Positions 1 through 64,000 of a stretch of DNA of 64,000 bases are shown here, one piece after another; the stretch's first letter is position 1; every line of letters begins with the position of its first letter. The notes beneath the pieces were generated by a model that was given only the letters and a program-made list of their open reading frames with translations, was not told the origin of the DNA and searched no databases. The stretch is from NCBI RefSeq assembly GCF_050920415.1, contig NZ_CP169309.1. One strand, given 5' to 3'. The stretch comes from Escherichia coli. GTDB lineage: Bacteria > Pseudomonadota > Gammaproteobacteria > Enterobacterales > Enterobacteriaceae. The translations under genes and the position numbers were made by a program.

Positions 1-1276
<1,276 letters not shown>

Positions 1277-1289
1277 TTCCGGTCTCCTG

Positions 1290-2045
1290 TCAGAACTTAT
1301 AACCACGATGCAGCGCCACAACCCCTGCCGTCAGGTTGTAATAGTCGACACTTTCGAATCCAGCATCCTGCATCATAGCTTGCAGGGTGTCCTGATCGGG
1401 ATGCATGCGGATAGATTCAGCAAGATAACGGTAGCTGTCAGCGTCGTTCGCGACCAGTGAGCCAATACGCGGCAGCACATGGAAGGAGTAAGCGTCATAG
1501 GCCTTACTTAACGGCTCGATAATCGGCTTCGAGAACTCAAGCACCAGCAGTCGGCCGCCAGGTTTCAGAACGCGATACATTGAACGCAGAGCTTTATCTT
1601 TGTCAGTGACGTTACGCAGACCAAACGAAATGGTGATGCAATCAAAGGTGTTATCCGGGAACGGCAGCGCCTCAGCGTTCGCCTGAACATACTCAACGTT
1701 GCCAATCACACCAATATTACGCAGCTTCTCGCGGCCCATTTTGAGCATGGATTCATTGATATCAGCAAGGACCACTTTGCCAGTTTCACCCACCAGGCGG
1801 GAGAATTTCGCTGTCAGGTCGCCAGTACCGCCTGCCAGATCCAGCACGGTCTGCCCGCGGCGTACGCCACTGCAATCAATCGTGAAGCGTTTCCACAAAC
1901 GATGTATGCCAAAAGACATCAAATCATTCATGACATCGTATTTCGATGCCACGGAATGGAAAACGTGGGCGACCATATCCGCTTTTTGTTCCTTCGCGAC
2001 GGTCTGAAAACCAAAGTGCGTCGTTTCTTGTGACTTATCCACCAT
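1290..2045 (-). CDS. ubiE: UbiE C-methyltransferase (ubiquinone/menaquinone), 251 aa
   Basis: Track ORF 251 aa, [16 protein letters not shown]..., SAM-MTase motif LDLAGGTGD. Confidence 0.95.
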
Positions 2046-2139
2046 CTCAATGCCTGCTCATCAAAAAATTGTTCCAGAAGTGTAACAGATTGGGCGTCGA
2101 TGCCCTAGATTTCTACCCGGCTTAACTACCCCCAATGGG

Positions 2140-3567
2140 CTAGCGCGACTGCTGATTATATTCATCATCGCGTTGATAAGCTTCATCATTCGGCTGCTCC
2201 GGTACCGACCGCAGTCGATACTCTTCATCCTGGCTCACCGCTTGTTCAGCCAAATCCGGATTAATCTCGCGTTTAATTTCTACTCCTAAACCGCGAAACG
2301 CTTCTGCTTGCGCCAGCACATTTCCGCGACCTGAAGAGAGTTTTTTCATTGCCTGGCGATAGTTATCCTGCGCTTTGTCGAGACTTTGACCAATCGCGGA
2401 CATATCATCGACAAACAAGCGCATTTTGTCGTACAACTTGCTGGCACGATCGGCTATTTTCTGAGCGTTGCGGCTTTGATGCTCATAGCGCCAGAGGTTG
2501 GCGATAGTGCGCAGCGCCACCAGCAGCGTGGTCGGGCTAACCAGCATGATATTGTTTTTCAACGCTTCGGTGATCAGCTCCGGCTGGCGGTCAAGCGCCA
2601 GTAAAAATGCGGGCTCAACAGGGATAAACATCAGCACGTAATCCAGGGTTCGTAGCCCCGGCAGCTGTTGATAATCTTTACGTCCCAGCAAGCGGATGTG
2701 GTTACGCACCGACGCGATATGTTCCTGTAGCGAGCTTTCGCGGGTGTAGTCGTCTTCTGCGTTGAAATAGCGTTCATAGGCGACCAGCGTCATTTTGGCG
2801 TCGATCACCACATCTTTTCCGTGCGGCAACCGCACGATGACATCCGGCTGCATCCGCGAGCGGGCGTCATTTTCGATGCTGACCTGGGTTTCATATTCAT
2901 ACCCTTCACGCAGACCGGAAGCCTCCAGCACACGCGTCAATACTACCTCGCCCCAGTTGCCCTGGGTTTTATTGTCGCCTTTCAGCGCACGCGTCAGGTT
3001 GATCGCTTCCTGGGCCATTTGCGCGTTGAGCTGCTGGAGATTGCGTATTTCGTGAGTCAGGGTATGGCGTTCTTGTGCTTCTTTACCGAAACTGTCCTGA
3101 ACCTGACGACGAAAATCGTCCAGTTGTTCACGTAGTGGCGACAACAGGCTGTTCAGACTCTGACGGTTTTGCTCATCAACCCGGCGATTGCTGTGCTCGA
3201 AAATACGGTTGGCGAGGTTTTCAAACTGCTCACTGAGGCGCTGTTCGCTGTTGATCATTTGGCGAATTTTATCGTCAGCATGTTGCTGTACAGCCTCCAT
3301 TCGCGTGGTGACTTCACGCAGATCCGCCTCCAGCGAGGTGTTAATGCTTTGCAGACTGCGCACTTCATTATTGAGTAACTCGCACTCAGCACGCCAATGT
3401 TCGCTTTGGGTAATTTGTTGTTTTGCCGCACTTAACTCCGCGACCATCTCTTCACGTTCAGCGAATTGCTCGGCTTTTTGCTGCGCATGCTGATAACTGG
3501 CAATCAGCCAGCCAATCGCCACGCTCACCAACGCAATAACTGCGTAAACCATGATTGAGATATCCAC
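2140..3567 (-). CDS. rmuC: RmuC DNA recombination protein, 475 aa from GTG
   Basis: Track frame 2140..3660; GGAGG 4 nt before GTG at 3565-3567 (VDISIMVYAVIAL...), which matches the 475-aa length I recall for RmuC; ATG five codons downstream is the alternative start. Confidence 0.85.
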   Translation of the reverse strand: MDISIMVYAVIALVSVAIGWLIASYQHAQQKAEQFAEREEMVAELSAAKQQITQSEHWRAECELLNNEVRSLQSINTSLEADLREVTTRMEAVQQHADDKIRQMINSEQRLSEQFENLANRIFEHSNRRVDEQNRQSLNSLLSPLREQLDDFRRQVQDSFGKEAQERHTLTHEIRNLQQLNAQMAQEAINLTRALKGDNKTQGNWGEVVLTRVLEASGLREGYEYETQVSIENDARSRMQPDVIVRLPHGKDVVIDAKMTLVAYERYFNAEDDYTRESSLQEHIASVRNHIRLLGRKDYQQLPGLRTLDYVLMFIPVEPAFLLALDRQPELITEALKNNIMLVSPTTLLVALRTIANLWRYEHQSRNAQKIADRASKLYDKMRLFVDDMSAIGQSLDKAQDNYRQAMKKLSSGRGNVLAQAEAFRGLGVEIKREINPDLAEQAVSQDEEYRLRSVPEQPNDEAYQRDDEYNQQSR

Positions 3568-3685
3568 AACGCCTCCAGCCTCATTACTTACCCGCACAAA
3601 ATAGAATTGTGCTGTACAAACGTCCAGTTTGAAAGAAGTTTCCTGCGAGGCGCTACGCAAAACGATCCTTAATTTTTATTATTTT

Positions 3686-3722
3686 ATCCCACAATATGAG
3701 ACGTAGTTTATATTGTGGGATA
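3686..3722. promoter_or_regulatory. Perfect 13-bp inverted repeat TATCCCACAATAT-N11-ATATTGTGGGATA, candidate operator in rmuC/IclR-gene divergent spacer
   Basis: Read directly; lies 58-94 bp upstream of the IclR-family gene ATG. Confidence 0.5.
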
Positions 3723-3779
3723 TATCACCTTTTCCCCACGTCATTATGTGGAACACTTCAGCAATATCATCAGGAGAAA

Positions 3780-4550
3780 CGTATGGCAGATACCTCTTCA
3801 ACCACCGCTGGCGCACAAACGTTATTACGCGGGCTGGCGGTTCTTAATGCTGTTTATAACGGCTGCCATGACCTGAAAAGTATCGGCGAGTTCACCGGCA
3901 CGACCCGGAGCACAACCCATCGTTTAGTCACCGTTCTGGTGGAACAACGCTACCTGCGCCACGTCCCAACGCAGGGCTACCAACTGGGCGCCAAACTGAT
4001 CGAATTCGGTGCCAGAGCGCTGGAAAGCACCTCGCTGTACGAAGTTGCGCTGCCCGTTTTGCAACGCCTTGCCCGTTACACCCTGGACACCGTGCATCTG
4101 GGGATCGTTGAAGGCGACGAAGTGCTGTATCTGGAGAAGATCAACAGCCAGCGCGGGCTGGAAATGCGCTCACGCCCAGGCCATCGCATGCCACTGGCAA
4201 TCACCGGCATCGGCAAGGCATTGATCCTCAACCGAACAGAAGAAGAGTGGCGCACGCTGTTTAAGACCTGTGGTGATGAAACAAAACTGGGCGCATTTAT
4301 TCAGAACATGCGTCGTTATGCCGCCAGTGGTTTTGCTTTTGATCTGGAAGAGAACGAGCCGACTATCCGTTGCGTTGCAGCGCCGGTTTACAACGCCCGG
4401 GATGAAATTGTGGCGGCTATTTCTGTCGCCAGTACCACTACGTATATGTCACTGGCGCGTCTGGAAGAACTGGCACCTTACGTCAAATCCTGTGCAGAAG
4501 AGATATCCGCTGAACTGGGCTGGGGTAAGCACGTTCACAAAAATAAATAA
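3780..4550 (+). CDS. IclR-family transcriptional regulator, 256 aa
   Basis: Track frame 3696..4550; start set at ATG 3780 (MADTSSTTAGAQTLLRGLAVLNAV...) with AGGAG 6 nt upstream; N-terminal HTH then effector domain typical of IclR/KdgR-type regulators. Confidence 0.8.
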   Translation, partial: RMADTSSTTAGAQTLLRGLAVLNAVYNGCHDLKSIGEFTGTTRSTTHRLVTVLVEQRYLRHVPTQGYQLGAKLIEFGARALESTSLYEVALPVLQRLARYTLDTVHLGIVEGDEVLYLEKINSQRGLEMRSRPGHRMPLAITGIGKALILNRTEEEWRTLFKTCGDETKLGAFIQNMRRYAASGFAFDLEENEPTIRCVAAPVYNARDEIVAAISVASTTTYMSLARLEELAPYVKSCAEEISAELGWGKHVHKNK

Positions 4551-4573
4551 ACCATGACTAAAGGAAACGGCTA

Positions 4574-5578
4574 ATGTCGGGAAACACCTCATTTATTGCC
4601 CTGGACTGGGGAACGTCATCGCTTCGGGCATGGCGTTTTGGCGACTCACCCAATCCACAAGAAAAACGTGAATTCCCGTGGGGGATCATGAAATTACCCT
4701 CCCAGGCAGCAACACGTGAGGACGCTTTCCACGATACGTTTTTACGTGTCTGCGGCGACTGGCTGGCACAATCCCCATGCCCGATTCTGGCTTGCGGCAT
4801 GATCGGCAGTGCGCAAGGGTGGCAACCCGCAGCTTATTTACCTTGCCCGGTCACTCTCGAGGGTCTGGCAAAGCAGTTGACGCCTGTTATCTACCAGCAG
4901 CAGACAATGCTGCACATCATTCCCGGCGTGATTAAAGAAGGTGAAATGCCCGAAGTGATGCGTGGCGAAGAGACACAAATCTTCGGTGCTATCTCGATGG
5001 AACCGGCCCTGCAAAACGCGCTCCGCCAGGGTATGCCTGTGCTGATTGGCTTACCTGGCACACATGCGAAATGGGCGGTAGTTGAAAACAACACCATTAC
5101 CGATTTTCGAACCTTTATGACAGGCGAGTTATTTGATGTTTTATCCCGCCATTCGATTCTCGGTGCCACCATGCGTTCGGGAGATGAACCGCACTGGGAT
5201 GCCTTCGCCCACGGGCTGACAGCGGCACAAGAGCATCATCAGACCGGATTATTATCGACGCTGTTTTCGACCCGTTCGCGCCTGCTGACCAGTAATCTTA
5301 CGCCGTCCTCACAGGGGGATTACCTTTCAGGATTACTGATAGGCCATGAATTATGCGGTCTGGCATCCAGTTTGCTACGTGATTTACCCGCCACAACACC
5401 GATCGCCTTAATCGGTAGCGCCACTCTGAACAGCCGCTATTCACAAGCATTCAGCCACGTTTTTCCCGACAGACAGCTACACGCCATTCCTAATGCCACT
5501 GAACAGGGGTTATGGCGAATCGCCCACGCTGCCGGGCTACTCTCCACCAACGCCAGGGAATGTACTCATGCCATTTAA
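4574..5578 (+). CDS. 2-dehydro-3-deoxygalactonokinase (DgoK)-family sugar-acid kinase, 334 aa
   Basis: MSGNTSFIALDWGTSSLRAW..., ...MRGEETQIFGA..., ...FRTFMTGELFD... align with my recollection of E. coli DgoK; about 40 aa longer at C-terminus. Confidence 0.75.
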   Translation: MSGNTSFIALDWGTSSLRAWRFGDSPNPQEKREFPWGIMKLPSQAATREDAFHDTFLRVCGDWLAQSPCPILACGMIGSAQGWQPAAYLPCPVTLEGLAKQLTPVIYQQQTMLHIIPGVIKEGEMPEVMRGEETQIFGAISMEPALQNALRQGMPVLIGLPGTHAKWAVVENNTITDFRTFMTGELFDVLSRHSILGATMRSGDEPHWDAFAHGLTAAQEHHQTGLLSTLFSTRSRLLTSNLTPSSQGDYLSGLLIGHELCGLASSLLRDLPATTPIALIGSATLNSRYSQAFSHVFPDRQLHAIPNATEQGLWRIAHAAGLLSTNARECTHAI

Positions 5579-6197
5579 TACGCTTTTGCAAAAAACCGGG
5601 TTAGTCGCCATTTTACGCGGCGTGAAACCGGATGAGATTGTCGCCATCGGTGAAAAGCTGTATGCCTCTGGATTTCGCCTGATTGAGATTCCCATGAACT
5701 CGCCGGAGCCGTTGCAAAGTATCAGTTTACTGCGCGACGCCCTGCCTAAGGACTGCCTGGTCGGAGCCGGAACTGTGCTTTCGGTGGAGCACGTCGTCGC
5801 GGTTAAAGAGGCTGGAGGCCAGATTATCGTGATGCCGCATTGCGATACTGCGGTGATCCGTCGTGCCCGTGCGCTGGGTATGTATTGTGCGCCTGGCGTC
5901 GCTACGCCCACCGAAGCTTTTGCTGCCATTGAGCATGGTGCTAATGCCATCAAGCTGTTCCCGGCTGAACAAATTACGCCTGAAGTCACCAAAGCCTGGC
6001 GTGCGGTTATTCCACAATCCGTTCCGATGTTACCGGTTGGCGGTATCACTCCGGAAACCATGGCGCGTTATCTGAGCCACGGTGCAAACGGCTTTGGTCT
6101 CGGTTCTGCGCTTTATCGCCCTGGCATGACGCCAGAGCAGGTCTATAAAAATGCAGTACTGTTTATGAACGCATGGACCAATTTAAACAACAACTAA
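5568..6197 (+). CDS. KDPG/KDPGal-aldolase family protein (DgoA-like), 209 aa
   Basis: Track frame 5493..6197; start set at ATG 5568 (MPFNTLLQKTGLVAILRGVKPDE...), overlapping the kinase gene by 11 nt; aldolase motifs AILRG, GAGTVL, PVGGIT. Confidence 0.75.
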   Translation: MPFNTLLQKTGLVAILRGVKPDEIVAIGEKLYASGFRLIEIPMNSPEPLQSISLLRDALPKDCLVGAGTVLSVEHVVAVKEAGGQIIVMPHCDTAVIRRARALGMYCAPGVATPTEAFAAIEHGANAIKLFPAEQITPEVTKAWRAVIPQSVPMLPVGGITPETMARYLSHGANGFGLGSALYRPGMTPEQVYKNAVLFMNAWTNLNNN

Positions 6198-6221
6198 CTG
6201 ATAAATAAGGATATAAAAACA

Positions 6222-7196
6222 ATGATAAAACATCTTACCTTACCGAAAAAAATGGCTGCAATGGTACTCCTTGCCGGCGCTTCCCTCAGCACTGCGCCTG
6301 TGCAGGCGGCCTCCTACCCAACCAAACAGATCGAGTTAGTCGTACCCTACGCGGCCGGAGGCGGTACGGATCTGGTTGCCCGTGCCTTTGCTGATGCCGC
6401 CAAAAACCATTTGCCCGTCAGCATCGGGGTTATCAATAAACCTGGCGGTGGCGGCGCTATCGGCCTGAGTGAAATCGCCGCTGCCCGCCCTAACGGTTAC
6501 AAAATGGGTTTAGGCACGGTTGAACTGACCACCCTTCCCAGCCTCGGAATGGTGCGTTTTAAAACCAGCGACTTTAAACCCATTGCCCGTCTGAACGCGG
6601 ATCCGGCTGCTATCACCGTCCGTTCTGATGCGCCGTGGAATAGCTATGAAGAATTTATGACTTACGCCAAAGCGAATCCCGGAAAAGTACGCATTGGTAA
6701 CTCAGGCACCGGAGCAATCTGGCATCTGGCGGCAGCTGCACTGGAAGACAAAACGGGCGTGAAGTTTTCTCATGTCCCATATGACGGCGCAGCCCCTGCC
6801 ATTACAGGCCTGTTAGGCGGGCATATTGAAGCGGTTTCCGTAAGCCCAGGTGAAGTTATCAATCATGTGAAAGGCGGCAAGCTGAAGACACTGGTAGTGA
6901 TGGCGGATGAACATATGAAAACCATGCCTGACGTACCGACGTTAAAAGAGAAAGGCGTTGATCTCTCCATCGGCACCTGGCGCGGTCTGATCGTGTCGCA
7001 AAAAACGCCGCAGGATGTGGTTGATGTTCTGGCTAAGGCCGCAAAAGAGACGGCTGAAGAGCCTGCATTCCAGGATGCTCTGCAAAAGTTGAATCTCAAC
7101 TATGCATGGCTTGATGGTGCCAGCTTCCAGACCCAAATCAACGAACAGGAAAAGTACTTTGACGAGTTACTAACTCGGCTGGGCTTGAAAAAATAA
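6222..7196 (+). CDS. tctC: Tripartite tricarboxylate transporter (TTT) periplasmic substrate-binding protein, TctC/Bug family, 324 aa
   Basis: N-terminal signal peptide (MIKHLTLPKKMAAMVLLAGASLSTAPVQA); AAGGGTDL motif typical of TctC/Bug proteins. Confidence 0.8.
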   Translation: MIKHLTLPKKMAAMVLLAGASLSTAPVQAASYPTKQIELVVPYAAGGGTDLVARAFADAAKNHLPVSIGVINKPGGGGAIGLSEIAAARPNGYKMGLGTVELTTLPSLGMVRFKTSDFKPIARLNADPAAITVRSDAPWNSYEEFMTYAKANPGKVRIGNSGTGAIWHLAAAALEDKTGVKFSHVPYDGAAPAITGLLGGHIEAVSVSPGEVINHVKGGKLKTLVVMADEHMKTMPDVPTLKEKGVDLSIGTWRGLIVSQKTPQDVVDVLAKAAKETAEEPAFQDALQKLNLNYAWLDGASFQTQINEQEKYFDELLTRLGLKK

Positions 7197-7212
7197 TCCC
7201 GAGGTACGGTCG

Positions 7213-7719
7213 ATGAACACAAAACAGTCTGTTGCTCAACTCGCCGTACCGCACCGCAAGCGCCTTTCATCCACTGTGGTGGTGGCGCTGTTACTTTGTG
7301 TGGTTGCTGGCGCGGTGATAATTAATGCCGCTGATTTTCCAGCAACTGCCATTGAAACGGATCCCGGTGCAAGTGCCTTCCCTACTTTCTATGCCTGCGC
7401 TCTGATTGTGCTCGCTGTCTTACTGGTGATACGCGATCTTTTGCTGGCAAAACCAGTCCCTTGCGCCAACGCACAGGAAAAACCGGCATTAAGGAAAACG
7501 GCAACAGGAATTGCGGCAACCGCGTTTTATATTGTGGCGATGAGCTACTGCGGTTATCTCATTACTACTCCTGTTTTCCTCATCGTCATTATGACGTTGA
7601 TGGGCTACAGGCGATGGGTACTCACACCGGGTATTGCGCTGCTGTTAACGGCAATCCTCTGGTTGCTGTTTGTCGAAGCGTTACAGGTGCCATTGCCTGT
7701 CGGCACATTTTTCGAATAA
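7213..7719 (+). CDS. tctB: TTT small membrane subunit TctB, 168 aa
   Basis: Small hydrophobic multi-TM protein between tctC-like and tctA-like genes. Confidence 0.75.
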   Translation: MNTKQSVAQLAVPHRKRLSSTVVVALLLCVVAGAVIINAADFPATAIETDPGASAFPTFYACALIVLAVLLVIRDLLLAKPVPCANAQEKPALRKTATGIAATAFYIVAMSYCGYLITTPVFLIVIMTLMGYRRWVLTPGIALLLTAILWLLFVEALQVPLPVGTFFE

Positions 7720-7731
7720 CAGGGGCCTGCA

Positions 7732-9222
7732 ATGTTTGAAAGTGAACTTTTAACTCAGGGGTTTTCGACATTACTCAGTAATCCTCAGGCGCTGCTGTTT
7801 GCCACGTTTGGAGTGATGCTGGGTATTATGATTGGCGCTCTGCCTGGCCTGACAGCGACCATGGGTGTGGCGATTTTGCTGCCTTTCACCTACGGCATGG
7901 AGCCTGTTTCTGGCTTATTGATGATTTGCGGTGTCTTTTTTGGTGGTGTGTATGGTGGTTCTATCACCGCAATTTTGCTCAAAATTCCCGGTACACCTGC
8001 CGCCGCTGCCACCGCCATTGACGGATATGAGCTGACGAAGCAGGGAAAAGCCGGGCTGGCGTTAAGTGCCGCCACGTTCTCTTCTTTTAGCGGTGGAACG
8101 CTCAGCATTATCGTATTGATGTTTCTCTCTCCGGTACTTGCCAGTTGGGCGTTGAAATTTAGTGCCTCGGAGTCCTTCGCCCTGGCAACCTTCGGGCTAA
8201 GTATTATTGCCAGTATTTCCGGTGAGTCACTGATTAAAGGGCTGATTGCCGGGGTTGGCGGATTGCTGATCGCAACGATAGGCCTTGATCCAATGGGCGG
8301 TTTTCCACGCTTTACAGGTGGATTTGTGGAGCTGATGAATGTGCCATTTATCCCGGTGATGATTGGTCTGTTTGCTGCTTCAGAAGCATTCCGCTCTATG
8401 GAGCAAAACCAGCAAATTCGTCAGGGGGCGAAGGTGGCTATCGGCAGTCTGTTACTGCCCTGGCAAACACTACGCCGCATCGCATTAACCATTTTGCGCT
8501 CATCAGGATTAGGGGTTTTTATCGGCATGATCCCCGGTGCGGGGGCAGATATTGCAGCTTTTGTTGCCTATAACGAAACTCGTCGTTTCAGTAAGACGCC
8601 TGAAAACTTTGGTAAGGGTGAGATTAAGGCGGTGGCCTCCTGTGAGGCAGGCGCGAATGGCTGCACCGGTGGCGCATTGTTACCTATGCTGACGTTGGGG
8701 ATCCCAGGCGATGCGGTAACTGCCATCATGCTGGGCGCGTTAACGTTACAAGGGATGCAGCCAGGCCCACTGATGTTTACCGACCACGGCGATATGGTTT
8801 ATACGCTGTTTGTCGGCATGATCTTTTGTTACTTCATGCTGCTAGTTCTTGGACTGCTCTCTTTGAAAGTCATCGGTAACGTGGTGAAGATCCCCGGCAA
8901 TATTCTCACGCCGATGATCCTCGCGCTTTGTGTTGTTGGGACTTATGCGCTGAACAACAGCCTGTTTGATGTTGGCATTATGCTGATTGCAGGCGTGGTG
9001 GGCTATTTCATGCAAAAAGGGGGGTATCCGGCGTCACCCGTAGTGCTGGCATTGATTATGGGGCCAATGGCGGAAAGTAATTTTCGCCGTGCGCTGTCGC
9101 TTTCAGGGGGGTCACTCGACTTCCTGTATACCCGACCGATAACCCTGGCATTGCTGACTCTGGCAGCCTTTACGCTACTGACGCCAATAATACGCAAAAT
9201 TATGCGCTTACGGCGTCAGTAA
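7732..9222 (+). CDS. tctA: TTT large permease subunit TctA, 496 aa
   Basis: About 500-aa polytopic membrane protein with Gly-rich helices, directly after tctB-like gene. Confidence 0.8.
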   Translation: MFESELLTQGFSTLLSNPQALLFATFGVMLGIMIGALPGLTATMGVAILLPFTYGMEPVSGLLMICGVFFGGVYGGSITAILLKIPGTPAAAATAIDGYELTKQGKAGLALSAATFSSFSGGTLSIIVLMFLSPVLASWALKFSASESFALATFGLSIIASISGESLIKGLIAGVGGLLIATIGLDPMGGFPRFTGGFVELMNVPFIPVMIGLFAASEAFRSMEQNQQIRQGAKVAIGSLLLPWQTLRRIALTILRSSGLGVFIGMIPGAGADIAAFVAYNETRRFSKTPENFGKGEIKAVASCEAGANGCTGGALLPMLTLGIPGDAVTAIMLGALTLQGMQPGPLMFTDHGDMVYTLFVGMIFCYFMLLVLGLLSLKVIGNVVKIPGNILTPMILALCVVGTYALNNSLFDVGIMLIAGVVGYFMQKGGYPASPVVLALIMGPMAESNFRRALSLSGGSLDFLYTRPITLALLTLAAFTLLTPIIRKIMRLRRQ

Positions 9223-9276
9223 TTGATATCGCTCCCCGACGTTGGGGAGTATGAGACTGATGACAAACGCTAAATT

Positions 9277-9376
9277 GCCTGATGCGCTGCGCTTATCAGG
9301 CCTACCACAGAAATGCAATATATTGAATTTGCATGCTTTTGTAGGCCGGATAAGGCGATCACGCCGCATCCGGCAT
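9277..9376. repeat. REP pair (BIME) in tctA-udp spacer
   Basis: gcctgatgcgctgcgcttatcaggcctac and gtaggccggataaggcgatcacgccgcatccggca, inverted REP consensus units. Confidence 0.8.
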
Positions 9377-9407
9377 GAACAAAGCACACGTTAACAACAA
9401 TCGGAAT

Positions 9408-9437
9408 GCTCCCCGACGTTGGGGAGCGTTTTTTTAT
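9408..9437 (+). terminator. Hairpin GCTCCCCGACGTTGGGGAGC followed by T7 run; intrinsic-terminator-like, oriented for plus strand
   Basis: Stem CTCCCC/GGGGAG then TTTTTTTATTT; sits just before udp stop; a copy of the hairpin without T-run occurs at 9231-9249. Confidence 0.5.
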
Positions 9438-10198
9438 TTCAGCAGACGACGCGCCGCTTCCACCACGATTTTCACCGCATGGCTTTCGGTTTGTTTCATC
9501 GTCTCAGCATTCGGGATCTCTTGCTGGGTACGATTGACGATAACGCCCGCCACCATACCCGCACGCAGGCCCTGGCTTGCACACATGGTCAGCAGGGTTG
9601 CAGATTCCATTTCATAGTTCATTACGCCCATCGCCTGCCACTCTTCCATAGAACCTTTAAAGTGACGGACTACACGACCAGAGTAAGTATCGTAACGTTC
9701 CTGACCTGGGTAGAAGGTATCAGAAGAAGCCGTCACACCAACGTGAGTGGTGGCACCAATTGACTTCGCCGCTTCAACCAGCGCGGTCGTACATTCGAAA
9801 TCTGCGACAGCCGGGAACTCCAGCGGAGCGAAGTGCAGGCTCGCGCCATCCAGACGAACAGACGCCGTGGTCACCAGCACATCACCCACATTAATATGCG
9901 GCTGGATAGCGCCCGTTGTACCGATACGCAGGAAGGTGCGAATGCCCAGCTGTGCCAGCTCTTCAACCGCAATAGAGGTAGACGGGCCGCCGATACCGGT
10001 AGAGCAGACGATAACAGGTTTACCATCCAGCTCTGCACGCCAGGTGGTGAATTCGCGGTGAGATGCCAGCTTAACCGGCTTATCCATCAGCGCGGCGATC
10101 TTTTCCACACGATCCGGGTCGCCAGGGACGATGGCAAGCGTAGCCCCTTGTAAATCGTTTTTAGTGAGGCCGAGATGAAAAACATCATACTTGGACAT
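9434..10198 (-). CDS. udp: Uridine phosphorylase, 254 aa
   Basis: Track [38 protein letters not shown]...; start set at second in-frame ATG (MSK...). Confidence 0.9.
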
Positions 10199-10269
10199 AT
10201 ACAACTCCTCTGTGAATCGGTTTAGTCAGAAGAAGCAAAAAGACACTTTACCGAAGGGTTTGACATTTT

Positions 10270-10345
10270 TTCGTGACACTCATCACCTTGATGCAAATGC
10301 GTTGCATAAATTTACCCAGCAAAAGTGATGCGAATCACATAAATC
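10270..10345 (-). promoter_or_regulatory. udp promoter region: two CRP-like sites flanking a TGCAA-repeat CytR-type element
   Basis: Minus-strand read: aTGTGAttcgcaTCACt and gGTGAtgagtgTCACg about 52 bp apart with ttgcaacgcatttgca between; matches known udp CRP/CytR architecture. Confidence 0.6.
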
Positions 10346-10459
10346 ACTCTTCATTCTGCATGACTGCATAAAAGATGAGCCGATTCAGGCAATGTGATTT
10401 GTTGCATGCTGACTATAGTTAACATTGCGCAACATTTTTATAAGGGTACGGAGAATACC

Positions 10460-11272
10460 ATGGCAACAACACAACAATCTGGATTTGCACCTGCTGCATC
10501 ACCTCTCGCTTCGACCATCGTTCAGACCCCGGATGACGCGATTGTAGCAGGCATCACCTCTATCCCTTCACAAGGGGATAACATGCCTGCTTACCATGCC
10601 AGACCAAAGCAGAGCGATGGCCTACTACCAGTGGTCATTGTAGTGCAGGAAATTTTTGGCGTGCATGAACATATCCGCGATATTTGTCGCCGTCTGGCAC
10701 TGGAGGGGTATCTGGCTATCGCACCTGAACTTTACTTCCGCGAAGGCGATCCGAATGATTTTGCCGATATCCCTACGCTGCTTAGCGGTCTGGTAGCAAA
10801 AGTGCCTGACTCGCAAGTACTGGCCGATCTCGATCATGTCGCCAGTTGGGCGTCACGCAACGGCGGCGATGTTCATCGCTTAATGATCACCGGATTTTGC
10901 TGGGGTGGGCGCATCACCTGGCTGTATGCTGCGCATAACCCGCAACTGAAAGCGGCGGTGGCATGGTACGGCAAACTGACAGGCGATAAGTCGCTGAATT
11001 CACCGAAACAACCTGTTGATATCGCAACCGATCTTAACGCGCCGGTTCTCGGCTTGTATGGTGGTCAGGATAACAGCATTCCGCAGGAGAGCGTTGAAAC
11101 CATGCGCCAGGCGCTGCGGGCTGCTAATGCGAAAGCAGAGATTATCGTCTACCCGGATGCCGGGCATGCATTCAACGCCGATTATCGCCCGAGCTATCAT
11201 GCCGAATCTGCGAAAGATGGCTGGCAGCGAATGCTGGAGTGGTTTAAGCGGTATGGTGGGAAACGGAATTAG
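10460..11272 (+). CDS. dlhH: Dienelactone-hydrolase-family protein DlhH (YsgA), 270 aa
   Basis: Track frame 10394..11272; start set at ATG 10460 (MATTQQSGFAPAASPL...) with GGAG upstream; alpha/beta hydrolase motifs. Confidence 0.85.
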   Translation: MATTQQSGFAPAASPLASTIVQTPDDAIVAGITSIPSQGDNMPAYHARPKQSDGLLPVVIVVQEIFGVHEHIRDICRRLALEGYLAIAPELYFREGDPNDFADIPTLLSGLVAKVPDSQVLADLDHVASWASRNGGDVHRLMITGFCWGGRITWLYAAHNPQLKAAVAWYGKLTGDKSLNSPKQPVDIATDLNAPVLGLYGGQDNSIPQESVETMRQALRAANAKAEIIVYPDAGHAFNADYRPSYHAESAKDGWQRMLEWFKRYGGKRN

Positions 11273-11663
11273 TTTCCTCTTAGTCTATATTTGAGATGGT
11301 GAGTGAACGAATGCGTTTTGCTGCCATCTCTGTCCCCCAAAAAATAATCAGTATGAATTGATTGGAGAGCACGACTCCGCTATTTGACCTTAAGAAAGTC
11401 GGCAAGTCATAGTCATAAATGAGTCTCTTCACTGGCAGACACCTTAAAGATTTACCATCAACTCCCATTCTCAAACAAACATTAATTATTATCAACACAT
11501 TCACATTAATTATAAATTATCTCAGACCTTCCTGATAAAAAGATATTAAAGTGAAACATTTTGTTTTTCACATTTTAGTTCATCCCTATTAGGCGTAAAT
11601 AAAGGTAAAAAATAACAATACTATTTTTCTTTCACAAAAGAATTAACAAAAGGTTTTTCAAGG

Positions 11664-12062
11664 ATGAGTGATATTATTTACCTGACCATAACCGGAGAAC
11701 AACACGGATGTATTTCCTCTCGTTGTGGAACGAGCACATCAATAGGTAATCGCTGGCAGATTGGTCATGAAGATGAAATCTTCGCGTTCTCGCTCTCTAA
11801 TAGTATTACGAATACAGGAAAAGGGTCACATTTGCATGGCCTTAGTTTCTGTAAGTTGATTGACAAAAGCTCCCCGTTACTTATTAACGCTATTAACAAT
11901 AACGAGCAGTTGTTCATGGAGTTTGACTTCTATCGGATCAATAGATTTGGTCGATGGGAGAAATATTACAACATTCAACTCCGCGGCGCGCTCTTATCAG
12001 CAATCAATCACCTGTTTACGGAGAACAATCTGGATACAGAAACCATCACTGTCAGTTATTAA
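11664..12062 (+). CDS. Hcp-family (T6SS tube protein) domain ORF, 132 aa, ends at TAA in frame with the downstream toxin-like ORF
   Basis: MSDIIYLTITGEQHG...GKGSHLHGLSFCKLIDKSSPLL...FDFYRINRFGRWEKYYNIQL fits the Hcp-family pattern; AT-rich. Confidence 0.7.
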   Translation: MSDIIYLTITGEQHGCISSRCGTSTSIGNRWQIGHEDEIFAFSLSNSITNTGKGSHLHGLSFCKLIDKSSPLLINAINNNEQLFMEFDFYRINRFGRWEKYYNIQLRGALLSAINHLFTENNLDTETITVSY

Positions 12063-12107
12063 TATATACTCTCCAGGCATCTGATTGCTAATACTGAATT
12101 TAGTTAT

Positions 12108-12812
12108 TTGGCATTTCCCGATAACTACAATCGTCTGTTTATACCACGGCCAAAAACTAAAGATGATAATGGCCTCAAAACACTCAATAGTAAAGCTGTT
12201 GGCAGACTGCTTGCTGCTGGCGGCATATACAATGGGAATATCGAAGGATTCAGGGAAACAGCAAACAAGTTGGGGGGAGATGCACCTGCTGGTTACGATC
12301 AAGTTATGGATAACAAAGGGTTACTCATCGCTGGTGCTTCAATAGTTGCTGGAGCAGTTCTGGGGAGAATGAGACTCCCTGATTTGGAATCACTTGAGCA
12401 TTTCGGAGCCAGAGGAGCAGTATCAGGAAGACCATTTAATCCCGACCTTGCCGGTGGTCCAATAGAAAATCTGACGACAGATGGCGTAACAATCAACAGG
12501 GAAGGTATCGCTATTGTTGAAAAACACATAGCCAGATTTGGTCATGACCCTGTAAATGAAGTGATGATCAATAGACTGAAAGACATTGAGAAAGGAAAAA
12601 TCCCCCCAGAACAAGTAGATCTTAACTTCTATACTCATGAATGTCGGGAATATCAGCGTTACTGTAATCTTGGTTGGGAAACAGGACAACCTGATGGTGA
12701 CGCAGGCTATGCACTCTGGAATCATACGCATACTGCTACTCTAGAAGATTATAAACTTAAGGGAGAACTTAATGACTTATACCACCAGGATGCACTTGAC
12801 TATGATAACTGA
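12108..12812 (+). CDS. Toxin-like C-terminal domain ORF (class undetermined), same frame as upstream Hcp ORF; 234 aa from TTG
   Basis: Same reading frame as 11664..12062 with only one stop (TAA 12060-12062) and 15 open codons between; no ATG or SD of its own. Confidence 0.6.
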   Translation: MAFPDNYNRLFIPRPKTKDDNGLKTLNSKAVGRLLAAGGIYNGNIEGFRETANKLGGDAPAGYDQVMDNKGLLIAGASIVAGAVLGRMRLPDLESLEHFGARGAVSGRPFNPDLAGGPIENLTTDGVTINREGIAIVEKHIARFGHDPVNEVMINRLKDIEKGKIPPEQVDLNFYTHECREYQRYCNLGWETGQPDGDAGYALWNHTHTATLEDYKLKGELNDLYHQDALDYDN

Positions 12813-13047
12813 AACTGAAATTAACGTACTGAAAGTTATGGCTGAGAAAGATATAAACTGGAACTGGATGAATCTCGATCGCACACTATCTATAAGGCAA
12901 ATTCCAGGATTCGGTAATGTTGTTAACATTGTTAACAAATTAGCTAACGAGGGTTTGGTTATTATTGAGGATAGCGGACATAAGTCTATGCCTCACTACC
13001 ACGTTACTGAAAAGGGATACAATCTCGTGAAAAGTGAGAATAAATAA
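12802..13047 (+). CDS. Small putative immunity protein, 81 aa
   Basis: ATG at 12802 overlaps the toxin ORF stop (ATGATAACTGA); track frame 12772..13047. Confidence 0.55.
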   Translation: MITETEINVLKVMAEKDINWNWMNLDRTLSIRQIPGFGNVVNIVNKLANEGLVIIEDSGHKSMPHYHVTEKGYNLVKSENK

Positions 13048-13141
13048 CGTAGCGTTGATTACTGAACAAATCGCTCAGGATTATATTTTGCGAAAAAAAT
13101 GATTCGGTTATTTCTGTGTCTGAACGGCCGCAGATAGCAAA

Positions 13142-13165
13142 ATGGCTTCCGGTGATGGAAGCCAT
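13142..13165 (+). terminator. 9-bp stem hairpin ATGGCTTCC-ggtgat-GGAAGCCAT downstream of the islet
   Basis: Perfect inverted repeat read directly; weak T tract (cagattattgg). Confidence 0.3.
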
Positions 13166-13195
13166 CAGATTATTGGCAAAGTGCGTGTTGTTCAT

Positions 13196-13226
13196 GCCGG
13201 ATGCGGCGTGAACGCCTTATCTGGCC
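13196..13226. repeat. REP element
   Basis: gccggatgcggcgtgaacgccttatctggcc. Confidence 0.75.
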
Positions 13227-13333
13227 AACTAAATCTTGAAAATTCAATAAATTGAATAAATTATGTAGGCCTGGTATCAGGCAGTTTCGCCTCTTTCATC
13301 GTACTGCAATTTACAGTGACTCGTTAATACTCA

Positions 13334-15595
13334 TCATCCCCGACGCAAATTCTGCGCCGCCTGCACCATGTTCGCCAGTGCCGCGCGGGTTTCTGGCCAG
13401 CCGCGCGTTTTCAGGCCACAGTCCGGGTTGACCCACAGACGCTCTGCCGGAATGCGTTGTGCCGCTTTCTTCAGCAGGGACTCAATCCATTCCACGCTCG
13501 GTACGTTTGGCGAGTGAATGTCATAGACGCCAGGACCGATTTCATTCGGATAATCAAACTCTTCAAACGACTCCAGCAACTCCATGTCGGAACGCGAGGT
13601 TTCGATTGTGATGACGTCAGCATCCAGCGCCGCAATCGAATCCATGATGTCGTTGAACTCGCAGTAACACATGTGAGTGTGGATTTGCGTGTCATCTTTC
13701 GCTACGGCAGCGTTGATACGGAAAGCCTCCACGCCCCACTGGAGATAGGCATCCCAGTCGCTGCGACGCAGCGGTAAACCTTCGCGTAGCGCCGGTTCAT
13801 CAATCTGGATGATGCCAATTCCAGCGGCTTCCAGATCGGCCACTTCATCACGAAGCGCCAGCGCAATTTGTTTGGCGATGGTTTCACGGCTGACATCTTC
13901 ACGCGGGAACGACCAGCAGAGAATGGTCACCGGGCCAGTCAGCATCCCTTTCACCGGTTTATCAGTCAGAGATTGCGCATACTTCGCCCACTCCACGGTA
14001 ATCGGTGCCGGGCGGCTAACGTCACCAATAACAATCGGTGGCTTCACGCAGCGGGAACCGTAGCTCTGTACCCAACCGTTTTGCGTAAAGACAAAGCCAT
14101 CCAGGTGCTCGCCAAAGTATTCCACCATGTCATTACGCTCGGCCTCACCATGCACCAGCACATCCAGACCCAGACGTTCCTGCTCAACAATGGCCTGCTT
14201 GATATGTTCTGCAATGCCCGTGCGGTAGTTGTTGGCGTCGAGATTACCCTTTTTGAAATCCAGACGCAGGGTACGGATTTCTGTGGTTTGCGGGAAAGAG
14301 CCAATCGTGGTGGTCGGCCAGGCTGGCAGTTTAAAACGCGCACGCTGGGCTTCAGCACGCACTTCATAAACGTTCGCACGCTGGCTGTCCTGGGCTGTGA
14401 TCGCTGCCAGACGTTTTTCTACCGCCGGATTATGGACGCGGGTTGAGTGACGACGCGCCTGAATCGGAGCGCTCCACTCTGCCAGAGCTGCCGTGTCACC
14501 ACTGTTCAACGCATCGCGCAGCAGCGCCAGTTCATGGCATTTTTGCAGGGCGAAGGCAAACCAGCTTTTCACTTCCGCATCAAGACGCGTTTCCACACTC
14601 AGGTCGATAGGGCTGTGCAGCAATGAGCAGGAAGATGCCACCCACAAATCACGTTTGCCGACAATGTCCTTAATTTGCGCATATTTCTCGGTAAGATCGG
14701 CGCGCCAGACGTTACGACCATTGATAAGACCCGCAGACAGCAGCCAGTCAGAAGGCAGACGCTTGTGCAGTTCAGCAACGTCATCTTTACCATGTACGAG
14801 ATCGACATGCAGCCCCTGAACAGGCAGCGCAGTAATGGTGTCGAGGTTTGGCGTTACGCCTTCAAAATAGGTGGTCAGCAGCAGTTTCACCTGGCCCTGG
14901 AGCGCGTCGTAAGCGGGTTTATAGGCGTCCAGCCACGCCTGCGGCAGTTCCAGTACCAGAGCCGGTTCGTCGATCTGTACCCACTCAATGCCGCGTTTTG
15001 CCAGTTCTGCCAACACTTGCTGATAAACCGGCAGAATGTCGTTTAGCAGGCTCAGGCGATCAAACTGTTCACCTTTCACTTTACCCAGCCACAGGTAGGT
15101 AACCGGCCCCAGCAGCACGGGCTTGACCTTGTGGCCCAGCGCCAGCGCCTCGTCCACTTCCTCCAGCAGTTGCGTCCAGGTCAGTTTGAACTGTTGGCCT
15201 TTAACGAACTCCGGCACCATGTAGTGATAGTTGGTGTTAAACCATTTGGTCATTTCCGCTGCCGCCGCAGGTTCACCAGTCGGTGCACGTCCACGACCAA
15301 TACGGAACAGGGTGTCGATATCTACCGAACCATCTTTGTTCTGGTGACGCGCCGGAACGTTACCCAGCAGCAGGCTGGTGGTCAGGACATGATCGTACCA
15401 GGCAAAATCGCCCACCGGCAGCAGGTCGATACCTGCTTGCTTTTGTTGATCCCAGTGACGGGCACGTAATTCACGCCCAACCGCCAGCAGTTCTTCACGC
15501 GTGGAGTTCCCCGCCCAATAACTCTCTTGCGCTTTTTTCAGCTCGCGACGCAGGCCAACGCGAGGGAAACCGAGGGTGTGATTCAATATTGTCAT
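13334..15595 (-). CDS. metE: Cobalamin-independent methionine synthase, 753 aa
   Basis: [29 protein letters not shown]... full-length. Confidence 0.95.
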
Positions 15596-15830
15596 TTTTC
15601 TTCCTCTAATTATATGTAAATCCTATGGATTTTGAATTTAGGGAAGGCGGCAAGTTTATTCATCCCCGGGAGCTTACTGAAGTAAGTGACCGGGGTGAAG
15701 AAACGCAGCCAACGCACCATAAATTTAAAAGACGAAGGATTTTAGCCGTCCAGATGTTTACACATCCATAATTGGCGGTTACTGTATATTCCTCAAGCGC
15801 AAATTATTCATGCCGAAGTGAAGGACTTTC
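15596..15830. promoter_or_regulatory. metE-metR divergent control region with tandem MetJ-box-like octamers
   Basis: AGCCGTCC AGATGTTT ACACATCC at about 15744-15767 resemble AGACGTCT met boxes; palindromic cttacTGAAgtaag nearby may be a MetR site. Confidence 0.45.
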
Positions 15831-16784
15831 ATGATCGAAGTAAAACACCTGAAAACGCTACAAGCGTTGCGGAACTGCGGCTCACTCGCAGCCGCTGCGG
15901 CGACGTTGCATCAAACGCAATCCGCCCTGTCTCACCAGTTTAGCGATCTGGAACAACGCCTTGGCTTCCGGCTATTTGTGCGTAAAAGCCAGCCGCTTCG
16001 GTTTACACCGCAGGGAGAAATCCTGTTGCAACTGGCGAATCAGGTGCTGCCGCAAATCAGCCAGGCACTGCAAGCCTGCAATGAACCGCAGCAGACGCGC
16101 CTGCGCATTGCCATTGAGTGCCATAGCTGTATTCAGTGGCTGACGCCCGCGTTAGAAAATTTCCATAAGAACTGGCCGCAGGTGGAGATGGATTTTAAAT
16201 CGGGCGTGACGTTTGACCCGCAGCCCGCGTTGCAGCAGGGTGAGCTGGATCTGGTGATGACCTCCGATATTCTGCCGCGCAGTGGCCTGCATTATTCGCC
16301 GATGTTCGATTATGAAGTGCGTCTGGTGTTAGCGCCTGACCATCCACTGGCGGCGAAAACGCGAATCACGCCGGAAGACCTCGCCAGCGAAACGCTGTTG
16401 ATTTATCCGGTGCAGCGTAGCCGACTGGATGTCTGGCGGCATTTTCTTCAGCCCGCAGGCGTTAGCCCGTCACTGAAAAGCGTCGATAACACCTTGTTGT
16501 TGATTCAGATGGTTGCCGCACGGATGGGCATCGCTGCGCTACCGCACTGGGTGGTGGAGAGTTTTGAACGCCAGGGTCTGGTGGTCACCAAAACCTTGGG
16601 CGAAGGCTTGTGGAGCCGACTGTACGCCGCCGTGCGCGATGGCGAGCAGCGTCAGCCGATTACAGAAGCGTTTATTCGTTCAGCGCGCAATCACGCCTGC
16701 GATCATCTGCCGTTTGTGAAGAGCGCGGAGCGACCCACTTACGATGCACCCACAGTGAGGCCAGGATCACCAGCGCGCCTGTAA
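15831..16784 (+). CDS. metR: LysR-family regulator MetR, 317 aa
   Basis: [49 protein letters not shown]... Confidence 0.95.
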
Positions 16785-17571
16785 TAAACGTTGGCCAGTG
16801 CGGCTGTTGGTGCCAGATAGCCAGGTTAACCAGCAGCCCTGCCGGAACGTGCATATTATTCATAATGCCCAGCGTTCCGGCGTCCACCTGCGTCGCGCCG
16901 TAGTTCCACATAAAGTAGCCAATTCCGGAGGCCACCACGCCAAGAAACACCAGAATGCCCCATTGCAGCGTGGTTTGCGGCATTTTCTGCGCATTTCCCA
17001 GCAAAAACCATGCAATCACTGCCACCAGAAACGCGCCAAGATAGAACCACGCAAAGGCGTTATGCTGTGGCATCGGACGAGTTTCCATCAGGCGTTTGTA
17101 ACCCACCATGCCGATGGCAAAAGTGATATTGGAGAGTTGCACCAGCAGCAGGCCAGTCCAGAAGTGGTCGGTGACCTGATCATAGCGAATAATCCCGGCA
17201 CCAATCACCGCCAACAAGGCGCTAAAAGCATAGCCCCAGCGCAGACGGCGCTTACTCATGATGTCATAAATCAGCGTGATGTAGAGCGGAGTCAGTACGG
17301 TGAACAGCAACAGCTCGGAGACCGTCAGGTAGAGATAGGCGCGAAAACTCAGCATATACATCACGCCAAGCTGCATCGCGCCCACCAGCATATACAGGCC
17401 AACCGTTTTCAGGCTATTGCCACGGGTACGCAGAAACGGCAGAAACACGAGTGCCGCCAGGCCAACGCGCACCAGCACTGCAAAATAGCTATCGACGTGC
17501 CCCGCAAGGTACTCGCCATAAAAGCTAAAGGAGAAGGCCCACAGAATCGTGGTGATGATAAGTAGCGCCAC
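16672..17571 (-). CDS. yigM: YigM (BioP) EamA-family transporter, 299 aa
   Basis: [24 protein letters not shown]...; 3' end overlaps metR convergently. Confidence 0.9.
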
Positions 17572-17646
17572 AATGGAAAACTCTTTGATTAACGAGTATC
17601 CATTGTAGCGAAGTATCAGGTTGACAACTGACCAAATAAAGAACGA

Positions 17647-18447
17647 TTACGATAAATAGAGTTTACGCAGATAATGCGGCACTGCATCCTCGGCGTTAGT
17701 ACCAATCACTTCCAGCTCCGGATGCAGATCTTTCAGACGCTGGTGCGCACTGCCCATAATGCAGCCTTTACCTGCCATCGACAGCATTTCGGCGTCGTTC
17801 ATCCCGTCACCAAAGGCAATACAATCTTTCAGACTGTAGCCCAGTTTCTTCGCCACCGCTTCCAGGGCATGGCCTTTTGAAACGCCGCCCGCCATCACTT
17901 CCAGACAAGTTAGGGTAGAGAAACTGACGTTGACGCGATCGCCCCAACGAGCGTTGATTGCCTGCTCCAGCGGCAGCAGTTGTTCATGAGAATCACAGGT
18001 GAAGAACACTTTGCTGACGCCTTCCGGATCCAGTAATCCTGGCTCATACAGCGCATATTTGAACACCGCTTCTTTAAAAAAGCGCATCTCTTCCGGGCGG
18101 TGGCGATTCATAAACCATTCGTCGTCGCGATAAACGTTAGTAATGATGTCCGGGTTGTCGTTGACCACGCCAAACAGATCGCTGGCAATGTCGCGATCCA
18201 GGTTATGAGCAAAAATCAGATTGCCATCCAGATCGTGAACGCGCGCGCCATTGGAGGTAATCATGTAAGACTTAATCTCCAGATTATCGCGAATTTGCCC
18301 CACATCAACGTGGTGGCGACCGGTCGCAAACACAAAGTTAATGCCGCGCGCGGTGAGCAGCTTCAGAGTTTCTTTGGCGTAAGGGGATAACGTATGGTCG
18401 GGAGAAAGTAACGTGCCATCTAAATCAGACGCAACAACCTGGTACAT
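17647..18447 (-). CDS. yigL: YigL HAD-family sugar/pyridoxal phosphatase, 266 aa
   Basis: Track frame 17647..18573; start set at MYQVVASDLDGTLL..., 5 nt after pldB stop. Confidence 0.9.
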   Translation of the reverse strand: MYQVVASDLDGTLLSPDHTLSPYAKETLKLLTARGINFVFATGRHHVDVGQIRDNLEIKSYMITSNGARVHDLDGNLIFAHNLDRDIASDLFGVVNDNPDIITNVYRDDEWFMNRHRPEEMRFFKEAVFKYALYEPGLLDPEGVSKVFFTCDSHEQLLPLEQAINARWGDRVNVSFSTLTCLEVMAGGVSKGHALEAVAKKLGYSLKDCIAFGDGMNDAEMLSMAGKGCIMGSAHQRLKDLHPELEVIGTNAEDAVPHYLRKLYLS

Positions 18448-18454
18448 AAGAAAT

Positions 18455-19477
18455 TTAAACCTCTGTAGAGCGGTTTCCGCTGGGTGAGTTATGCCTGTTG
18501 AAAAAATCAACAATGGCGTGGAGCGCGACTGAGCGCATTGCGTCCTTTTCAAAAAGGATCTCATGGTACGCACCTTTAATTACCAGCGGTCGTCCTCCTT
18601 CGACAGGATGGCCCGCAGCGGTGCGGAGTTCACAAAAACGGTCGTGCATGCGGTTATCCACCACGCGTTCCTCTTCAGCCTGCAAGAGAAGCGTTGGCGT
18701 AGCGTCATCACCCGCTCCGGCTAACACCTGTTCGCCAGCCAGAATACTTTCGCGTACCCAATGGTAGGTCGGCCCACCGACGCGAATCGTTGGGTCATCA
18801 GCATAAAAGCGTAAGTTACGTCGATATCGCTGTCTGCTGTGGGTCAGTACGTTGATAGCAAACGGCAACGCGCGCCAGCGCCCGGTGCCTATTGCATAGC
18901 CATCACGGAAACGTGGATGTGCTTCGGCCCAGTTAAGGATCTGCCGCGCCATAAATGACGGCATACGAATCACGATCCCAAACATTGGTGCAGTTAGCGC
19001 AATGGCGTCACATACACCTGGATGGCGTTGCAGAAATAACGTGGAGATCGCACCGCCCATCGAATGTGCCAGTATATAGCGCTTACGCCACGGACCGGGC
19101 TGGACCTCCTGTTGCCAGAATGCCGCCAGATCATCAACATAATCATTAAAGCGATTAACATGCCCAAGATGCGGATCGGCTAACAGGCGACCGGAACGTC
19201 CCTGCCCGCGATGGTCGATGATTAAGACATCAAACCCCAAATGGAACAGGTCGTAGGCCAGTTCCGCATATTTTACGTAGCTCTCAATACGCCCCGGGCA
19301 GATGACTATCACCCGGTCATGGTGCTGCGCGCGAAAACGGACAAAGCGCACCGGAATGTCATCCACACCAGTAAATTCTGCTTCATCACGCTGACGCCAG
19401 AAATCAGTCAGCGGTCCCATGGTAAAAGCAGCAAACGCGTTTTCTCTTGTTTCCCAGTCTTTTTGCTGCTGAAACAT
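18455..19477 (-). CDS. pldB: Lysophospholipase L2, 340 aa
   Basis: MFQQQKDWETRENAFAAFTMGPLTDFW...; GHSMGG lipase motif. Confidence 0.95.
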   Translation of the reverse strand: MFQQQKDWETRENAFAAFTMGPLTDFWRQRDEAEFTGVDDIPVRFVRFRAQHHDRVIVICPGRIESYVKYAELAYDLFHLGFDVLIIDHRGQGRSGRLLADPHLGHVNRFNDYVDDLAAFWQQEVQPGPWRKRYILAHSMGGAISTLFLQRHPGVCDAIALTAPMFGIVIRMPSFMARQILNWAEAHPRFRDGYAIGTGRWRALPFAINVLTHSRQRYRRNLRFYADDPTIRVGGPTYHWVRESILAGEQVLAGAGDDATPTLLLQAEEERVVDNRMHDRFCELRTAAGHPVEGGRPLVIKGAYHEILFEKDAMRSVALHAIVDFFNRHNSPSGNRSTEV

Positions 19478-19587
19478 CGGGTAATCTGCCTCTTAAACCA
19501 CGTAAAATCGTTTTTTTAAGCGTGCCTGACACAACGCTTCGACAGTAGCGTATTGTGGCACAAAAATAGACACACCGGGAGTTCATC

Positions 19588-20208
19588 ATGACCTTAGAAT
19601 GGTGGTTTGCCTACCTGCTAACATCAATCATTTTAAGCCTGTCGCCAGGCTCTGGTGCAATCAACACCATGACCACCTCGCTCAACCACGGTTATCGTGG
19701 TGCGATGGCGTCTATTGCTGGGCTTCAGACCGGACTGGCGATTCATATTGTGCTGGTTGGTGTGGGGTTGGGTACGCTATTTTCCCGCTCAGTGATTGCG
19801 TTTGAAGTGTTGAAGTGGGCAGGAGCAGCTTATTTGATTTGGCTGGGTATCCAGCAGTGGCGTGCTGCTGGCGCAATTGATCTTAAATCGCTGGCCTCTA
19901 CTCAATCGCGCCGACATTTGTTCCAACGCGCAGTGTTTGTGAATCTCACCAATCCCAAAAGTATTGTGTTTCTGGCAGCACTTTTTCCACAATTCATCAT
20001 GCCGCAACAGCCGCAAGTTATGCAGTATGTAGTGCTCGGCGTCACCACCATTGTGGTCGATATTATTGTGATGATCGGTTACGCCACCCTCGCCCAACGG
20101 ATCGCGTTATGGATAAAAGGGCCGAAACAGATGAAGGCATTGAATAAGATTTTCGGCTCGTTGTTTATGCTGGTGGGAGCGCTGTTAGCATCGGCGAGAC
20201 ATGCGTGA
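19588..20208 (+). CDS. rhtB: RhtB homoserine/homoserine-lactone exporter, 206 aa
   Basis: [27 protein letters not shown]... Confidence 0.95.
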
Positions 20209-20217
20209 AAAATAATG

Positions 20218-20247
20218 TCGGATGCGGCGTAAACGCCTTATCCGACT
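20218..20247. repeat. REP element between convergent rhtB and rhtC
   Basis: gtcggatgcggcgtaaacgccttatccgac. Confidence 0.75.
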
Positions 20248-20269
20248 TACTCTGATGACGCGTCTGGCA

Positions 20270-20890
20270 TCAACGCGAAATAATCAAATGAATACCAAAT
20301 CCGGCAAATAACGCCCCGGCAAAACCATCAATCCACTTCGCCAGACGTTGATAACCACGGCGCATTTGCGGCAGGGCAAACAGGCTGGCAACGACGGTAA
20401 ACCACGCCAGTGTTTCGACAATAATCAACGCGAAAATGCCCCAGCGCTCAGTGGTGCCGACGTTATCGCCGACAAACAGCGAGAATACCGAACCAAAGTA
20501 GATAATCGCTTTCGGATTGGCGAGATTGGTCAGTAAGCCTTTCAGGAAACTGCGCCCGCTTTTTGCCAGTTCTACCTGTGGCGCAGGCGCAGAAACGACC
20601 TCTTTTTTCAGTGCGCTACGCAGCATCTGATAACCCATCCAGCAGAGATACAGGCCACCGCCCACCATAATCAGCGTATGCAGCCAGGCCATTTTTTCGA
20701 TAATTAAATGCAGGCCAAGCAACGCGATCCCTGCCCAGACCATTACGCCGCAGGTAATGCCCAGCACGCCCATCATCGCTTCTTTGCGCGAACGGCTAAC
20801 GGCAGTCTGGGAGACAAAAAAGAAATCGGGACCGGGGCTCATAAGCGCCACGATATGAACCATGGCGACGGTGAGGAATAACATCAACAT
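20270..20890 (-). CDS. rhtC: RhtC threonine exporter, 206 aa
   Basis: MLMLFLTVAMVHIVALMSPGPDFFFV... Confidence 0.95.
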   Translation of the reverse strand: MLMLFLTVAMVHIVALMSPGPDFFFVSQTAVSRSRKEAMMGVLGITCGVMVWAGIALLGLHLIIEKMAWLHTLIMVGGGLYLCWMGYQMLRSALKKEVVSAPAPQVELAKSGRSFLKGLLTNLANPKAIIYFGSVFSLFVGDNVGTTERWGIFALIIVETLAWFTVVASLFALPQMRRGYQRLAKWIDGFAGALFAGFGIHLIISR

Positions 20891-20953
20891 ACAATTGACT
20901 CGCGGGGAAATCGTTTACGGAGTCTTCATCCTGGCACTTTTTTATGCTGCTGA

Positions 20954-22783
20954 CTACTCTTCGTCATCGCCATCGACATGCGCACGGATAAGTGCCATAA
21001 ACGGTTTGCCAAAGCGTTCCAGCTTGCGCATCCCAACGCCGTTAACGCTGAGCATTTCGCTGGCGGTGATTGGCATCTGTTCCGCCATCTCAATCAAGGT
21101 CGCGTCGTTAAACACCACATACGGCGGGACATTACTTTCATCAGCAATGGATTTACGCAGTTTGCGTAATTTGGCGAACAGTTTGCGATCGTAATTGCCA
21201 CCGAACGATTTCTGCATCGCTTTCGGTTTGAGCGCCACAATACGCGGCACGGCAAGTTGTAAAGAGGATTCGCCGCGCAACACAGGCCGTGCGGCTTCTG
21301 TCAGTTGTAATGCCGAATGCTGGGCGATATTTTGCGTCACAAGGCCGAGATGAATCAGCTGGCGGATCACGCTGACCCAATGTTCATGGCTTTTATCACG
21401 GCCCATGCCATAGACTTTCAGTTTGTCATGACCATAGTCGCGGATACGCTGATTATTAGCACCGCGAATCACTTCCACCACATAACCCATACCAAAACGC
21501 TGATTCACCCGACCAATGGTGGAAAGGGCAATCTGTGCATCGGTTGAACCATCGTACTGTTTCGGCGGATCGAGGCAGATATCGCAGTTCCCGCACGGCT
21601 CCTGCCGCCCTTCGCCAAAATAGTTCAGCAGCACCAGACGACGGCAAGTTTGTGCTTCGGCAAACGCGCCCATCGCATTGAGTTTATGACGTTCGATATC
21701 CTGCAACTGCCCTTGCGGCTTCTCTTCAAGGCAACGGCGCAACCACGCCATATCCGCTGGATCGTAAAACAGCATCGCTTCCGCGGGCAGGCCATCACGC
21801 CCGGCGCGTCCGGTTTCCTGATAATAGGATTCGATATTGCGCGGAATATCAAAGTGAACCACGAAGCGGACGTTAGGCTTGTTGATGCCCATGCCGAACG
21901 CTACCGTCGCCACCACAATTTGCAGGTCATCGCGCTGGAATTTTTCCTGCACGTCCGCACGGACATCGTTTTCAAGCCCGGCGTGATAAGCCGCTGCGCT
22001 GATACCCTTGCTTTGCAGACGCGCGGCGGTGTCTTCTACTTTCGCACGACTATTACAGTAAATAATCCCCGACTTACCGCGTTGTTCCTGCACGTAGCGC
22101 ATCAACTGATCGAGCGGTTTGAATTTCTCCATCAGCATGTAGCGAATGTTCGGGCGATCAAAACTGCTGATTTGAATCAGCGGATCGTTCAGCCCCAGCA
22201 GGCGCACGATATCCTGCCGCGTGGTGTCGTCGGCGGTGGCGGTTAGCGCCATAAACGGCAGAGTAGGAAAACGCTGACGCAGCTGACCGAGGGCAGCGTA
22301 TTCCGGGCGGAAATCGTGGCCCCATTGGGAGATACAGTGCGCTTCATCAACGGCTAATAACACTGGATTCCAGTGCGCCAGATGCTCAAGGAAGTTATCC
22401 AGCATCAGGCGTTCCGGCGCGATATACAGCAGGCGGATTTGCCCGGTACGGCAGCCTGTCATTACTTCAAGCTGCTGCTCGCGGGTTTGCGTCGAGTTAA
22501 GACACGCCGCCGCCACGCCGTTGGCTTGCAGTTGATCTACCTGATCTTTCATCAGTGAAATCAGTGGTGAAACAACCACGGTAAGGCCGTTTAGCAATAA
22601 GGCAGGAATTTGATAGCAAAGGGATTTTCCGCCACCAGTGGGCATGACGACCAGGCAATCGCGACCGGAAAGTACGGTGTCAATAATCTCTTCCTGCCCG
22701 GGGCGAAACTGTTGGTAGCCAAAGGTTTCTTGTAAAACCTGTTTAGCCCCGGACTCCAGATTCAACACTTCCGCCTGCGCCAC
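20954..22783 (-). CDS. recQ: ATP-dependent DNA helicase RecQ, 609 aa
   Basis: [34 protein letters not shown]...; DEAH box, HRDC C-terminus. Confidence 0.95.
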
Positions 22784-22800
22784 ATTAACCCCGATTGCCT

Positions 22801-22833
22801 GAAATAAAAACAGGCGCTATTTTCAGCGCCTGC
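22801..22833 (-). terminator. Intrinsic terminator after pldA
   Basis: Stem CAGGCGCT/AGCGCCTG followed on minus strand by TTTTTATTTCA. Confidence 0.6.
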
Positions 22834-22914
22834 GCGAGAAACTGCAATGCTTTTAGTCTCTGAGAGGGTAATCCTGGATGCTGGATTCCAGTTTTGCCTT
22901 TCAATCAACTCACA

Positions 22915-23784
22915 TTAGAACAAGTCGTTCAGCATAACCCCCACACCCACACGGGTCTGGTTAAAGTTATAGTCTATGAGCGATTCGCCATAACCGCTGT
23001 AAATCTGGGTATAAAGGCGCACATGCCTGGTGATCGGGTAACTTAAGCCTAACTCCGCACCACCGTAACCGGTGTTCCAGTTGTACTGTCCTTTCGCACT
23101 CAGCACCGCATCACCCAGGTGATAGCCGATTTTAAGCTGGTAGTAACCCATATATTTGGTGATATCTGGGTTATCGTCAGTATTCCCCACCACATACCAC
23201 GGCTTCACCTCTACCAGCCAGTTACCGTTTTCTGCCATCAGACGGGTATAAAGGCGGTTCCAGCTGCGGGAAGTCGGGTCTGAACGCCCGTTAGAGTCGT
23301 GGTTATAACCCATCTCCACATCGCGCAGCGTCCAGCCAGCAAAGCGGTAATCGGTGGCAAAGCCAAGGAACAATTGCGGTTCGTAGTTGGTTTCACGAAA
23401 CGGTGAAGACTCTTCGCTGTTGGACAGTTGCCACCAGGATTTTTGCGTGTAAGAAGCCCCCAACACCGAGTTTGGCCCCAATATTCCGCGCCACAGCGGA
23501 AATGCCAGGCTCAACTGGAATTTCACTTCATCCTTACGCGCATTTTCCGCCCAGTCGTAACTGGCAATCGCTTCTTTATTCAGATCGCTGGTTTGGGTGT
23601 AGATGAGGTAGTTGGTGTCATAAGGATAGAGCGTGAAAGGATTGTCATGCTCCTGCAGCATATTCGCGATAATACTGCCACGCACCGCAGGCGTGTCATG
23701 CACCTCTTTCACCGTTGCCTCTTGCGCATACACTGCCATTGGCAACATAAACACCGGCAACAACCAGCCCTGCAGAGTCCGCAT
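22915..23784 (-). CDS. pldA: Outer-membrane phospholipase A, 289 aa
   Basis: MRTLQGWLLPVFMLPMAVYAQEATVKEVHDTPAVRGSI... Confidence 0.95.
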   Translation of the reverse strand: MRTLQGWLLPVFMLPMAVYAQEATVKEVHDTPAVRGSIIANMLQEHDNPFTLYPYDTNYLIYTQTSDLNKEAIASYDWAENARKDEVKFQLSLAFPLWRGILGPNSVLGASYTQKSWWQLSNSEESSPFRETNYEPQLFLGFATDYRFAGWTLRDVEMGYNHDSNGRSDPTSRSWNRLYTRLMAENGNWLVEVKPWYVVGNTDDNPDITKYMGYYQLKIGYHLGDAVLSAKGQYNWNTGYGGAELGLSYPITRHVRLYTQIYSGYGESLIDYNFNQTRVGVGVMLNDLF

Positions 23785-23948
23785 CGGTCGTGTTCTCCGT
23801 AACGAATTATTGATTAGATGAATATTTTTCTGCGGGCTATTTTACATACTTAACTCCTTTGCCGTTAGTTATCCCTTCCTAAAGTAGAAACCAACAAAAA
23901 AGAAGCATAAAATCAACATTTCATTAACCAATGAAGTGTAAGGATGAT

Positions 23949-24416
23949 ATGTCTGCCGTACTGACCGCTGAACAAGCCCTGAAATTAGTGGGTGAGATGT
24001 TTGTTTATCACATGCCATTTAACCGTGCGTTAGGGATGGAACTGGAGCGTTACGAAAAAGAGTTCGCACAGCTGGCCTTTAAAAATCAGCCAATGATGGT
24101 GGGTAACTGGGCGCAAAGCATTTTGCACGGCGGGGTCATTGCGTCGGCGCTGGATGTCGCCGCAGGTCTGGTGTGCGTGGGAAGTACCTTAACCCGCCAC
24201 GAAACCATCAGTGAAGATGAACTACGCCAGCGGCTATCGCGGATGGGGACCATTGATCTTCGCGTCGATTATCTGCGCCCAGGCAGGGGTGAGCGTTTTA
24301 CTGCTACCAGTAGTCTGTTGCGTGCGGGCAATAAAGTCGCCGTCGCCCGCGTTGAATTACACAATGAAGAACAGCTTTATATAGCCAGTGCCACCGCCAC
24401 CTATATGGTAGGTTGA
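23949..24416 (+). CDS. yigI: YigI thioesterase-fold protein, 155 aa
   Basis: Track frame 23931..24416; start set at [18 protein letters not shown]... with AAGGA upstream. Confidence 0.85.
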
Positions 24417-24467
24417 TAACGTAAAAGCAGGTAAACTGCTGTTACCAATTAAAAATGAGTATTCCCG

Positions 24468-25358
24468 ATGGATGCAAAACAAACGCGGCAGGGCGTATTA
24501 CTCGCTCTTGCCGCTTATTTTATTTGGGGTATTGCGCCAGCGTACTTCAAGCTGATTTACTACGTGCCCGCCGATGAGATCCTGACGCATCGCGTGATCT
24601 GGTCGTTTTTCTTTATGGTGGTGCTGATGAGCATCTGCCGCCAGTGGTCTTATTTAAAAACGCTAATTCAGACGCCACAGAAAATTTTTATGCTGGCCGT
24701 CTCTGCCGTACTGATTGGCGGCAACTGGCTACTGTTTATCTGGGCGGTGAACAATCACCATATGCTGGAAGCGAGCCTCGGTTATTTTATTAACCCACTG
24801 GTGAACATTGTGCTGGGGATGATTTTCCTCGGCGAGCGATTCCGCCGGATGCAATGGCTGGCGGTGATTCTGGCGATATGTGGTGTATTGGTCCAGCTCT
24901 GGACTTTTGGTTCGCTGCCAATCATCGCGCTGGGGCTGGCGTTTAGTTTTGCCTTCTACGGCCTGGTACGCAAGAAAATTGCCGTTGAAGCGCAAACCGG
25001 CATGTTAATCGAAACCATGTGGCTGCTGCCCGTGGCGGCGATTTACCTGTTTGCTATTGCCGACAGCTCAACCAGCCATATGGGGCAAAACCCGATGTCG
25101 CTTAATTTACTGCTGATCGCCGCCGGTATTGTCACCACCGTTCCACTGTTGTGTTTTACTGCGGCTGCGACACGCCTGCGTCTCTCAACGTTAGGCTTTT
25201 TTCAGTACATTGGCCCGACGCTGATGTTCCTGCTGGCTGTGACGTTTTATGGTGAAAAACCGGGTGCCGATAAGATGGTGACCTTCGCCTTTATTTGGGT
25301 GGCGCTGGCAATTTTTGTGATGGATGCGATTTATACGCAGCGTAGAACGTCCAAATAA
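24468..25358 (+). CDS. rarD: RarD EamA-family transporter, 296 aa
   Basis: MDAKQTRQGVLLALAAYFIWGIAPAYFKLIYYVPADEILTHRV... Confidence 0.95.
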   Translation: MDAKQTRQGVLLALAAYFIWGIAPAYFKLIYYVPADEILTHRVIWSFFFMVVLMSICRQWSYLKTLIQTPQKIFMLAVSAVLIGGNWLLFIWAVNNHHMLEASLGYFINPLVNIVLGMIFLGERFRRMQWLAVILAICGVLVQLWTFGSLPIIALGLAFSFAFYGLVRKKIAVEAQTGMLIETMWLLPVAAIYLFAIADSSTSHMGQNPMSLNLLLIAAGIVTTVPLLCFTAAATRLRLSTLGFFQYIGPTLMFLLAVTFYGEKPGADKMVTFAFIWVALAIFVMDAIYTQRRTSK

Positions 25359-25668
25359 AAAATAAATATATTCTGAAAAAATATGCCGACTCTTGCATGA
25401 GAGTGGGCATATTGCCATGCTGACAGGAGACTCACATAAGGAAAGGCAGAATTTCCAGACGTCGTTGTATATTTTCATTTGCTTTAATAAATTTCATTTT
25501 TGGTAAATTCAGCATTATGTTATTAGCGATGAGCAAGACCAATCATTAACCAAGTTCTCTTCAGAATGTAATGAAAAATGTGAAGTGCATTTCTTTTTTA
25601 AAATTTTTTTACCCTATTATTTCTTATCAAATTAACATTGCCCTTAATTATAAGAAAGGAGAATATAA

Positions 25669-26517
25669 ATGAACAACATATTAGGCTCATCAATTAATAT
25701 GCCCTGTACACTTTTCGAAACTATTACTTTATTCGATGATTTTTCTGCTGATGATATGCAGTATGGGGATATGGAAGAACAAGATTTTCTCTCACTCGGC
25801 TTAAGCGACATCTCTGCAAAAGTTGATCCTTACCGCCTCATTAAATACCATTTTCCTGGGCCGAATTCTACTTATGGTGCTTTTAGTGTTCCAACTTCTG
25901 GAACAAAAATATCACAAAGTGAATGTATTGATATTTTATTTGCAGAAATGAAAGATCTGGCAAAAATGTTTTCCTTTTTTGGACAATACAAAACACTCAT
26001 CCAGGATCTGATTGATCATTTTAGATATGGAAATGGCAACAGTTTCCATAGCCAGGAATTGAACTTATCTTTTCATGAACGAATAAACAAATATGATTAT
26101 AATAGCCCAATACGTGTAATCAAAGAATGTATCGAAAATGATATTTCTTCAACACCTACGATAGGATACCGGCCTCTTCTCCTACAAAAGATTAAGACCG
26201 AATTACTTTCATCAAGACTAAATAAATTCAATGATTTTAAAGATAATTTTAATGGCCTGGGAATCAGCATTCATGATATCTCAGCTCAAAAAATATCTCT
26301 TTTAAATTTTCAAAAATATCCTATGGGCTGGAGCGCTACCATTCATTTCATAGCACAAGACCACTTTGGTTTGGATGTGACTGATATAAAAAACAAGATT
26401 TACAACAAGTATAGATTTTTTCGCATATGGTTCTTTTTACAACGGCATAAAGACTTTGCTTTCAAACCTTTTTTTACCAATTTTAACACTATCGAAAGAA
26501 TCGAAAATTATCTATGA
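25669..26517 (+). CDS. Hypothetical protein, 282 aa, AT-rich gene at the yigG/yigF position
   Basis: Long ORF in AT-rich DNA with a Shine-Dalgarno AAGGAG 7 nt upstream; no family I can assign. Confidence 0.6.
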   Translation: MNNILGSSINMPCTLFETITLFDDFSADDMQYGDMEEQDFLSLGLSDISAKVDPYRLIKYHFPGPNSTYGAFSVPTSGTKISQSECIDILFAEMKDLAKMFSFFGQYKTLIQDLIDHFRYGNGNSFHSQELNLSFHERINKYDYNSPIRVIKECIENDISSTPTIGYRPLLLQKIKTELLSSRLNKFNDFKDNFNGLGISIHDISAQKISLLNFQKYPMGWSATIHFIAQDHFGLDVTDIKNKIYNKYRFFRIWFFLQRHKDFAFKPFFTNFNTIERIENYL

Positions 26518-26942
26518 AAAGCAAACTCCAGAAAATTATATTATATTTATTTCTTATATGCTGCATCTATAATTTATGGACATTGCGTCCTGTACAGATT
26601 TTGTATACATACTCTGATGCTGGCAATTCAGTCTTTCTGGTCGTTGATCATCTGCCATGGACTGATAGCGATAAAATAAATTGGTATCTGAAGCATCAGG
26701 ATGAAATTAAAAGTCAAAATCCCCTACCAGAAGGTAGTTGGCATACCTGGTATGTTATTGATATCGGTAATGGCTTCACTGACTATAAAAAATATATCGA
26801 AGGGCTGTATGAAGATCTCTACTGTTTCCCGACGATTAAGAGCAATGATAATTGCATCGTAAAAAACTATTTAATGGTTATTAATGAATATCCTTACCGT
26901 AATACTCATTTTTTATTGCTGATAACAATGAGTATCAACTAA
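26514..26942 (+). CDS. Hypothetical small protein with N-terminal hydrophobic segment, 142 aa, translationally coupled to upstream gene
   Basis: ATGA start/stop overlap with 25669..26517; MKSKLQKIILYLFLICCIYNLW signal/anchor-like N-terminus. Confidence 0.6.
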   Translation: MKSKLQKIILYLFLICCIYNLWTLRPVQILYTYSDAGNSVFLVVDHLPWTDSDKINWYLKHQDEIKSQNPLPEGSWHTWYVIDIGNGFTDYKKYIEGLYEDLYCFPTIKSNDNCIVKNYLMVINEYPYRNTHFLLLITMSIN

Positions 26943-27045
26943 CCCAGGAAAATAAGATAGAGCGAGTGTTCAACCCGCATGACTTTGAAAAAGACAATTT
27001 TCAGCAATAAGCCGGATAAAGAACAATCTTTACCCGGCATTTATA

Positions 27046-27996
27046 TTACAACCAGTTCTTCCGCTTAAAGTAAAGATACGGTGCCAGGCCCGCGAGGATC
27101 ATAAAGATAATCGCGCCTGGGTAGCCGAAGCTCCACTTCAGTTCCGGCATAAACTCAAAGTTCATCCCGTAGCTGGAAGCGACCAGCGTCGGTGGCAGGA
27201 ACACCACGGATACCACCGAGAAGATTTTAATGATGCGGTTCTGCTCGATATTGATAAAGCCCATCGCCGCCTGCATCAGGAAGTTCACCTTCTGGAACAG
27301 GGATTCGTTATGCGGCAGCAGGGATTCGATATCTCGCAGGATTTCACGCGCCTGCTCCAGTTGCCCACCCGGTAAGCGTGCTTTACGTACCAGGAAGTTG
27401 AGCGCGCGCTGGGTATCCATCAGACACAGGCGAACTTTCCAGCCGATATCTTCCAGTTCCGCCAGCGTGGAGAGCGCCTCGTCGTACTCATCGCCCTGAT
27501 GCCCTTCCATAATCACCCGGCTCAACTGCTCCAGGTCGCTGTAGATATTTTCAATTTCATCTGCCAGCTGTTCGATTTTGGTTTCGAACAGATCCAACAG
27601 CAGCTCGTAGGCGTTACCGTCCACCATTGACTGGCTACGGGCGCGCATACGATACAGACGGAATGCAGGCAGTTCACGCTCACGCAGAGTAAACAGACGA
27701 CCATCACGGATGGTAAATGCCACAGTGGAGTTACCGGCGTGATCTTCCGCATCTTCAAAGAAGAAGAAGGAGTGAATATGCAGGCCGTCATCGTCTTCAA
27801 AGAAACGCGCTGATGCTTCGATGTCTTCCAGTTCCGGGCGTGTTGCCAGGCTCTGGCCAAGTTCAGATTGTACGCGCAGTCGCTCGTCGTCGTCCGGTTC
27901 GACAAGATCAATCCATACTGCATTTACAAGGGGTTGTGACTCTTCGACTTCCAGCCGGGTCAGTCGGTTATTTTCCAGTTGAAATGCGCTCAGCAT
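27046..27996 (-). CDS. corA: CorA Mg2+/Co2+ transporter, 316 aa
   Basis: Track frame to 28011; start set at [17 protein letters not shown]...; C-terminal [11 protein letters not shown] motif. Confidence 0.95.
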
Positions 27997-28365
27997 GACC
28001 GGGACTCCCAATGCTTAAAATATCGGACAGTTCGGTGGGCACACAGAAACAAATTGGGTTTCAGACCATTAAACAGCCTGACTCAGCGCGACGGGAAAAA
28101 TTGAGGTCGCTGACAACCGCTAAGGCTATCAGCAAAAAGGGATAGCCTTAGGAGTTGATCCTGGATGACAGGATAATGAGCCAGTATCTACTGGGTGTGT
28201 CCAAGGCGAATGTCCTCTTAGAGTGATCGTGCGCGCATGTTACGCCAGCAAAATTTTGCCGTCAACACGCAACAGAACACCACAGAACAATAGTTGAACT
28301 TCGCGCTTTTTGGTACTCGTCAAGGTCGCTAACAGGATAAAAAAATCCCACATCCAGGACCTATA

Positions 28366-29130
28366 ATGGCGCATCGGCTACTCATTGGTAAAGGAATGAT
28401 CACCTTGAATCTCAAACGGATTTTTCTCGCCCTCACCTTACTTCCCTTGTTTGCTGTTGCCGCTGATGATTGCGCACTATCAGATCCGACACTGACCATA
28501 CAGGCGTATACCGTTAATCCTCAAACAGAGCGGGTGAAAATGTACTGGCAAAAAGCCAATGGCGAAGCGTGGGAAACGTTACATGCGCTGCTGACGGATA
28601 TTAATAGTCAGGGTCAGGTGCAAATGGCGATGAACGGCAGCATCTATGATGAAAGCTATGCGCCGCTCGGTTTGTACATCGAAAACGGTCAGCAGAAGGT
28701 GGCGTTAAATCTCGCTTCAGGTGAAGGGAATTTCTTTATCCGTCCTGGCGGTGTGTTTTATGTCGCGGGAGATAAAGTCGGCATCGTTCGTCTGGATGCC
28801 TTTAAAACCAGTAAAGAGATTCAGTTCGCGGTGCAGTCAGGGCCAATGTTGATGGAAAACGGCGTCATTAATCCGCGTATTCATCCCAACGTCGCCTCAC
28901 GCAAAATTCGTAACGGTGTTGGGATTAATAAACAAGGGAACGCCGTGTTTTTGTTGAGCCAGCAGGTGACAAATTTTTATGATTTTGCCTGTTATGCCAA
29001 AACGAAACTGAACGTTGAGCAACTGCTTTATCTTGATGGCACGATTTCACATATGTATGTGAAAGGCGGGGCAATCCCGTGGCAACGCTATCCTTTTGTT
29101 ACCATGATTTCCGTCGAGCAGAAAAGTTAA
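28366..29130 (+). CDS. yigE: YigE, secreted protein of unknown function, 254 aa
   Basis: MAHRLLIGKGMITLNLKRIFLALTLLPLFAVAADD..., signal peptide. Confidence 0.85.
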   Translation: MAHRLLIGKGMITLNLKRIFLALTLLPLFAVAADDCALSDPTLTIQAYTVNPQTERVKMYWQKANGEAWETLHALLTDINSQGQVQMAMNGSIYDESYAPLGLYIENGQQKVALNLASGEGNFFIRPGGVFYVAGDKVGIVRLDAFKTSKEIQFAVQSGPMLMENGVINPRIHPNVASRKIRNGVGINKQGNAVFLLSQQVTNFYDFACYAKTKLNVEQLLYLDGTISHMYVKGGAIPWQRYPFVTMISVEQKS

Positions 29131-29165
29131 AACAACCGTTTTGTGTCACTGAATATGGTGCAGAT

Positions 29166-29270
29166 GCCGGATGCGGCGCAAACGCCTTACCCGGCCTACA
29201 TGACATTGCAATTTATTGAATCTACATGATTTTGTAGGCCGGATAAGGTGCGCAGCACCGCATCCGGCAA
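29166..29270. repeat. REP pair (BIME) between yigE and uvrD
   Basis: gccggatgcggcgcaaacgccttacccggcctac ... gtaggccggataaggtgcgcagcaccgcatccggca. Confidence 0.8.
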
Positions 29271-29272
29271 CG

Positions 29273-31435
29273 TTATACCGTCTCCAGCCGGGCGTAAGCC
29301 GCCACCAGCCATTTAATACCCTGGCCCTGGAATGCCACCTGCAAACGGCTATGCTCACCGCTGCCTTCCATATTGACGATGGTGCCTTCACCAAACTTGG
29401 CGTGGCGTACGCGCTGGCCGAGCTTGTAGCCGCTGTCGTTCTCGACCATCGGCGTACCCATCCGTTGATGGCTGACCGGGCGGCTTACCGTAGCGCGTAA
29501 ACGCACCTCTTCCACACACTCTTCCGGCAGCTCACCAATAAAGCGCGACGGGCGATGGTAAACCTCTTTGCCATACAGACGGCGGGTTTCCGCGTAGGTC
29601 AGTGTCAGTTTCTGCATCGCGCGGGTTACGCCAACGTAGGCCAGACGGCGTTCTTCTTCCAGACGCCCGCCTTCATCCAGCGACATCTGGCTTGGGAACA
29701 TGCCCTCTTCCATACCAACAATAAACACCTGCGGGAATTCCAGACCTTTCGCCGAGTGTAGCGTCATCAGCTGTACCGCATCCTGCCAGGTATCCGCCTG
29801 CCCTTCACCTGCTTCCAGTGCCGCATGGGAGAGGAACGCCTGCAGCGGCATTAAATCTTCGTCTTCTTCGTTGTAGCTGAACTGGCGCGTTGCCGTCACC
29901 AGTTCCTCTAAGTTTTCGATACGCGTCTGGCCTTTTTCGCCCTTCTCCTGCTCGTACATGGTGCGCAGGCCGGAGTCTTTAATTACCCGGTCAGTCTGTA
30001 CATGCAGCGGCATATCGGCAGTTTCTTGCGCTAAGGCGTCGATCAGTTCCATAAACCGTTGCAAAGCGCTGGCAGCACGCCCGGCGAGCGCTTTTTCCTG
30101 CAATAATTCGCGGCACGCCTGCCAGAGTGTTAACTGGCGATCGCGCGATGTCTGACGTACCACGTCCAGCGTCCGGTCACCAATACCCCGCGTTGGCGTA
30201 TTCACCACGCGCTCAAAGGCCGCGTCGTCGTTACGGTTGGCAATCAGGCGCAGATACGAGAGCGCATCTTTGATTTCCTGGCGTTCGAAGAAGCGCATCC
30301 CGCCATAAATACGGTACGGCATACTGGCTTGTAATAACGCCTCTTCCAGCACGCGCGACTGGGCGTTGCTGCGATAGAGAATGGCGCACTCGGCGAGCGC
30401 CCCGCCCTTGTCCTGCCAGGTCTTGATGCGGTTAACCACAAAACGCGCTTCGTCGAGTTCGTTAAAAGCGCAATAGAGGGAAATCGGCTCACCGTCCGCG
30501 CCATCGGTCCACAACTTTTTACCCAAACGCCCGTTGTTGTTTTCAATCAGGGCGTTCGCCGCGCTCAGGATATTGCTGGTAGAGCGGTAGTTTTGCTCCA
30601 GACGGATAGTTTCGGCACCGGGGAAATCATTGAGGAAACGCTGAATATTCTCTACCTGCGCCCCACGCCAGCCGTAGATTGACTGGTCGTCATCGCCAAC
30701 AATCATCACTTTGCCAGTATCGCCCGCCAGCAGGCGGATCCACGCGTACTGAATGTTGTTGGTATCCTGGAATTCGTCCACCAGGATATTGGTAAAACGT
30801 TCGCGGTAGTGTTGCAGGATATGCGGCTTGTTAAGCCACAGTTCGTGGGCGCGTAGCAGTAGTTCAGCGAAGTCCACCAGGCCCGCGCGGTCACACGCTT
30901 CCTGATACGCCTGGTACACCTTCTGCCAGGTCTGCTCCACCGGATTACCGTAGCTTTGAATATGATGCGGACGCAGCCCTTCATCTTTCTGGCTGTTGAT
31001 GTACCACATTGCCTGGCGCGGCGGCCACTGCTTCTCGTCGAGGTTCATGGCTTTGATCAGACGCTTAAGCAGGCGCAGCTGGTCTTCGCTGTCGAGGATC
31101 TGGAAATCCTGCGGCAGGTTGGCGTCCATATGGTGCGCACGCAGCAGACGGTGTGCCAGCCCGTGGAAAGTGCCGACCCACATACCGCCCTGGCTGGTAC
31201 CCATCAGTTGCCCGATACGATGGCGCATTTCCGCCGCCGCTTTGTTGGTAAATGTCACCGCCATAATCGAGTACGGCGAGCAGTTTTCCACGCTCATCAG
31301 CCAGGCGATACGATGCACCAGTACGCGCGTCTTACCACTGCCCGCGCCCGCCAGCACCAAAAGGTTGCTGCGTGGCGCGGCCACCGCTTCGCGCTGTTTG
31401 TCATTAAGGCTGTCGAGCAGGTAAGAAACGTCCAT
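29273..31435 (-). CDS. uvrD: UvrD DNA helicase II, 720 aa
   Basis: Track frame extends to 31621; start set at MDVSYLLDSLNDKQREAVAAPRSNLLVLAGAGSGKTRV... Confidence 0.95.
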   Translation of the reverse strand: MDVSYLLDSLNDKQREAVAAPRSNLLVLAGAGSGKTRVLVHRIAWLMSVENCSPYSIMAVTFTNKAAAEMRHRIGQLMGTSQGGMWVGTFHGLAHRLLRAHHMDANLPQDFQILDSEDQLRLLKRLIKAMNLDEKQWPPRQAMWYINSQKDEGLRPHHIQSYGNPVEQTWQKVYQAYQEACDRAGLVDFAELLLRAHELWLNKPHILQHYRERFTNILVDEFQDTNNIQYAWIRLLAGDTGKVMIVGDDDQSIYGWRGAQVENIQRFLNDFPGAETIRLEQNYRSTSNILSAANALIENNNGRLGKKLWTDGADGEPISLYCAFNELDEARFVVNRIKTWQDKGGALAECAILYRSNAQSRVLEEALLQASMPYRIYGGMRFFERQEIKDALSYLRLIANRNDDAAFERVVNTPTRGIGDRTLDVVRQTSRDRQLTLWQACRELLQEKALAGRAASALQRFMELIDALAQETADMPLHVQTDRVIKDSGLRTMYEQEKGEKGQTRIENLEELVTATRQFSYNEEDEDLMPLQAFLSHAALEAGEGQADTWQDAVQLMTLHSAKGLEFPQVFIVGMEEGMFPSQMSLDEGGRLEEERRLAYVGVTRAMQKLTLTYAETRRLYGKEVYHRPSRFIGELPEECVEEVRLRATVSRPVSHQRMGTPMVENDSGYKLGQRVRHAKFGEGTIVNMEGSGEHSRLQVAFQGQGIKWLVAAYARLETV

Positions 31436-31493
31436 TGGCACCGCCGCGTAAAAATAGGTTGGGCGGAGAAGCGCAACGCCCTCCGCCAAAAAG

Positions 31494-31509
31494 CTGGGTA
31501 TATATACAG
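31494..31509 (-). promoter_or_regulatory. LexA (SOS) box upstream of uvrD
   Basis: Minus-strand CTGTATATATACCCAG, matching CTGT-N8-ACAG consensus, about 60 bp upstream of uvrD ATG. Confidence 0.7.
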
Positions 31510-31518
31510 ATTTGCTGA

Positions 31519-32235
31519 TTATATCAGCGAGGTCAGAGATGCCAACCGGGAAATTTCCAGATGCGGGAGTAAACGGCTGTCCCAGGTTTGCATCAGATCG
31601 CCATTTTCCGGTCTGATCCAACAGGCCTGCATTCCGCTGCGAATTGCCCCACCCACGTCAGTGGTGAGATCGTCCCCGACATGTAAGATCTCGCCGATCG
31701 GCACGTTGAGTTTTTCCGCCGCCAGGAAGTACATATCGCTGAACGGTTTTGAGCGCCCGTGCGGGCCAGCACGCAGCACAAACTCAAAATAATCCCCCAA
31801 ACCAAACAGCTCCGGCTGGGCGTTACCGTTGGTGATCGCCACCAGCGGCCATTTCTTCGCCAGCTGTTTTAAGGTGTCGTGGGTTTGCTGCGGAACGTCG
31901 ATCCGGCTACGCCATTTGGCAAAGTTGATCATTGCCGCGTGTGCGCCTGCACTGGCTTCTTCTGCGCTCAGCCCGGCGTCAAGCATCGCTTGTTCTATTG
32001 AGCGAAAACGCCAGCGCGTCACATCATGATAAATCTCGGGTTCCGCTTCCCGTACCGCCTGACGCAGACGTTGCAGATCTTCATTCTGGAAGCTGCGCAG
32101 CGCCGGATGGTAATTTTGCACAAAGGTAAGCGCCTCCTGCTCAGTGCGCAAAATCACCGGACGGTTATCGTAAAGGGTATCATCCAGGTCAAAGGTGAGC
32201 GCCGAGATGCGCCCCAAAGGCCGGTAAAAACGCAT
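31519..32235 (-). CDS. yigB: YigB HAD-family FMN phosphatase, 238 aa
   Basis: [28 protein letters not shown]... Confidence 0.9.
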
Positions 32236-33131
32236 TATTTCCCCCGTTTGGCGCGTGGATGCGCCGCATCGTACACCGAGGCAAGGTGTTGAAAATCAAG
32301 ATGAGTATAGATTTGCGTGGTAGAAAGGTTCGCATGACCCAGCAGCTCCTGCACACCACGAAGATCACCGCTCGACTCCAGCATATGCGTAGCGAACGAG
32401 TGACGTAATTTATGCGGGTGAACGTGATTATTCAGCCCTTGTTTGATGCCCCATTCGGCAAAGCGTTTCTGCACATTACGCGCGGAGATACGCTTGCCCA
32501 GTTTCGACAGAAAAAGCGCGTCGTCTTCGCTACCAAACAGGTCGCGCAAATCAAGCCAGTGCTCAATCCACGCCACAGCGTTGCGACCAATCGGCAGGCG
32601 GCGCTCTTTGCTGCCTTTCCCCATCACCCACACTTCACCGGACTCCAGGTCGAGGTGTTTGATATCAAGCCCCACCAGTTCGGAAAGACGCAGACCCGCG
32701 CCGTACATCACTTCCAGCATTGCCCGATCGCGCACGGCGAGGGGATCGTTGATATCAATATCCAGCAGCCGATTTATATCATCGACGTCGATATTTTTCG
32801 GCAGATGACGCGGCGCTTTCGGTGCCGAAACACCTTTCGCCGGGTTGGCTTTAAGTTCGTTCTGGCTGACCAACCAGTCAAAAAAGCTACGTAGCGCAGA
32901 GAGGCGTAATGCGAGGCTTGCCGCGCCAAGCCCTTTACGGCGACTGCGTACAGCGAAATTGCGCACCATCGCCGCATCACATTGCTGCCAGCTTTGCAGG
33001 CCGTTTTCGCTGGCAAAATTGATGATCGCCTCAAGTTGGCGCTGGTAGTTAAGCAGGGTTATCGGGCTAAGCTGGCGCTCCACGCTCAGATAACGTAGGT
33101 AGCGTTCTACATCGGTGTGTAAATCGGTCAT
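32235..33131 (-). CDS. xerC: XerC tyrosine site-specific recombinase, 298 aa
   Basis: [35 protein letters not shown]...; R-H-R-Y catalytic region. Confidence 0.95.
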
Positions 33132-33835
33132 ACGCGTTCAATCCAACGCTCCAGAAGCTCCGGCAACATCAGCGCAATTTCATGAAGTAACTGCGTTCCC
33201 TGCCCTTGTTGATAGTGACTGGCATCGCGGCTGGTGAACAGCACGACACCCAAATCAGCATCGCTTCCCAGCATCGACATCGCCACCGATCCCACCGCTT
33301 TCGCTTCCGGTAGCACCACCAGCAGCTCCGGTCCGTTAAGCGGCCCAAGATAGTGCTGTTCCTGCCCCAGACGCTGAATACGCAGCGGTTCGAAAGACTG
33401 ACGGCTTAATGCGAGATGAGTGTAGTTTGACGGCGCACCTAAGCGCCAGCGATCCGGAAACAGGCGCAGACTCGCACCTGCCAGGCCGAGATCGCGCGCC
33501 CAGCGGTGAAAACGCATCAGCATATCGTCGAGACTGCTGGCGGCGGTGAGACTACGCTGCAGGTAAAGTAAGCGATAGAACAAGCCTTCGTTGGCGATAG
33601 CCTGTTCCATCAACAGCGCCATGTTCTCTTCCAGAACATGAATATGATGACGTGCGCGGGCCATGTGCCACTCGACCAACGAAACGGTGCCGCGTACCGG
33701 ATGCGGCACACGTATCGCTTCTACTGCGCGCGCATTGCGGATAAAAAACTCAGGATTTTTAATCAGATAATCGACAACCGCCCGGTCATCTAGCTCCGTG
33801 AGTGTTTCCTGCAGTTCTTCCCCTGGTTGCTTCAT
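33128..33835 (-). CDS. yigA: YigA (DUF484) protein, 235 aa
   Basis: [31 protein letters not shown]...; overlaps xerC start and dapF stop by 4 nt. Confidence 0.9.
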
Positions 33836-34656
33836 AGATGAATAAATCCGTCGTAGACATGTACCGCCGGCCCCGTCATATATAAGGGGTGACCCGGACC
33901 TTTCCAGGCGATATCAAGACGACCGCCGGGGAGTTCCACGCGTACTTCTTCGGCCAGCAAACCTTGCTGAATCCCTACCGCCACCGCCGCACACGCGCCG
34001 CTGCCGCAGGCCTGGGTTTCTCCTGCCCCACGCTCATAAACGCGTAAACGAATATGTTCGCGTTTAACCACTTGCATAAAACCGATATTGGCGCGCTCCG
34101 GAAAACGTTCGTGGCTTTCCAGAACAGGACCAAGCGTTTCTACCGCCGCAGTATCGACATCATCAACCTGAATCACGCAGTGCGGATTTCCCATCGACAC
34201 CACGCCGCATAAGATTGTCTGCTCGGCGGCGCGCATAATATAGGTCTTTTCCGCTTTGTTAGCGCGAAATGGCACGGCAGAAGGTTCGAAGTTGGGTTCG
34301 CCCATATTTACGCACACCAGATCGTCATCGGTGACGGTCAGAACCATCCGCCCGTTGGCAGTACTGACGCGGATATCGCGCTTATTGGTCAGCCCTTTCA
34401 GACGCACAAAACGGGCAAAGCAGCGCGCGCCGTTGCCGCACTGCGCTACTTCACTGCCATCAGCATTGAAAATGCGATAGTGAAAATCCAGTTCCGGATC
34501 ATACGGTGGCTCAACCACCAGCAGTTGGTCAAACCCTATCCCCAGGTGCCGATCCGCCAGGCGACGAATCAGTTCTGGTGAAAAAAAGACATTCTGCGTT
34601 ACCGCGTCGACGACCATAAAATCGTTGCCAAGGCCATGCATTTTCGAGAACTGCAT
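33832..34656 (-). CDS. dapF: Diaminopimelate epimerase, 274 aa
   Basis: [25 protein letters not shown]...; start set at second ATG of track frame. Confidence 0.95.
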
Positions 34657-34692
34657 CATTTACTCCAATCACGCGGGTACAGAAACTGACTT

Positions 34693-34896
34693 TTAGTAAT
34701 TCACCTGGGATGGACCATCGCCAGTGGCGCGATCGTTTTTATCCGGCACCGTGGATTGCGTTTGCGTCTCTACCGGTTTGGTCGGTGGCGGTGCGTTTTT
34801 ATCTGCAGGCGGGAAATAGAGCGGACCTTTCAGACCGCAGCCCGTCAGGCTGAAGAGAGTAAGTAATACAGTGAGTGCCTTAAACACGTTTTTCAT
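34693..34896 (-). CDS. yifL: YifL small lipoprotein, 67 aa
   Basis: MKNVFKALTVLLTLFSLTGCGLKGPLYFPP... with lipobox LTGC. Confidence 0.85.
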   Translation of the reverse strand: MKNVFKALTVLLTLFSLTGCGLKGPLYFPPADKNAPPPTKPVETQTQSTVPDKNDRATGDGPSQVNY

Positions 34897-35084
34897 TATG
34901 GATTGCCTGTAAAGTTCATCGCTTTCTGCTTTCTATCATCGCAGGAGAAGACGTAAAAGCAAGCGTTTAGCGACTCTTTATGAAGTCTGAAAAATGAGGA
35001 ATTGCTGCGAGTATAACGCTTACACGTGGGGATTTATGTTTTGCTGGTAGTTTCGTGATCGGCACCTCGCGCCAGGATGGCTTT

Positions 35085-37112
35085 ATGCACTATCGCAATG
35101 TGGTTTGTTTGTTGTCTTTTTTAGTTCCGTCAGCGTGGGGATGCTCGCTCGGTGAACCTGATCATAATATTTACCAGAAACAGGGAAAAGGCGTGGTATA
35201 CCTGCGCCCTAATGAAGAGACAAATCTTTCGTTACCGGAAGTAAATTACCAGCGACTGCGTCGTTTACCTGATTTATTCATTGCTCCTGACACCCAGGAC
35301 GATGGGGAAAAAGAACCGCCGTTAAACGACCTTACCACCGATTATATTGATCAGGGCGCATGGGCCTGGTATCCAAATTATGCTTACTTTAGCGATGGCC
35401 GTTTTGTCATTTATGCGGGCAAGATTGTACAAAATCCATCTGGTTATCCACCGGTCGATGTAGCCTCGTTCCATTCATGGGGCGATTTTGCCGTCGATAA
35501 AAACAGCATTTATTACAAAGGCCAACGGACAGATGAAAATGGCGGCAAGCAACGCGTCGATGAAAAAACGCTGCGCAAAGTAGGATTAGGTAGCCGTTGG
35601 ATGCCTGATCGGCTGGGATTGGTGCTACGTGACGCGCATTTTCTTTATATCGATGGGCACCGTTTTGATAACCCAGAGAGTTTTTCCGTGATCGCGCAAA
35701 AATCCTGGGGTCAACAAGGGAAATTCGCTTCAACGTTTTTTCCCTGCATTGCCTACCCCTTTGGCCCGTGGGATATGCTTACCCGCACACGAACAAAGTT
35801 GCTGATCAATGGAGAGCAACTGGATGCCGATCCGGACAATTTTTCTGTCGTTCGCTGGATGCCCGGCACCCTGTTTAGCTGGCGTGATAAACACGGCGAG
35901 CATCGTAAAGTCATTGATCAGGTTCGTTTGGCAAGGAATGAAGATATATCCCGGCAATGTGACAACTTTACGCTGTTAGAAAAAAAGGTGTTCTGGCGCA
36001 AGGGGCCAGATTGTGAGCAGGAAGAATTACCCAGTCTCGACCCGGAGCAGTTTCACCCGATCAGTGACATCGTGGCGCAGTATCAGGACAAGTTGTATGC
36101 AATCAGTAAGACCCCCTTCGGTGAAAATCAGTTGGAGATCATCACCCTGGATAACCCGAATCTGATCATCAATAAACGTTTTAATGCAGGAAGGCATCAT
36201 GGCTATTTACTCACCCGATCAACAAATTGGGACGGACATGAGAAAGACGGTTTACAGGTGTTTGAATCCGTTGGCCCACTGATACTGCTGGACTACCGTG
36301 TGCCGAATGAAGCAGATGCACACCGTGGCAATAACCCGCATTACAAAAAATGGTTTGCTCGCGACGATCGTTACGTTTATGCATTCGATGGTGCGCAGCT
36401 TTGGCGTTACCCTACGCAATATCCCAAAGCGGCACGTATCAAAGCCGCTAAAGACGACTGGCTGAACGTCAGCCTTAGCCAGTTGGACGGTGAGATAATG
36501 AAAGATGGCTCATTTACTCCCACTGGCATCAAGCACACATCCTCTTTAAAACCCGCCAAGGCATACGAAGATGGGGACAATGAATCTTCATTTATCGTAA
36601 ATAAATCGGGAGTAGGCTGGCGAAAAGCGCTTTCACCCGACCTGCAATGGAGTGAGTGGCATTACCTGGAAGGCATTGATCCAAAAAAGTTTCATCTGAT
36701 TACCGAACGTATTGCACAGTACAAAAACCAACTCTACGTCGTCAGGCGCTCGCATTTTGGAGAAGATCGGCTCGAAATCATAGAGTTGGAGTCATCTTTG
36801 CCCATCAAAAATAAACCGATAAATACGGGCAAGGAGCGTCATTACTTTCTGCAAAGTACCCGACAAAAACAGGATGTGCAGGTATTCACCAGCAGCGGTG
36901 CGCTGATAGCAACGGAGCGCTTTGCTTATGACGATAGCTATGTCTACACCTGGATTGACGATCAGCTTTATCGCACACCCTCCCCCTGCCCAGCGAAAAC
37001 ATACGTCAGAGAAAAGAATGTCCGTGAAATTCATAACAGCGACATTATTATTCCGGTGACGGAGGAATCGTGCCGGAACGCAGCAGCAGACGGGCAAACT
37101 TTGAAGCCCTGA
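35085..37112 (+). CDS. Large secreted DKNYY-repeat family protein, 675 aa from ATG (685 from upstream GTG)
   Basis: Signal peptide MHYRNVVCLLSFLVPSAWGC; motif DKNSIYYKGQR; two internally duplicated segments (FHPISDIVAQYQDKLY...FGENQLEIITLD / FHLITERIAQYKNQLY...FGEDRLEIIELE); AGGA 9 nt before ATG 35085. Confidence 0.7.
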   Translation: MHYRNVVCLLSFLVPSAWGCSLGEPDHNIYQKQGKGVVYLRPNEETNLSLPEVNYQRLRRLPDLFIAPDTQDDGEKEPPLNDLTTDYIDQGAWAWYPNYAYFSDGRFVIYAGKIVQNPSGYPPVDVASFHSWGDFAVDKNSIYYKGQRTDENGGKQRVDEKTLRKVGLGSRWMPDRLGLVLRDAHFLYIDGHRFDNPESFSVIAQKSWGQQGKFASTFFPCIAYPFGPWDMLTRTRTKLLINGEQLDADPDNFSVVRWMPGTLFSWRDKHGEHRKVIDQVRLARNEDISRQCDNFTLLEKKVFWRKGPDCEQEELPSLDPEQFHPISDIVAQYQDKLYAISKTPFGENQLEIITLDNPNLIINKRFNAGRHHGYLLTRSTNWDGHEKDGLQVFESVGPLILLDYRVPNEADAHRGNNPHYKKWFARDDRYVYAFDGAQLWRYPTQYPKAARIKAAKDDWLNVSLSQLDGEIMKDGSFTPTGIKHTSSLKPAKAYEDGDNESSFIVNKSGVGWRKALSPDLQWSEWHYLEGIDPKKFHLITERIAQYKNQLYVVRRSHFGEDRLEIIELESSLPIKNKPINTGKERHYFLQSTRQKQDVQVFTSSGALIATERFAYDDSYVYTWIDDQLYRTPSPCPAKTYVREKNVREIHNSDIIIPVTEESCRNAAADGQTLKP

Positions 37113-37159
37113 CACCATGCCGCTATACTGCCGCCATCACTTAAAAACAGGATACAACA

Positions 37160-37480
37160 ATGAACGACAGTGAATTTCATCGCCTGGCTGATCAACTGTG
37201 GCTGACCATTGAAGAGCGTCTGGACGACTGGGATGGCGACAGCGATATCGACTGCGAAATCAACGGCGGTGTGCTGACCATTACCTTTGAAAATGGCAGC
37301 AAAATCATTATCAACCGTCAGGAACCGCTGCACCAGGTTTGGCTGGCAACCAAACAGGGCGGCTACCATTTTGATCTGAAAGGTGACGAATGGATTTGCG
37401 ACCGTAGCGGTGAAACCTTCTGGGATTTGCTGGAACAGGCGGCAACGCAGCAGGCCGGTGAAACAGTCAGTTTCCGCTAA
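37160..37480 (+). CDS. cyaY: CyaY frataxin homologue, 106 aa
   Basis: [43 protein letters not shown]... Confidence 0.95.
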
Positions 37481-37519
37481 GATTGCATGCCGGATAAGCC
37501 TCGCTGTCCGGCACGCTCA

Positions 37520-40066
37520 TCACGAAAAATACTGCTGTAATAGCGGCGTGTCGTGATCCTGATTGGCAGGCGGCATGTTACCGATAGATTTGGTGCGGAA
37601 CGGAATCACCTGTTCACGACCATCAACCTTCACAATCTGATAGAACTGCGGCAGGTTGAAGTTGATGAAGCTTGAGCCGTAGGTAAAACGGTCGTGCGAT
37701 GACGAGTAGAAGCGACTGACGTCACGCACCAGCTCCTCTTTGCTGCCTTCGCAGTGGTGATACACCTCAACCCGGTTGCTTTCGTCGAGAATGTAGATAT
37801 TAAAGCCATTCTCGTCTTGCGTTTCTTCGAAGAAGAACTGGATGATCCCTTCGCTGGCAAAGCCGTCCACCACCGCCGGTAATTTGACGTGATTGGTTTC
37901 AACCTGCACTGACAGGCCGTGCAGTTTGTTATGCGAAATAGCGCCATAAAACTCGATGGCATTTTCCAGTTTCTGTACCGATACATTCAGCCGTTCGAAG
38001 AACAACCCCCAGGTTTGACCAGAAACGCGCAGCGCCTTGAAGCGCCCTGTTTCCTGACGGGTGCTGGACAGACGCAGTTCAATACACTCAGAAACCAGTT
38101 GCTGCACGCGAGTACGGATTAATCCGCGCAGATGCTGGCTGTAGCAGAAGACTTCCACGCTATCTGGCGGTGCGGCGTCCTGATGCATTTTGCCGAGAAT
38201 AGTTTTCAGGGCTTCGATCATCGATTGCTCGCCGTTGAAGTGCAGCGTACGCACTTCGTTCCACGAGTTGCGGTACAGCAGGTCCACGCTACCTACCAGG
38301 CAATTTTGGTTTTCGCCAAAGCTGAAGACGTCCAGCTTACGGAAATCAAAATGCACCACCTGATTGCGGAACGCAGCTGTCGGGTCATATTCCAGGTTAA
38401 CGATAATCGCCAGATGGCGAATTTCACACGGGCTGTAGAGCGCTTTTGGCGTCGGTGCAGGCAGGCGCAGCGGGAAATGGTGCGACACATCGGCGACCAT
38501 CTCCTGCAACTTAGGCAAATCGACAATGCCGTTGCCTTTAATATACAAGCGGGTGCGCGAGGTCAGCAGGCCGTTAAACCATGCCCACGCCACCAGTTTA
38601 TTAAGGTAACGGTTATATTCCAGCGGCTGATGGCTGATGATCGACTCAATATTTGGCGCGCGGTTATACAGATACCAACCTGAACGGTTAGCCCGGCCCG
38701 GCGGCACATAAATAAAGGTCAGATTCGGTTCCGAGAGATCGGGCGAAATCTGCGGGTTTACCAGCGTCACTTTACCTGGCAATGCTTCAAACGCGGCGTA
38801 CAGTTTACGCGTCAGCACGCCGATATCCTGCGGACTGGCAGAGACGCTAAGGTTATTGCGACGCGCAAAGCGGATCAGATTGCGGTAGCTCTGCATCATT
38901 GCATCGAGCAGTTCGTTGTGCGCCTCGCGCACCTGATCAATCTTCCAGTTAGCGCGGTTATCGAGCATTGCCAGACGAGCATCGTCCCATTCCCACTCTT
39001 TCACTAACTGGGTTAGCACTTCACGACGCCAGCCTACACAGGCGCGTTCACGGCTGAGTTTTTCGCACACTTTTAAATAGAAGCAGCGACGCACTAAATC
39101 CAGACGGGTGAAATCTTCAATCGCCGTCAGGTACTCAGTAACACGCTCCAGCATCATGCAGTACGGATCGAGACCAAACGATACAATCTCGCCGTCGTGC
39201 AAACGCTGTTTGATATCTTTCGCCAGCAGACGTGGGTTCGGGTATTCCCAGGAATAGGCTTCCAGCAGTAGTGTTTTCAGCACCGCTTTGTATGGGGAAT
39301 CGATACTCTTATAGAGCTGCCAAAGGCTGGCACCAAAGTACTCTTCGGCAGAAAGTGAGCTTAAGCCGCCGAGATCCAGCCATTCATTAGGAGTAAGCAC
39401 GCCCTGCGCGTAAAGCGTCATCACATAGTCGTCGTAATGCTCTTCTTCGTCACACGGCACCATATTCCACAGAATACGTTTACCGGCGAGACGCACGGCG
39501 GTACGATAAAATTCGTCAAGCAGCAGTATATGCTGGGTGGAGCCACAATCTTCGCCCCCCAGGCTGCCGCTTTCATTATGACGGAAGCGATTTTCATCAA
39601 TCAGGAAGAAGCTAACTTCCACGCCCAGCGAGGCGGCCCAGCTTTCCAGCAGGCTGCATTTACGTTGTAGTAACTGGCGCTCTTCGCTATCAAGCCAGGA
39701 TTGATGACAGACCCAGATATCCAGGTCAGAGGAACAACTTTGCCCTACGGACGAGGTGCTGCCCATGGTGTATACACCAGTAATTGGAAGCTCACCTTTC
39801 GGCGGATCCTGTACTGACATTCCACGATACAGTTCAAGCTCGTTCAGGTAGTGGCGTTGAGTTTCATCAGGCGTGTAAAGGCAAATGCCTTTGGGAACGT
39901 TACCATCAAGGTAGCCCGGCATTAGCGGATGGTGATAGTGCAACAATGTCGGCAGTAGACTGTAGACCTGTTGGAATGCAGGCCCCATAGCAGCAAGCGC
40001 GCGATCCACACGCAATTGATTTATGGCATCCAGTCTCTGTTTCAGAGTCTCAATATAGAGGTACAA
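37520..40066 (-). CDS. cyaA: Adenylate cyclase, 848 aa, TTG start
   Basis: [35 protein letters not shown]...; first codon is TTG as known for cyaA. Confidence 0.95.
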
Positions 40067-40452
40067 GACGTATCGCCTGATTTGCTACCCGTCATGACTG
40101 TGATTCCGCCAACATCAACGGTAACACGCGGCATTCGGGATATTTCGTATGTCAAAGGTAACCGTTACCACTTTTCGCGCCTGGTTTTTTTAGTTTCACG
40201 ACGAAAAAATGGTCTAAAACGTGATCAATTTAACACCTTGCTGATTGACCGTAAAGAAAGATGCGCTACATACAAGTGTAGCACCGTTTATTCTCTGTAA
40301 ATTCCTTATTACGACGGCGTGAAACGCCTGTCAGGATCCACTGCCAGACCTCATTTTTCGGTTTGCGCAGGCGTCTACGTTTCACCACAACACTGACATC
40401 GCTCTGGCAAGGATGTTAGGATGGACCACGGATGATAATGACGGTAACAAGC

Positions 40453-41394
40453 ATGTTAGACAATGTTTTAAGAATTGCCACACGCCAAAGCCCACTTGCA
40501 CTCTGGCAGGCACACTATGTCAAAGACAAGTTGATGGCGAGCCATCCGGGCCTGGTCGTTGAACTGGTACCGATGGTGACGCGCGGCGATGTGATTCTTG
40601 ATACGCCGCTGGCGAAAGTAGGCGGAAAAGGCTTATTTGTAAAAGAGCTGGAAGTCGCGCTCCTGGAGAATCGCGCCGATATCGCCGTACATTCAATGAA
40701 AGATGTGCCGGTTGAATTCCCGCAAGGTCTGGGGCTGGTCACTATTTGCGAGCGTGAAGATCCTCGCGATGCATTTGTGTCCAATAACTATGACAGTCTG
40801 GATGCGTTACCGGCAGGCAGTATCGTCGGGACGTCCAGTTTACGTCGCCAGTGCCAACTGGCTGAACGCCGCCCGGATCTGATTATCCGCTCCCTGCGCG
40901 GCAACGTCGGCACTCGCCTGAGCAAACTGGATAACGGCGAATACGATGCCATCATTCTTGCCGTAGCCGGACTAAAACGTTTAGGTCTGGAGTCACGCAT
41001 TCGCGCCGCGTTGCCACCCGAGATTTCTCTTCCGGCGGTAGGACAAGGTGCGGTCGGTATTGAATGCCGCCTTAATGATACTCGCACTCGCGAGCTGCTT
41101 GCCGCGCTGAATCACCACGAAACTGCACTGCGTGTTACCGCCGAACGCGCCATGAATACCCGTCTCGAAGGCGGATGTCAGGTGCCAATTGGTAGCTACG
41201 CCGAGCTTATTGATGGCGAAATCTGGCTGCGTGCGCTGGTCGGCGCGCCGGACGGTTCGCAGATTATTCGCGGTGAACGCCGCGGTGCGCCGCAAGATGC
41301 CGAACAAATGGGGATTTCGCTGGCAGAAGAGCTACTGAATAACGGCGCGCGCGAGATCCTTGCTGAAGTCTATAACGGAGACGCCCCGGCATGA
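40453..41394 (+). CDS. hemC: Porphobilinogen deaminase, 313 aa
   Basis: Track frame 40432..41394; start set at [27 protein letters not shown]... Confidence 0.9.
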
Positions 41395-42131
41395 GTATCC
41401 TGGTCACCCGCCCGTCTCCCGCAGGAGAAGAGTTAGTGAGCCGTCTGCGCACACTGGGGCAGGTGGCCTGGCATTTTCCGCTGATTGAGTTTTCTCCGGG
41501 TCGACAATTACCGCAACTTGCTGATCAACTGGCAGCGCTGGGAGAGAGCGATCTGTTGTTTACCCTCTCGCAACACGCGGTTGCTTTTGCCCAATCACAG
41601 CTGCATCAGCAAGATCGTAAATGGCCCCAACTACCTGATTATTTCGCCATTGGACGCACCACCGCGCTGGCACTACATACCGTAAGCGGACAGAAGATTC
41701 TCTACCCGCAGGATCGGGAAATCAGCGAAGTCTTGCTACAATTACCTGAATTACAAAATATTGCGGGCAAACGTGCGCTGATATTACGTGGCAATGGCGG
41801 TCGTGAGCTAATTGGGGATACCCTGACGGCGCGCGGCGCTGAAGTCACTTTTTGTGAATGTTATCAACGATGCGCAATCCATTACGATGGTGCAGAAGAA
41901 GCGATGCGCTGGCAATCCCGCGAGGTGACGACAGTCGTTGTTACCAGCGGTGAAATGTTACAGCAACTCTGGTCGCTGATCCCACAATGGTATCGTGAGC
42001 ACTGGTTACTACGCTGTCGACTTTTAGTCGTCAGTGAGCGTCTGGCGAAACTCGCCCGGGAACTGGGCTGGCAAGACATTAAGGTCGCCGATAACGCTGA
42101 CAACGATGCGCTTTTACGGGCATTACAATAA
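41391..42131 (+). CDS. hemD: Uroporphyrinogen-III synthase, 246 aa
   Basis: [34 protein letters not shown]...; overlaps hemC stop. Confidence 0.95.
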
Positions 42132-42152
42132 CTCTCATAACAGGAAGCCATA

Positions 42153-43361
42153 ATGACGGAACAAGAAAAAACCTCCGCCGTGGTTGAAGAGACCAGGGAG
42201 GCCGTGGACACCACGTCACAACCTGTCGCAACAGAAAAAAAGAGCAAGAACAACACCGCATTGATTCTCAGCGCGGTGGCTATCGCTATTGCTCTGGCGG
42301 CGGGCGTCGGTTTGTATGGCTGGGGTAAACAACAGGCCGTCAATCAGACTGCCACCAGCGATGCCCTGGCTAACCAACTTACGGCACTGCAAAAAGCCCA
42401 GGAGAGCCAAAAAGCCGAGCTGGAAGGCATTATCAAGCAACAAGCTACGCAGCTTGAACAGGCGAATCGTCAGCAAGAAACGCTGGCAAAACAGCTGGAT
42501 GAAGTCCAACAAAAGGTCGCGACTATTTCCGGCAGCGATGCTAAAACCTGGCTGCTGGCTCAGGCTGATTTCCTGGTGAAACTCGCCGGACGGAAGCTGT
42601 GGAGCGATCAGGACGTCACGACCGCTGCAGCGTTGCTGAAAAGTGCAGATGCCAGCCTGGCGGATATGAATGACCCGAGTCTGATTACCGTTCGTCGGGC
42701 AATTACCGATGATATCGCCAGCCTTTCTGCGGTATCGCAGGTGGATTATGACGGCATCATCCTTAAGCTGAATCAGCTTTCTAATCAGGTAGATAACCTG
42801 CGTCTGGCCGATAATGACAGCGATGGTTCACCAATGGATTCCGACGGTGAAGAGCTTTCCAGTTCCCTCAGCGAATGGCGTATCAATCTACAAAAAAGCT
42901 GGCAGAACTTTATGGACAACTTCATTACGATTCGCCGTCGTGATGACACCGCCGTACCACTGTTAGCACCGAATCAGGATATCTATCTGCGCGAAAATAT
43001 TCGCTCCCGCCTGCTGGTCGCGGCACAAGCCGTACCGCGTCATCAGGAAGAGACTTATCGCCAGGCGCTGGAGAATGTCTCCACCTGGGTACGTGCTTAC
43101 TACGATACTGATGATGCCACCACCAAAGCGTTCCTCGACGAGGTGGACCAGTTAAGCCAGCAAAATATCTCGATGGATCTCCCGGAAACTCTGCAAAGCC
43201 AGGCGATGCTGGAAAAACTGATGCAGACGCGCGTGCGCAATCTGCTGGCGCAACCAGCAGCAGAGGCTAAACCTGCACCTGCACCTGCACCTGCACCTGC
43301 ACCTGCACCTGCACCTGCACCGCAAGCTGATACTCCGGCAGCCGCGCCGCAAGGAGAATAA
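42153..43361 (+). CDS. hemX: HemX membrane protein, 402 aa
   Basis: [48 protein letters not shown]...; C-terminal (PA)8 tract. Confidence 0.9.
43272..43319 (+). repeat. Perfect hexanucleotide tandem repeat (CCTGCA)x8 inside hemX, encoding (Pro-Ala)8
   Basis: Counted directly in sequence. Confidence 0.85.
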
Positions 43362-43363
43362 CC

Positions 43364-44560
43364 ATGCTAAAAGTGTTATTGCTCTTTGTGTTGCTGATTG
43401 CGGGGATCGTGGTCGGCCCGATGATTGCCGGTCATCAGGGTTACGTGCTGATCCAGACCGATACCTACAATATCGAAACCAGCGTCACGGGCCTGGCGAT
43501 CATTTTGATTCTGGCGATGGTAGTGCTGTTTGCCATTGAGTGGCTACTGCGGCGGATCTTCCGCACAGGCGCACACACCCGTGGGTGGTTTATCGGACGT
43601 AAGCGTCGCCGTGCCCGTAAGCAGACCGAACAGGCGCTGCTGAAACTAGCGGAAGGCGATTATCAGCAAGTTGAAAAGCTGATGGCGAAAAATGCCGATC
43701 ACGCTGAACAACCGGTGGTGAACTATCTGCTGGCTGCCGAAGCCGCGCAACAACGCGGTGATGAAGCACGCGCCAACCAACATCTGGAACGCGCAGCGGA
43801 GCTGGCCGGCAACGACACAATTCCGGTAGAAATCACCCGTGTACGTCTGCAACTGGCCCGTAATGAAAACCATGCAGCACGTCACGGCGTTGATAAGCTG
43901 CTGGAAGTTACGCCACGCCATCCGGAAGTATTACGTCTGGCGGAACAGGCGTATATCCGCACTGGTGCATGGAGTTCGCTGCTGGATATCATCCCATCAA
44001 TGGCAAAAGCCCACGTTGGCGATGAAGAGCATCGTGCAATGCTGGAACAACAGGCATGGATTGGCCTGATGGATCAGGCGCGTGCCGATAACGGTAGCGA
44101 AGGTTTGCGTAACTGGTGGAAAAACCAAAGCCGGAAAACGCGTCATCAGGTGGCGTTACAGGTGGCAATGGCGGAACATCTTATTGAATGTGACGATCAT
44201 GATACTGCCCAGCAAATTATCATCGACGGCCTGAAACGCCAGTATGACGATCGCCTGCTGCTGCCGATCCCGCGTCTGAAAACCAATAACCCGGAACAGC
44301 TGGAAAAAGTGCTGCGCCAACAGATCAAAAACGTGGGCGATCGCCCGTTGTTGTGGAGCACACTGGGTCAGTCGCTGATGAAGCACGGAGAATGGCAGGA
44401 AGCATCGCTCGCCTTCCGCGCAGCGCTGAAACAACGTCCGGACGCCTACGATTACGCATGGCTTGCCGACGCGCTGGACAGACTGCACAAGCCGGAAGAA
44501 GCCGCAGCGATGCGTCGCGATGGCTTGATGTTAACGTTGCAGAACAACCCGCCACAGTAG
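43364..44560 (+). CDS. hemY: HemY TPR-containing membrane protein, 398 aa
   Basis: MLKVLLLFVLLIAGIVVGPMIAGHQGYVLIQTDTYNIETSVTGLAIIL... Confidence 0.95.
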   Translation: MLKVLLLFVLLIAGIVVGPMIAGHQGYVLIQTDTYNIETSVTGLAIILILAMVVLFAIEWLLRRIFRTGAHTRGWFIGRKRRRARKQTEQALLKLAEGDYQQVEKLMAKNADHAEQPVVNYLLAAEAAQQRGDEARANQHLERAAELAGNDTIPVEITRVRLQLARNENHAARHGVDKLLEVTPRHPEVLRLAEQAYIRTGAWSSLLDIIPSMAKAHVGDEEHRAMLEQQAWIGLMDQARADNGSEGLRNWWKNQSRKTRHQVALQVAMAEHLIECDDHDTAQQIIIDGLKRQYDDRLLLPIPRLKTNNPEQLEKVLRQQIKNVGDRPLLWSTLGQSLMKHGEWQEASLAFRAALKQRPDAYDYAWLADALDRLHKPEEAAAMRRDGLMLTLQNNPPQ

Positions 44561-44609
44561 CTCTTTCTCACCCGGAGGCAAGCACCTCCGGGACCTTTCT
44601 GATATATAA

Positions 44610-44814
44610 AAAAACGCCTGCTCTTATTACGGAGCAGGCGTTAAAACAGGTCTGTATGACAACAAGTGGGTGCTTCACTCAACGTTGTGTCCATGGTGTC
44701 TGATGAGGCATAAGCGACATCTGTCAGTGGACGATAAGCACCGTAAACGGCTCTGCGTCATTCCGGAGTTTATGAGGCACTAAGGCGAACATAAGAGATG
44801 GAATGAGCATCTAC
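44610..44814 (-). ncRNA. glmZ: GlmZ small regulatory RNA, including its intrinsic terminator
   Basis: Minus-strand sequence GTAGATGCTCATTCCATCTCTTATGTTCGCC...CAGACCTGTTTTAACGCCTGCTCCGTAATAAGAGCAGGCGTTTTTTT matches my recollection of GlmZ; hemY-aslA spacer is its known location. Confidence 0.8.
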
Positions 44815-45238
44815 TCGTTTATTATGCCACAGAGAACCGTGAAATAACATCCCTTAACACTTGTTATGAGATAATTCTGTAATCCTCTTTGCTTCCTGAG
44901 TAATAACTTCCTGAGTGAATATTTCTCCTGCGCACGATTCTACACATATATATAATGAATAATAAAAGTCATTCAATTAATAACATATATATTAATTGCC
45001 GTTAAAACTAAAAACAGCATCAATAATCAACGCGATATAACATCACCGCCTTACATATCACCTGCGCCAGAGGTAGGATTGAAAACGCTCTCCTGATTTT
45101 CCAATTCATTATCTGTATAAATAAATAATTTATTTTCATCACTATTATTTATGCAATCATCCTGTCAGGGAGAGGGATCTCAATTATCAATGCTTAATTA
45201 CGTCAACATTTTGACGACATGAAACCGGAGCATTTTGC

Positions 45239-46894
45239 ATGGAATTTTCGTTTTCACCCAAACTTCTTGTTGTGGCTGTCGCCGCCGCTCTTCCACTCAT
45301 GGCCAGCGCAGCAGATACCCCGTCAACCGCCACCGCACGCAAAGGCTTTGCCGGATACGATCACCCAAACCAGTATCTGGTTAAACCGGCGACCACTATT
45401 GCCGACAACATGATGCCGGTGATGCAGCATCCTGCACAAGACAAAGAAACCCAGCAGAAGCTGGCAGAACTTGAGAAAAAAACCGGTAAGAAACCGAACG
45501 TGGTTGTTTTCTTGCTGGATGATGTGGGCTGGATGGATGTTGGCTTTAACGGCGGTGGCGTGGCGGTGGGTAACCCTACACCAGATATCGACGCCGTTGC
45601 CAGCCAGGGGCTGATTTTAACTTCGGCGTATTCTCAACCGAGTTCTTCCCCAACCCGCGCCACGATTCTCACCGGACAATACTCCATCCACCACGGCATT
45701 CTGATGCCGCCAATGTACGGGCAGCCGGGCGGTCTGCAAGGGTTAACCACGCTGCCACAGTTGCTGCACGATCAGGGCTACGTCACCCAGGCTATCGGGA
45801 AATGGCATATGGGGGAAAACAAAGAGTCGCAGCCGCAGAACGTTGGCTTTGATGATTTCCGCGGCTTTAACTCGGTATCTGATATGTATACCGAATGGCG
45901 TGATGTTCATGTCAACCCGGAAGTCGCCCTGAGCCCGGATCGTTCTGAATACATCCAAAAACTGCCGTTCAGCAAAGATGACGTTCATGCCGTGCGCGGC
46001 GGTGAACAGGAAGCCATTGCCGACATTACGCCGAAATATATGGAAGATCTGGATCAACGCTGGATGGAATATGGCGTTAAGTTCCTCGACAAGATGGCAA
46101 AGAGCGATAAGCCATTCTTCCTCTACTATGGCACTCGCGGCTGTCACTTCGATAACTACCCGAACGCCAAATATGCGGGTAGCTCTCCGGCGCGCACCTC
46201 TTACGGCGACTGCATGGTGGAGATGAACGATATCTTCGCCAATCTGTATAAAGCACTGGAGAAAAACGGTCAGCTTGATAACACGCTGATTGTGTTCACC
46301 TCTGATAACGGTCCGGAAGCTGAAGTTCCGCCGCACGGTCGCACGCCGTTCCGCGGTGCGAAAGGTTCTACATGGGAAGGCGGCGTTCGTGTGCCAACCT
46401 TCGTTTACTGGAAAGGGATGATCCAACCGCGTAAATCTGACGGTATTGTCGATCTGGCGGATCTCTTCCCTACGGCGCTGGATCTGGCAGGACATCCTGG
46501 AGCGAAAGTGGCGAATTTAGTGCCGAAAACCACCTTTATTGATGGTGTGGACCAGACATCTTTCTTCCTGGGAACAAATGGTCAGTCTAACCGTAAGGCC
46601 GAGCACTACTTCCTCAACGGCAAACTTTCTGCTGTGCGTATGGATGAGTTTAAATATCACGTACTCATCCAACAGCCATACGCTTATACCCAGAGCGGGT
46701 ATCAGGGTGGATTCACCGGCACAGTAATGCAAACGGCGGGATCGTCGGTGTTTAACCTGTACACCGATCCGCAGGAAAGCGACTCTATCGGCGTGCGCCA
46801 TATCCCAATGGGTGTACCGCTACAGACCGAAATGCACGCGTATATGGAGATCCTGAAAAAATATCCGCCGCGCGCGCAGATTAAATCTGATTAA
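45239..46894 (+). CDS. aslA: AslA arylsulfatase-family protein, 551 aa
   Basis: [28 protein letters not shown]...; sulfatase motif [15 protein letters not shown]. Confidence 0.9.
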
Positions 46895-46930
46895 GCCGGC
46901 GCTATCGCTACATCGGGCCACACTGACCTT

Positions 46931-47034
46931 GCCGGATGCGGCGTGAACGCCTTATCCGGCCTACAAGCCTTGCAAATTCAATAAATTGCAGCGTCCTGTA
47001 GGCCGGATAAGATGCGTCAGCATCGCATCCGGCA
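46931..47034. repeat. REP pair (BIME) between convergent aslA and aslB
   Basis: gccggatgcggcgtgaacgccttatccggcctac ... gtaggccggataagatgcgtcagcatcgcatccggca. Confidence 0.8.
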
Positions 47035-47068
47035 ATCAACCGCAGGCGGCCACAAAATGGCTGCTTTT

Positions 47069-48304
47069 TTACTTATTCACCACCATCAAATGCGCCTGCA
47101 TAATGTCGCTGGCCGGGCGACCGTGCGCCAGCAAATCAGCCATTGCTTTAAGATATGGCGGTAGATAGCGGAAATAACGCTGATACCCGGCACACAAATA
47201 ATTCAGCCCCGGCTTACCGCTGGCATCGAGCATAAAGCGATGTTTCGGGCAGCCTCCCCAACATGCTTTTAACACGTTACAACTGCGACACTGCGCCGGT
47301 AACAGCTTAAATTTATCTTCTCCAAACACCTGCTGCTGCGGGGAATCTACCATTTCTGCAATTGTTTGCTGAAGCATATTCCCCAGTCGATATTGCGGAT
47401 AAACATAGTGATCGCAGGCGTAAACGTCGCCGTTGTGTTCGACAATCACCGAGCGTCCACAAGTCGGCTGATGATGGCAAACCGCACCCGGCGCACCGAC
47501 AAAATTGGCAAACGCCCATTCGATATTCATCACGAAAATCTTGCCGACGTCACGTTTGATCCAGTGGTCAAAAATTGCCACCAGAAACTCACCGAACTCA
47601 TCGGGGCGCACCGACCATTCTGTCAGTTCCCCCTGAATATCACCAGGCGCATGTAATTTCAGTCCATTGCGGGCAGCTGTTTCATCAGCCAGGCGCTCCA
47701 CCACCGGAATAAACTGGATAAACTCAACGCCTGCATTGCACAAAAAATCATAAACCTGTAACGGTTGCTGCGCGCTGGTGCGGTTGACACAGACCAGCAC
47801 GTTATAGTCGACATGATGTTTTTGCAGGAGCGTCAGGGCACGCATCACCAGCTTATGCGTGGGTCTGCCACCTTTGGTCACGCGATAATGATTGTGGATC
47901 TCAGCCGGACCGTCCAGCGATAACCCAACCAGAAAATGATTTTCTGCCAGAAATGCACACCATTCATCATCGAGCAGCACACCGTTAGTCTGAAAGCTGT
48001 TACTTATCTTCCTGCCAGCACCATATTTCGCCTGTAGCGCCACGGCACGTCGGTAAAAATCCAGCCCGAGTAACGTTGGTTCGCCGCCCTGCCAGGTAAA
48101 AGCCACTTCGTTTTGGGGTTCGCTGGCGGCGATATAGTGACGGACATACGCTTCCAGCGTGTCATCGTCCATATGCGCAACTGGCTTTTCGCGGTAAAGG
48201 GATTGTTTTTCGAGATAAAAACAGTAGTCACAGTTCAGATTACAATCGGAACCGCTTGGTTTCGCCATCACATGAAAAGCACGCGTTGGAACCTGTTGCA
48301 GCAT
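47069..48304 (-). CDS. aslB: AslB anaerobic sulfatase-maturating radical-SAM enzyme, 411 aa
   Basis: Track frame to 48334; start set at MLQQVPTRAFHVMAKPSGSDCNLNCDYCFY... (CxxxCxxC radical-SAM motif). Confidence 0.9.
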   Translation of the reverse strand: MLQQVPTRAFHVMAKPSGSDCNLNCDYCFYLEKQSLYREKPVAHMDDDTLEAYVRHYIAASEPQNEVAFTWQGGEPTLLGLDFYRRAVALQAKYGAGRKISNSFQTNGVLLDDEWCAFLAENHFLVGLSLDGPAEIHNHYRVTKGGRPTHKLVMRALTLLQKHHVDYNVLVCVNRTSAQQPLQVYDFLCNAGVEFIQFIPVVERLADETAARNGLKLHAPGDIQGELTEWSVRPDEFGEFLVAIFDHWIKRDVGKIFVMNIEWAFANFVGAPGAVCHHQPTCGRSVIVEHNGDVYACDHYVYPQYRLGNMLQQTIAEMVDSPQQQVFGEDKFKLLPAQCRSCNVLKACWGGCPKHRFMLDASGKPGLNYLCAGYQRYFRYLPPYLKAMADLLAHGRPASDIMQAHLMVVNK

Positions 48305-48413
48305 GGTCGCTCCTTGCCCGAAGTCATCCTTCAATACGTTAAGGGCGAAATCATACCGTGTAGCAATGAGTGATTACGGGCGTTTATTGCGAAGGGAGAG
48401 TGATGAAATGCAC

Positions 48414-48444
48414 AGAAAACAAAAAACCCCGCCGAAGCGGGGTT
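48414..48444 (-). terminator. Intrinsic terminator of the tRNA operon
   Basis: CCCCGC-cgaa-GCGGGG hairpin with A-run on plus strand (U-run on minus). Confidence 0.75.
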
Positions 48445-48450
48445 CAAAAT

Positions 48451-48527
48451 TGGTCGGCGAGAGAGGATTCGAACCTCCGACCCACTGGTCCCAAACCAGT
48501 TGCGCTACCAAGCTGCGCTACTCGCCG
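48451..48527 (-). tRNA. proM: tRNA-Pro (UGG)
   Basis: Minus strand CGGCGAGTAGCGCAGCTTGGTAGCGCAACTGGTTTGGGACCAGTGGGTCGGAGGTTCGAATCCTCTCTCGCCGACCA. Confidence 0.9.
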
Positions 48528-48569
48528 AAATACTGCTTTTTGAATTTTTAGTTCAATTCTTTAAAGTCG

Positions 48570-48656
48570 TGGTGCGAGGGGGGGGACTTGAACCCCCACG
48601 TCCGTAAGGACACTAACACCTGAAGCTAGCGCGTCTACCAATTCCGCCACCTTCGC
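48570..48656 (-). tRNA. leuT: tRNA-Leu (CAG)
   Basis: Minus strand GCGAAGGTGGCGGAATTGGTAGACGCGCTAGCTTCAGGTGTTAGTGTCCTTACGGACGTGGGGGTTCAAGTCCCCCCCCTCGCACCA. Confidence 0.9.
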
Positions 48657-48676
48657 ATTGTCACAACTTCTAATAA

Positions 48677-48753
48677 TGGGGTGGCTAATGGGATTCGAAC
48701 CCACGACAACTGGAATCACAATCCAGGGCTCTACCAACTGAGCTATAGCCACC
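48677..48753 (-). tRNA. hisR: tRNA-His (GUG)
   Basis: Minus strand GGTGGCTATAGCTCAGTTGGTAGAGCCCTGGATTGTGATTCCAGTTGTCGTGGGTTCGAATCCCATTAGCCACCCCA, with extra 5' G. Confidence 0.9.
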
Positions 48754-48810
48754 ACTACAAATCTTGTTACGCGGTATTACTACCACCGCAGCTCAAGCGC
48801 CGGGACTAAA

Positions 48811-48887
<77 letters not shown>

Positions 48888-48989
48888 TTAGCGCCGTTGC
48901 GGGGGTGGATAATACGGACTTCCCACCCCTCTGTCTAGTCCCTTTTTAAATAAATTGCGCGTTTGGTTACGGTTTGTGCGTTTTGCTGC

Positions 48990-50375
48990 TTATTCCTCCA
49001 GTTTATGCGCTTTACCGTGGCGATTAAGCCCAAAAACTTTATAAATTGCCGTCACCGCCAGCATAAAGATGATGCCGACAAACAGCGACATACGCGTATC
49101 TTCATTAAAGTACATGCCGATCAAAACGCAAATCAGGAATGCCATTGTTACGTAGTTGGCCCACGGGAACAGGATTGAGCGGAACGGATGGCTGGCAATC
49201 GCCGCTTTATGCGCACGACGAAAACGCAGCTGGCTTATCAATATCACAAACCATGGCACCATCCCCGGAAGCACGCTGGCACTGTAGACATAGACAAACA
49301 CACGCTGTGGATTGGGAATGATGTAGTTCAGGCATGAGCCAATTAACAGAATAGCAATTGATACCGCCACGCCTGCAACCGGAACACCTTGACGGGAAAC
49401 TTTCGCCATTGCCGCCGGTAACTGACGGTTTTTCGCCAGTGCGTAGAGCATACGTCCACAACTGTACATGCCGCTGTTACAGCCAGAGAGCGCAGCCGTC
49501 AGTACCACAAAGTTGATAATACCCGCCGCTGCGGTAATGCCGATTTTGGCGAAAGTCAGTACGAACGGGCTGCCGTTACTGCCTATTTCATTCCACGGGA
49601 AGATGGTGACGATAACGAAAATCGCGCCTACGTAGAAAATCAGGATACGCCACAACACCTTGCCTACGGCACTGCGCAGCGTCACCTGCGGATTCTTCGC
49701 TTCACCGGCAGTAATGCCAATCAGCTCCACGCCCTGGTAGGACGCCACCACAATACACAATGCGGTCAGGAACCCTTTCCAGCCACCCGCAAAGAAACCG
49801 CCATGCTCTGTGAGATTGCTAAAACCAATCGACTGCCCGCCATTGCCAAAACCAAAGAAAATTACGCCCAGGCCAATGACAATCATCACGATAATCGTGG
49901 TGACTTTGATCATCGCGAACCAGAACTCGATTTCGCCGTACAACCGCACTGCCGCCAGATTCGCCAACGCCACCAGCGCCACCGCGATCAATGCGGGTAT
50001 CCACTGCGCCATCTCCGGGAACCAGAACTGGACATAAACGCCAATGGCGGTGATTTCTGAGATCCCCACCGCCATCCACATAAACCAGTAAGACCAGGCG
50101 GTGAGATAGCCAAAAAACGGGCTCATATAACGATGCGCATAAACGGCGAACGAACCGGTAACCGGTTCGAGGAACAACATTTCGCCCATTGAACGCATGA
50201 TGAAAAAGACGAACAGCCCGGCGATGATATAGGCCAACAATACGGATGGCCCGGCCCATTTCAGGGTACTGGCGGCCCCCATAAACAGGCCGACGCCAAT
50301 GGTGCCCCCCAGGGCGATGAGTTCGATATGTCGAGCTTCCAGCCCACGCTGTAGCTCTGGTTTGTTATCTGCCAT
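48990..50375 (-). CDS. yifK: YifK APC-family amino-acid permease, 461 aa
   Basis: [36 protein letters not shown]... Confidence 0.9.
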
Positions 50376-50565
50376 AAATCCTCGTGTTGTGTTTGCATGC
50401 TTTCCGGTGTTACCGGTTATCGTTATGGGTACATCGAGTGTTGCGAATGTTTTCGTAATTCAGGAGAAATGGCAAATAAAGCATTAAAAATTTGAATGCT
50501 TTGTGTAATAAAAAGACAGGCAGGCGACGAAGTGACCACTCCGTCGCTTTACAGAGAGAGGAAAA

Positions 50566-51306
50566 TCAGAGGTTGCCGGTGTAATGCCAGCGTAAATAAC
50601 GCAGCAAACGAAGCTGACGCTTAATGCGGCTCGGCTGCGAAAGCAGGCGGTAGAGCCACTCCAGCCCCAGCGTTTGCCAGATTTTCGGTGCGCGTTTCAC
50701 GTGACCGGTGAAAACATCGTAAGTCCCGCCAACGCCCATATACAGCGCTTCTGGATGCACCAGACGGCAGTCGCGCATGAAGATCTCCTGCTTTGGCGAT
50801 CCCATCGCGACGGTGACGATTTGCGCTCCGCTGGCATGAATGCGTTCAAACAGCGCCTGACGCTGCTCGGGTTTAAAATAACCATCCTGACTGCCAACGA
50901 TATTCACATTCCACTGATTGCGCAGTTTAGCTTCAGTTTGCGCCAGCACTTCAGGTTTACCGCCCACAAGAAATACCGGCGTCCCTTCTTTGCCTGCGCG
51001 CGCCATCAGCTCTTCCCAGAGATCGGCCCCGGCAACGCGGGAAACCTGCGCCTGCGGGTACTTTTTACGTACTGAACGTACAACGCTGATGCCATCAGCA
51101 TATTTAAATTCGGCAGCATTAATTAACTCCCTGACCTCGGCGTTATCTTCAATGGTCAGCATTTTTTCGGCATTAATGGCAACCAGCGTTCCCTGCTTAA
51201 GCTGCCCGTCAGCAAACAGATAATCGAGGGCGTGCTGCATATCACGCCAACCAATCAACTGTAAGCCACGCAGCGTATAGGTCGGTGCTGTGGTGTTGTT
51301 ATTCAT
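50566..51306 (-). CDS. wecG: WecG (RffM) UDP-ManNAcA transferase, 246 aa
   Basis: [31 protein letters not shown]... Confidence 0.95.
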
Positions 51307-51308
51307 TG

Positions 51309-52661
51309 TTATCCTTCAACCTGCGTCCGGAGCGATGATTTTGTACGTTTATGAATGAGTCCGGCGCTTTCAAAAAGCCAGTACAACAGTTTTGCGATCA
51401 TCAGACATGCGCCGAAGACCACGATAAAAAAGACCACGCGTGAGACAAACGAATCCAGCCCTTCACGCGCCAGCACGATCATATTGAAGATCGCCCCGAA
51501 GCAGAAACTGTGCAATATCGCAGCCTTATAGCGATTAGTTTCGCGATTGCCCAGTTCATACAGCCAGTCGAACCATTTGATGATCAGTCCAACCACAATC
51601 GCCCCGAGCGGGATGAACAACGCGCCGCCCATAACAACCAGTGAGCCTATAAGAGTAGGCGAGATCGCCAGCCCGGAGTGGTTATTCAGCACTTCCCAGG
51701 TAAAGTAGTTGGCGGAGTTCAGTACCATACTCGGGCGACCCGGCCACAGCCAGGAAGGGATAAAGACATAGAAATCGCGGACAATGGGAGCCAGGCCCTG
51801 GAAGTCGATGTTGTCGTAGTTCTGCAACAGCAATGCCAGATTCTCCCACGGCGAAAAGGTATCGCGGGTGAGATAGAGAAACGTATAGAACGCTTCATCG
51901 CCGCTCACATTCATTCCATAGCGTTTTAGCGCCAGCCAGAACATGCCCACAATCCCCAGCACGCCCGCCGCCGCCAGCATCCACAACGAAATCCAGCCGC
52001 GAATAATGCCAATAAACAGGAAGATAGCGAATGCGATGATGATATTGGCGCGAGTGCCGCCGACAATCATATAAGTCAGCAAGCCAAAGGCGACCGTGCT
52101 GACGAGGAAAAACAGCCACGCTTTGCTGTCCTGGCGCAGAAAATAAACCACCAGCATCGCCGGGATGAAAAAGTAAAAGAAACGTTTTAACGCCACGCCG
52201 GAGACTTCACTGGAGAAGATCTGACTGTAGGAGTTAAGACGGAACAGCAAAAAACCGTTGTGCATGAAGAAGATGCCGACGCTTACCAACGCAATGCCCA
52301 TCAGGATCACCCACGTGAGATTGGTCTCCACGCGGTTCATGGTAAACAGCGGACGGCGCGGTACATCAGCAACGCGTTTGCGTAGGCGGGTTTTGTAGGT
52401 GACATAGTAAACCGCGTAGAAGCAGCCCGCAGAAAGCAACGCCTGCAACAAGATTTCTGGCGGCGCAACACCAACATCAAAGCGAAATACCAGCACGCTG
52501 GTCAGCGGAAAGCCGAAGAAAAAGGTGAGCAAAAACAGCAATGAAAAGAAGACATTGAAGTTAAAGCGCACACGGCGAAACTCAAACCAGGTCAGCGTGG
52601 CAATAAACAGCGTGCAGAGCAGCCAGACAACAAACAGGCCACTGAATTGCAGCAGACTCAT
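51309..52661 (-). CDS. wzyE: WzyE ECA polymerase, 450 aa
   Basis: [31 protein letters not shown]... polytopic. Confidence 0.95.
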
Positions 52662-53737
52662 GCGACCTCCCCGGCGGCAATCGCCAATGCCCGCTGCCAG
52701 CCTTGCAGATAGTTCGGGCTAAAGAAGGCAATGGTGTTTTTATCCACCGACGCCAACTGGCGCTGCGCTTCACGCACAATATCCTCGTTGAGATCGTCGG
52801 TAGTAAACAGCACCGGCAAATGCTGTTCCGTCATATCCTGCCAGAACGGATTTTCCCGGTTAAGCACACAAGGAATACCCGCCTGAATCAGTAAGCACAG
52901 CGTACCAATGCCCTGCTGGCGGGCAAAAATAAAGTAACCGAGATCGCACTGACGAAGTAGCGCCAGATAGGCATCAAATTCCAGTTTTTCGCTCAGAACT
53001 TGCAGATTTTCTTCGCTGAATAACGCCAGCCCCGCCTGGCGAACTTCATTGATATATGCATCGTTATTGGGTGGATATCCCATAGGCACCACGACTTTTA
53101 CCGTATCGCCAAATTGCTGATGAACGGCGCGTAAGGCGGCGACATGCTCATTGCTGCGGTCACCGGAGTTCCCCACCAGAATGGTCATTTTCCCTTCACG
53201 TAGGCGATCGTTCGCCATCGTATTGAGAGAAGGGTCCATCCGCGTCGGGAAGTACAGCAGTTCGCCCCGCACCTTTGGATGCGTTTTGGCAAAAAAACTC
53301 AAATCACCGCGGGTGGCAAATACACAGCCGACTCGCTTTTGCGCCAGACGGCGCAGCGGATAAAAAAGCTTATATCTCAAGCCACTGGAAAGCTCATACA
53401 GGTCTGCCCCCCAGATATGCCAGAAAAACTGGCTGGGCTTAATGCCACCACTCAGCAGAGCCAGCCACAGTTTGGGATTGAACTGACCGTGGAAAAAAAA
53501 TCGCTGCTGACGGTTAGCTTTTGCTTTCGCGATGACCGCTTCCGCCAGCGATTTTTTCCCAGGGAAAAATTGCACAGAAAGCGCCGGACAGCTATCACTT
53601 AAGCCGTCGTCCTTGCCAACAACCATAAACTCGCGCGCGTGCTCGCTCGTCGCGGCCAGCGCGTCGTTGAAAAACCGCAGAACGGTTTGGTTATGGTGAG
53701 GGATATCCGATCCCAGTACGTGAATCAGTACAGTCAT
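52658..53737 (-). CDS. wecF: WecF (RffT) 4-alpha-L-fucosyltransferase, 359 aa
   Basis: [33 protein letters not shown]... Confidence 0.95.
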
Positions 53738-54984
53738 GCCCGCCTACGCCAGAGTAAAAACACGCCACAACAAAGAGAAAAATAGACGATATAGGTTGCC
53801 ATATAGGCCTGCGCCGCGCCCAGTGCACCATGCGCAGGGATTAGCCAGTGGGCAAATACCATCAATAAAGTGAACTGGCTGACTTCCGCCAGAATATAAA
53901 ACCGCAGTGACGCTTTGGCGATCACCAGATAACCAAAGACATAAGCGCCCACTTTTAACACATCACCCACTAACTGCCAGGCAAAGAGATCGCGCATAGC
54001 GGTAAATTTATTCGACAACAGCAGCCAGATAGCAAAATCACGCAGCAACCAGACGGTAAAACTCGCCGCCGCCACTGCCGGTAAGACGAATTTCAGCGAT
54101 TTAACCACTTCCCGGGTGATATCGCGCTTTTCCGTTAGCCGCGACAACGTGGGCAGCAAATATACGCTGAACGATGCCGTAATAAATTGCAGGTAGGCAT
54201 CGGAAATACTGCTCACCCCTTGCCAGATCCCCACTTCATCCCAGCTATACTGCGCCGCCAGCAGTTTACGCATCATGATGTAAGCAACGGGCAAGGTCAC
54301 CGACGTAATCAACGCCATGAGCGTAAATTTGCTCAACTGCCCTGCCAGGCCGTTATCCCAGCTGGGTTTCAGATAGCTTAACGGGATGGCACCACGTTTG
54401 ATCAACATGATGACGGCAGGAATCACCACCAGCGCGGGAATCAACGCCAGCCCCAGCAACGCCCCTTCATAACCACCCAAACGGTAACTGACGTAGTACG
54501 CGAGAACGCCAATCAAGCTGCCGACAATCAGCGATAACGCATTACCTGCGGCATCGCGAAAGCCTTTCATCAACGCCAGTAACAGGTTGCCCCAGGCGAT
54601 CCCCATTTGCACCAACGCCACTAAACGCACCAGCCCCTGATAGTCGGTATTACCAAACAATCCCTGGCTAATTGGCGCTGCCGCCAGCACAAAAACCAGC
54701 GCCATCAGCGTAGAGAAACCAAGCACCATCGCTGATGAAGTGCCGACCACGCGACGCAGCTGCTGCGGATTATCATGGTACTGAGCAACGTATTTGGTTA
54801 CGCCATTAAAGATGCCCGCCCCGGCAAGCACGCCGAGCACGGTAATCAACTGGCGGAAATTTGCCGCCAGCCCAAGCCCCGCCGGACCAAATGACACCGC
54901 CAGCAACTTACCGACCAGTAACCCTGCACCAATCTTGACCAGTGTACTGGCCGCCGTCCATAAGGACGCTTTTGCCAACGACAT
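53734..54984 (-). CDS. wzxE: WzxE ECA lipid III flippase, 416 aa
   Basis: [39 protein letters not shown]... Confidence 0.95.
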
Positions 54985-54985
54985 A

Positions 54986-56116
54986 TCAGGAGAAGTAATT
55001 CAACAAGGTCGCAATTACCGTACGCTGATTGACGGGCGACAGGTTGTAGAACAGCGGCAGGCGCAGCAGGCGCTCGCTCTCTTTGGTGGTGTAGCGATCT
55101 TCACCGTGGAACTCACCAAAGCGTTCCCCCGCAGGGCAACCGTGCAGCGGAATGTAATGGAACACCGCCATGATTTCCGCTTCTTTCAGAAAGTTAATCA
55201 ACGCGCTCCGGTCATCAATATCCCGCAGTTTAATGTAGAACATATGCGCGTTCTGCACGCAGCCATCGGGAATCGACGGCAGCTCGATACGCCCGGCTTT
55301 CGCCAGAGGTGCTAACGCATCGTAGTAGTTTTGCCACAGCGCCAGACGTTGCTGATTGATACGATCCGCTGCTTCCAGTTGCGCCCACAGGTACGCGGCT
55401 TGCAGATCGGACATCAAATAGCTGGAGCCAATATCGCGCCAGGTATATTTATCAACCTGACCACGGAAGAACTGGCTGCGGTTAGTCCCTTTTTCACGGA
55501 TGATCTCGGCTCGTTCGATTAACGCTTTATCGTTAATCAGCGTCGCGCCGCCTTCACCGCCCGCCGTGTAGTTTTTGGTTTCATGGAAGCTAAAGCAGCC
55601 AATATGACCAATGGTTCCCAGCGCACGCCCTTTATAAGTGGACATCACGCCCTGAGCGGCATCTTCCACCACAAACAGATTATGCTTTTTCGCCAACGCC
55701 ATAATGGTGTCCATTTCGCAGGCCACACCCGCGTAATGCACCGGCACGATAACGCGCGTTTTGTCAGTGATCGCCGCTTCAATCAGCGTTTCGTCGATGT
55801 TCATGGTGTCCGGGCGAACATCCACAAAGACGATTTTCGCGCCACGCAGCACAAAGGCATTGGCGGTGGAGACAAAGGTGTAGCTCGGCATGATCACTTC
55901 ATCGCCAGGCTGGATATCGAGCAGCAGCGCCGCCATCTCCAGCGAAGCGGTGCAGGATGGTGTCAGTAACACTTTGGCGCTGCCAAAACGTTGCTCCAGC
56001 CACTGCTGGCAGCGACGGGTAAAACCGCCATCCCCACACAGTTTGCCGCTACCCATTGCCGACTGCATATAGTCGAGTTCGGTTCCCACCACCGGCGGTG
56101 CGTTAAATGGAATCAT
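54986..56116 (-). CDS. wecE: WecE (RffA) TDP-4-keto-6-deoxyglucose aminotransferase, 376 aa
   Basis: MIPFNAPPVVGTELDYMQSAMGSGKLCGDGGFTRRCQQWLEQRFG... Confidence 0.95.
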   Translation of the reverse strand: MIPFNAPPVVGTELDYMQSAMGSGKLCGDGGFTRRCQQWLEQRFGSAKVLLTPSCTASLEMAALLLDIQPGDEVIMPSYTFVSTANAFVLRGAKIVFVDVRPDTMNIDETLIEAAITDKTRVIVPVHYAGVACEMDTIMALAKKHNLFVVEDAAQGVMSTYKGRALGTIGHIGCFSFHETKNYTAGGEGGATLINDKALIERAEIIREKGTNRSQFFRGQVDKYTWRDIGSSYLMSDLQAAYLWAQLEAADRINQQRLALWQNYYDALAPLAKAGRIELPSIPDGCVQNAHMFYIKLRDIDDRSALINFLKEAEIMAVFHYIPLHGCPAGERFGEFHGEDRYTTKESERLLRLPLFYNLSPVNQRTVIATLLNYFS

Positions 56117-56120
56117 GTGA

Positions 56121-56795
56121 TCACCTATATAACCAGTACGCGGTGCTTTCTACATTCGCACCACTTTGTATGTATCGTTTAAGCGCGGCGGTGTTGCCCA
56201 TCTGGGTCGCCACCCGCAAAGTTGTTTTACCGCGAGCATACGCCCAGTTTAGCGCTGTTTGCATCAGCTCAGCACCTGCACCGCGTCCAGCCAGCAGGCC
56301 AATTCGCGCATCTGTCGCATTGAGTTCCCGTAAAGAGACATAGCCGCGAATATCGCCGGACGCCGAACGTAAAATGAGGCATTGATGATCAAAGGTGCCG
56401 CGCACGGCATTTTCAACCCACTGCGCATAAAAGCGACCGCTGGCGTCAGGCGCATACCACGGCGCACGAAAACGGCTTTGCGCAAATGCGGCACTGGCTA
56501 ACTCACGTAATACGGGAATATCTGTCTCTTGTGCCACTTCTGCGCCGCTATCACTGACATTGTTCACGGGTAGCGCCAAATCAACTTCACCTTCAACCAG
56601 GCAGAATCCCAGCTGTTGCAAGGCATCCAGCTCAACAGTATTTGATGCAGCAATTTTGGCCTGCACTCGTGACCACGGCGCTAACGCGTCTGGCGTCAGG
56701 AGTGGCGCATCAGGAGTGATGCGCACGATAGCGCTGTTAACGCCAAAGAAGGCATTTTCCCAGGCTAGTGGTTCAATACTGGCGCGGACGGGCAC
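56121..56795 (-). CDS. wecD: WecD (RffC) TDP-fucosamine acetyltransferase, 224 aa
   Basis: [28 protein letters not shown]...; GNAT fold C-terminus. Confidence 0.9.
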
Positions 56796-57654
56796 GGAGT
56801 AACTCCAGCAGATATTGGCCGTAGCCAGTTTTCGCTAATGAACTGGCAGCACGCTTCACACCTTCGTCATCGAGCCAGCCGTTACGCCAGGCAATCTCTT
56901 CCAGGCAGGCAATCTTAAAGCCCTGGCGTTTTTCCACCGTCTGTACAAAGGTACTGGCTTCAATCAGGCTGTCGTGTGTGCCGGTGTCCAGCCAGGCAAA
57001 TCCGCGCCCGAGCAGTTCAACGGTCAGGTTGCCTGCCTCAAGGTACATCTGGTTGATGGAGGTAATCTCCAGTTCACCACGCTCCGACGGCTTCACCTGC
57101 TTTGCGTACTCCACAACTTTACTGTCGTAGAAATAAAGCCCGGTCACCGCCCAGTTTGATTTTGGCTGTTTTGGCTTTTCTTCCAGAGAGATAGCGCGGA
57201 AATTGTCGTCAAACTCCACGACGCCAAAGCGTTCTGGATCCATTACCTGATAGCCAAATACCGTCGCCCCTTGCGTGCGCGCCGCAACATGACGCAGCTT
57301 CGGACTGAAGCCCTGTCCGAAGAAGATGTTATCGCCCAGCACCAGACAAGAAGGTTCACCGTTGAGGAAGGTTTCACCGATGATAAAGGCCTGCGCAAGA
57401 CCGTCCGGGCTGGGCTGTTCGGCATATTCCAGCTGGATACCGAACTCACTACCATCGCCCAGCAGGCGCTGGAAATAACCTTTATCTTCCGGCGTAGTGA
57501 TGATGAGAATTTCGCGGATACCGGCCAGCATCAGCACCGACAGCGGATAGTAAATCATTGGCTTATCGTAAATCGGCAACAGTTGCTTCGATACGCCGCG
57601 CGTAATCGGATGCAATCGGGTGCCGGAACCGCCCGCCAGGATAATACCTTTCAT
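56773..57654 (-). CDS. rffH: RffH glucose-1-phosphate thymidylyltransferase, 293 aa
   Basis: [57 protein letters not shown]... Confidence 0.95.
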
Positions 57655-57750
57655 GTTTGCCTCCGCTGAGAATTAGCCGTTCAGACCTAAACGCTCACCC
57701 TGATAGCTGCCGTCCTGCACCTGCTTCCACCAGCTTTCATTAGCCAGATA

Positions 57751-58740
57751 TCACTGCACTGTTTTACGCATTCCACTTTCAAAGGTTTCCTGCGGCAGCC
57801 AGCCAAGTTCACGGGCAATTTTCGAAGCATCAATGGCATAGCGCAGGTCATGCCCCGGACGGTCAGCGACAAAAGTGATCAGATCACGATAGTGCGCCAC
57901 ACCGTGCGGTTTATTCGGGGCCAGTTCTTCCAGCAGCTCGCAAATGGTTTCCACAACCTCGAGATTCTTACGCTCGTTGTGACCACCAATATTATAGGTT
58001 TCACCGACTTTCCCGGTGGTCACCACGCAATACAGCGCGCGGGCATGATCTTCAACATATAACCAGTCACGGATTTGCTGCCCATTGCCATATACCGGCA
58101 GCGGTTTACCCGCCAGCGCGTTGAGGATCATCAGCGGGATCAGTTTTTCCGGAAAGTGGTAAGGACCGTAGTTATTAGAGCAGTTGGTGATTAACGTCGG
58201 CAGGCCGTAGGTCCGCAGCCAGGCGCGCACCAGATGGTCGCTGCTTGCTTTTGAAGCAGAATAAGGGCTGCTCGGCGAATACGGCGTGGTTTCGGTGAAG
58301 AAATCATCTGTGGAATGCAGGTCACCGTATACTTCGTCGGTGGAGATATGATGAAAACGGAACGCCGATTTTTTGTCTTCTGCCAGCGCATTCCAGTAAG
58401 CCCGCGCCGCTTCAAGCAGTGTATAAGTCCCGACAATGTTGGTTTCGATAAACGCTGCCGGGCCGTCAATAGAACGGTCAACATGGCTTTCAGCTGCCAG
58501 ATGCATGACGCAGTCTGGCTGATGTTCTGTGAAAACACGCGCCAGTTCTGCCCGATCGCAGATATCAACTTTCTCAAAGGCAAAGCGATCGCTTTGCGCA
58601 ACCGGTGCCAGCGACATCAGGTTTCCGGCGTAGGTCAGCTTATCGACCACCACCACCGCATCGTTCGTCTCGTTGATGATATAACGCACCAGCGCCGAGC
58701 CAATAAACCCGGCACCGCCTGTTATCAGAATCTTTCTCAT
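57751..58740 (-). CDS. rffG: RffG dTDP-glucose 4,6-dehydratase, truncated by in-frame TGA (329 aa); frame stays open 25 more codons to TAA at 57673-57675
   Basis: [24 protein letters not shown]...GMRKTVQ then TGA; downstream in-frame YLANESWWKQVQDGSYQGERLGLNG then TAA, placed just before the rffH SD. Confidence 0.85.
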
Positions 58741-60002
58741 TAGCGCCACACTCCTTTGGCATCGACGACATACTGCTGATGGACGTTGTCGCCATTGATA
58801 ACTTTGAACTGACTATGATCGACCAACATCACCAGCACATCTGCCGTTGCCAGCGCCTCGTCAAGCTGCGCCAGAGTACAAAGCCCATTCAGTTTGTTCG
58901 GCAACTGGTGAATGTTAGGCTCAACAACCAGCGTTTCGCCGCTGTGCCACTGAGCGATCAATTCAGCGATTTCCATCGCCGGACTTTCGCGCAGGTCATC
59001 AATATTCGGTTTAAACGCCAGACCAAAACAGGCAATTTTCAGCTCACTGGCGCGTTTATCGGTAGCGGCCAGGCAGTCGGCAACCGCCGCTTTGACCTGA
59101 TCAATCACCCAGAACGGTTTGTGATCGTTTACTTCACGCGCGGTACGGATAAGCCGCGCCTGCTGCGGATTCTGTGCCACGATAAACCACGGATCAACAG
59201 CGATGCAGTGACCACCCACGCCAGGGCCAGGTTGAAGAATATTGACGCGAGGGTGACGATTCGCCAGGCGAATCAGTTCCCAGACGTTAATCCCCTGATC
59301 GGCGCAAATCAGCGACAGTTCGTTAGCAAAAGCGATATTCACATCGCGGAAGCTGTTCTCGGTGAGTTTACACATTTCCGCCGTCCGTGAGTTAGTGACG
59401 ACACACTCACCTTCGAGGAAAATTTTGTACAGTTCGCTGGCACGGGCCGAACAAACCGGCGTCATACCACCAATCACGCGATCGTTTTTAATCAGCTCGA
59501 CCATAACCTGGCCCGGTAACACGCGTTCCGGGCAGTAAGCAATGTTGACGTCCGCCTGCTCGCCCACCTGCTGTGGGAAAGTCAGGTCCGGACGCATCTC
59601 TGCTAACCATTCTGCCATCTTCTCGGTTGAACCCACCGGCGAGGTGGACTCAAGGATCACCAGCGCGCCTTTTTTCAGCACTGGCGCAATGGAGCGAGCA
59701 GCCGATTCAACGTAAGCCATATCAGGCTCATGATCGCCTTTAAACGGCGTGGGTACAGCAATCAGCCAGGCATCCGCTTCAACCGGCGTCGTGCTCGCTC
59801 GTAAAAAACCGCCTTCTACGGCAGTTTTTACTACGCTCGCCAAATCAGGCTCGACGATATGGATTTCGCCACGATTGATGGTATCAACCGCGTGTTGGTT
59901 GATATCAACACCAATCACCTGTTTTTGCCGGGAGGCAAACGCTGCCGCCGTTGGCAGTCCAATGTAACCCAGTCCAATGACAGAAATGGTCGCAAAACTC
60001 AT
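58740..60002 (-). CDS. wecC: WecC (RffD) UDP-ManNAc dehydrogenase, 420 aa
   Basis: [43 protein letters not shown]... Confidence 0.95.
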
Positions 60003-61129
60003 AGTGATATCCGATTATTTTTTAACGCTTCCAGAATGCGAGAGCATGCCTGACCATCACCATACGGGTTATGGGCGCGGCTCATGGTTTGATATTCGTT
60101 TTCGTCTTTTAAAAGACGCGTCACTTCCTCGACGATTCGCTGCTTATCCGTGCCGACTAGACGCACCGTACCCGCCTTCACTGCTTCCGGACGTTCAGTG
60201 GTTTCACGCATCACCAGCACTGGTTTCCCCAGCGAAGGCGCTTCCTCCTGAATGCCACCTGAATCGGTCAAAATCAGCCAGGCGTGGTTCATCAGCCAGA
60301 CAAACGGTAAATACTCCTGAGGATCGATCAGAATGACATTTTTCACGTGCCCCAGAATGCGATTGACCGGCTCTCTGACGTTCGGGTTGAGATGCACCGG
60401 ATAGACAATCTGGATGTCCTGGTGCGTGGTGGCGATGTCTGCCAGCGCATGGCAGATTTCTTCAAAGCCACGACCAAAACTCTCACGTCTGTGACCGGTC
60501 ACCAGAATCATTTTTTTATCAGGGTCGATAAACGGATAATTTGCCGCCAGTTCTGAACGCAGCGTATCGCTGCTCATCACCTGGTCACGCACCCATAACA
60601 GTGCATCAATAACGGTATTACCGGTAATGAAGATTCGGCTGTCAGCAACGTTTTCACGCAGCAAGTTTTGCCGGGACGTTTCGGTTGGAGAGAAATGATA
60701 CATCGCCAGATGCCCGGTCAATGTACGATTTGCCTCTTCCGGCCACGGCGAATAGAGATCGCCCGTGCGCAGACCAGCCTCAACGTGACCAACAGGAATA
60801 CGCTGATAAAACGCCGCCAGACTGGTTGCCAGCGTCGTCGTCGTATCGCCGTGAACCAGCACGACGTCTGGTTTGAATTCGGCAAGAATAGGTTTTAGCC
60901 CTTCCAGAATCCGACAGGTTATCTCTGTCAGACCCTGTCCTGGCTGCATTATGTTGAGATCGTAGTCAGGTACAATGGAAAAGAGTTTCAGCACCTGATC
61001 GAGCATCTCCCGATGCTGCGCAGTGACGCAAACTTTAGCCTCAAAAAAAGGATCTTTTGCCAACGCATGCACCAACGGCGCCATCTTGATGGCTTCCGGG
61101 CGCGTACCAAATACAGTCAGTACTTTCAC
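59999..61129 (-). CDS. wecB: WecB (RffE) UDP-GlcNAc 2-epimerase, 376 aa from GTG
   Basis: Track frame to 61171; start set at GTG giving [23 protein letters not shown]...; avoids overlap with wzzE. Confidence 0.9.
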
Positions 61130-61184
61130 ATCGATTCTCTTCGAATAAGCGGCGAGCGCCTTTGCGCTCACCGCAGCAGTGTTG

Positions 61185-62234
61185 CTATTTCGAGCAACGG
61201 CGGGTTAATGCGACACCAGCCCCGATCAGCCCCCCGACAATGCCCCACATAATCATCAGGAAGGCACGACGTGGGCTATCGCGTTTTACCGGTTCTTCCG
61301 GCGTACGCAAATAGCGATAGGTCTGAAAACGCGGATCCAGGGTTGGACCAACATTCAGGGTGTTTAACATGGCCCGATTCTGATCATAGTCGAGATCAAA
61401 GGCCGGACCGACGGCCTGTAAATTTTCCAGTCGCGCCTGGAGCATTGGACGCCCAAGCAGGAACATTTCTGAATCAGGTAGTTCCTCGGCAGGTACATCT
61501 GTCGCACTGCGCGAAATATTATGCTGCTCAGCAATTTTCAGCGCCTGTTCAATGCTGTTCATCCGGCGGTCGTAGATGGCTTTCGCCACTTCTTCCTGAC
61601 GCTTCACCTGAGCTTTCATCTGGATGGTACGCGCCGCCCATGCGCCTTTCAGCTCATCATTCAGATGGCTGGCTGCTCGTTGGCTGGCAAACGCAACATA
61701 CTGACGTAACAGGTTATTAGCGTCAGGCGCGGTTTCGGCAATCAGCTTAACGCTATCATTGACCGCACGCGTGAAGTCACCGGGAATAAACACGATGTTG
61801 TTAATCATTTCATCCAGCAACGCCGCATCGGCTTTGCTGTTCCCGACCATCCGCTGTTTGTAATAGTCTGTCTGCAACCAGAAATCGCGGCGGGTATCCC
61901 ACGAGGCCAGTTGCATAACAAACTCTTTATAGGCTTCATCCATGACCGATGGTTGGTCGGCAGAAGCCATGTTCGAACGGACGTCCAGGTTACGCAAGAA
62001 TTGCTGCTGCGAGTAGTATCCTCCCAGCATATTCACTGTTGGACGATCGGTAATCGCCGTCGAGCTCCACTCCTGACGAGCAAAAAAAGTATACGCCAGC
62101 GCGATTAACGCAAACGCCAGCCCCATGCCAATAATCCACAGCTTCCCAGCCCACAAGGTACGAAACAACCCACGAATATCCAGTTCATTTTCAGCGTCTT
62201 CGGCCGGTTTCCCAGGCATTGGTTGTGTCATCAC
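61185..62234 (-). CDS. wzzE: WzzE ECA chain-length regulator, 349 aa
   Basis: [41 protein letters not shown]... Confidence 0.95.
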
Positions 62235-62242
62235 ATCCTCAT

Positions 62243-63346
62243 TTATTTGGTTAAATTGGGGCTGCCACCACGATTTCTACGCAGTCTGCGTTTTACGCGC
62301 TTAATAAAGCGAGCAACTTTCCAGGCACGCTTAATGCAATATCCATAGAGGAAGAATGCTAGCAAAAAGAGCACCAGCATGACCCATTCCGGGACAAAAT
62401 GAGAGTATTCTGCCAGCACGCCAATTGAAGCGAGCAGTGCTGCGGCAAGGGTAATCAGCACAAACGCCTGGCGGGAAGTAAACCCGGCACGCATGATCAA
62501 ATGGTGAATATGCTGACGGTCAGGAGAGAATGGGCTCATGCCTTTACGCAGGCGACGGTACATAATCGCCACCATATCCATTAGCGGAATGGCGATAATC
62601 CATAATGCAGTAACCGGGCTTATTGGGTGCGTTTTTCCCTGAGTCGTTTCGAGCAGGATCCAGATAACGGTAAAACCAATCAGCGTACTGCCCGCATCAC
62701 CCATAAAGACTTTGTAGCGGCGACCCAGGATACCAAGGTTGAGCATGATATAGGGCAGGATGGCGGCGATCATCGCAAAGCACCAGATAGCGAGGCTGGT
62801 TTGCCCGTCGAACCACAAAATCATACCGATTGCTGCAAACGAGACGCAGGACAACCCGCCCAGCAAGCCATCAATGCCATCAACCATGTTGAAAGCATTA
62901 ATTGCCGCCCAGACGGCAAATAGCGTCAGGAAGTAGCCAAACGGTCCGAGCACCATCTCCCAGGAGCCAAAGATATAACCCAGGCTACTGAGATAAAGTT
63001 TGCCGAACACCATCATAACAATGCCAACAGCGGCCTGTATGGTGGCACGGATTTTTACGCTGATATCAAAACGGTCATCCAGCGCACCGATGAACACAAG
63101 CACACCGGCACAAGCGAGATAGAGAGATGCATGCGGAATATAATAATCGACAATTCCGAACGTGAAGCAAATCCCTGCGTAAACCGAAATACCCCCAACG
63201 AGAGGTATCAATCCCTGGTGACGTTTGCGGAAGTTAGGTTTATCCACTAAACCGACTTTTTTTGCTACCTTTCGGGCAAAAAACAGAAACAGTGTCGTGA
63301 ATAAAAAAATACTGATGAGATCAGTACTCACTGTCAGTAAATTCAC
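62243..63346 (-). CDS. wecA: WecA (Rfe) UDP-GlcNAc:undecaprenyl-phosphate GlcNAc-1-P transferase, 367 aa
   Basis: MNLLTVSTDLISIFLFTTLFLFFARKVAKKVGLVDKPNFRKRHQG... Confidence 0.95.
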   Translation of the reverse strand: MNLLTVSTDLISIFLFTTLFLFFARKVAKKVGLVDKPNFRKRHQGLIPLVGGISVYAGICFTFGIVDYYIPHASLYLACAGVLVFIGALDDRFDISVKIRATIQAAVGIVMMVFGKLYLSSLGYIFGSWEMVLGPFGYFLTLFAVWAAINAFNMVDGIDGLLGGLSCVSFAAIGMILWFDGQTSLAIWCFAMIAAILPYIMLNLGILGRRYKVFMGDAGSTLIGFTVIWILLETTQGKTHPISPVTALWIIAIPLMDMVAIMYRRLRKGMSPFSPDRQHIHHLIMRAGFTSRQAFVLITLAAALLASIGVLAEYSHFVPEWVMLVLFLLAFFLYGYCIKRAWKVARFIKRVKRRLRRNRGGSPNLTK

Positions 63347-63529
63347 AATGCATGCTCTCAGAGAAAATTATTAGCAGAAGTATAACCACGAAGACCTTTA
63401 TTCAGAAGGGAAAGTCCGTTCCGAACCCACCAGTCCTGTGCAAAAATTAATCATTCGATATGCAAATTGCATAACACACGAGCAAAACCCAGGAATTTTC
63501 CTAACATTGCCAGTGCGGCAATAAGATTA

Positions 63530-63571
63530 CAGATATAAAAGCAAAACGCCACGTAAACACGTGGCGTTTTT
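63530..63571 (-). terminator. Intrinsic terminator downstream of rho
   Basis: AAACGCCACG-taaaca-CGTGGCGTTT hairpin with T-runs on both strands. Confidence 0.7.
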
Positions 63572-63585
63572 GGCATAAGACAAAT

Positions 63586-64000
63586 TTATGAGCGCTTCAT
63601 CATTTCGAAGAAATCGTCATTGGTCTTGGTCATCGCCAGTTTATTAATGAGGAACTCCATGGCATCGATTTCGCCCATCGGGTGAATAATTTTGCGCAGG
63701 ATCCACATTTTCTGCAGCTCTTCCTGAGTAGTGAGCAGCTCTTCTTTACGGGTACCGGAACGGTTGTAGTCGATTGCCGGGAAGACGCGTTTTTCAGCGA
63801 TCTTACGAGAGAGGTGCAGTTCCATGTTGCCTGTACCTTTAAACTCTTCGTAGATAACTTCGTCCATCTTGGAACCGGTATCGATAAGCGCGGTAGCGAT
63901 GATGGTCAGGCTGCCGCCCTCTTCCACGTTACGCGCCGCACCGAAGAAGCGTTTCGGGCGATGCAGGGCGTTGGCATCCACACCACCGGTCAGCACTTTA
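63586..64000 (-). CDS. rho: Transcription termination factor Rho, C-terminal part (gene continues past window end)
   Basis: Minus-strand translation ...[61 protein letters not shown]...FFEMMKRS then stop. Confidence 0.95.

Follow-up and report, generated by a model that had tools for sequence, protein, structure and literature searches.

The closest described counterpart of the repeat considered here is CVN014, which the literature presents as a 6-bp locus of the generic E. coli MLVA (GECM-7/GECM-10; Lindstedt et al. 2007, cited in PMC8143711, PMC5217547, PMC3519732 and PMC3407997). It is reported to be the most polymorphic locus of that scheme, with 9 alleles, a range of 4–15 repeats and a diversity of 0.83 (PMC3519732). 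In a Swedish collection, 2–12 repeats were found (PMC5217547), and the locus is variable inside clones, for example ST131 (PMC3407997). CVN014 is amplified with TCCCCGCAATCAGCAAMACAAAGA (F) and GCAGCRGGGACAACGGAAGC (R), and the number of copies is calculated as (PS-111)/6 (PMC8143711). For coding VNTR loci of O157 such as rcnA, rates of ~1e-5 to 1e-3 have been obtained in serial passage (PMC3777172). A further in-frame repeat is that of tolA (Zhou, Michiels and Aertsen 2012, PMC3477136).

We have analysed a hexanucleotide repeat in the hemX gene within a 64,000-nucleotide stretch of E. coli DNA (the window). We find that it is very probably a hypermutable and harmless VNTR, in which whole units would be gained and lost by slippage in a length-tolerant tail of the protein. 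The positions of the features discussed are collected in Table 1.

Table 1 Features in and around hemX (positions refer to the window)
Feature	Position	Strand	Basis and remarks
hemX CDS, 402 aa	42153..43361	+	ORF; Pfam PF04375; AlphaFold2
Left flank, with 9 nt deleted compared with the common E. coli allele	43254..43271	+	AAEAK versus AAGTTEAK; CVN014 reverse-primer site missing
Perfect (CCTGCA)x8 tandem repeat	43272..43319	+	Sequence read and TRF; (Pro-Ala)8, HemX residues 374-389
hemX last 13 codons and stop	43320..43361	+	Sequence read; final codons contain the hemY Shine-Dalgarno GGAG (43353-43356)
hemY CDS	43364..44560	+	ORF; annotated hemY in matching genomes; starts 3 nt after the hemX stop
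CVN014 forward primer, exact site	43383..43406	-	Inside the 5' end of hemY; 0 matches expected by chance
GlmZ sRNA	44608-44814	-	Rfam, 218 bits; just downstream of hemY
Four-tRNA cluster after aslB	48454-48887	-	Pro, Leu, His and Arg per sibling-genome annotation
685-aa ORF between lptM and cyaY	35055-37112	+	Hypothetical protein in sibling-genome annotation
Accessory-looking cluster between rmuC and udp	~3783-9222	+	Sibling-genome annotation

The tract and the C-terminal tail of HemX

The eight uninterrupted copies of CCTGCA that the original prediction had placed near the end of hemX were confirmed by reading the sequence and by Tandem Repeats Finder (43271–43321, period 6, 8.5 copies, 100% matches, score 102). 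The array is directly seen to be pure, with an A immediately before it and CC immediately after. Its score is the highest in the window, the runner-up reaching 57, and in 64 kb of random sequence one would expect ~3e-21 perfect hexamer tracts of 8 copies. The tract opens on a codon boundary of the 402-residue ORF, where AAEAK precedes (PA)8, and the predicted reading as (Pro-Ala)8 close to the C-terminus of HemX therefore stands. It lies in the coding sequence and not in a promoter. A coding role on the opposite strand was rejected, since no minus-strand ORF of at least 80 residues in the window's ORF list overlaps the tract. An RNA element was also rejected, because Rfam gives nothing at this position and only GlmZ and the four tRNAs nearby.

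The protein belongs to the HemX family, with a match to PF04375 over residues 130–363 (E = 3.4e-108, 361 bits against a gathering cut-off of 25.9), and the gene order hemC-hemD-hemX-hemY is that annotated in matching genomes. A hydrophobic segment lies near the N-terminus (residues ~36–57, with the hydropathy peak at residue 36). The AlphaFold2 model, built on 61 diverse homologues, has a mean pLDDT of 82.5 and shows one long helix, 36–126, followed by a helical domain that extends to residue 366. Residues 367–402 form a Pro/Ala-rich tail, predicted as coil, along which the pLDDT drops from 72 to 50. A sequence search for a solved structure of the family returned none.

These positions do not bear out the description of the repeat as a linker. 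The sole recognisable domain precedes the tract, which is directly seen to lie outside it, and only 13 residues follow; there are not folded domains on both sides, as there would be in an inter-domain Pro-Ala linker. The tract sits instead in a C-terminal tail beyond the Pfam domain, and, as judged from the model, this tail is probably disordered. It is also variable in the family as a whole. Among 60 diverse representatives, chosen from a family that counts over 5,800 clusters, the segment that follows the domain has a median length of 12 residues and a range of 3–85, and is unconserved.

Closer relatives share more of the tail. A Pro/Ala/Thr-rich tail ending in ...APQGE is retained in HemX of Escherichia, Citrobacter and Salmonella, and this retained make-up could, going by the sequences, reflect a constraint on composition. 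At least part of the conservation of ...APQGE arises because the QGE codons overlap the Shine-Dalgarno sequence of hemY, GGAG. The hexamer itself also occurs in hemX of Citrobacter gillenii, where ~5 units form a pure run, and is absent from the one Salmonella hemX examined. The sharing of the hexamer with C. gillenii indicates that the seed of the repeat predates E. coli. Strong expansion and variability of the unit are, in the alleles compared, documented here for E. coli only.

The RefSeq product name of hemX in all matching genomes is uroporphyrinogen-III C-methyltransferase. No SAM-dependent tetrapyrrole methylase domain was found in the protein by the Pfam scan, which returned HemX and weak sub-threshold matches only. 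The name appears to be a historical misnomer, to which neither the domain content nor the predicted membrane-anchored, all-helical fold gives support.

One HemX variant from an ENA contig (P0001, 485 aa) carries an 83-residue internal tandem duplication (HQEETYRQ...TEAKPA), which ends where the Pro-Ala tract begins. It could be real, with its junction at the tract, or an artefact of assembly.

Several features of the neighbourhood may be recorded here. In strain 2020CK-00188, an insertion of ~640 bp with a 591-nt hypothetical ORF (L001 4447–5083) lies between hemY and glmZ; the window is without it. The 685-residue ORF matches no Pfam family above threshold and gives a weak DKNYY match only (E = 0.004). 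As the region is conserved apart from this ORF, it has the appearance of an accessory insertion. The cluster between rmuC and udp consists of an IclR-family regulator, a 2-dehydro-3-deoxygalactonokinase-like gene, an aldolase and a tripartite tricarboxylate transporter (TctC/B/A-like).

Correspondence to the typing locus CVN014

The CVN014 forward primer has its exact site inside the beginning of hemY, and the limit of this site falls 87 nt past the end of the tract. For the reverse primer, no match exists in the window even when up to 3 mismatches are allowed. Its site is missing because a deletion of 9 nt in the left flank, equivalent to three residues (GTT), removes it. On the common allele, the reverse primer maps to positions 1638–1657 of one fetched locus (L002) and starts 24 nt upstream of the tract. 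This locus can be aligned with the window over 3.3 kb (95.5%) and, since it also carries the reverse-primer site, the two are orthologous even though the primer itself fails in the window. The remaining properties agree as well. The unit, CCTGCA, has 6 bp; the two flanking distances add up to the published offset (24 + 87 = 111, that is, 111 + 6n); and the locus is polymorphic, with n = 0 and 2–14 in fetched genomes and steps of 6 nt in a sample of 60 database matches. Thus, judged by primer position, unit and amplicon length, the CCTGCA tract of hemX is shown to be the established E. coli typing locus CVN014, and the feature is one already known.

In the searchable literature, we found no link between hemX and a VNTR or MLVA locus; the MLVA papers, in their searchable text, do not name hemX, and hemX together with MLVA leads to an unrelated Salmonella paper. 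CVN014 is now tied explicitly to the 3' end of hemX and to the Pro-Ala tail of HemX, a link absent from those papers. There was no support for the idea that the tract is the O157-specific locus O157-19/TR7. A PulseNet O157 primer, presumably that of VNTR-19, is absent from the window and maps to rcnA in O157 genomes. No literature tying the unit CAGGTG to VNTR-19 was found, nor any evidence placing the hemX tract in O157-specific schemes.

The deleted flank is rare: apart from the window, 3 of 5,426 complete genomes have it. It carries 3, 6, 8 and 9 copies of the unit, 6 in strain MFDS1022581 and 8 in the window. As its reverse-primer site is missing, the published CVN014 assay can be expected to yield no product or to score a null allele in this lineage. 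In silico MLVA would be better anchored on the flanks of the tract than on the reverse primer. The tract-side anchors are GAAGCTAAA on the left in the common haplotype, GAGGCTAAA in the deleted-flank haplotype, and CCGCAAG on the right. Typing of the deleted-flank alleles should become possible again with a reverse primer redesigned to lie further upstream, for example in CTGATGCAGACNCGCGTGCG. The origin of the window outside E. coli had been raised as a possibility by identities of at most 97.2% in the first search, and was set aside because these values are explained by repeat-length gaps together with the rare hemX haplotype.

The deletion also bears on the length of the protein. The original prediction had contrasted the 402 residues found here with 393 for K-12, and the latter value fits a K-12-like genome, in which hemX has 1182 nt including the stop, encodes 393 residues and contains 2 copies. 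Tract length does contribute to this difference, the six extra units adding 12 residues, but it is not the whole of it, since the 9-nt deletion takes away 3. A gap of 9 residues cannot arise from units of two residues alone and needs the deletion besides.

Variation in copy number and its origin

A 351-nt query spanning the tract matched 5,425 of 5,426 complete E. coli genomes. We took 60 matches at even steps down the ranking of the 5,425, a collection that is biased, and obtained the spectrum of copy number from them. Match lengths in this sample lie between 324 and 396 and are all of the form 324 + 6k. The approximate numbers of genomes (in brackets) are n = 2 (9), 3 (3), 4 (5), 5 (10), 6 (9), 7 (6), 8 (5), 9 (4), 10 (3), 11 (2), 12 (1), 13 (1) and 14 (1), with one genome at n = 0. 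The Nei diversity worked out by hand from these counts is ~0.89. No sampled copy number exceeds 14, and this may be a sign of a ceiling imposed by selection or by a bias towards contraction.

Seventeen E. coli loci were fetched and their units counted, the window (n = 8) being additional. Sixteen of them show a pure (CCTGCA)n with identical junctions, where n = 2, 3, 3, 4, 5, 6, 6, 7, 8, 9, 9, 10, 11, 12, 13 and 14. In the seventeenth, NCTC11023 (L018), the whole tract and a further 15 nt are deleted, a natural tract-less allele which shows that a viable isolate can dispense with the Pro-Ala repeat. Two genomes labelled O157:H7 differ, having 5 and 8 copies. This comparison of hemX alleles between strains had been put forward with the original prediction as its check, and copy number does vary, from 2 to 14 in sixteen of the fetched loci and 0 in one. 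The length change is in frame, as was also expected: it occurs in units of 6 bp, the alleles keep the C-terminal PQ..APQGE and the stop, and the length of HemX differs between strains. The locus does not behave as a phase-variable ON/OFF switch, the unit being 6 bp and in frame, the tract lying outside the promoter and the stop being unchanged in all alleles. Throughout the tract, a single Pro codon alternates with a single Ala codon, which points to expansion at the level of the DNA and not to selection on the peptide.

The pace of change can be judged from one strain, MFDS1022581, the single genome that is 100% identical to the window over the 2.8 kb upstream of the tract; most others are ~97.5% identical. 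Over 8.8 kb around hemX, the two have 0 mismatches and one gap of 12 nt, which falls in the tract (8 versus 6 copies). Extending the comparison to 63.3 kb adds five SNPs, an indel of one base and an IS2 insertion. The IS2 of MFDS1022581 (L007 11513–12842) corresponds to window position ~12217–12220, between a tssD pseudogene and a truncated HNH endonuclease gene, and is not in the window. It and the hemX tract are the only structural differences between the two in 63 kb. A change of two units at a distance of five SNPs in 63 kb, together with the 3, 6, 8 and 9 copies on one rare flank haplotype, argues for fast change of the tract. On the genomes compared, the tract changes much faster than point mutations accumulate in its vicinity. 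Variation on one haplotype, and between near-identical genomes, is in both cases directly observed.

We consider it very likely that the tract is a hypermutable, harmless in-frame hexanucleotide VNTR, for which we infer slippage as the source of variation and near-neutrality as its fate. Perfectly repeated CCTGCA units would misalign during replication (slipped-strand mispairing), and whole units of 6 bp would be gained or lost. Each step would give one Pro-Ala pair more or fewer, with the frame, the hemX stop and the hemY ribosome-binding site all preserved. Length changes would be tolerated and would accumulate by mutation and drift, leading, in circulating E. coli, to copy numbers from 2 to 14 and to an occasional complete loss. 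We infer this tolerance because the tail lies outside the domain, is of low complexity and predicted to be unstructured, and is variable in length across the family. Comparable VNTRs of 6–7 bp in E. coli O157:H7 are reported to change at rates of 4e-5 to 1.8e-3 in serial passage (PMC3777172). A counterpoint to slippage is that contractions of the longer tolA repeat are RecA-dependent (PMC3477136).

Among the alternatives, adaptive tuning of length has most to be said for it, although we think it improbable. Here, (Pro-Ala)n would be a semi-rigid spacer whose length adjusts the function of HemX, for example the periplasmic reach of its C-terminus, with certain copy numbers favoured in certain niches. 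The Pro/Ala-rich composition kept in Escherichia, Citrobacter and Salmonella would be consistent with this, as would the same CCTGCA unit in C. gillenii hemX. Repeat number in tolA modulates the stress tolerance of E. coli (PMC3477136), and HemX has been discussed as a distant homologue of Mic60 with a possible role at membrane contact sites (bioRxiv 10.1101/2022.06.14.496148). Beyond the tract, however, there is no folded element but 13 residues only. The length and composition of the tail are unconserved across the family, the natural isolate NCTC11023 is without the tract, and near-identical genomes differ in copy number. A more specific form, by analogy with Mic60, seems to us distinctly improbable: HemX, as a Mic60 relative without the mitofilin domain, would use the (Pro-Ala)n tail as a selected, tunable spacer towards a partner in the outer membrane or periplasm. 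If this were so, slippage would adjust that contact between lineages, and hemX would be a "rheostat" contingency gene in the manner of tolA.

It is very unlikely that the differences in copy number come mainly from homologous recombination, with import of whole hemX alleles, and not from local slippage. E. coli does recombine, the RecA dependence of tolA contractions (PMC3477136) fits such an account, and the flank SNPs QADT/QGDT/QADA indicate that several hemX haplotypes are in circulation. The identity of the flanks nevertheless speaks against it, since the window and MFDS1022581 are two units apart with zero mismatches in 8.8 kb. The rare deleted-flank haplotype has four copy numbers, and every common flank haplotype also spans many.

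Still harder to credit is an effect of copy number on the expression of hemY, through mRNA structure or translational coupling and not through HemX. The geometry is suggestive, with 44 nt between the tract and the hemY start codon, which lies 3 nt past the hemX stop, but the unpaired probability from Shine-Dalgarno to AUG, a prediction only, stays at 0.26 whichever n between 0 and 20 is taken, and the frame and the position of the stop relative to hemY are constant. An origin of the variation in faulty assembly or sequencing of a low-complexity tract we regard as extremely unlikely, for although repeats can mis-assemble and P0001 has its suspicious 83-residue duplication, single reads span the 48-bp tract, all differences come to whole multiples of 6 and consist of pure units, and independent PCR fragment sizing in several laboratories gives the same range of ~2–15 repeats (PMC3519732, PMC5217547).

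Comparison with known repeats

Taken as a slipping repeat in a tolerant tail, the hemX tract carries low biological weight. It would be a textbook in-frame VNTR in a dispensable-looking tail, used for E. coli typing since 2007, with no sign of a new mechanism. Alternating Pro-Ala sequences occur in the OmpA hinge, in TonB and in the linkers between the lipoyl domains of pyruvate dehydrogenase E2, where they are expected to be extended and flexible and to join two folded or functional modules. The hemX tract has the alternating Pro-Ala in common with these spacers and differs in that nothing folded comes after it.

The tolA repeat (Zhou, Michiels and Aertsen 2012, PMC3477136) is closer in kind. 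Like the hemX tract, it is in frame, variable between strains and located in an envelope protein anchored in the inner membrane, in which the length of a non-globular segment changes. The two differ in their setting: the tolA repeat lies between functional domains and alters stress and phage phenotypes, whereas the hemX tract is in a terminal tail. The rcnA (yohM) typing repeat is, like the hemX tract, a 6-bp in-frame repeat of a chromosomal gene used in MLVA; the gene and the unit are different.

With CVN014, the correspondence is one of identity. The allele in the window departs from the published locus in being without the reverse-primer site, and the hemX tract and CVN014 agree in their range of ~2–15 repeats and in their top-ranked diversity.

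Follow-up and report, generated by a model that had tools for sequence, protein, structure and literature searches.

A glmZ small RNA locus between hemY and aslA in an Escherichia coli genome

The small RNA (sRNA) GlmZ has been under study since 2001, and its mechanism has been worked out down to cryo-EM structures. GlmS, whose synthesis it controls, is glucosamine-6-phosphate synthase, a cell-envelope enzyme. The closest described system is GlmZ of E. coli K-12 (also SraJ or RyiA; b4456; Rfam family RF00083), which is made as a primary transcript of 207 nt and has a processed form of about 151 nt (PMC4152352). In K-12, the central stem-loop is a recognition module for RapZ and directs RNase E cleavage just downstream (PMC4737144); the single-stranded region contains the RNase E processing site, at about nt 151, and has a role with Hfq (PMC4152352, PMC4737144), and the oligo-U tail is a determinant for Hfq (PMC4737144). 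The published target on glmS spans -41 to -19 and pairs with a 15-nt site in the single-stranded region, an interaction verified by compensatory mutations (PMC4152352). As a rule of synteny, glmZ is linked to hemCDXY on the opposite strand, and in E. coli it lies between hemY and aslA (PMC3045617, PMC4152352).

Two further systems bear on the comparison. GlmY (Tke1/SroF; Rfam clan CL00011) is homologous to GlmZ, has the same architecture of stem-loop 1 and stem-loop 2, binds RapZ, and acts in the same GlmS circuit (PMC4152352). Unlike GlmZ, it has neither a glmS pairing site nor an accessible oligo-U tail. The glmZ genes of Salmonella and Yersinia encode the same RNA family and share the hemCDXY linkage (PMC3045617); there, expression depends on sigma-54 and GlrR, from promoters with a -24/-12 element for sigma-54, three copies of the GlrR box (TGTCN10GACA), and sites for IHF (PMC3045617). 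For the K-12 gene, three bases of the -35 element match TTGACA, mutations in the -35 or -10 element abolish expression, and a fragment from -40 to +32 is sufficient for expression (PMC3045617).

Identity and conservation of the locus

The window analyzed here is a stretch of 64,000 nucleotides from E. coli contig NZ_CP169309.1 (assembly GCF_050920415.1). An earlier note, made from the letters of this DNA, had read the minus-strand sequence upstream of a hairpin after hemY as GlmZ and had named the lack of a covariance-model match as what would speak against it. A search with Rfam 15 at gathering thresholds (60 for RF00083) returned a GlmZ_SraJ match at 44608-44814 on the minus strand with a score of 218.4 bits (E = 3.4e-56), 158 bits above the threshold, covering model positions 1 to 214 of 214, with no non-canonical pairs flagged in the Rfam alignment. 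In clan competition, GlmZ was kept and a lower-scoring overlapping match of the GlmY family from the same clan was dropped. Read from 44814 to 44608, the minus strand starts with GUAGAUGCUCAUUCC and ends in a terminator hairpin followed by U-rich sequence; this places the 207-nt primary transcript at 44608..44814, with +1 at 44814 and the last U at 44608. The earlier coordinates, 44610-44814, were correct to within 2 nt and left off 2 nt of the U-tail. All 207 of these nucleotides are identical to the K-12 glmZ (b4456) locus, and the 5' ends agree: the annotated K-12 start, 3986432, corresponds to window position 44814, which is also the start of the Rfam match.

The neighbors were assigned from the open reading frame list and from the annotation of NZ_CP169399.1 (strain MFDS1022581), a sequence 100% identical to the window over 43283-50000 only; further to the left, the lengths of the two differ. 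The convergent neighbor is hemY (43364..44560, plus strand; stop codon 44558-44560), whose 3' end lies 47 nt from the 3' end of glmZ, and the divergent neighbor is aslA (45239..46894, plus strand), whose start codon is 424 nt upstream of the glmZ +1. The gene thus stands beside the hemCDXY cluster on the opposite strand, between hemY and aslA, as the synteny of GlmZ_SraJ has it.

To the K-12 MG1655 chromosome, the whole hemY-aslA spacer aligns without gaps. Differences are confined to the surroundings of glmZ: the upstream spacer from -424 to -41 has 25 differences in 384 nt (93.5% identity), the core promoter from -40 to -1 has 2 in 40 (at -26 and -23), the RNA itself has 0, and the 47 nt downstream of it, up to the hemY stop, have 5 (89.4% identity). 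Among complete E. coli genomes, the 207 nt are present at 99% identity or more in 5424 of 5426, with a median of one copy per genome; when the query was extended with flanks to 1001 nt, only 15 genomes reached at least 99% identity and 5353 fell between 95 and 99%. Since the RNA is held at this level in nearly every genome and its flanks are roughly 6 to 10% off K-12, glmZ stays constant while its surroundings drift, and purifying selection on the RNA is visible across the 5424 genomes.

On every sequence-level feature by which GlmZ is recognized, namely model score, synteny and orientation, glmS pairing site, terminator with oligo-U tail, and promoter type, the locus agrees with GlmZ. With K-12 GlmZ it shares the 207-nt sequence, 5' end, neighbors, orientation, -10 box, terminator, and glmS pairing site, and we found no evidence in this analysis contrary to this identity. 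We conclude that the hemY-aslA spacer almost certainly contains the E. coli glmZ gene, encoding the small RNA that activates glmS. This copy is an already known gene, and finding it here is ordinary.

Terminator, promoter, and convergent transcription

The anatomy of the RNA was taken from the covariance-model structure in place of a single-sequence minimum free energy (MFE) fold. On the minus strand, stem-loop 1 occupies nt 1-65 (44750..44814) and is mostly recovered in the MFE fold, the central stem-loop 2 occupies nt 73-146 (44669..44742), the single-stranded region occupies nt 147-172 (44643..44668), and the intrinsic terminator, consisting of stem-loop 3 (nt 173-202, 44642..44613) and the oligo-U tail, occupies 44608..44642, as placed by the terminator scan and the folds. 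The MFE fold (z = -3.3) recovers stem-loop 1 and the terminator, and the central stem-loop only in part. The mean probability of being unpaired is 0.56 for nt 150-169 versus 0.41 for nt 1-149. Transferred to the window, the K-12 processing site at about nt 151 falls at about 44664, and the single-stranded region at 44643..44668 contains U-U dinucleotides expected to serve Hfq.

The terminator hairpin (44642..44613, minus strand) was found by the terminator scan with 11 pairs, 7 of them G-C, a loop of 8, and the tail TTTTTATATA. Its letters on the minus strand are AACGCCUGCUC-CGUAAUAA-GAGCAGGCGUU, then U-rich sequence, so that glmZ ends, as GlmZ_SraJ genes do, in a Rho-independent terminator with a U7 oligo-U tail. 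On the plus strand, seven A residues precede the hairpin at 44613-44642 and UUAAAACAGG follows it; because the A-run precedes and no U-run but UUAAAACAGG follows, the hairpin is not an intrinsic terminator on the plus strand, and the scan found no plus-strand terminators in 44400-45300. The placement of the U-run on the minus strand in the earlier note is thereby confirmed, from the letters on both sides of the hairpin as well as from the minus-strand scan match. Its phrase "the hairpin after hemY" described this distal hairpin correctly, but it was ambiguous and overlooked a hairpin of hemY's own.

That second G+C-rich hairpin, separate from glmZ, was seen by folding at 44571..44592 on the plus strand. 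It reads CCCGGAGG-CAAGCA-CCUCCGGG (8 pairs, -16.9 kcal/mol, z = -2.7), begins 10 nt past the hemY stop, and has a stem identical to that in K-12. Its plus-strand tail, ACCUUUCU, has 4 U in 8 and is below the threshold of the terminator scan. From its sequence and position, it is a probable hemCDXY terminator or 3' stabilizer, and it is likelier than the glmZ terminator hairpin to form the end of hemCDXY. Because only 47 nt separate the hemY stop from the glmZ 3' end and the U-tail of the hemY-proximal hairpin is poor, read-through from hemCDXY could conceivably yield antisense RNA covering the terminator and the pairing region of GlmZ; we regard this as quite improbable. If true, GlmS control would be tied to transcription of the haem pathway, or transcriptional interference would result.

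The core promoter was read from the sequence at 44815..44854 (minus strand), corresponding to -40 to -1, and is identical to K-12 at 38 of 40 positions. The -10 box is CATAAT at 44826..44821 (-12 to -7), preceded by TG at 44829-44828 (-15/-14) in an extended -10 arrangement. The weak -35 is likely ATGTTA at 44850..44845, which matches 3 of 6 consensus positions at a spacer of 18 nt; this best candidate agrees with the three matching bases described for K-12 (PMC3045617). Both differences from K-12, at 44840 (-26) and 44837 (-23), fall in the spacer. The glmZ promoter was missed by a simple sigma-70 scan, since the 3/6 match of the -35 is below the scan threshold. We nevertheless assign the promoter here because the TG-n-CATAAT motif is visible, the sequence is that of K-12 but for these two positions, and the K-12 elements have been defined by mutational analysis (PMC3045617).

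Unlike the Salmonella and Yersinia genes, the upstream spacer (44815-45238) holds no GlrR box (TGTCN10GACA, at most 1 mismatch) and no sigma-54 match near the promoter at up to 2 mismatches. The sole sigma-54-like match in 44815-45238, at 45153-45167, has 2 mismatches and lies about 340 nt upstream of +1; across the window, counts of sigma-54-like patterns are at or below chance. Because the GlrR box and a promoter-proximal sigma-54 match are both absent, the glmZ promoter here is, judged by its sequence, of the Escherichia/Klebsiella type, that is, sigma-70 only and constitutive.

Predicted pairing with glmS and alternative readings

As glmS itself lies outside the window, we used the glmS leaders of K-12 and of the near-identical strain MFDS1022581. 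In the latter (NZ_CP169399.1), glmU and glmS are separated by a 161-nt spacer whose final 46 nt, up to the AUG, match K-12 exactly. The duplex test was limited to the segment that is single stranded according to the Rfam structure and the literature. Against the glmS leader, RNAduplex gave -19.2 kcal/mol for this segment, and 6 of 2000 shuffles of the segment reached this value (z = -3.5); for the corresponding GlmY segment, the negative control, it was -6.9 kcal/mol. The pairing site (44646..44665, minus strand) consists of two blocks with 15 base pairs in all: nt 150-157, UUGUUGUC (44665..44658), pairs with glmS -29 to -22, and nt 163-169, GACCUGU (44652..44646), pairs with glmS -40 to -34. 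The computed pairing (glmS -40 to -22, 15 bp) reproduces the published interaction (PMC4152352).

Two other duplex calculations were set aside or carry little information. A duplex between full-length GlmZ and the leader, at -46.7 kcal/mol, contained giant interior loops and was rejected as meaningless. Truncated GlmZ (nt 1-149) against the leader gave -21.2 kcal/mol, a value that is not discriminating, as the duplex calculation ignores the intramolecular stem-loops. Folded alone, the glmS leader has -35 to -28 paired onto the region around the ribosome-binding site, a structure that GlmZ pairing would open.

On the model worked out for GlmZ (PMC4152352, PMC4737144, PMC7430671, PMC7073468, PMC9841335), the sigma-70 promoter would constitutively produce a 207-nt RNA from the strand opposite hemY and aslA, and Hfq would bind its U-tail and single-stranded region. 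Together with Hfq, the full-length RNA would pair through nt 150-169 with the glmS leader at -40 to -22, occupying the left arm of the hairpin that hides the glmS ribosome-binding site, so that GlmS would be translated and its mRNA stabilized. When glucosamine-6-phosphate is plentiful, the adaptor RapZ would bind the central stem-loop and present GlmZ to RNase E, whose cut at about nt 151 (about window 44664) would fall inside the pairing site and leave GlmZ inactive; when the metabolite is scarce, the paralogue GlmY would act as a decoy that titrates RapZ. In the present strain, expression, binding by Hfq and RapZ, cleavage by RNase E, and the physiological feedback are all expected from the identity of the RNA to that of K-12 and from the literature. 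The transcript of about 207 nt would likewise be processed to about 151 nt by RNase E and RapZ, given 100% identity to the K-12 RNA (PMC4152352, PMC4737144, PMC7430671), and from the identity of the sRNA and of the target site in a close relative we infer that glmS would be activated in vivo.

As GlmY and GlmZ are members of a single Rfam clan (CL00011), with the same overall architecture and 76% column identity, we asked whether the RNA might be the paralogue, a RapZ decoy, in place of the base-pairing activator. This possibility is vanishingly small. GlmZ is the best model in clan competition, the 100% identity is to K-12 glmZ and not to glmY, and the locus adjoins hemCDXY and does not lie between glrK and purL. 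The features that identify GlmY_tke1 (best model in the clan, position between glrK and purL, and a short single-stranded region lacking a glmS site) are all missing here; the single-stranded region is longer and contains the glmS site (-19.2 versus -6.9 kcal/mol), and the terminator is long with a U7 tail, and GlmY lacks both. Sequence identity and the pairing-site test together refute the GlmY identity.

On another view, the spacer has no gene of its own, and the hairpin at 44613-44642 simply ends hemCDXY or acts as a bidirectional terminator. The hairpin does lie 53 nt past the hemY stop, and a perfect G+C-rich hairpin can hinder transcription arriving from either direction, but its U-run is on the minus strand only, the plus strand having an A-run before it and no U-run after, and hemY has a nearer hairpin at 44571-44592. 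The roughly 170 nt upstream of it match a structured-RNA model (218 bits) and are invariant across the species, which a plain terminator leaves unexplained; we consider this reading very unlikely. A secondary role of the hairpin in stopping read-through from hemCDXY would add to glmZ, not replace it. Just as unlikely is a glmZ gene with an intact sequence that has fallen silent or been rewired in this lineage, for instance through the promoter-spacer changes or because partner genes were lost. Such a view could draw on the two differences from K-12 at -26 and -23 and on the location of the partner genes glmS, glmY, rapZ, and hfq outside the window. Both substitutions, however, are spacer changes that leave the two hexamers (-35 and -10) and the TG motif untouched, the target site is intact in the glmUS of a near-identical strain, and purifying selection on the RNA is visible across 5424 genomes. 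On these three grounds, we rejected a silent relic and retain a functional glmZ gene as the reading of the spacer.

Other features of the window and annotation of the spacer

Several features elsewhere in the window are recorded here as observations in their own right. At 671-922 on the minus strand, Rfam RF02757 ("Erse small RNA") matches at full length with 308.6 bits against a gathering score of 138, ending on UGA; the match lies within the 3' end of a 216-aa minus-strand open reading frame (671-1321), just downstream of a 251-aa frame that corresponds to ubiE. It is probably the reported EsrE RNA within ubiJ/yigP, and may be either an RNA in its own right or simply conserved coding sequence. 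The 3' part of hemX (42153-43361) contains, at 43271-43321 on the plus strand, a perfect hexanucleotide tandem repeat of ACCTGC in 8.5 copies, which is in frame, variable in copy number, and encodes an Ala/Pro-rich stretch; strain MFDS1022581 has two units fewer (a 12-nt offset), and its HemX is 398 aa versus 402 aa in the window.

A 685-aa open reading frame (35055-37112, plus strand) separates lptM from cyaY, which in K-12 are only 462 nt apart. It is annotated as a hypothetical protein in the related strain, and no Pfam domain scored above cutoff, the sole match being a sub-threshold DKNYY that scored 18.2 bits (cutoff 25). This accessory gene, with no assigned function, has been inserted in a conserved core region. 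Four consecutive tRNA genes (Pro, Leu, His, and Arg from low to high coordinates, named after the related strain) lie at 48454-48887 on the minus strand between aslB and thrP, an ordinary cluster. Regions of note in the related strain are NZ_CP169399.1 2460-7899 and 10341-13058: its rmuC-udp interval carries an IclR regulator, a 2-dehydro-3-deoxygalactonate kinase and aldolase, and a TctABC-type transporter, and by ysgA there is a degraded patch with a tssD pseudogene, an IS2, and a truncated HNH endonuclease. Between ubiE and hemY, NZ_CP169399.1 is longer than the window by about 1.3 kb, which would fit a window that lacks the IS2.

The statement in the earlier note that an annotation limited to open reading frames would leave the spacer empty holds for the RefSeq/PGAP records examined. 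The PGAP annotation of the near-identical strain (NZ_CP169399.1) lists hemY and aslA only, with no feature in the spacer, and in all 8 of the E. coli genomes sampled across the ranking the RefSeq/PGAP features under the 207-nt match were "none." Among the records examined, glmZ is named only in the curated K-12 record (NC_000913.3), where the ncRNA glmZ runs from 3986432 to 3986603, a length of 172 nt that stops before the terminator hairpin. Set against the 207-nt transcript of the Rfam model and of the literature (PMC4152352), the 172-nt feature is a small inconsistency of the reference annotation.

As a discovery, the locus carries little weight, GlmZ being long known. The earlier note had recognized a known sRNA from raw sequence, with coordinates within 2 nt. 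The practical point is one of annotation, in that the spacer looks empty in the RefSeq/PGAP records examined even though it holds a regulator of cell-envelope precursor synthesis.

Follow-up and report, generated by a model that had tools for sequence, protein, structure and literature searches.

The AT-rich glmZ-aslA spacer of an Escherichia coli strain: composition, conservation, and a candidate aslA promoter

The glmZ-aslA locus

We present here an analysis of an AT-rich tract at positions 44880 to 45238 of a 64,000-nucleotide stretch of Escherichia coli DNA (the window; contig NZ_CP169309.1), which an earlier note, made from the sequence alone, had placed upstream of aslA and read as typical of H-NS-bound, silenced promoters. 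The interval makes up the 359 bp nearest aslA in the 424-bp divergent spacer between glmZ and aslA (44815-45238). Its placement upstream of aslA agrees with the RefSeq annotation of strain MFDS1022581, to which the 901-bp query 44500-45400 is 100% identical; the same query has matches in 5425 of 5426 complete E. coli genomes. The local gene order in that annotation is hemD, hemX, and hemY (+), aslA (+), and aslB (-), and the arrangement around glmZ-aslA is the same in K-12. The features of the spacer and its flanks are collected in Table 1.

Genes across the window are only 93-98% identical to those of K-12, and the strain therefore represents a distant lineage relative to K-12. glmZ is 100% identical to K-12 glmZ. 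The spacer, which corresponds to 3,986,008-3,986,431 of the K-12 sequence NC_000913.3, is 424 bp long in both strains, without indels, at 93.6% identity and with GC contents of 32.5-33.5%. AslA differs from its K-12 counterpart at 8 of 552 amino acids against 21.7% divergence at 4-fold sites, which indicates that aslA is under purifying selection; the GC content of the gene is normal (~52%).

Further differences from other genomes were noted in the window. hemX, among the genes most divergent from K-12 (93.6%, with indels), carries a 12-bp in-frame insertion (ACCTGCACCTGC) at 43271-43282 relative to the closest genome. The gap between the convergent aslA and aslB (46894-47100) is 77% identical to K-12, with indels, and contains REP-like repeats and weak, sub-threshold Rfam matches to naRNA4 and ES036. 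Between lptM and cyaY, positions 35085-37112 hold a gene for a 675-aa hypothetical protein that is missing from K-12, where the small yzcX is all that lies between the two.

A single copy of the spacer is found in 5422 of the 5426 complete E. coli genomes, and the body of aslA (45377-46800) in only 3697. In approximately 32% of the complete genomes, aslA is deleted except for its first 138 nt, which lie beside an intact aslB, and the spacer in these genomes is K-12-like and undecayed. Because these genomes have lost most of aslA and kept the spacer, spacer retention alone is no proof of selection for aslA control. In strain PSS-16, everything from glmZ -51 (44865 onward) through the 5′ part of aslA has been lost in a deletion next to an IS1 element, with the glmZ core promoter intact.

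Table 1. Features of the glmZ-aslA spacer and its flanking genes (window coordinates)
Feature	Position	Strand	Basis or remark
glmZ small RNA gene	44608-44814	-	Rfam RF00083, 218.4 bits, full length; bounds the spacer, outside the tract
glmZ terminator	44642-44613	-	
glmZ core sigma70 promoter, extended -10	44815-44854	-	Hexamer scan and Göpel 2011
Conserved block, glmZ -41 to -110	44855-44924		K-12 comparison
AT patch A, candidate H-NS nucleation DNA	44925-45049		Core 44940-44999, ~15-17% GC; upstream of aslA promoter candidate
Candidate aslA promoter (-35 CTTACA, 45050-45055; 18-bp spacer; -10 TAGGAT, 45074-45079)	45050-45079	+	Conservation only
Predicted aslA 5′ leader, ~150 nt	45086-45238	+	Composition and conservation
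AT patch B, in predicted leader	45101-45160	+	18% GC
Escherichia-conserved block in leader	45165-45205	+	
Shine-Dalgarno (SD) sequence GGAG	45227-45230	+	GGAG and ATGGA invariant across genera
aslA, arylsulfatase AslA, 551 aa	45239-46894	+	ORF and RefSeq annotation of the genome identical over 44500-45400

Base composition of the spacer

The tract has a GC content of 33.1%, compared with 51.5% for the window, and both A/T strings quoted in the earlier note are present, atatatataatgaataataaaag starting at 44946 and ataaataaataatttatttt at 45117. Relative to all 359-bp segments of the window (mean, 51.4% GC; SD, 5.2%), the tract lies approximately 3.5 SD below the mean; 2.0% of these segments are equally low in GC, and they are confined to few loci. 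At 21 nt, the A/T-only run at 45116-45136 is the joint longest of the 64 kb, and the tract holds 5 of the 57 A/T-only runs of at least 10 nt in the window. The AT content of the tract is far above chance at genomic composition.

While the low GC content that the earlier note reported is real, its description as extremely AT-rich is overstated when set against other intergenic DNA. Of the 32 intergenic regions that are 40 bp or longer, the spacer (33.5% GC) is the longest and has the fourth lowest GC content; those of at least 100 bp average 43.1% GC (SD, 6.7%). Two accessory islands in the window are also lower in GC, with 28% at 25191-26825 and 31% near 11300.

The first of these islands is the lowest-GC stretch of the window, and in it genes of the YPO3983 and DUF943 families replace K-12 yigF and yigG. 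The DUF943 open reading frame (ORF) is 142 aa long instead of 165 as a result of a 1-nt difference in a T-run near 26909. We regard 25191-26825 as a better candidate than the reported tract for classical H-NS silencing. In the second island (11188-13100; 31-38% GC), a tssD gene of type VI secretion and an HNH endonuclease gene survive as remnants; relative to the closest genome, the window lacks an IS2 element of ~1.33 kb here.

Within the tract, composition is heterogeneous: cores of ~15% GC at 44940-44999 and 45100-45159 lie around an island of 50-53% GC at 45040-45099. TpA steps in the AT patches occur at approximately three times the window density, and patch A, with 30% GC overall, has 14.4 TpA steps per 100 bp compared with 4.4 for the window.

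Conservation and promoter elements

A comparative set was obtained by an AslA scan of species-representative genomes, in which the matches were enterobacterial. glmZ lies directly upstream of aslA in several species of Escherichia, in Pseudocitrobacter, Kluyvera, and Superficieibacter, and in one further enterobacterium. The 14 glmZ-aslA spacers have GC contents of 30-36%, and 12 of them are 402-436 bp long, the other two being 303 and 496 bp. The collinearity of the spacer extends through the genus and to four other genera, and cross-genus alignment leaves only four conserved islands, namely, the glmZ -10, TTACA, TA..AT 18 nt downstream, and GGAG with the start codon. A very AT-rich stretch lies upstream of the conserved -35 in all genera. 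Salmonella enterica arizonae and a Citrobacter species carry an aslA homologue without glmZ within 3 kb upstream, and there too aslA is preceded by 400-600 bp of AT-rich DNA, down to 17% GC. Since it is kept upstream of aslA genes that are unlinked to glmZ, the AT-rich DNA goes with aslA and not with glmZ.

Transcription of E. coli glmZ comes from one constitutive sigma70 promoter, whose -35 and -10 elements were confirmed by mutation; 5′ deletions to -40 keep glmZ'-lacZ activity, so that no DNA beyond -40 is needed (Göpel et al. 2011, PMC3045617). Our hexamer scan placed the glmZ start at 44814, coinciding with the 5′ end of the Rfam match, with -10 CATAAT at 44826-44821, preceded by TG, and -35 ATGTTA at 44850-44845, at an 18-bp spacing. 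The sequence TGnCATAAT is conserved in every glmZ-aslA spacer examined. The earlier note had assigned the glmZ promoter side to the AT-rich interval. This does not hold, since the promoter is confined to -40 to +1 and the interval begins at -66. The glmZ promoter thus adjoins the tract, is divergent, and has the spacer in common with it, but it lies outside the interval and is functionally independent of the tract.

In K-12, GlrR does not bind a -424 to +32 fragment, and glrR and rpoN deletions are without effect, whereas the Salmonella and Yersinia glmZ promoters are sigma54/GlrR/IHF dependent (Göpel et al. 2011, PMC3045617). The latter have the small RNA gene and its position downstream of hemY in common with E. 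coli; unlike them, loci in which aslA adjoins glmZ have no sigma54 -24/-12, GlrR, or IHF sites. Searches for sigma54 (TGGCAC-N5-TTGC) and GlrR (TGTCN10GACA) sites found none in the spacer or in ten related spacers, and no IHF consensus site was found in the spacer.

On the aslA side, TTACA and TA..AT are invariant over 11 sequences from five genera, and the 18 nt between them vary at a fixed total length. We read the element as a sigma70 promoter signature because the conserved hexamers flank a freely varying spacer of constant total length. Within the genus, CTTACA and TAGGAT at an 18-bp spacing do not vary, and four more genera have recognisable versions; the Kluyvera counterpart is TTTACA-16-TATAAG, with the total length unchanged. 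A promoter-like element also precedes the aslA homologues unlinked to glmZ, with a hexamer spacing of 15 in the Citrobacter species and 19 in S. arizonae. The island around the element differs from K-12 at 1 of 51 positions. CTTACA-18-TAGGAT is thus a candidate sigma70 promoter for aslA, with a predicted start at approximately 45085-45087, equivalent to about 3,986,159-3,986,161 on the minus strand of K-12.

The candidate scores 8/12 against the consensus, and ten other sites at chance level on the same strand do at least as well. Our hexamer scan recovered the true glmZ promoter exactly and found 18 sites scoring at least 8/12, as expected for AT-rich DNA, so the consensus score alone cannot pick out the aslA promoter. 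A promoter prediction tool returned two minus-strand sites only, no more than in shuffled sequences. Neither the Cappable-seq nor the Kim 2012 supplements contain an entry for aslA that would give a mapped start. The promoters predicted by Shimada et al. (2014, PMC3946193), TTAACA-18-TGTAAT for aslA and TTGAGA-17-GATGAT for glmZ, are not those supported here; the former corresponds to 44854-44883, and its TGTAAT lacks the A at -10 position 2.

Divergence from K-12 varies strongly along the locus. In addition to the value for aslA, the 4-fold sites of aslB and hemY differ by 19.9% and 14.1%, respectively, and the whole spacer differs by 6.4%. Patch A (13.6%) is near the neutral rate and patch B is at 8.3%, with lower values for the promoter island (2.0%), the SD block (2.6%), and 44855-44924 (0%). 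Among nine E. coli strains, the AT patches are polymorphism hot spots, with 16-22% segregating sites, and spacer GC content ranges only from 31.6 to 33.5%. Patch A is dimorphic in these strains, with window-type and K-12-type haplotypes that differ at approximately 17 of 125 positions and few intermediates; its GC content stays at 32-34% despite this dimorphism. The AT patches are constrained in composition and not in sequence, which turns over. This pattern fits a protein that reads composition, such as H-NS, and it also fits AT-biased mutation under relaxed constraint.

The predicted leader was searched for further elements. Its minimum free energy was not significant (z = -1.4), the covariation term was -0.08 kcal/mol, and no Rfam family matched the spacer at E ≤ 1; these results give no indication of a structured leader RNA. 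A palindrome, CGTCAA-CATT-TTGACG, lies at 45201-45216, 11 nt upstream of the SD sequence; the K-12 palindrome is register shifted (GTCATC...GATGAC), and Escherichia albertii has one compensatory T/A to A/T change. We rejected it as a conserved element, as it was no better than shuffles and Kluyvera does not have it. Likewise, small ORFs within the spacer (minus-strand ORFs of 40 aa, one of 16 codons at 44954, and short upstream ORFs at 45152 and 45193) were rejected by alignment because their start or stop codons, read by eye, are unconserved across Escherichia.

H-NS binding and the role of the tract

The reading of the tract as H-NS-bound, silenced DNA is partly supported: its composition suits H-NS, and the homologous K-12 spacer is listed as binding H-NS in vitro in genomic SELEX. 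Shimada et al. (2014, PMC3946193) list "aslA < HNS > glmZ" in their Table 1 as a K-12 divergent spacer that binds RpoD holoenzyme, the HNS mark denoting an H-NS site by genomic SELEX. H-NS-type DNA upstream of aslA is thus already recorded for K-12, in vitro only. That "type-A" divergent spacer is the same locus with the same flanking genes, although the strain analyzed here carries the other patch A haplotype, with 17 differences in 125 positions. Neither aslA nor glmZ is named among the entries listed in the supplements to Freddolino 2021 and the MotB paper, and the literature searched contained no report on aslA expression in an hns mutant. The mRNA of aslA is condition dependent in E. coli K1, being LL-37 induced and indirectly RpoE dependent (PMC9147696).

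Motif matching was less favorable to H-NS. The 10-bp high-affinity H-NS motif TCGATAAATT has no match with two or fewer mismatches in 44815-45238, and elsewhere in the window it has 76 such matches compared with 59.5 expected. The best site in the spacer, TGTATAAATA at 45114-45123, has three mismatches, and the K-12 counterpart, TGGATAAATA, has two (read by eye). This nucleation motif, reportedly described by Lang and colleagues in 2007 as tCGATAAATT, is not obligatory for H-NS binding.

Two observations bear on the strength of any silencing. H-NS-bound regions longer than 1 kb are described as silencing, and those shorter than 1 kb as binding upstream and modulating more mildly (Kahramanoglou 2011); at ~420 bp, the tract would fall into the short, modulatory class and not that of long silencing filaments. 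Reporter and operator cassettes placed in the aslA-glmZ spacer by other laboratories worked as chromosomal reporters, and since they function there, strong spreading silencing is unlikely.

We consider it somewhat probable that the tract is the regulatory region of aslA, comprising a weak promoter between AT-rich, H-NS-binding patches and silenced by H-NS. In this model, the weak sigma70-type promoter CTTACA-18-TAGGAT would lie in a small island of normal GC content, transcription would start near 45086, and the leader of ~150 nt would end in the GGAG ribosome-binding site. TpA-rich patches of ~15-18% GC bracket the island, at 44940-45000 on its upstream side and, just downstream, at 45100-45160 in the predicted leader. 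H-NS, possibly with StpA, would coat the patches and occlude the weak promoter or bridge across it, so that aslA would be kept low in ordinary growth and expressed once conditions or a counter-silencer relieve H-NS. On the opposite side, the compact, constitutive, extended -10 promoter of glmZ, outside the tract, operates independently of it. Established are the composition, the pattern of conservation and, from the literature, the in vitro binding of H-NS and RNA polymerase to the K-12 spacer and the limits of the glmZ promoter; where the aslA promoter lies, that H-NS occupies the spacer in the cell, and that it silences aslA are inferred. Counted against the model are the failed motif search, the 8/12 promoter score, the working inserted cassettes, the near-neutral turnover of the patches, and the undecayed spacer of genomes that have lost most of aslA.

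Among the closest known relatives of such an arrangement are proU, with upstream and downstream regulatory elements, and bgl, both H-NS-repressed promoters with AT-rich elements on both sides. Like these, aslA has a modest sigma70 promoter candidate between AT- and TpA-rich DNA upstream and in the early transcribed region, together with in vitro H-NS binding. Unlike them, its AT patches are short (~60-bp cores in a 420-bp tract) and its silencing by H-NS is a prediction; aslA is also ancestral to the genus and not recently acquired.

The main rival to the silencing model is passive composition, in which a non-coding gap drifts to low GC content by AT-biased enterobacterial mutation, only the short islands are selected, and in vitro H-NS binding is incidental to composition, with little regulatory effect. 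We regard this as possible but doubtful. The 8-14% divergence of patches A and B comes close to the 14-22% of the 4-fold sites, both patches are hot spots of segregating variation (16-22% of sites), strains without aslA keep the same spacer, which serves as a neutral integration site, and the spacer is no outlier among the intergenic regions of the window. Drift alone sits less easily with cores of ~15% GC when intergenic DNA of the window averages 42%, with a low GC content that persists in all genera and genomic contexts examined although the sequence has turned over completely, or with the selection of the spacer by H-NS in SELEX. A different origin for the AT-rich DNA, as a remnant of recently acquired foreign DNA (the edge of a xenogeneic island or a mobile-element scar) silenced by H-NS for that reason, is hardly credible. 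The aslA-aslB pair and its AT-rich upstream DNA do occur in different genomic contexts, and IS1 has struck the spacer in one strain, but the spacer is single-copy in nearly all complete E. coli genomes (5422 of 5426) and collinear across the genus and four other genera, aslA has normal GC content and is under purifying selection, and the spacer is free of transposase, repeat, and integrase features.

That the tract is upstream regulatory DNA for glmZ, for example with activator or repressor sites acting on the glmZ promoter, is very unlikely. Such a role would accord with the block at glmZ -41 to -110, which has 0 of 70 differences from K-12, compared with 14-22% at 4-fold sites of the flanking genes, and contains a tandem 15-bp direct repeat (CTTCCTGAGTAATAA / CTTCCTGAGTGAATA, 44892-44921), and with a preprint that lists AraC as affecting a glmZ promoter reporter (PMC11230228). 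The AraC effects, however, differ in direction between assays (PMC11230228); across the genus only glmZ -27 to -65 is still conserved, the block being unconserved past -65 in other Escherichia species; and the spacer lacks GlrR, sigma54, and IHF consensus sites. The block is dispensable for glmZ'-lacZ according to the deletions of Göpel 2011, in which expression was intact to -40, GlrR was unbound, and loss of glrR or rpoN was neutral. A more novel reading, which we consider improbable, is that the AT-rich DNA and the weak promoter form a portable self-silencing cassette that has moved with aslA-aslB among chromosomal sites of the Enterobacteriaceae, and that its arrival beside glmZ displaced the ancestral sigma54/GlrR/IHF upstream activating region. 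Consistent with this, every spacer in which aslA adjoins glmZ lacks GlrR and sigma54 sites, and in the S. arizonae and Citrobacter species-representative genomes examined the aslA homologue lies away from glmZ, Salmonella and Citrobacter being genera that Göpel 2011 (PMC3045617) places in the sigma54-type glmZ promoter group. Klebsiella glmZ is sigma70-only according to the same study (PMC3045617). If true, the arrival of the cassette would explain the constitutive, sigma70-only glmZ of Escherichia, Kluyvera, Pseudocitrobacter, and Superficieibacter.

The tract is a known, ordinary regulatory region and not a new kind of element, and it most likely contains a weak aslA promoter between stretches of DNA that H-NS binds. 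These results leave the understanding of H-NS and glmZ unchanged, and their practical value is modest: the location of the glmZ promoter is corrected relative to the earlier reading, and the aslA promoter, yet to be mapped, now has a candidate position that can be tested, CTTACA-18-TAGGAT at 45050-45079. Surveys of E. coli genomes routinely count aslA as a "virulence gene", and the spacer serves as a neutral site for integration, so knowing which spacer bases are conserved is useful, as is knowing that an intact spacer precedes a deleted aslA in about a third of complete E. coli genomes. The AT patches offer a clear, small example of composition that is kept while sequence turns over.

Follow-up and report, generated by a model that had tools for sequence, protein, structure and literature searches.

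The rffG locus

The window, a stretch of 64,000 nucleotides from Escherichia coli, carries the wec operon for ECA on its minus strand. The nearest complete genome, which also holds the nearest full-length rffG allele, was NZ_CP169399.1 of strain MFDS1022581, referred to below as the sister genome. The features of the locus that are needed for the analysis are given here by position in the window.

50566..63346, minus strand: the whole wec (ECA) operon, wecA-wzzE-wecB-wecC-rffG-rffH-wecD-wecE-wzxE-rffT-wzyE-wecG; coordinates mapped from the sister genome comparison
58740..60002, minus strand: wecC, intact by sequence; its stop shares 1 nt with the rffG ATG (TAATG)
57751..58740, minus strand: rffG (rmlB-ECA) in its truncated form, 329 codons followed by the premature TGA; NAD and catalytic motifs kept, NF007582 score 762.6 against a cut-off of 698
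57751..57753, minus strand: premature TGA at codon 330, with the derived base A at 57751 (T on the plus strand) in place of the ancestral TGG (Trp), from comparison with the sister allele and from probes
57673..57750, minus strand: orphaned 3' remnant of rffG, 25 sense codons plus the ancestral TAA, identical to the wild-type sister allele
57655..57672, minus strand: rffG-rffH intergenic spacer with the rffH Shine-Dalgarno sequence GGAGG, read from the sequence
56773..57654, minus strand: rffH (rmlA-ECA; annotated rfbA), intact and the same as in the sister genome by comparison

The ancestral extent of rffG is 57673-58740 on the minus strand. The gene starts at an ATG at 58740 and is interrupted at codon 330, after 329 sense codons, by an in-frame TGA (57751-57753). 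Past this TGA the frame continues for 25 sense codons (YLANESWWKQVQDGSYQGERLGLNG) to the ancestral TAA (57673-57675), which lies 18 nt 5' of the rffH ATG (57654); the rffH Shine-Dalgarno sequence, GGAGG, is found at 57660-57664. A first-pass annotation of this DNA had reported both the premature TGA and the 25-codon continuation to a TAA just 5' of that Shine-Dalgarno sequence, and both were confirmed in frame on the minus strand. The loss of the last 23 residues that was given there was an underestimate; 26 residues are removed (W330 and the 25 that follow it), which leaves 329 of 355 amino acids. Since the 78 nt after the TGA have the wild-type sister sequence, the 3' remnant of rffG has undergone no further decay.

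Comparison with related genomes

Over the 1068 nt of rffG there was one difference between the window and MFDS1022581, a G to A change at nt 990 (window base 57751) that converts TGG (Trp330) to TGA. This result bore out the earlier proposal of a G-to-A nonsense change at a Trp codon. Codon 330 is TGG in MFDS1022581, N96 and K-12; the window gene differed from that of a K-12 derivative at 53 positions, and K-12-type RffG is 355 aa long with Trp at position 330 (PDB 1BXK). The possibility that reference rffG genes also end at the window's TGA was therefore discarded, as the references encode 355 aa and have TGG at this codon. With a 301-nt probe that surrounds the stop, matches were obtained in 5,307 complete E. 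coli genomes, none of them with 100% identity; the best two matches were at 99.7% (one mismatch).

The rffG base was the only substitution relative to MFDS1022581 in 26.6 kb spanning the wec operon, which outside this base was identical to the intact operon of that strain. When the comparison was extended to approximately 63 kb, 5 SNPs were found in total, including the rffG base, together with one 1-nt indel and one 12-nt in-frame repeat difference in hemX; in addition, IS2 was found in MFDS1022581 only. Because a single base separates the two rffG alleles and the sequence that follows the TGA is that of the intact allele, the change is derived and recent; all the other wec genes are intact.

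The remaining SNPs relative to MFDS1022581 were located at 3116 in rmuC, at 4731 in the 2-dehydro-3-deoxygalactonokinase gene, at 10188 near the start of udp and at 24914 in rarD. The hemX difference, at 43271-43282, is an additional 12-nt in-frame tandem repeat (ACCTGCACCTGC) in the window, a repeat-number polymorphism in the repetitive part of the gene.

Other features of the window

An Hcp/TssD gene (11664-12812, plus strand) runs on in frame into a C-terminal extension of some 250 aa, annotated in the sister genome as an HNH endonuclease fragment, and looks like an Hcp-toxin fusion. The fusion gene carries a single in-frame TAA (12063-12065), and the small ORF downstream of it (12772-13047) could be an immunity gene. 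The MFDS1022581 fusion has the same internal stop plus an IS2 insertion, which is absent from the window (junction at 12217-12220).

Three inserts that are not known from the K-12 gene order were observed. The insert between rmuC and udp (about 3780-9220) encodes a tripartite tricarboxylate transporter of the TctABC type together with an IclR-family regulator, an aldolase and a 2-dehydro-3-deoxygalactonokinase. The one between lptM and cyaY (about 35085-37112) encodes a hypothetical protein of 675 aa for which Pfam gave no hit, and the insert between rarD and corA (25669-26942) consists of a DUF3289/DUF943 pair.

Distribution of the allele and strain background

The exact 329-aa product had already been deposited and was found in a 15-billion-protein collection as EGE62346.1 (E. 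coli STEC_7v) and OTB62989.1; it was encoded on 12 contigs examined. TGA-bearing DNA that was 100% identical to the window over 4-16 kb was recovered from Logan SRR17144073, Logan SRR058106 and NCBI GCA_002965625.1 (contig PTRQ01000021.1), and in the regions compared (16-21 kb each) no carrier dataset differed from the window. Rarity was assessed with a 41-mer centred on the mutant base, such that each 28-nt megablast seed must span that base. None of 5,426 complete E. coli genomes was matched by this probe; the control 41-mer with G instead of A matched 3,979 of them, and a recurrent or widespread allele was rejected on this result. Among the data queried, the TGA allele is confined to the 7v clone.

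The window is placed in the clone of bovine strain 7v (STEC_7v) by the name on the protein record that it matched and by its identity with SRR058106 and GCA_002965625.1. Strain 7V, obtained from faeces of healthy cattle, is of serotype O2:H25 and carries stx2g (PMC3491183, Table 1; accession AEXD00000000). It is described as an 'Escherichia cryptic lineage 1' strain in work by Leonard et al. (2016), here as it appears in reference 26 of PMC6449507. The wec region of the window was 3.9% divergent from that of K-12, a value that fits what would be expected of a divergent lineage.

A DUF943-family gene (26514-26942, plus strand), which stands after the DUF3289/YPO3983-family gene between rarD and corA, encodes 142 aa in the window compared to 165 aa in the sister genome. 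The shortening is caused by a 1-nt deletion in a T-run, with the indel at about 26909. The same 142-aa allele was present in GCA_002965625.1 and in Logan SRR6061338 (on a contig common to 9 samples), both of which were 100% identical to the window. Because the allele recurs in these two datasets, a 454 artefact was rejected as the cause of the frameshift, which is a second real truncating mutation in the 7v clone. GCA_002966065.1 (PTRO01) carries the intact DUF943 allele of the lineage. Used as a second marker, the frameshift fits both several isolates and one strain that was resequenced, as the carriers were all identical to the window where compared.

Consequences for the RffG protein

The truncated protein keeps the GGAGFIG NAD motif (residues 8-14), TDE (134-136) and YSASK (160-164), and it scores above the NCBIfam cut-offs of NF007582 (762.6 vs 698 bits) and TIGR01181 (521.6 vs 365.1). 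Full-length RffG covers all 321 positions of TIGR01181; the truncated form covers positions 1-309 and loses 310-321. The conserved C-terminal WYxxNxxW segment is missing from the 329-aa protein, and with it the complete fold of dTDP-glucose 4,6-dehydratases; the residues lost include W330, Y331, N334 and W337.

The sequence W-Y-L-x-N-x-x-W, with which the lost segment starts, was conserved in all five of the solved dTDP-glucose 4,6-dehydratases that matched best (1BXK, 1G1A, 8DU1, 2HUN and 1KEP). In an alignment of 115 roughly full-length representatives, taken from a library clustered at 50% identity, Trp330 was present in 99 members, Tyr331 in 89 and Trp337 in 73, so that the description of the replaced residue as a conserved Trp was upheld. 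Residue 341 or further was reached by 105 of the 115, and the only member that ended before residue 330 was a fragment. Residues 342-355 form a variable tail, which many members of the family lack. The truncation thus takes away a conserved part of the RffG fold and, given the loss of this C-terminal segment, the 329-aa protein is probably impaired, either destabilised or weakened.

The K-12 counterpart (RffG or RmlB-ECA, dTDP-glucose 4,6-dehydratase 2; PDB 1BXK; NF007582) occupies the same place in the operon, between wecC and rffH. The DNA of the two is 96% identical over a 6.3-kb region, and the proteins share the same NAD and catalytic motifs. In contrast to the 355 aa of K-12 RffG, the window allele encodes 329 aa and is without Trp330, the WYLANESWW segment and the tail.

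As a result of the early stop, the untranslated gap 5' of the rffH ATG is extended from 18 to 96 nt, with a base content of 33 G vs 18 C. Polarity on rffH was judged unlikely: since rffH has its own GGAGG Shine-Dalgarno sequence and the G-rich 96 nt would load Rho poorly, any effect on its expression through Rho or through coupling is expected to be small.

The rfbB paralogue

The dTDP-4-keto-6-deoxy-D-glucose that RffG supplies to the Fuc4NAc branch of ECA is also the product of RfbB/RmlB. The second enzyme, which is encoded in the O2/O50-type rfb cluster, carries out the same reaction as RffG and was interchangeable with it by experiment, and the redundancy between them is at least partial (Marolda & Valvano 1995, cited by the ECA review PMC7439462). 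Single rffG or rfbB deletions in Salmonella were without the round cells, small colonies and bile/antibiotic sensitivity of the double mutant (PMC12136496). In E. coli, rffG/rffH insertions were near-neutral when rfbA/rfbB were present; with the rfb region deleted, their fitness was indistinguishable from lethality, an effect that the authors attributed to accumulation of ECA lipid II (bioRxiv 10.1101/2022.05.17.492023). Loss of rffG was thus near-neutral in the presence of rfbB both for transposon insertions in E. coli B long-term evolution lines and for a delta-rffG mutant of Salmonella Typhimurium. These knock-outs are engineered nulls, some of them with polar potential, whereas the window allele is a natural, late point nonsense mutation that may keep partial activity. 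Because the knock-outs were near-neutral with rfbB, the natural allele is predicted to be tolerated in an rfbB-positive O2 strain.

Complete E. coli genomes had a median of two rffG-like places, and two were found in MFDS1022581. The second of these, a paralogue at a separate locus outside the window, was read in the sister genome as an intact 361-aa rfbB that heads an O2/O50-type cluster with the order galF-rfbB(361 aa)-rfbD-rfbA-fdtA-...-wzx(O2/O50)-GT-rfbC-wzy(O2/O50). This cluster type agrees with the O2 serotype of 7V. The exact O2/O50 Wzx protein of MFDS1022581 has also been deposited as EGE64821.1, a record that shares its accession block with the RffG of STEC_7v and is probably from STEC_7v. 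Among the matches listed (23 contigs read), an intact 361-aa rfbB was located upstream of the exact wzx in 3/3 loci; exact-protein look-ups of the MFDS1022581 RfbB and Wzx returned no TGA-carrier sample among the matches listed.

The rfb region lies outside the window, and rfbB was assigned to the clone indirectly, from its serotype, the near-identical sister genome and the accession block, which together argue strongly for an intact rfbB in the TGA carriers. The presence of rfbB in the O-antigen cluster would very probably make the rffG truncation harmless. The suggestion in the first-pass annotation that the stop is a real strain polymorphism tolerated via an rfbB/rmlB paralogue is therefore well supported by the O2:H25 serotype, the intact rfbB of the sister genome and the published knock-outs.

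In the rfb cluster of MFDS1022581 (NZ_CP169399.1; locus L010, 43528-43974), the acyltransferase gene between the fdtA-like ketoisomerase and the fdtB-like aminotransferase genes is split in the annotation into two fragments of a pseudogene. An intact 155-aa acyltransferase gene stands at this place in other genomes that have this O2/O50 cluster.

Alternative explanations

The errors of 454 Titanium sequencing are homopolymer indels rather than substitutions. The genome of isolate 7V was sequenced on this platform (PMC3491183) and the Logan SRR058106 assembly does carry two homopolymer indels elsewhere, both of which would favour a true G at this position, an intact rffG and a TGA introduced by sequencing or assembly. 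However, the rffG change is a substitution and not a homopolymer indel, and the same base was reproduced in three or more datasets that had been assembled separately (SRR058106, SRR17144073 and GCA_002965625.1) and in two GenBank protein records (EGE62346.1 and OTB62989.1). Because identical DNA is present in separate assemblies that were separately deposited, sequencing error, which had been offered as one source of the TGA, is effectively excluded. More weight, within an overall verdict of unlikely, is given to an origin of the mutation in a 7v laboratory stock rather than as a natural polymorphism, since the match of all carriers to the window in every compared region would fit one strain sequenced many times. 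Two observations count against such an origin, neither of them conclusive: the neighbouring accessions GCA_002965625.1 (PTRQ01) and GCA_002966065.1 (PTRO01) may come from one batch of related isolates, and the 12 contigs with the allele have accession numbers that suggest deposits years apart.

The mutation would also be effectively silent, with no need for a paralogue, if the lost segment were dispensable and the 329-aa RffG were still an adequate enzyme. Retention of the NAD, TDE and YxxxK motifs, scores that still pass both family cut-offs and the variability of residues 342-355 would all be consistent with such an enzyme, but its adequacy is doubtful given the loss of W330, Y331, N334 and W337, the first of which is so widely conserved in the representatives and in the best-matching structures, and given that no roughly full-length member among the 115 stops before residue 330. 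Decoding of the UGA is a further means by which useful RffG might be made. Of the stop codons in E. coli, UGA is the leakiest, and it can be decoded by near-cognate tRNA-Trp, which here would put the original residue back into a frame that is intact downstream. UGA-U is not known as one of the leakiest contexts. Any leak would be incidental and small. No SECIS-like or readthrough structure 3' of the UGA was detected by folding of the 106 nt that begin just ahead of the UGA and reach to the rffH start, which folded no better than shuffled sequence (z = +0.89; 165/200 shuffles folded at least as well). The flanks are identical to Trp-encoding wild-type alleles, which argues that nothing has evolved to promote recoding, and the UGA was absent from all other genomes tested. 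Selenocysteine insertion with a SECIS element and programmed readthrough were rejected on the folding result and on this absence, and the tRNA-Trp readthrough raised in the first-pass annotation gained no specific support. Useful full-length RffG made by programmed readthrough, selenocysteine insertion or tRNA-Trp suppression is consequently considered highly improbable; a trace of the full-length protein may arise through incidental decoding by tRNA-Trp.

Proposed explanation and significance

The reading preferred here, to which a probability of about 0.8 is assigned, is a recent, clone-restricted rffG nonsense mutation (G990A, Trp330 to UGA) in the 7v clone that is buffered by the O-antigen RfbB and leaves the downstream wec genes normal. 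RffG translation would end 26 codons early, to give a 329-aa product that retains the NAD-binding and catalytic motifs, lacks WYxxNxxW and is probably destabilised or weakened. The truncation would be tolerated because the O2 rfb cluster encodes a second dTDP-glucose 4,6-dehydratase; RfbB/RmlB would supply dTDP-4-keto-6-deoxy-D-glucose to WecE, WecD and RffT, and with this supply no toxic build-up of ECA lipid II would be expected. The downstream wec genes would be expressed normally, in view of the strong rffH Shine-Dalgarno sequence and the G-rich 96 nt.

It is improbable that the truncation is other than neutral, through either an activity of the 329-aa RffG that does without the C-terminal segment or a selected loss of RffG in a cattle-associated cryptic-lineage-1 clone. 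If the 329-aa protein were active, the minimal fold of the enzyme family would be redefined. If loss of RffG were selected, it would indicate a changed sharing of dTDP-sugars between two users of dTDP-4-keto-6-deoxyglucose, ECA and the O2 antigen.

On the preferred explanation, rffG is a redundant gene and the TGA in it an ordinary nonsense polymorphism of recent origin. The gene, the enzyme, the paralogue and the conditional dispensability of rffG were known before, and GenBank already lists the truncated allele under the same name as an intact dTDP-glucose 4,6-dehydratase; a literature search on rffG pseudogenes in Escherichia found no description of the TGA allele. The rffG coding sequence in genomes of the 7v clone deserves a truncation flag, and base 57751 provides a clean marker SNP for the clone. 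ECA synthesis in the 7v clone is probably dependent on rfbB, and deletion of rfb should be unusually harmful in this background.
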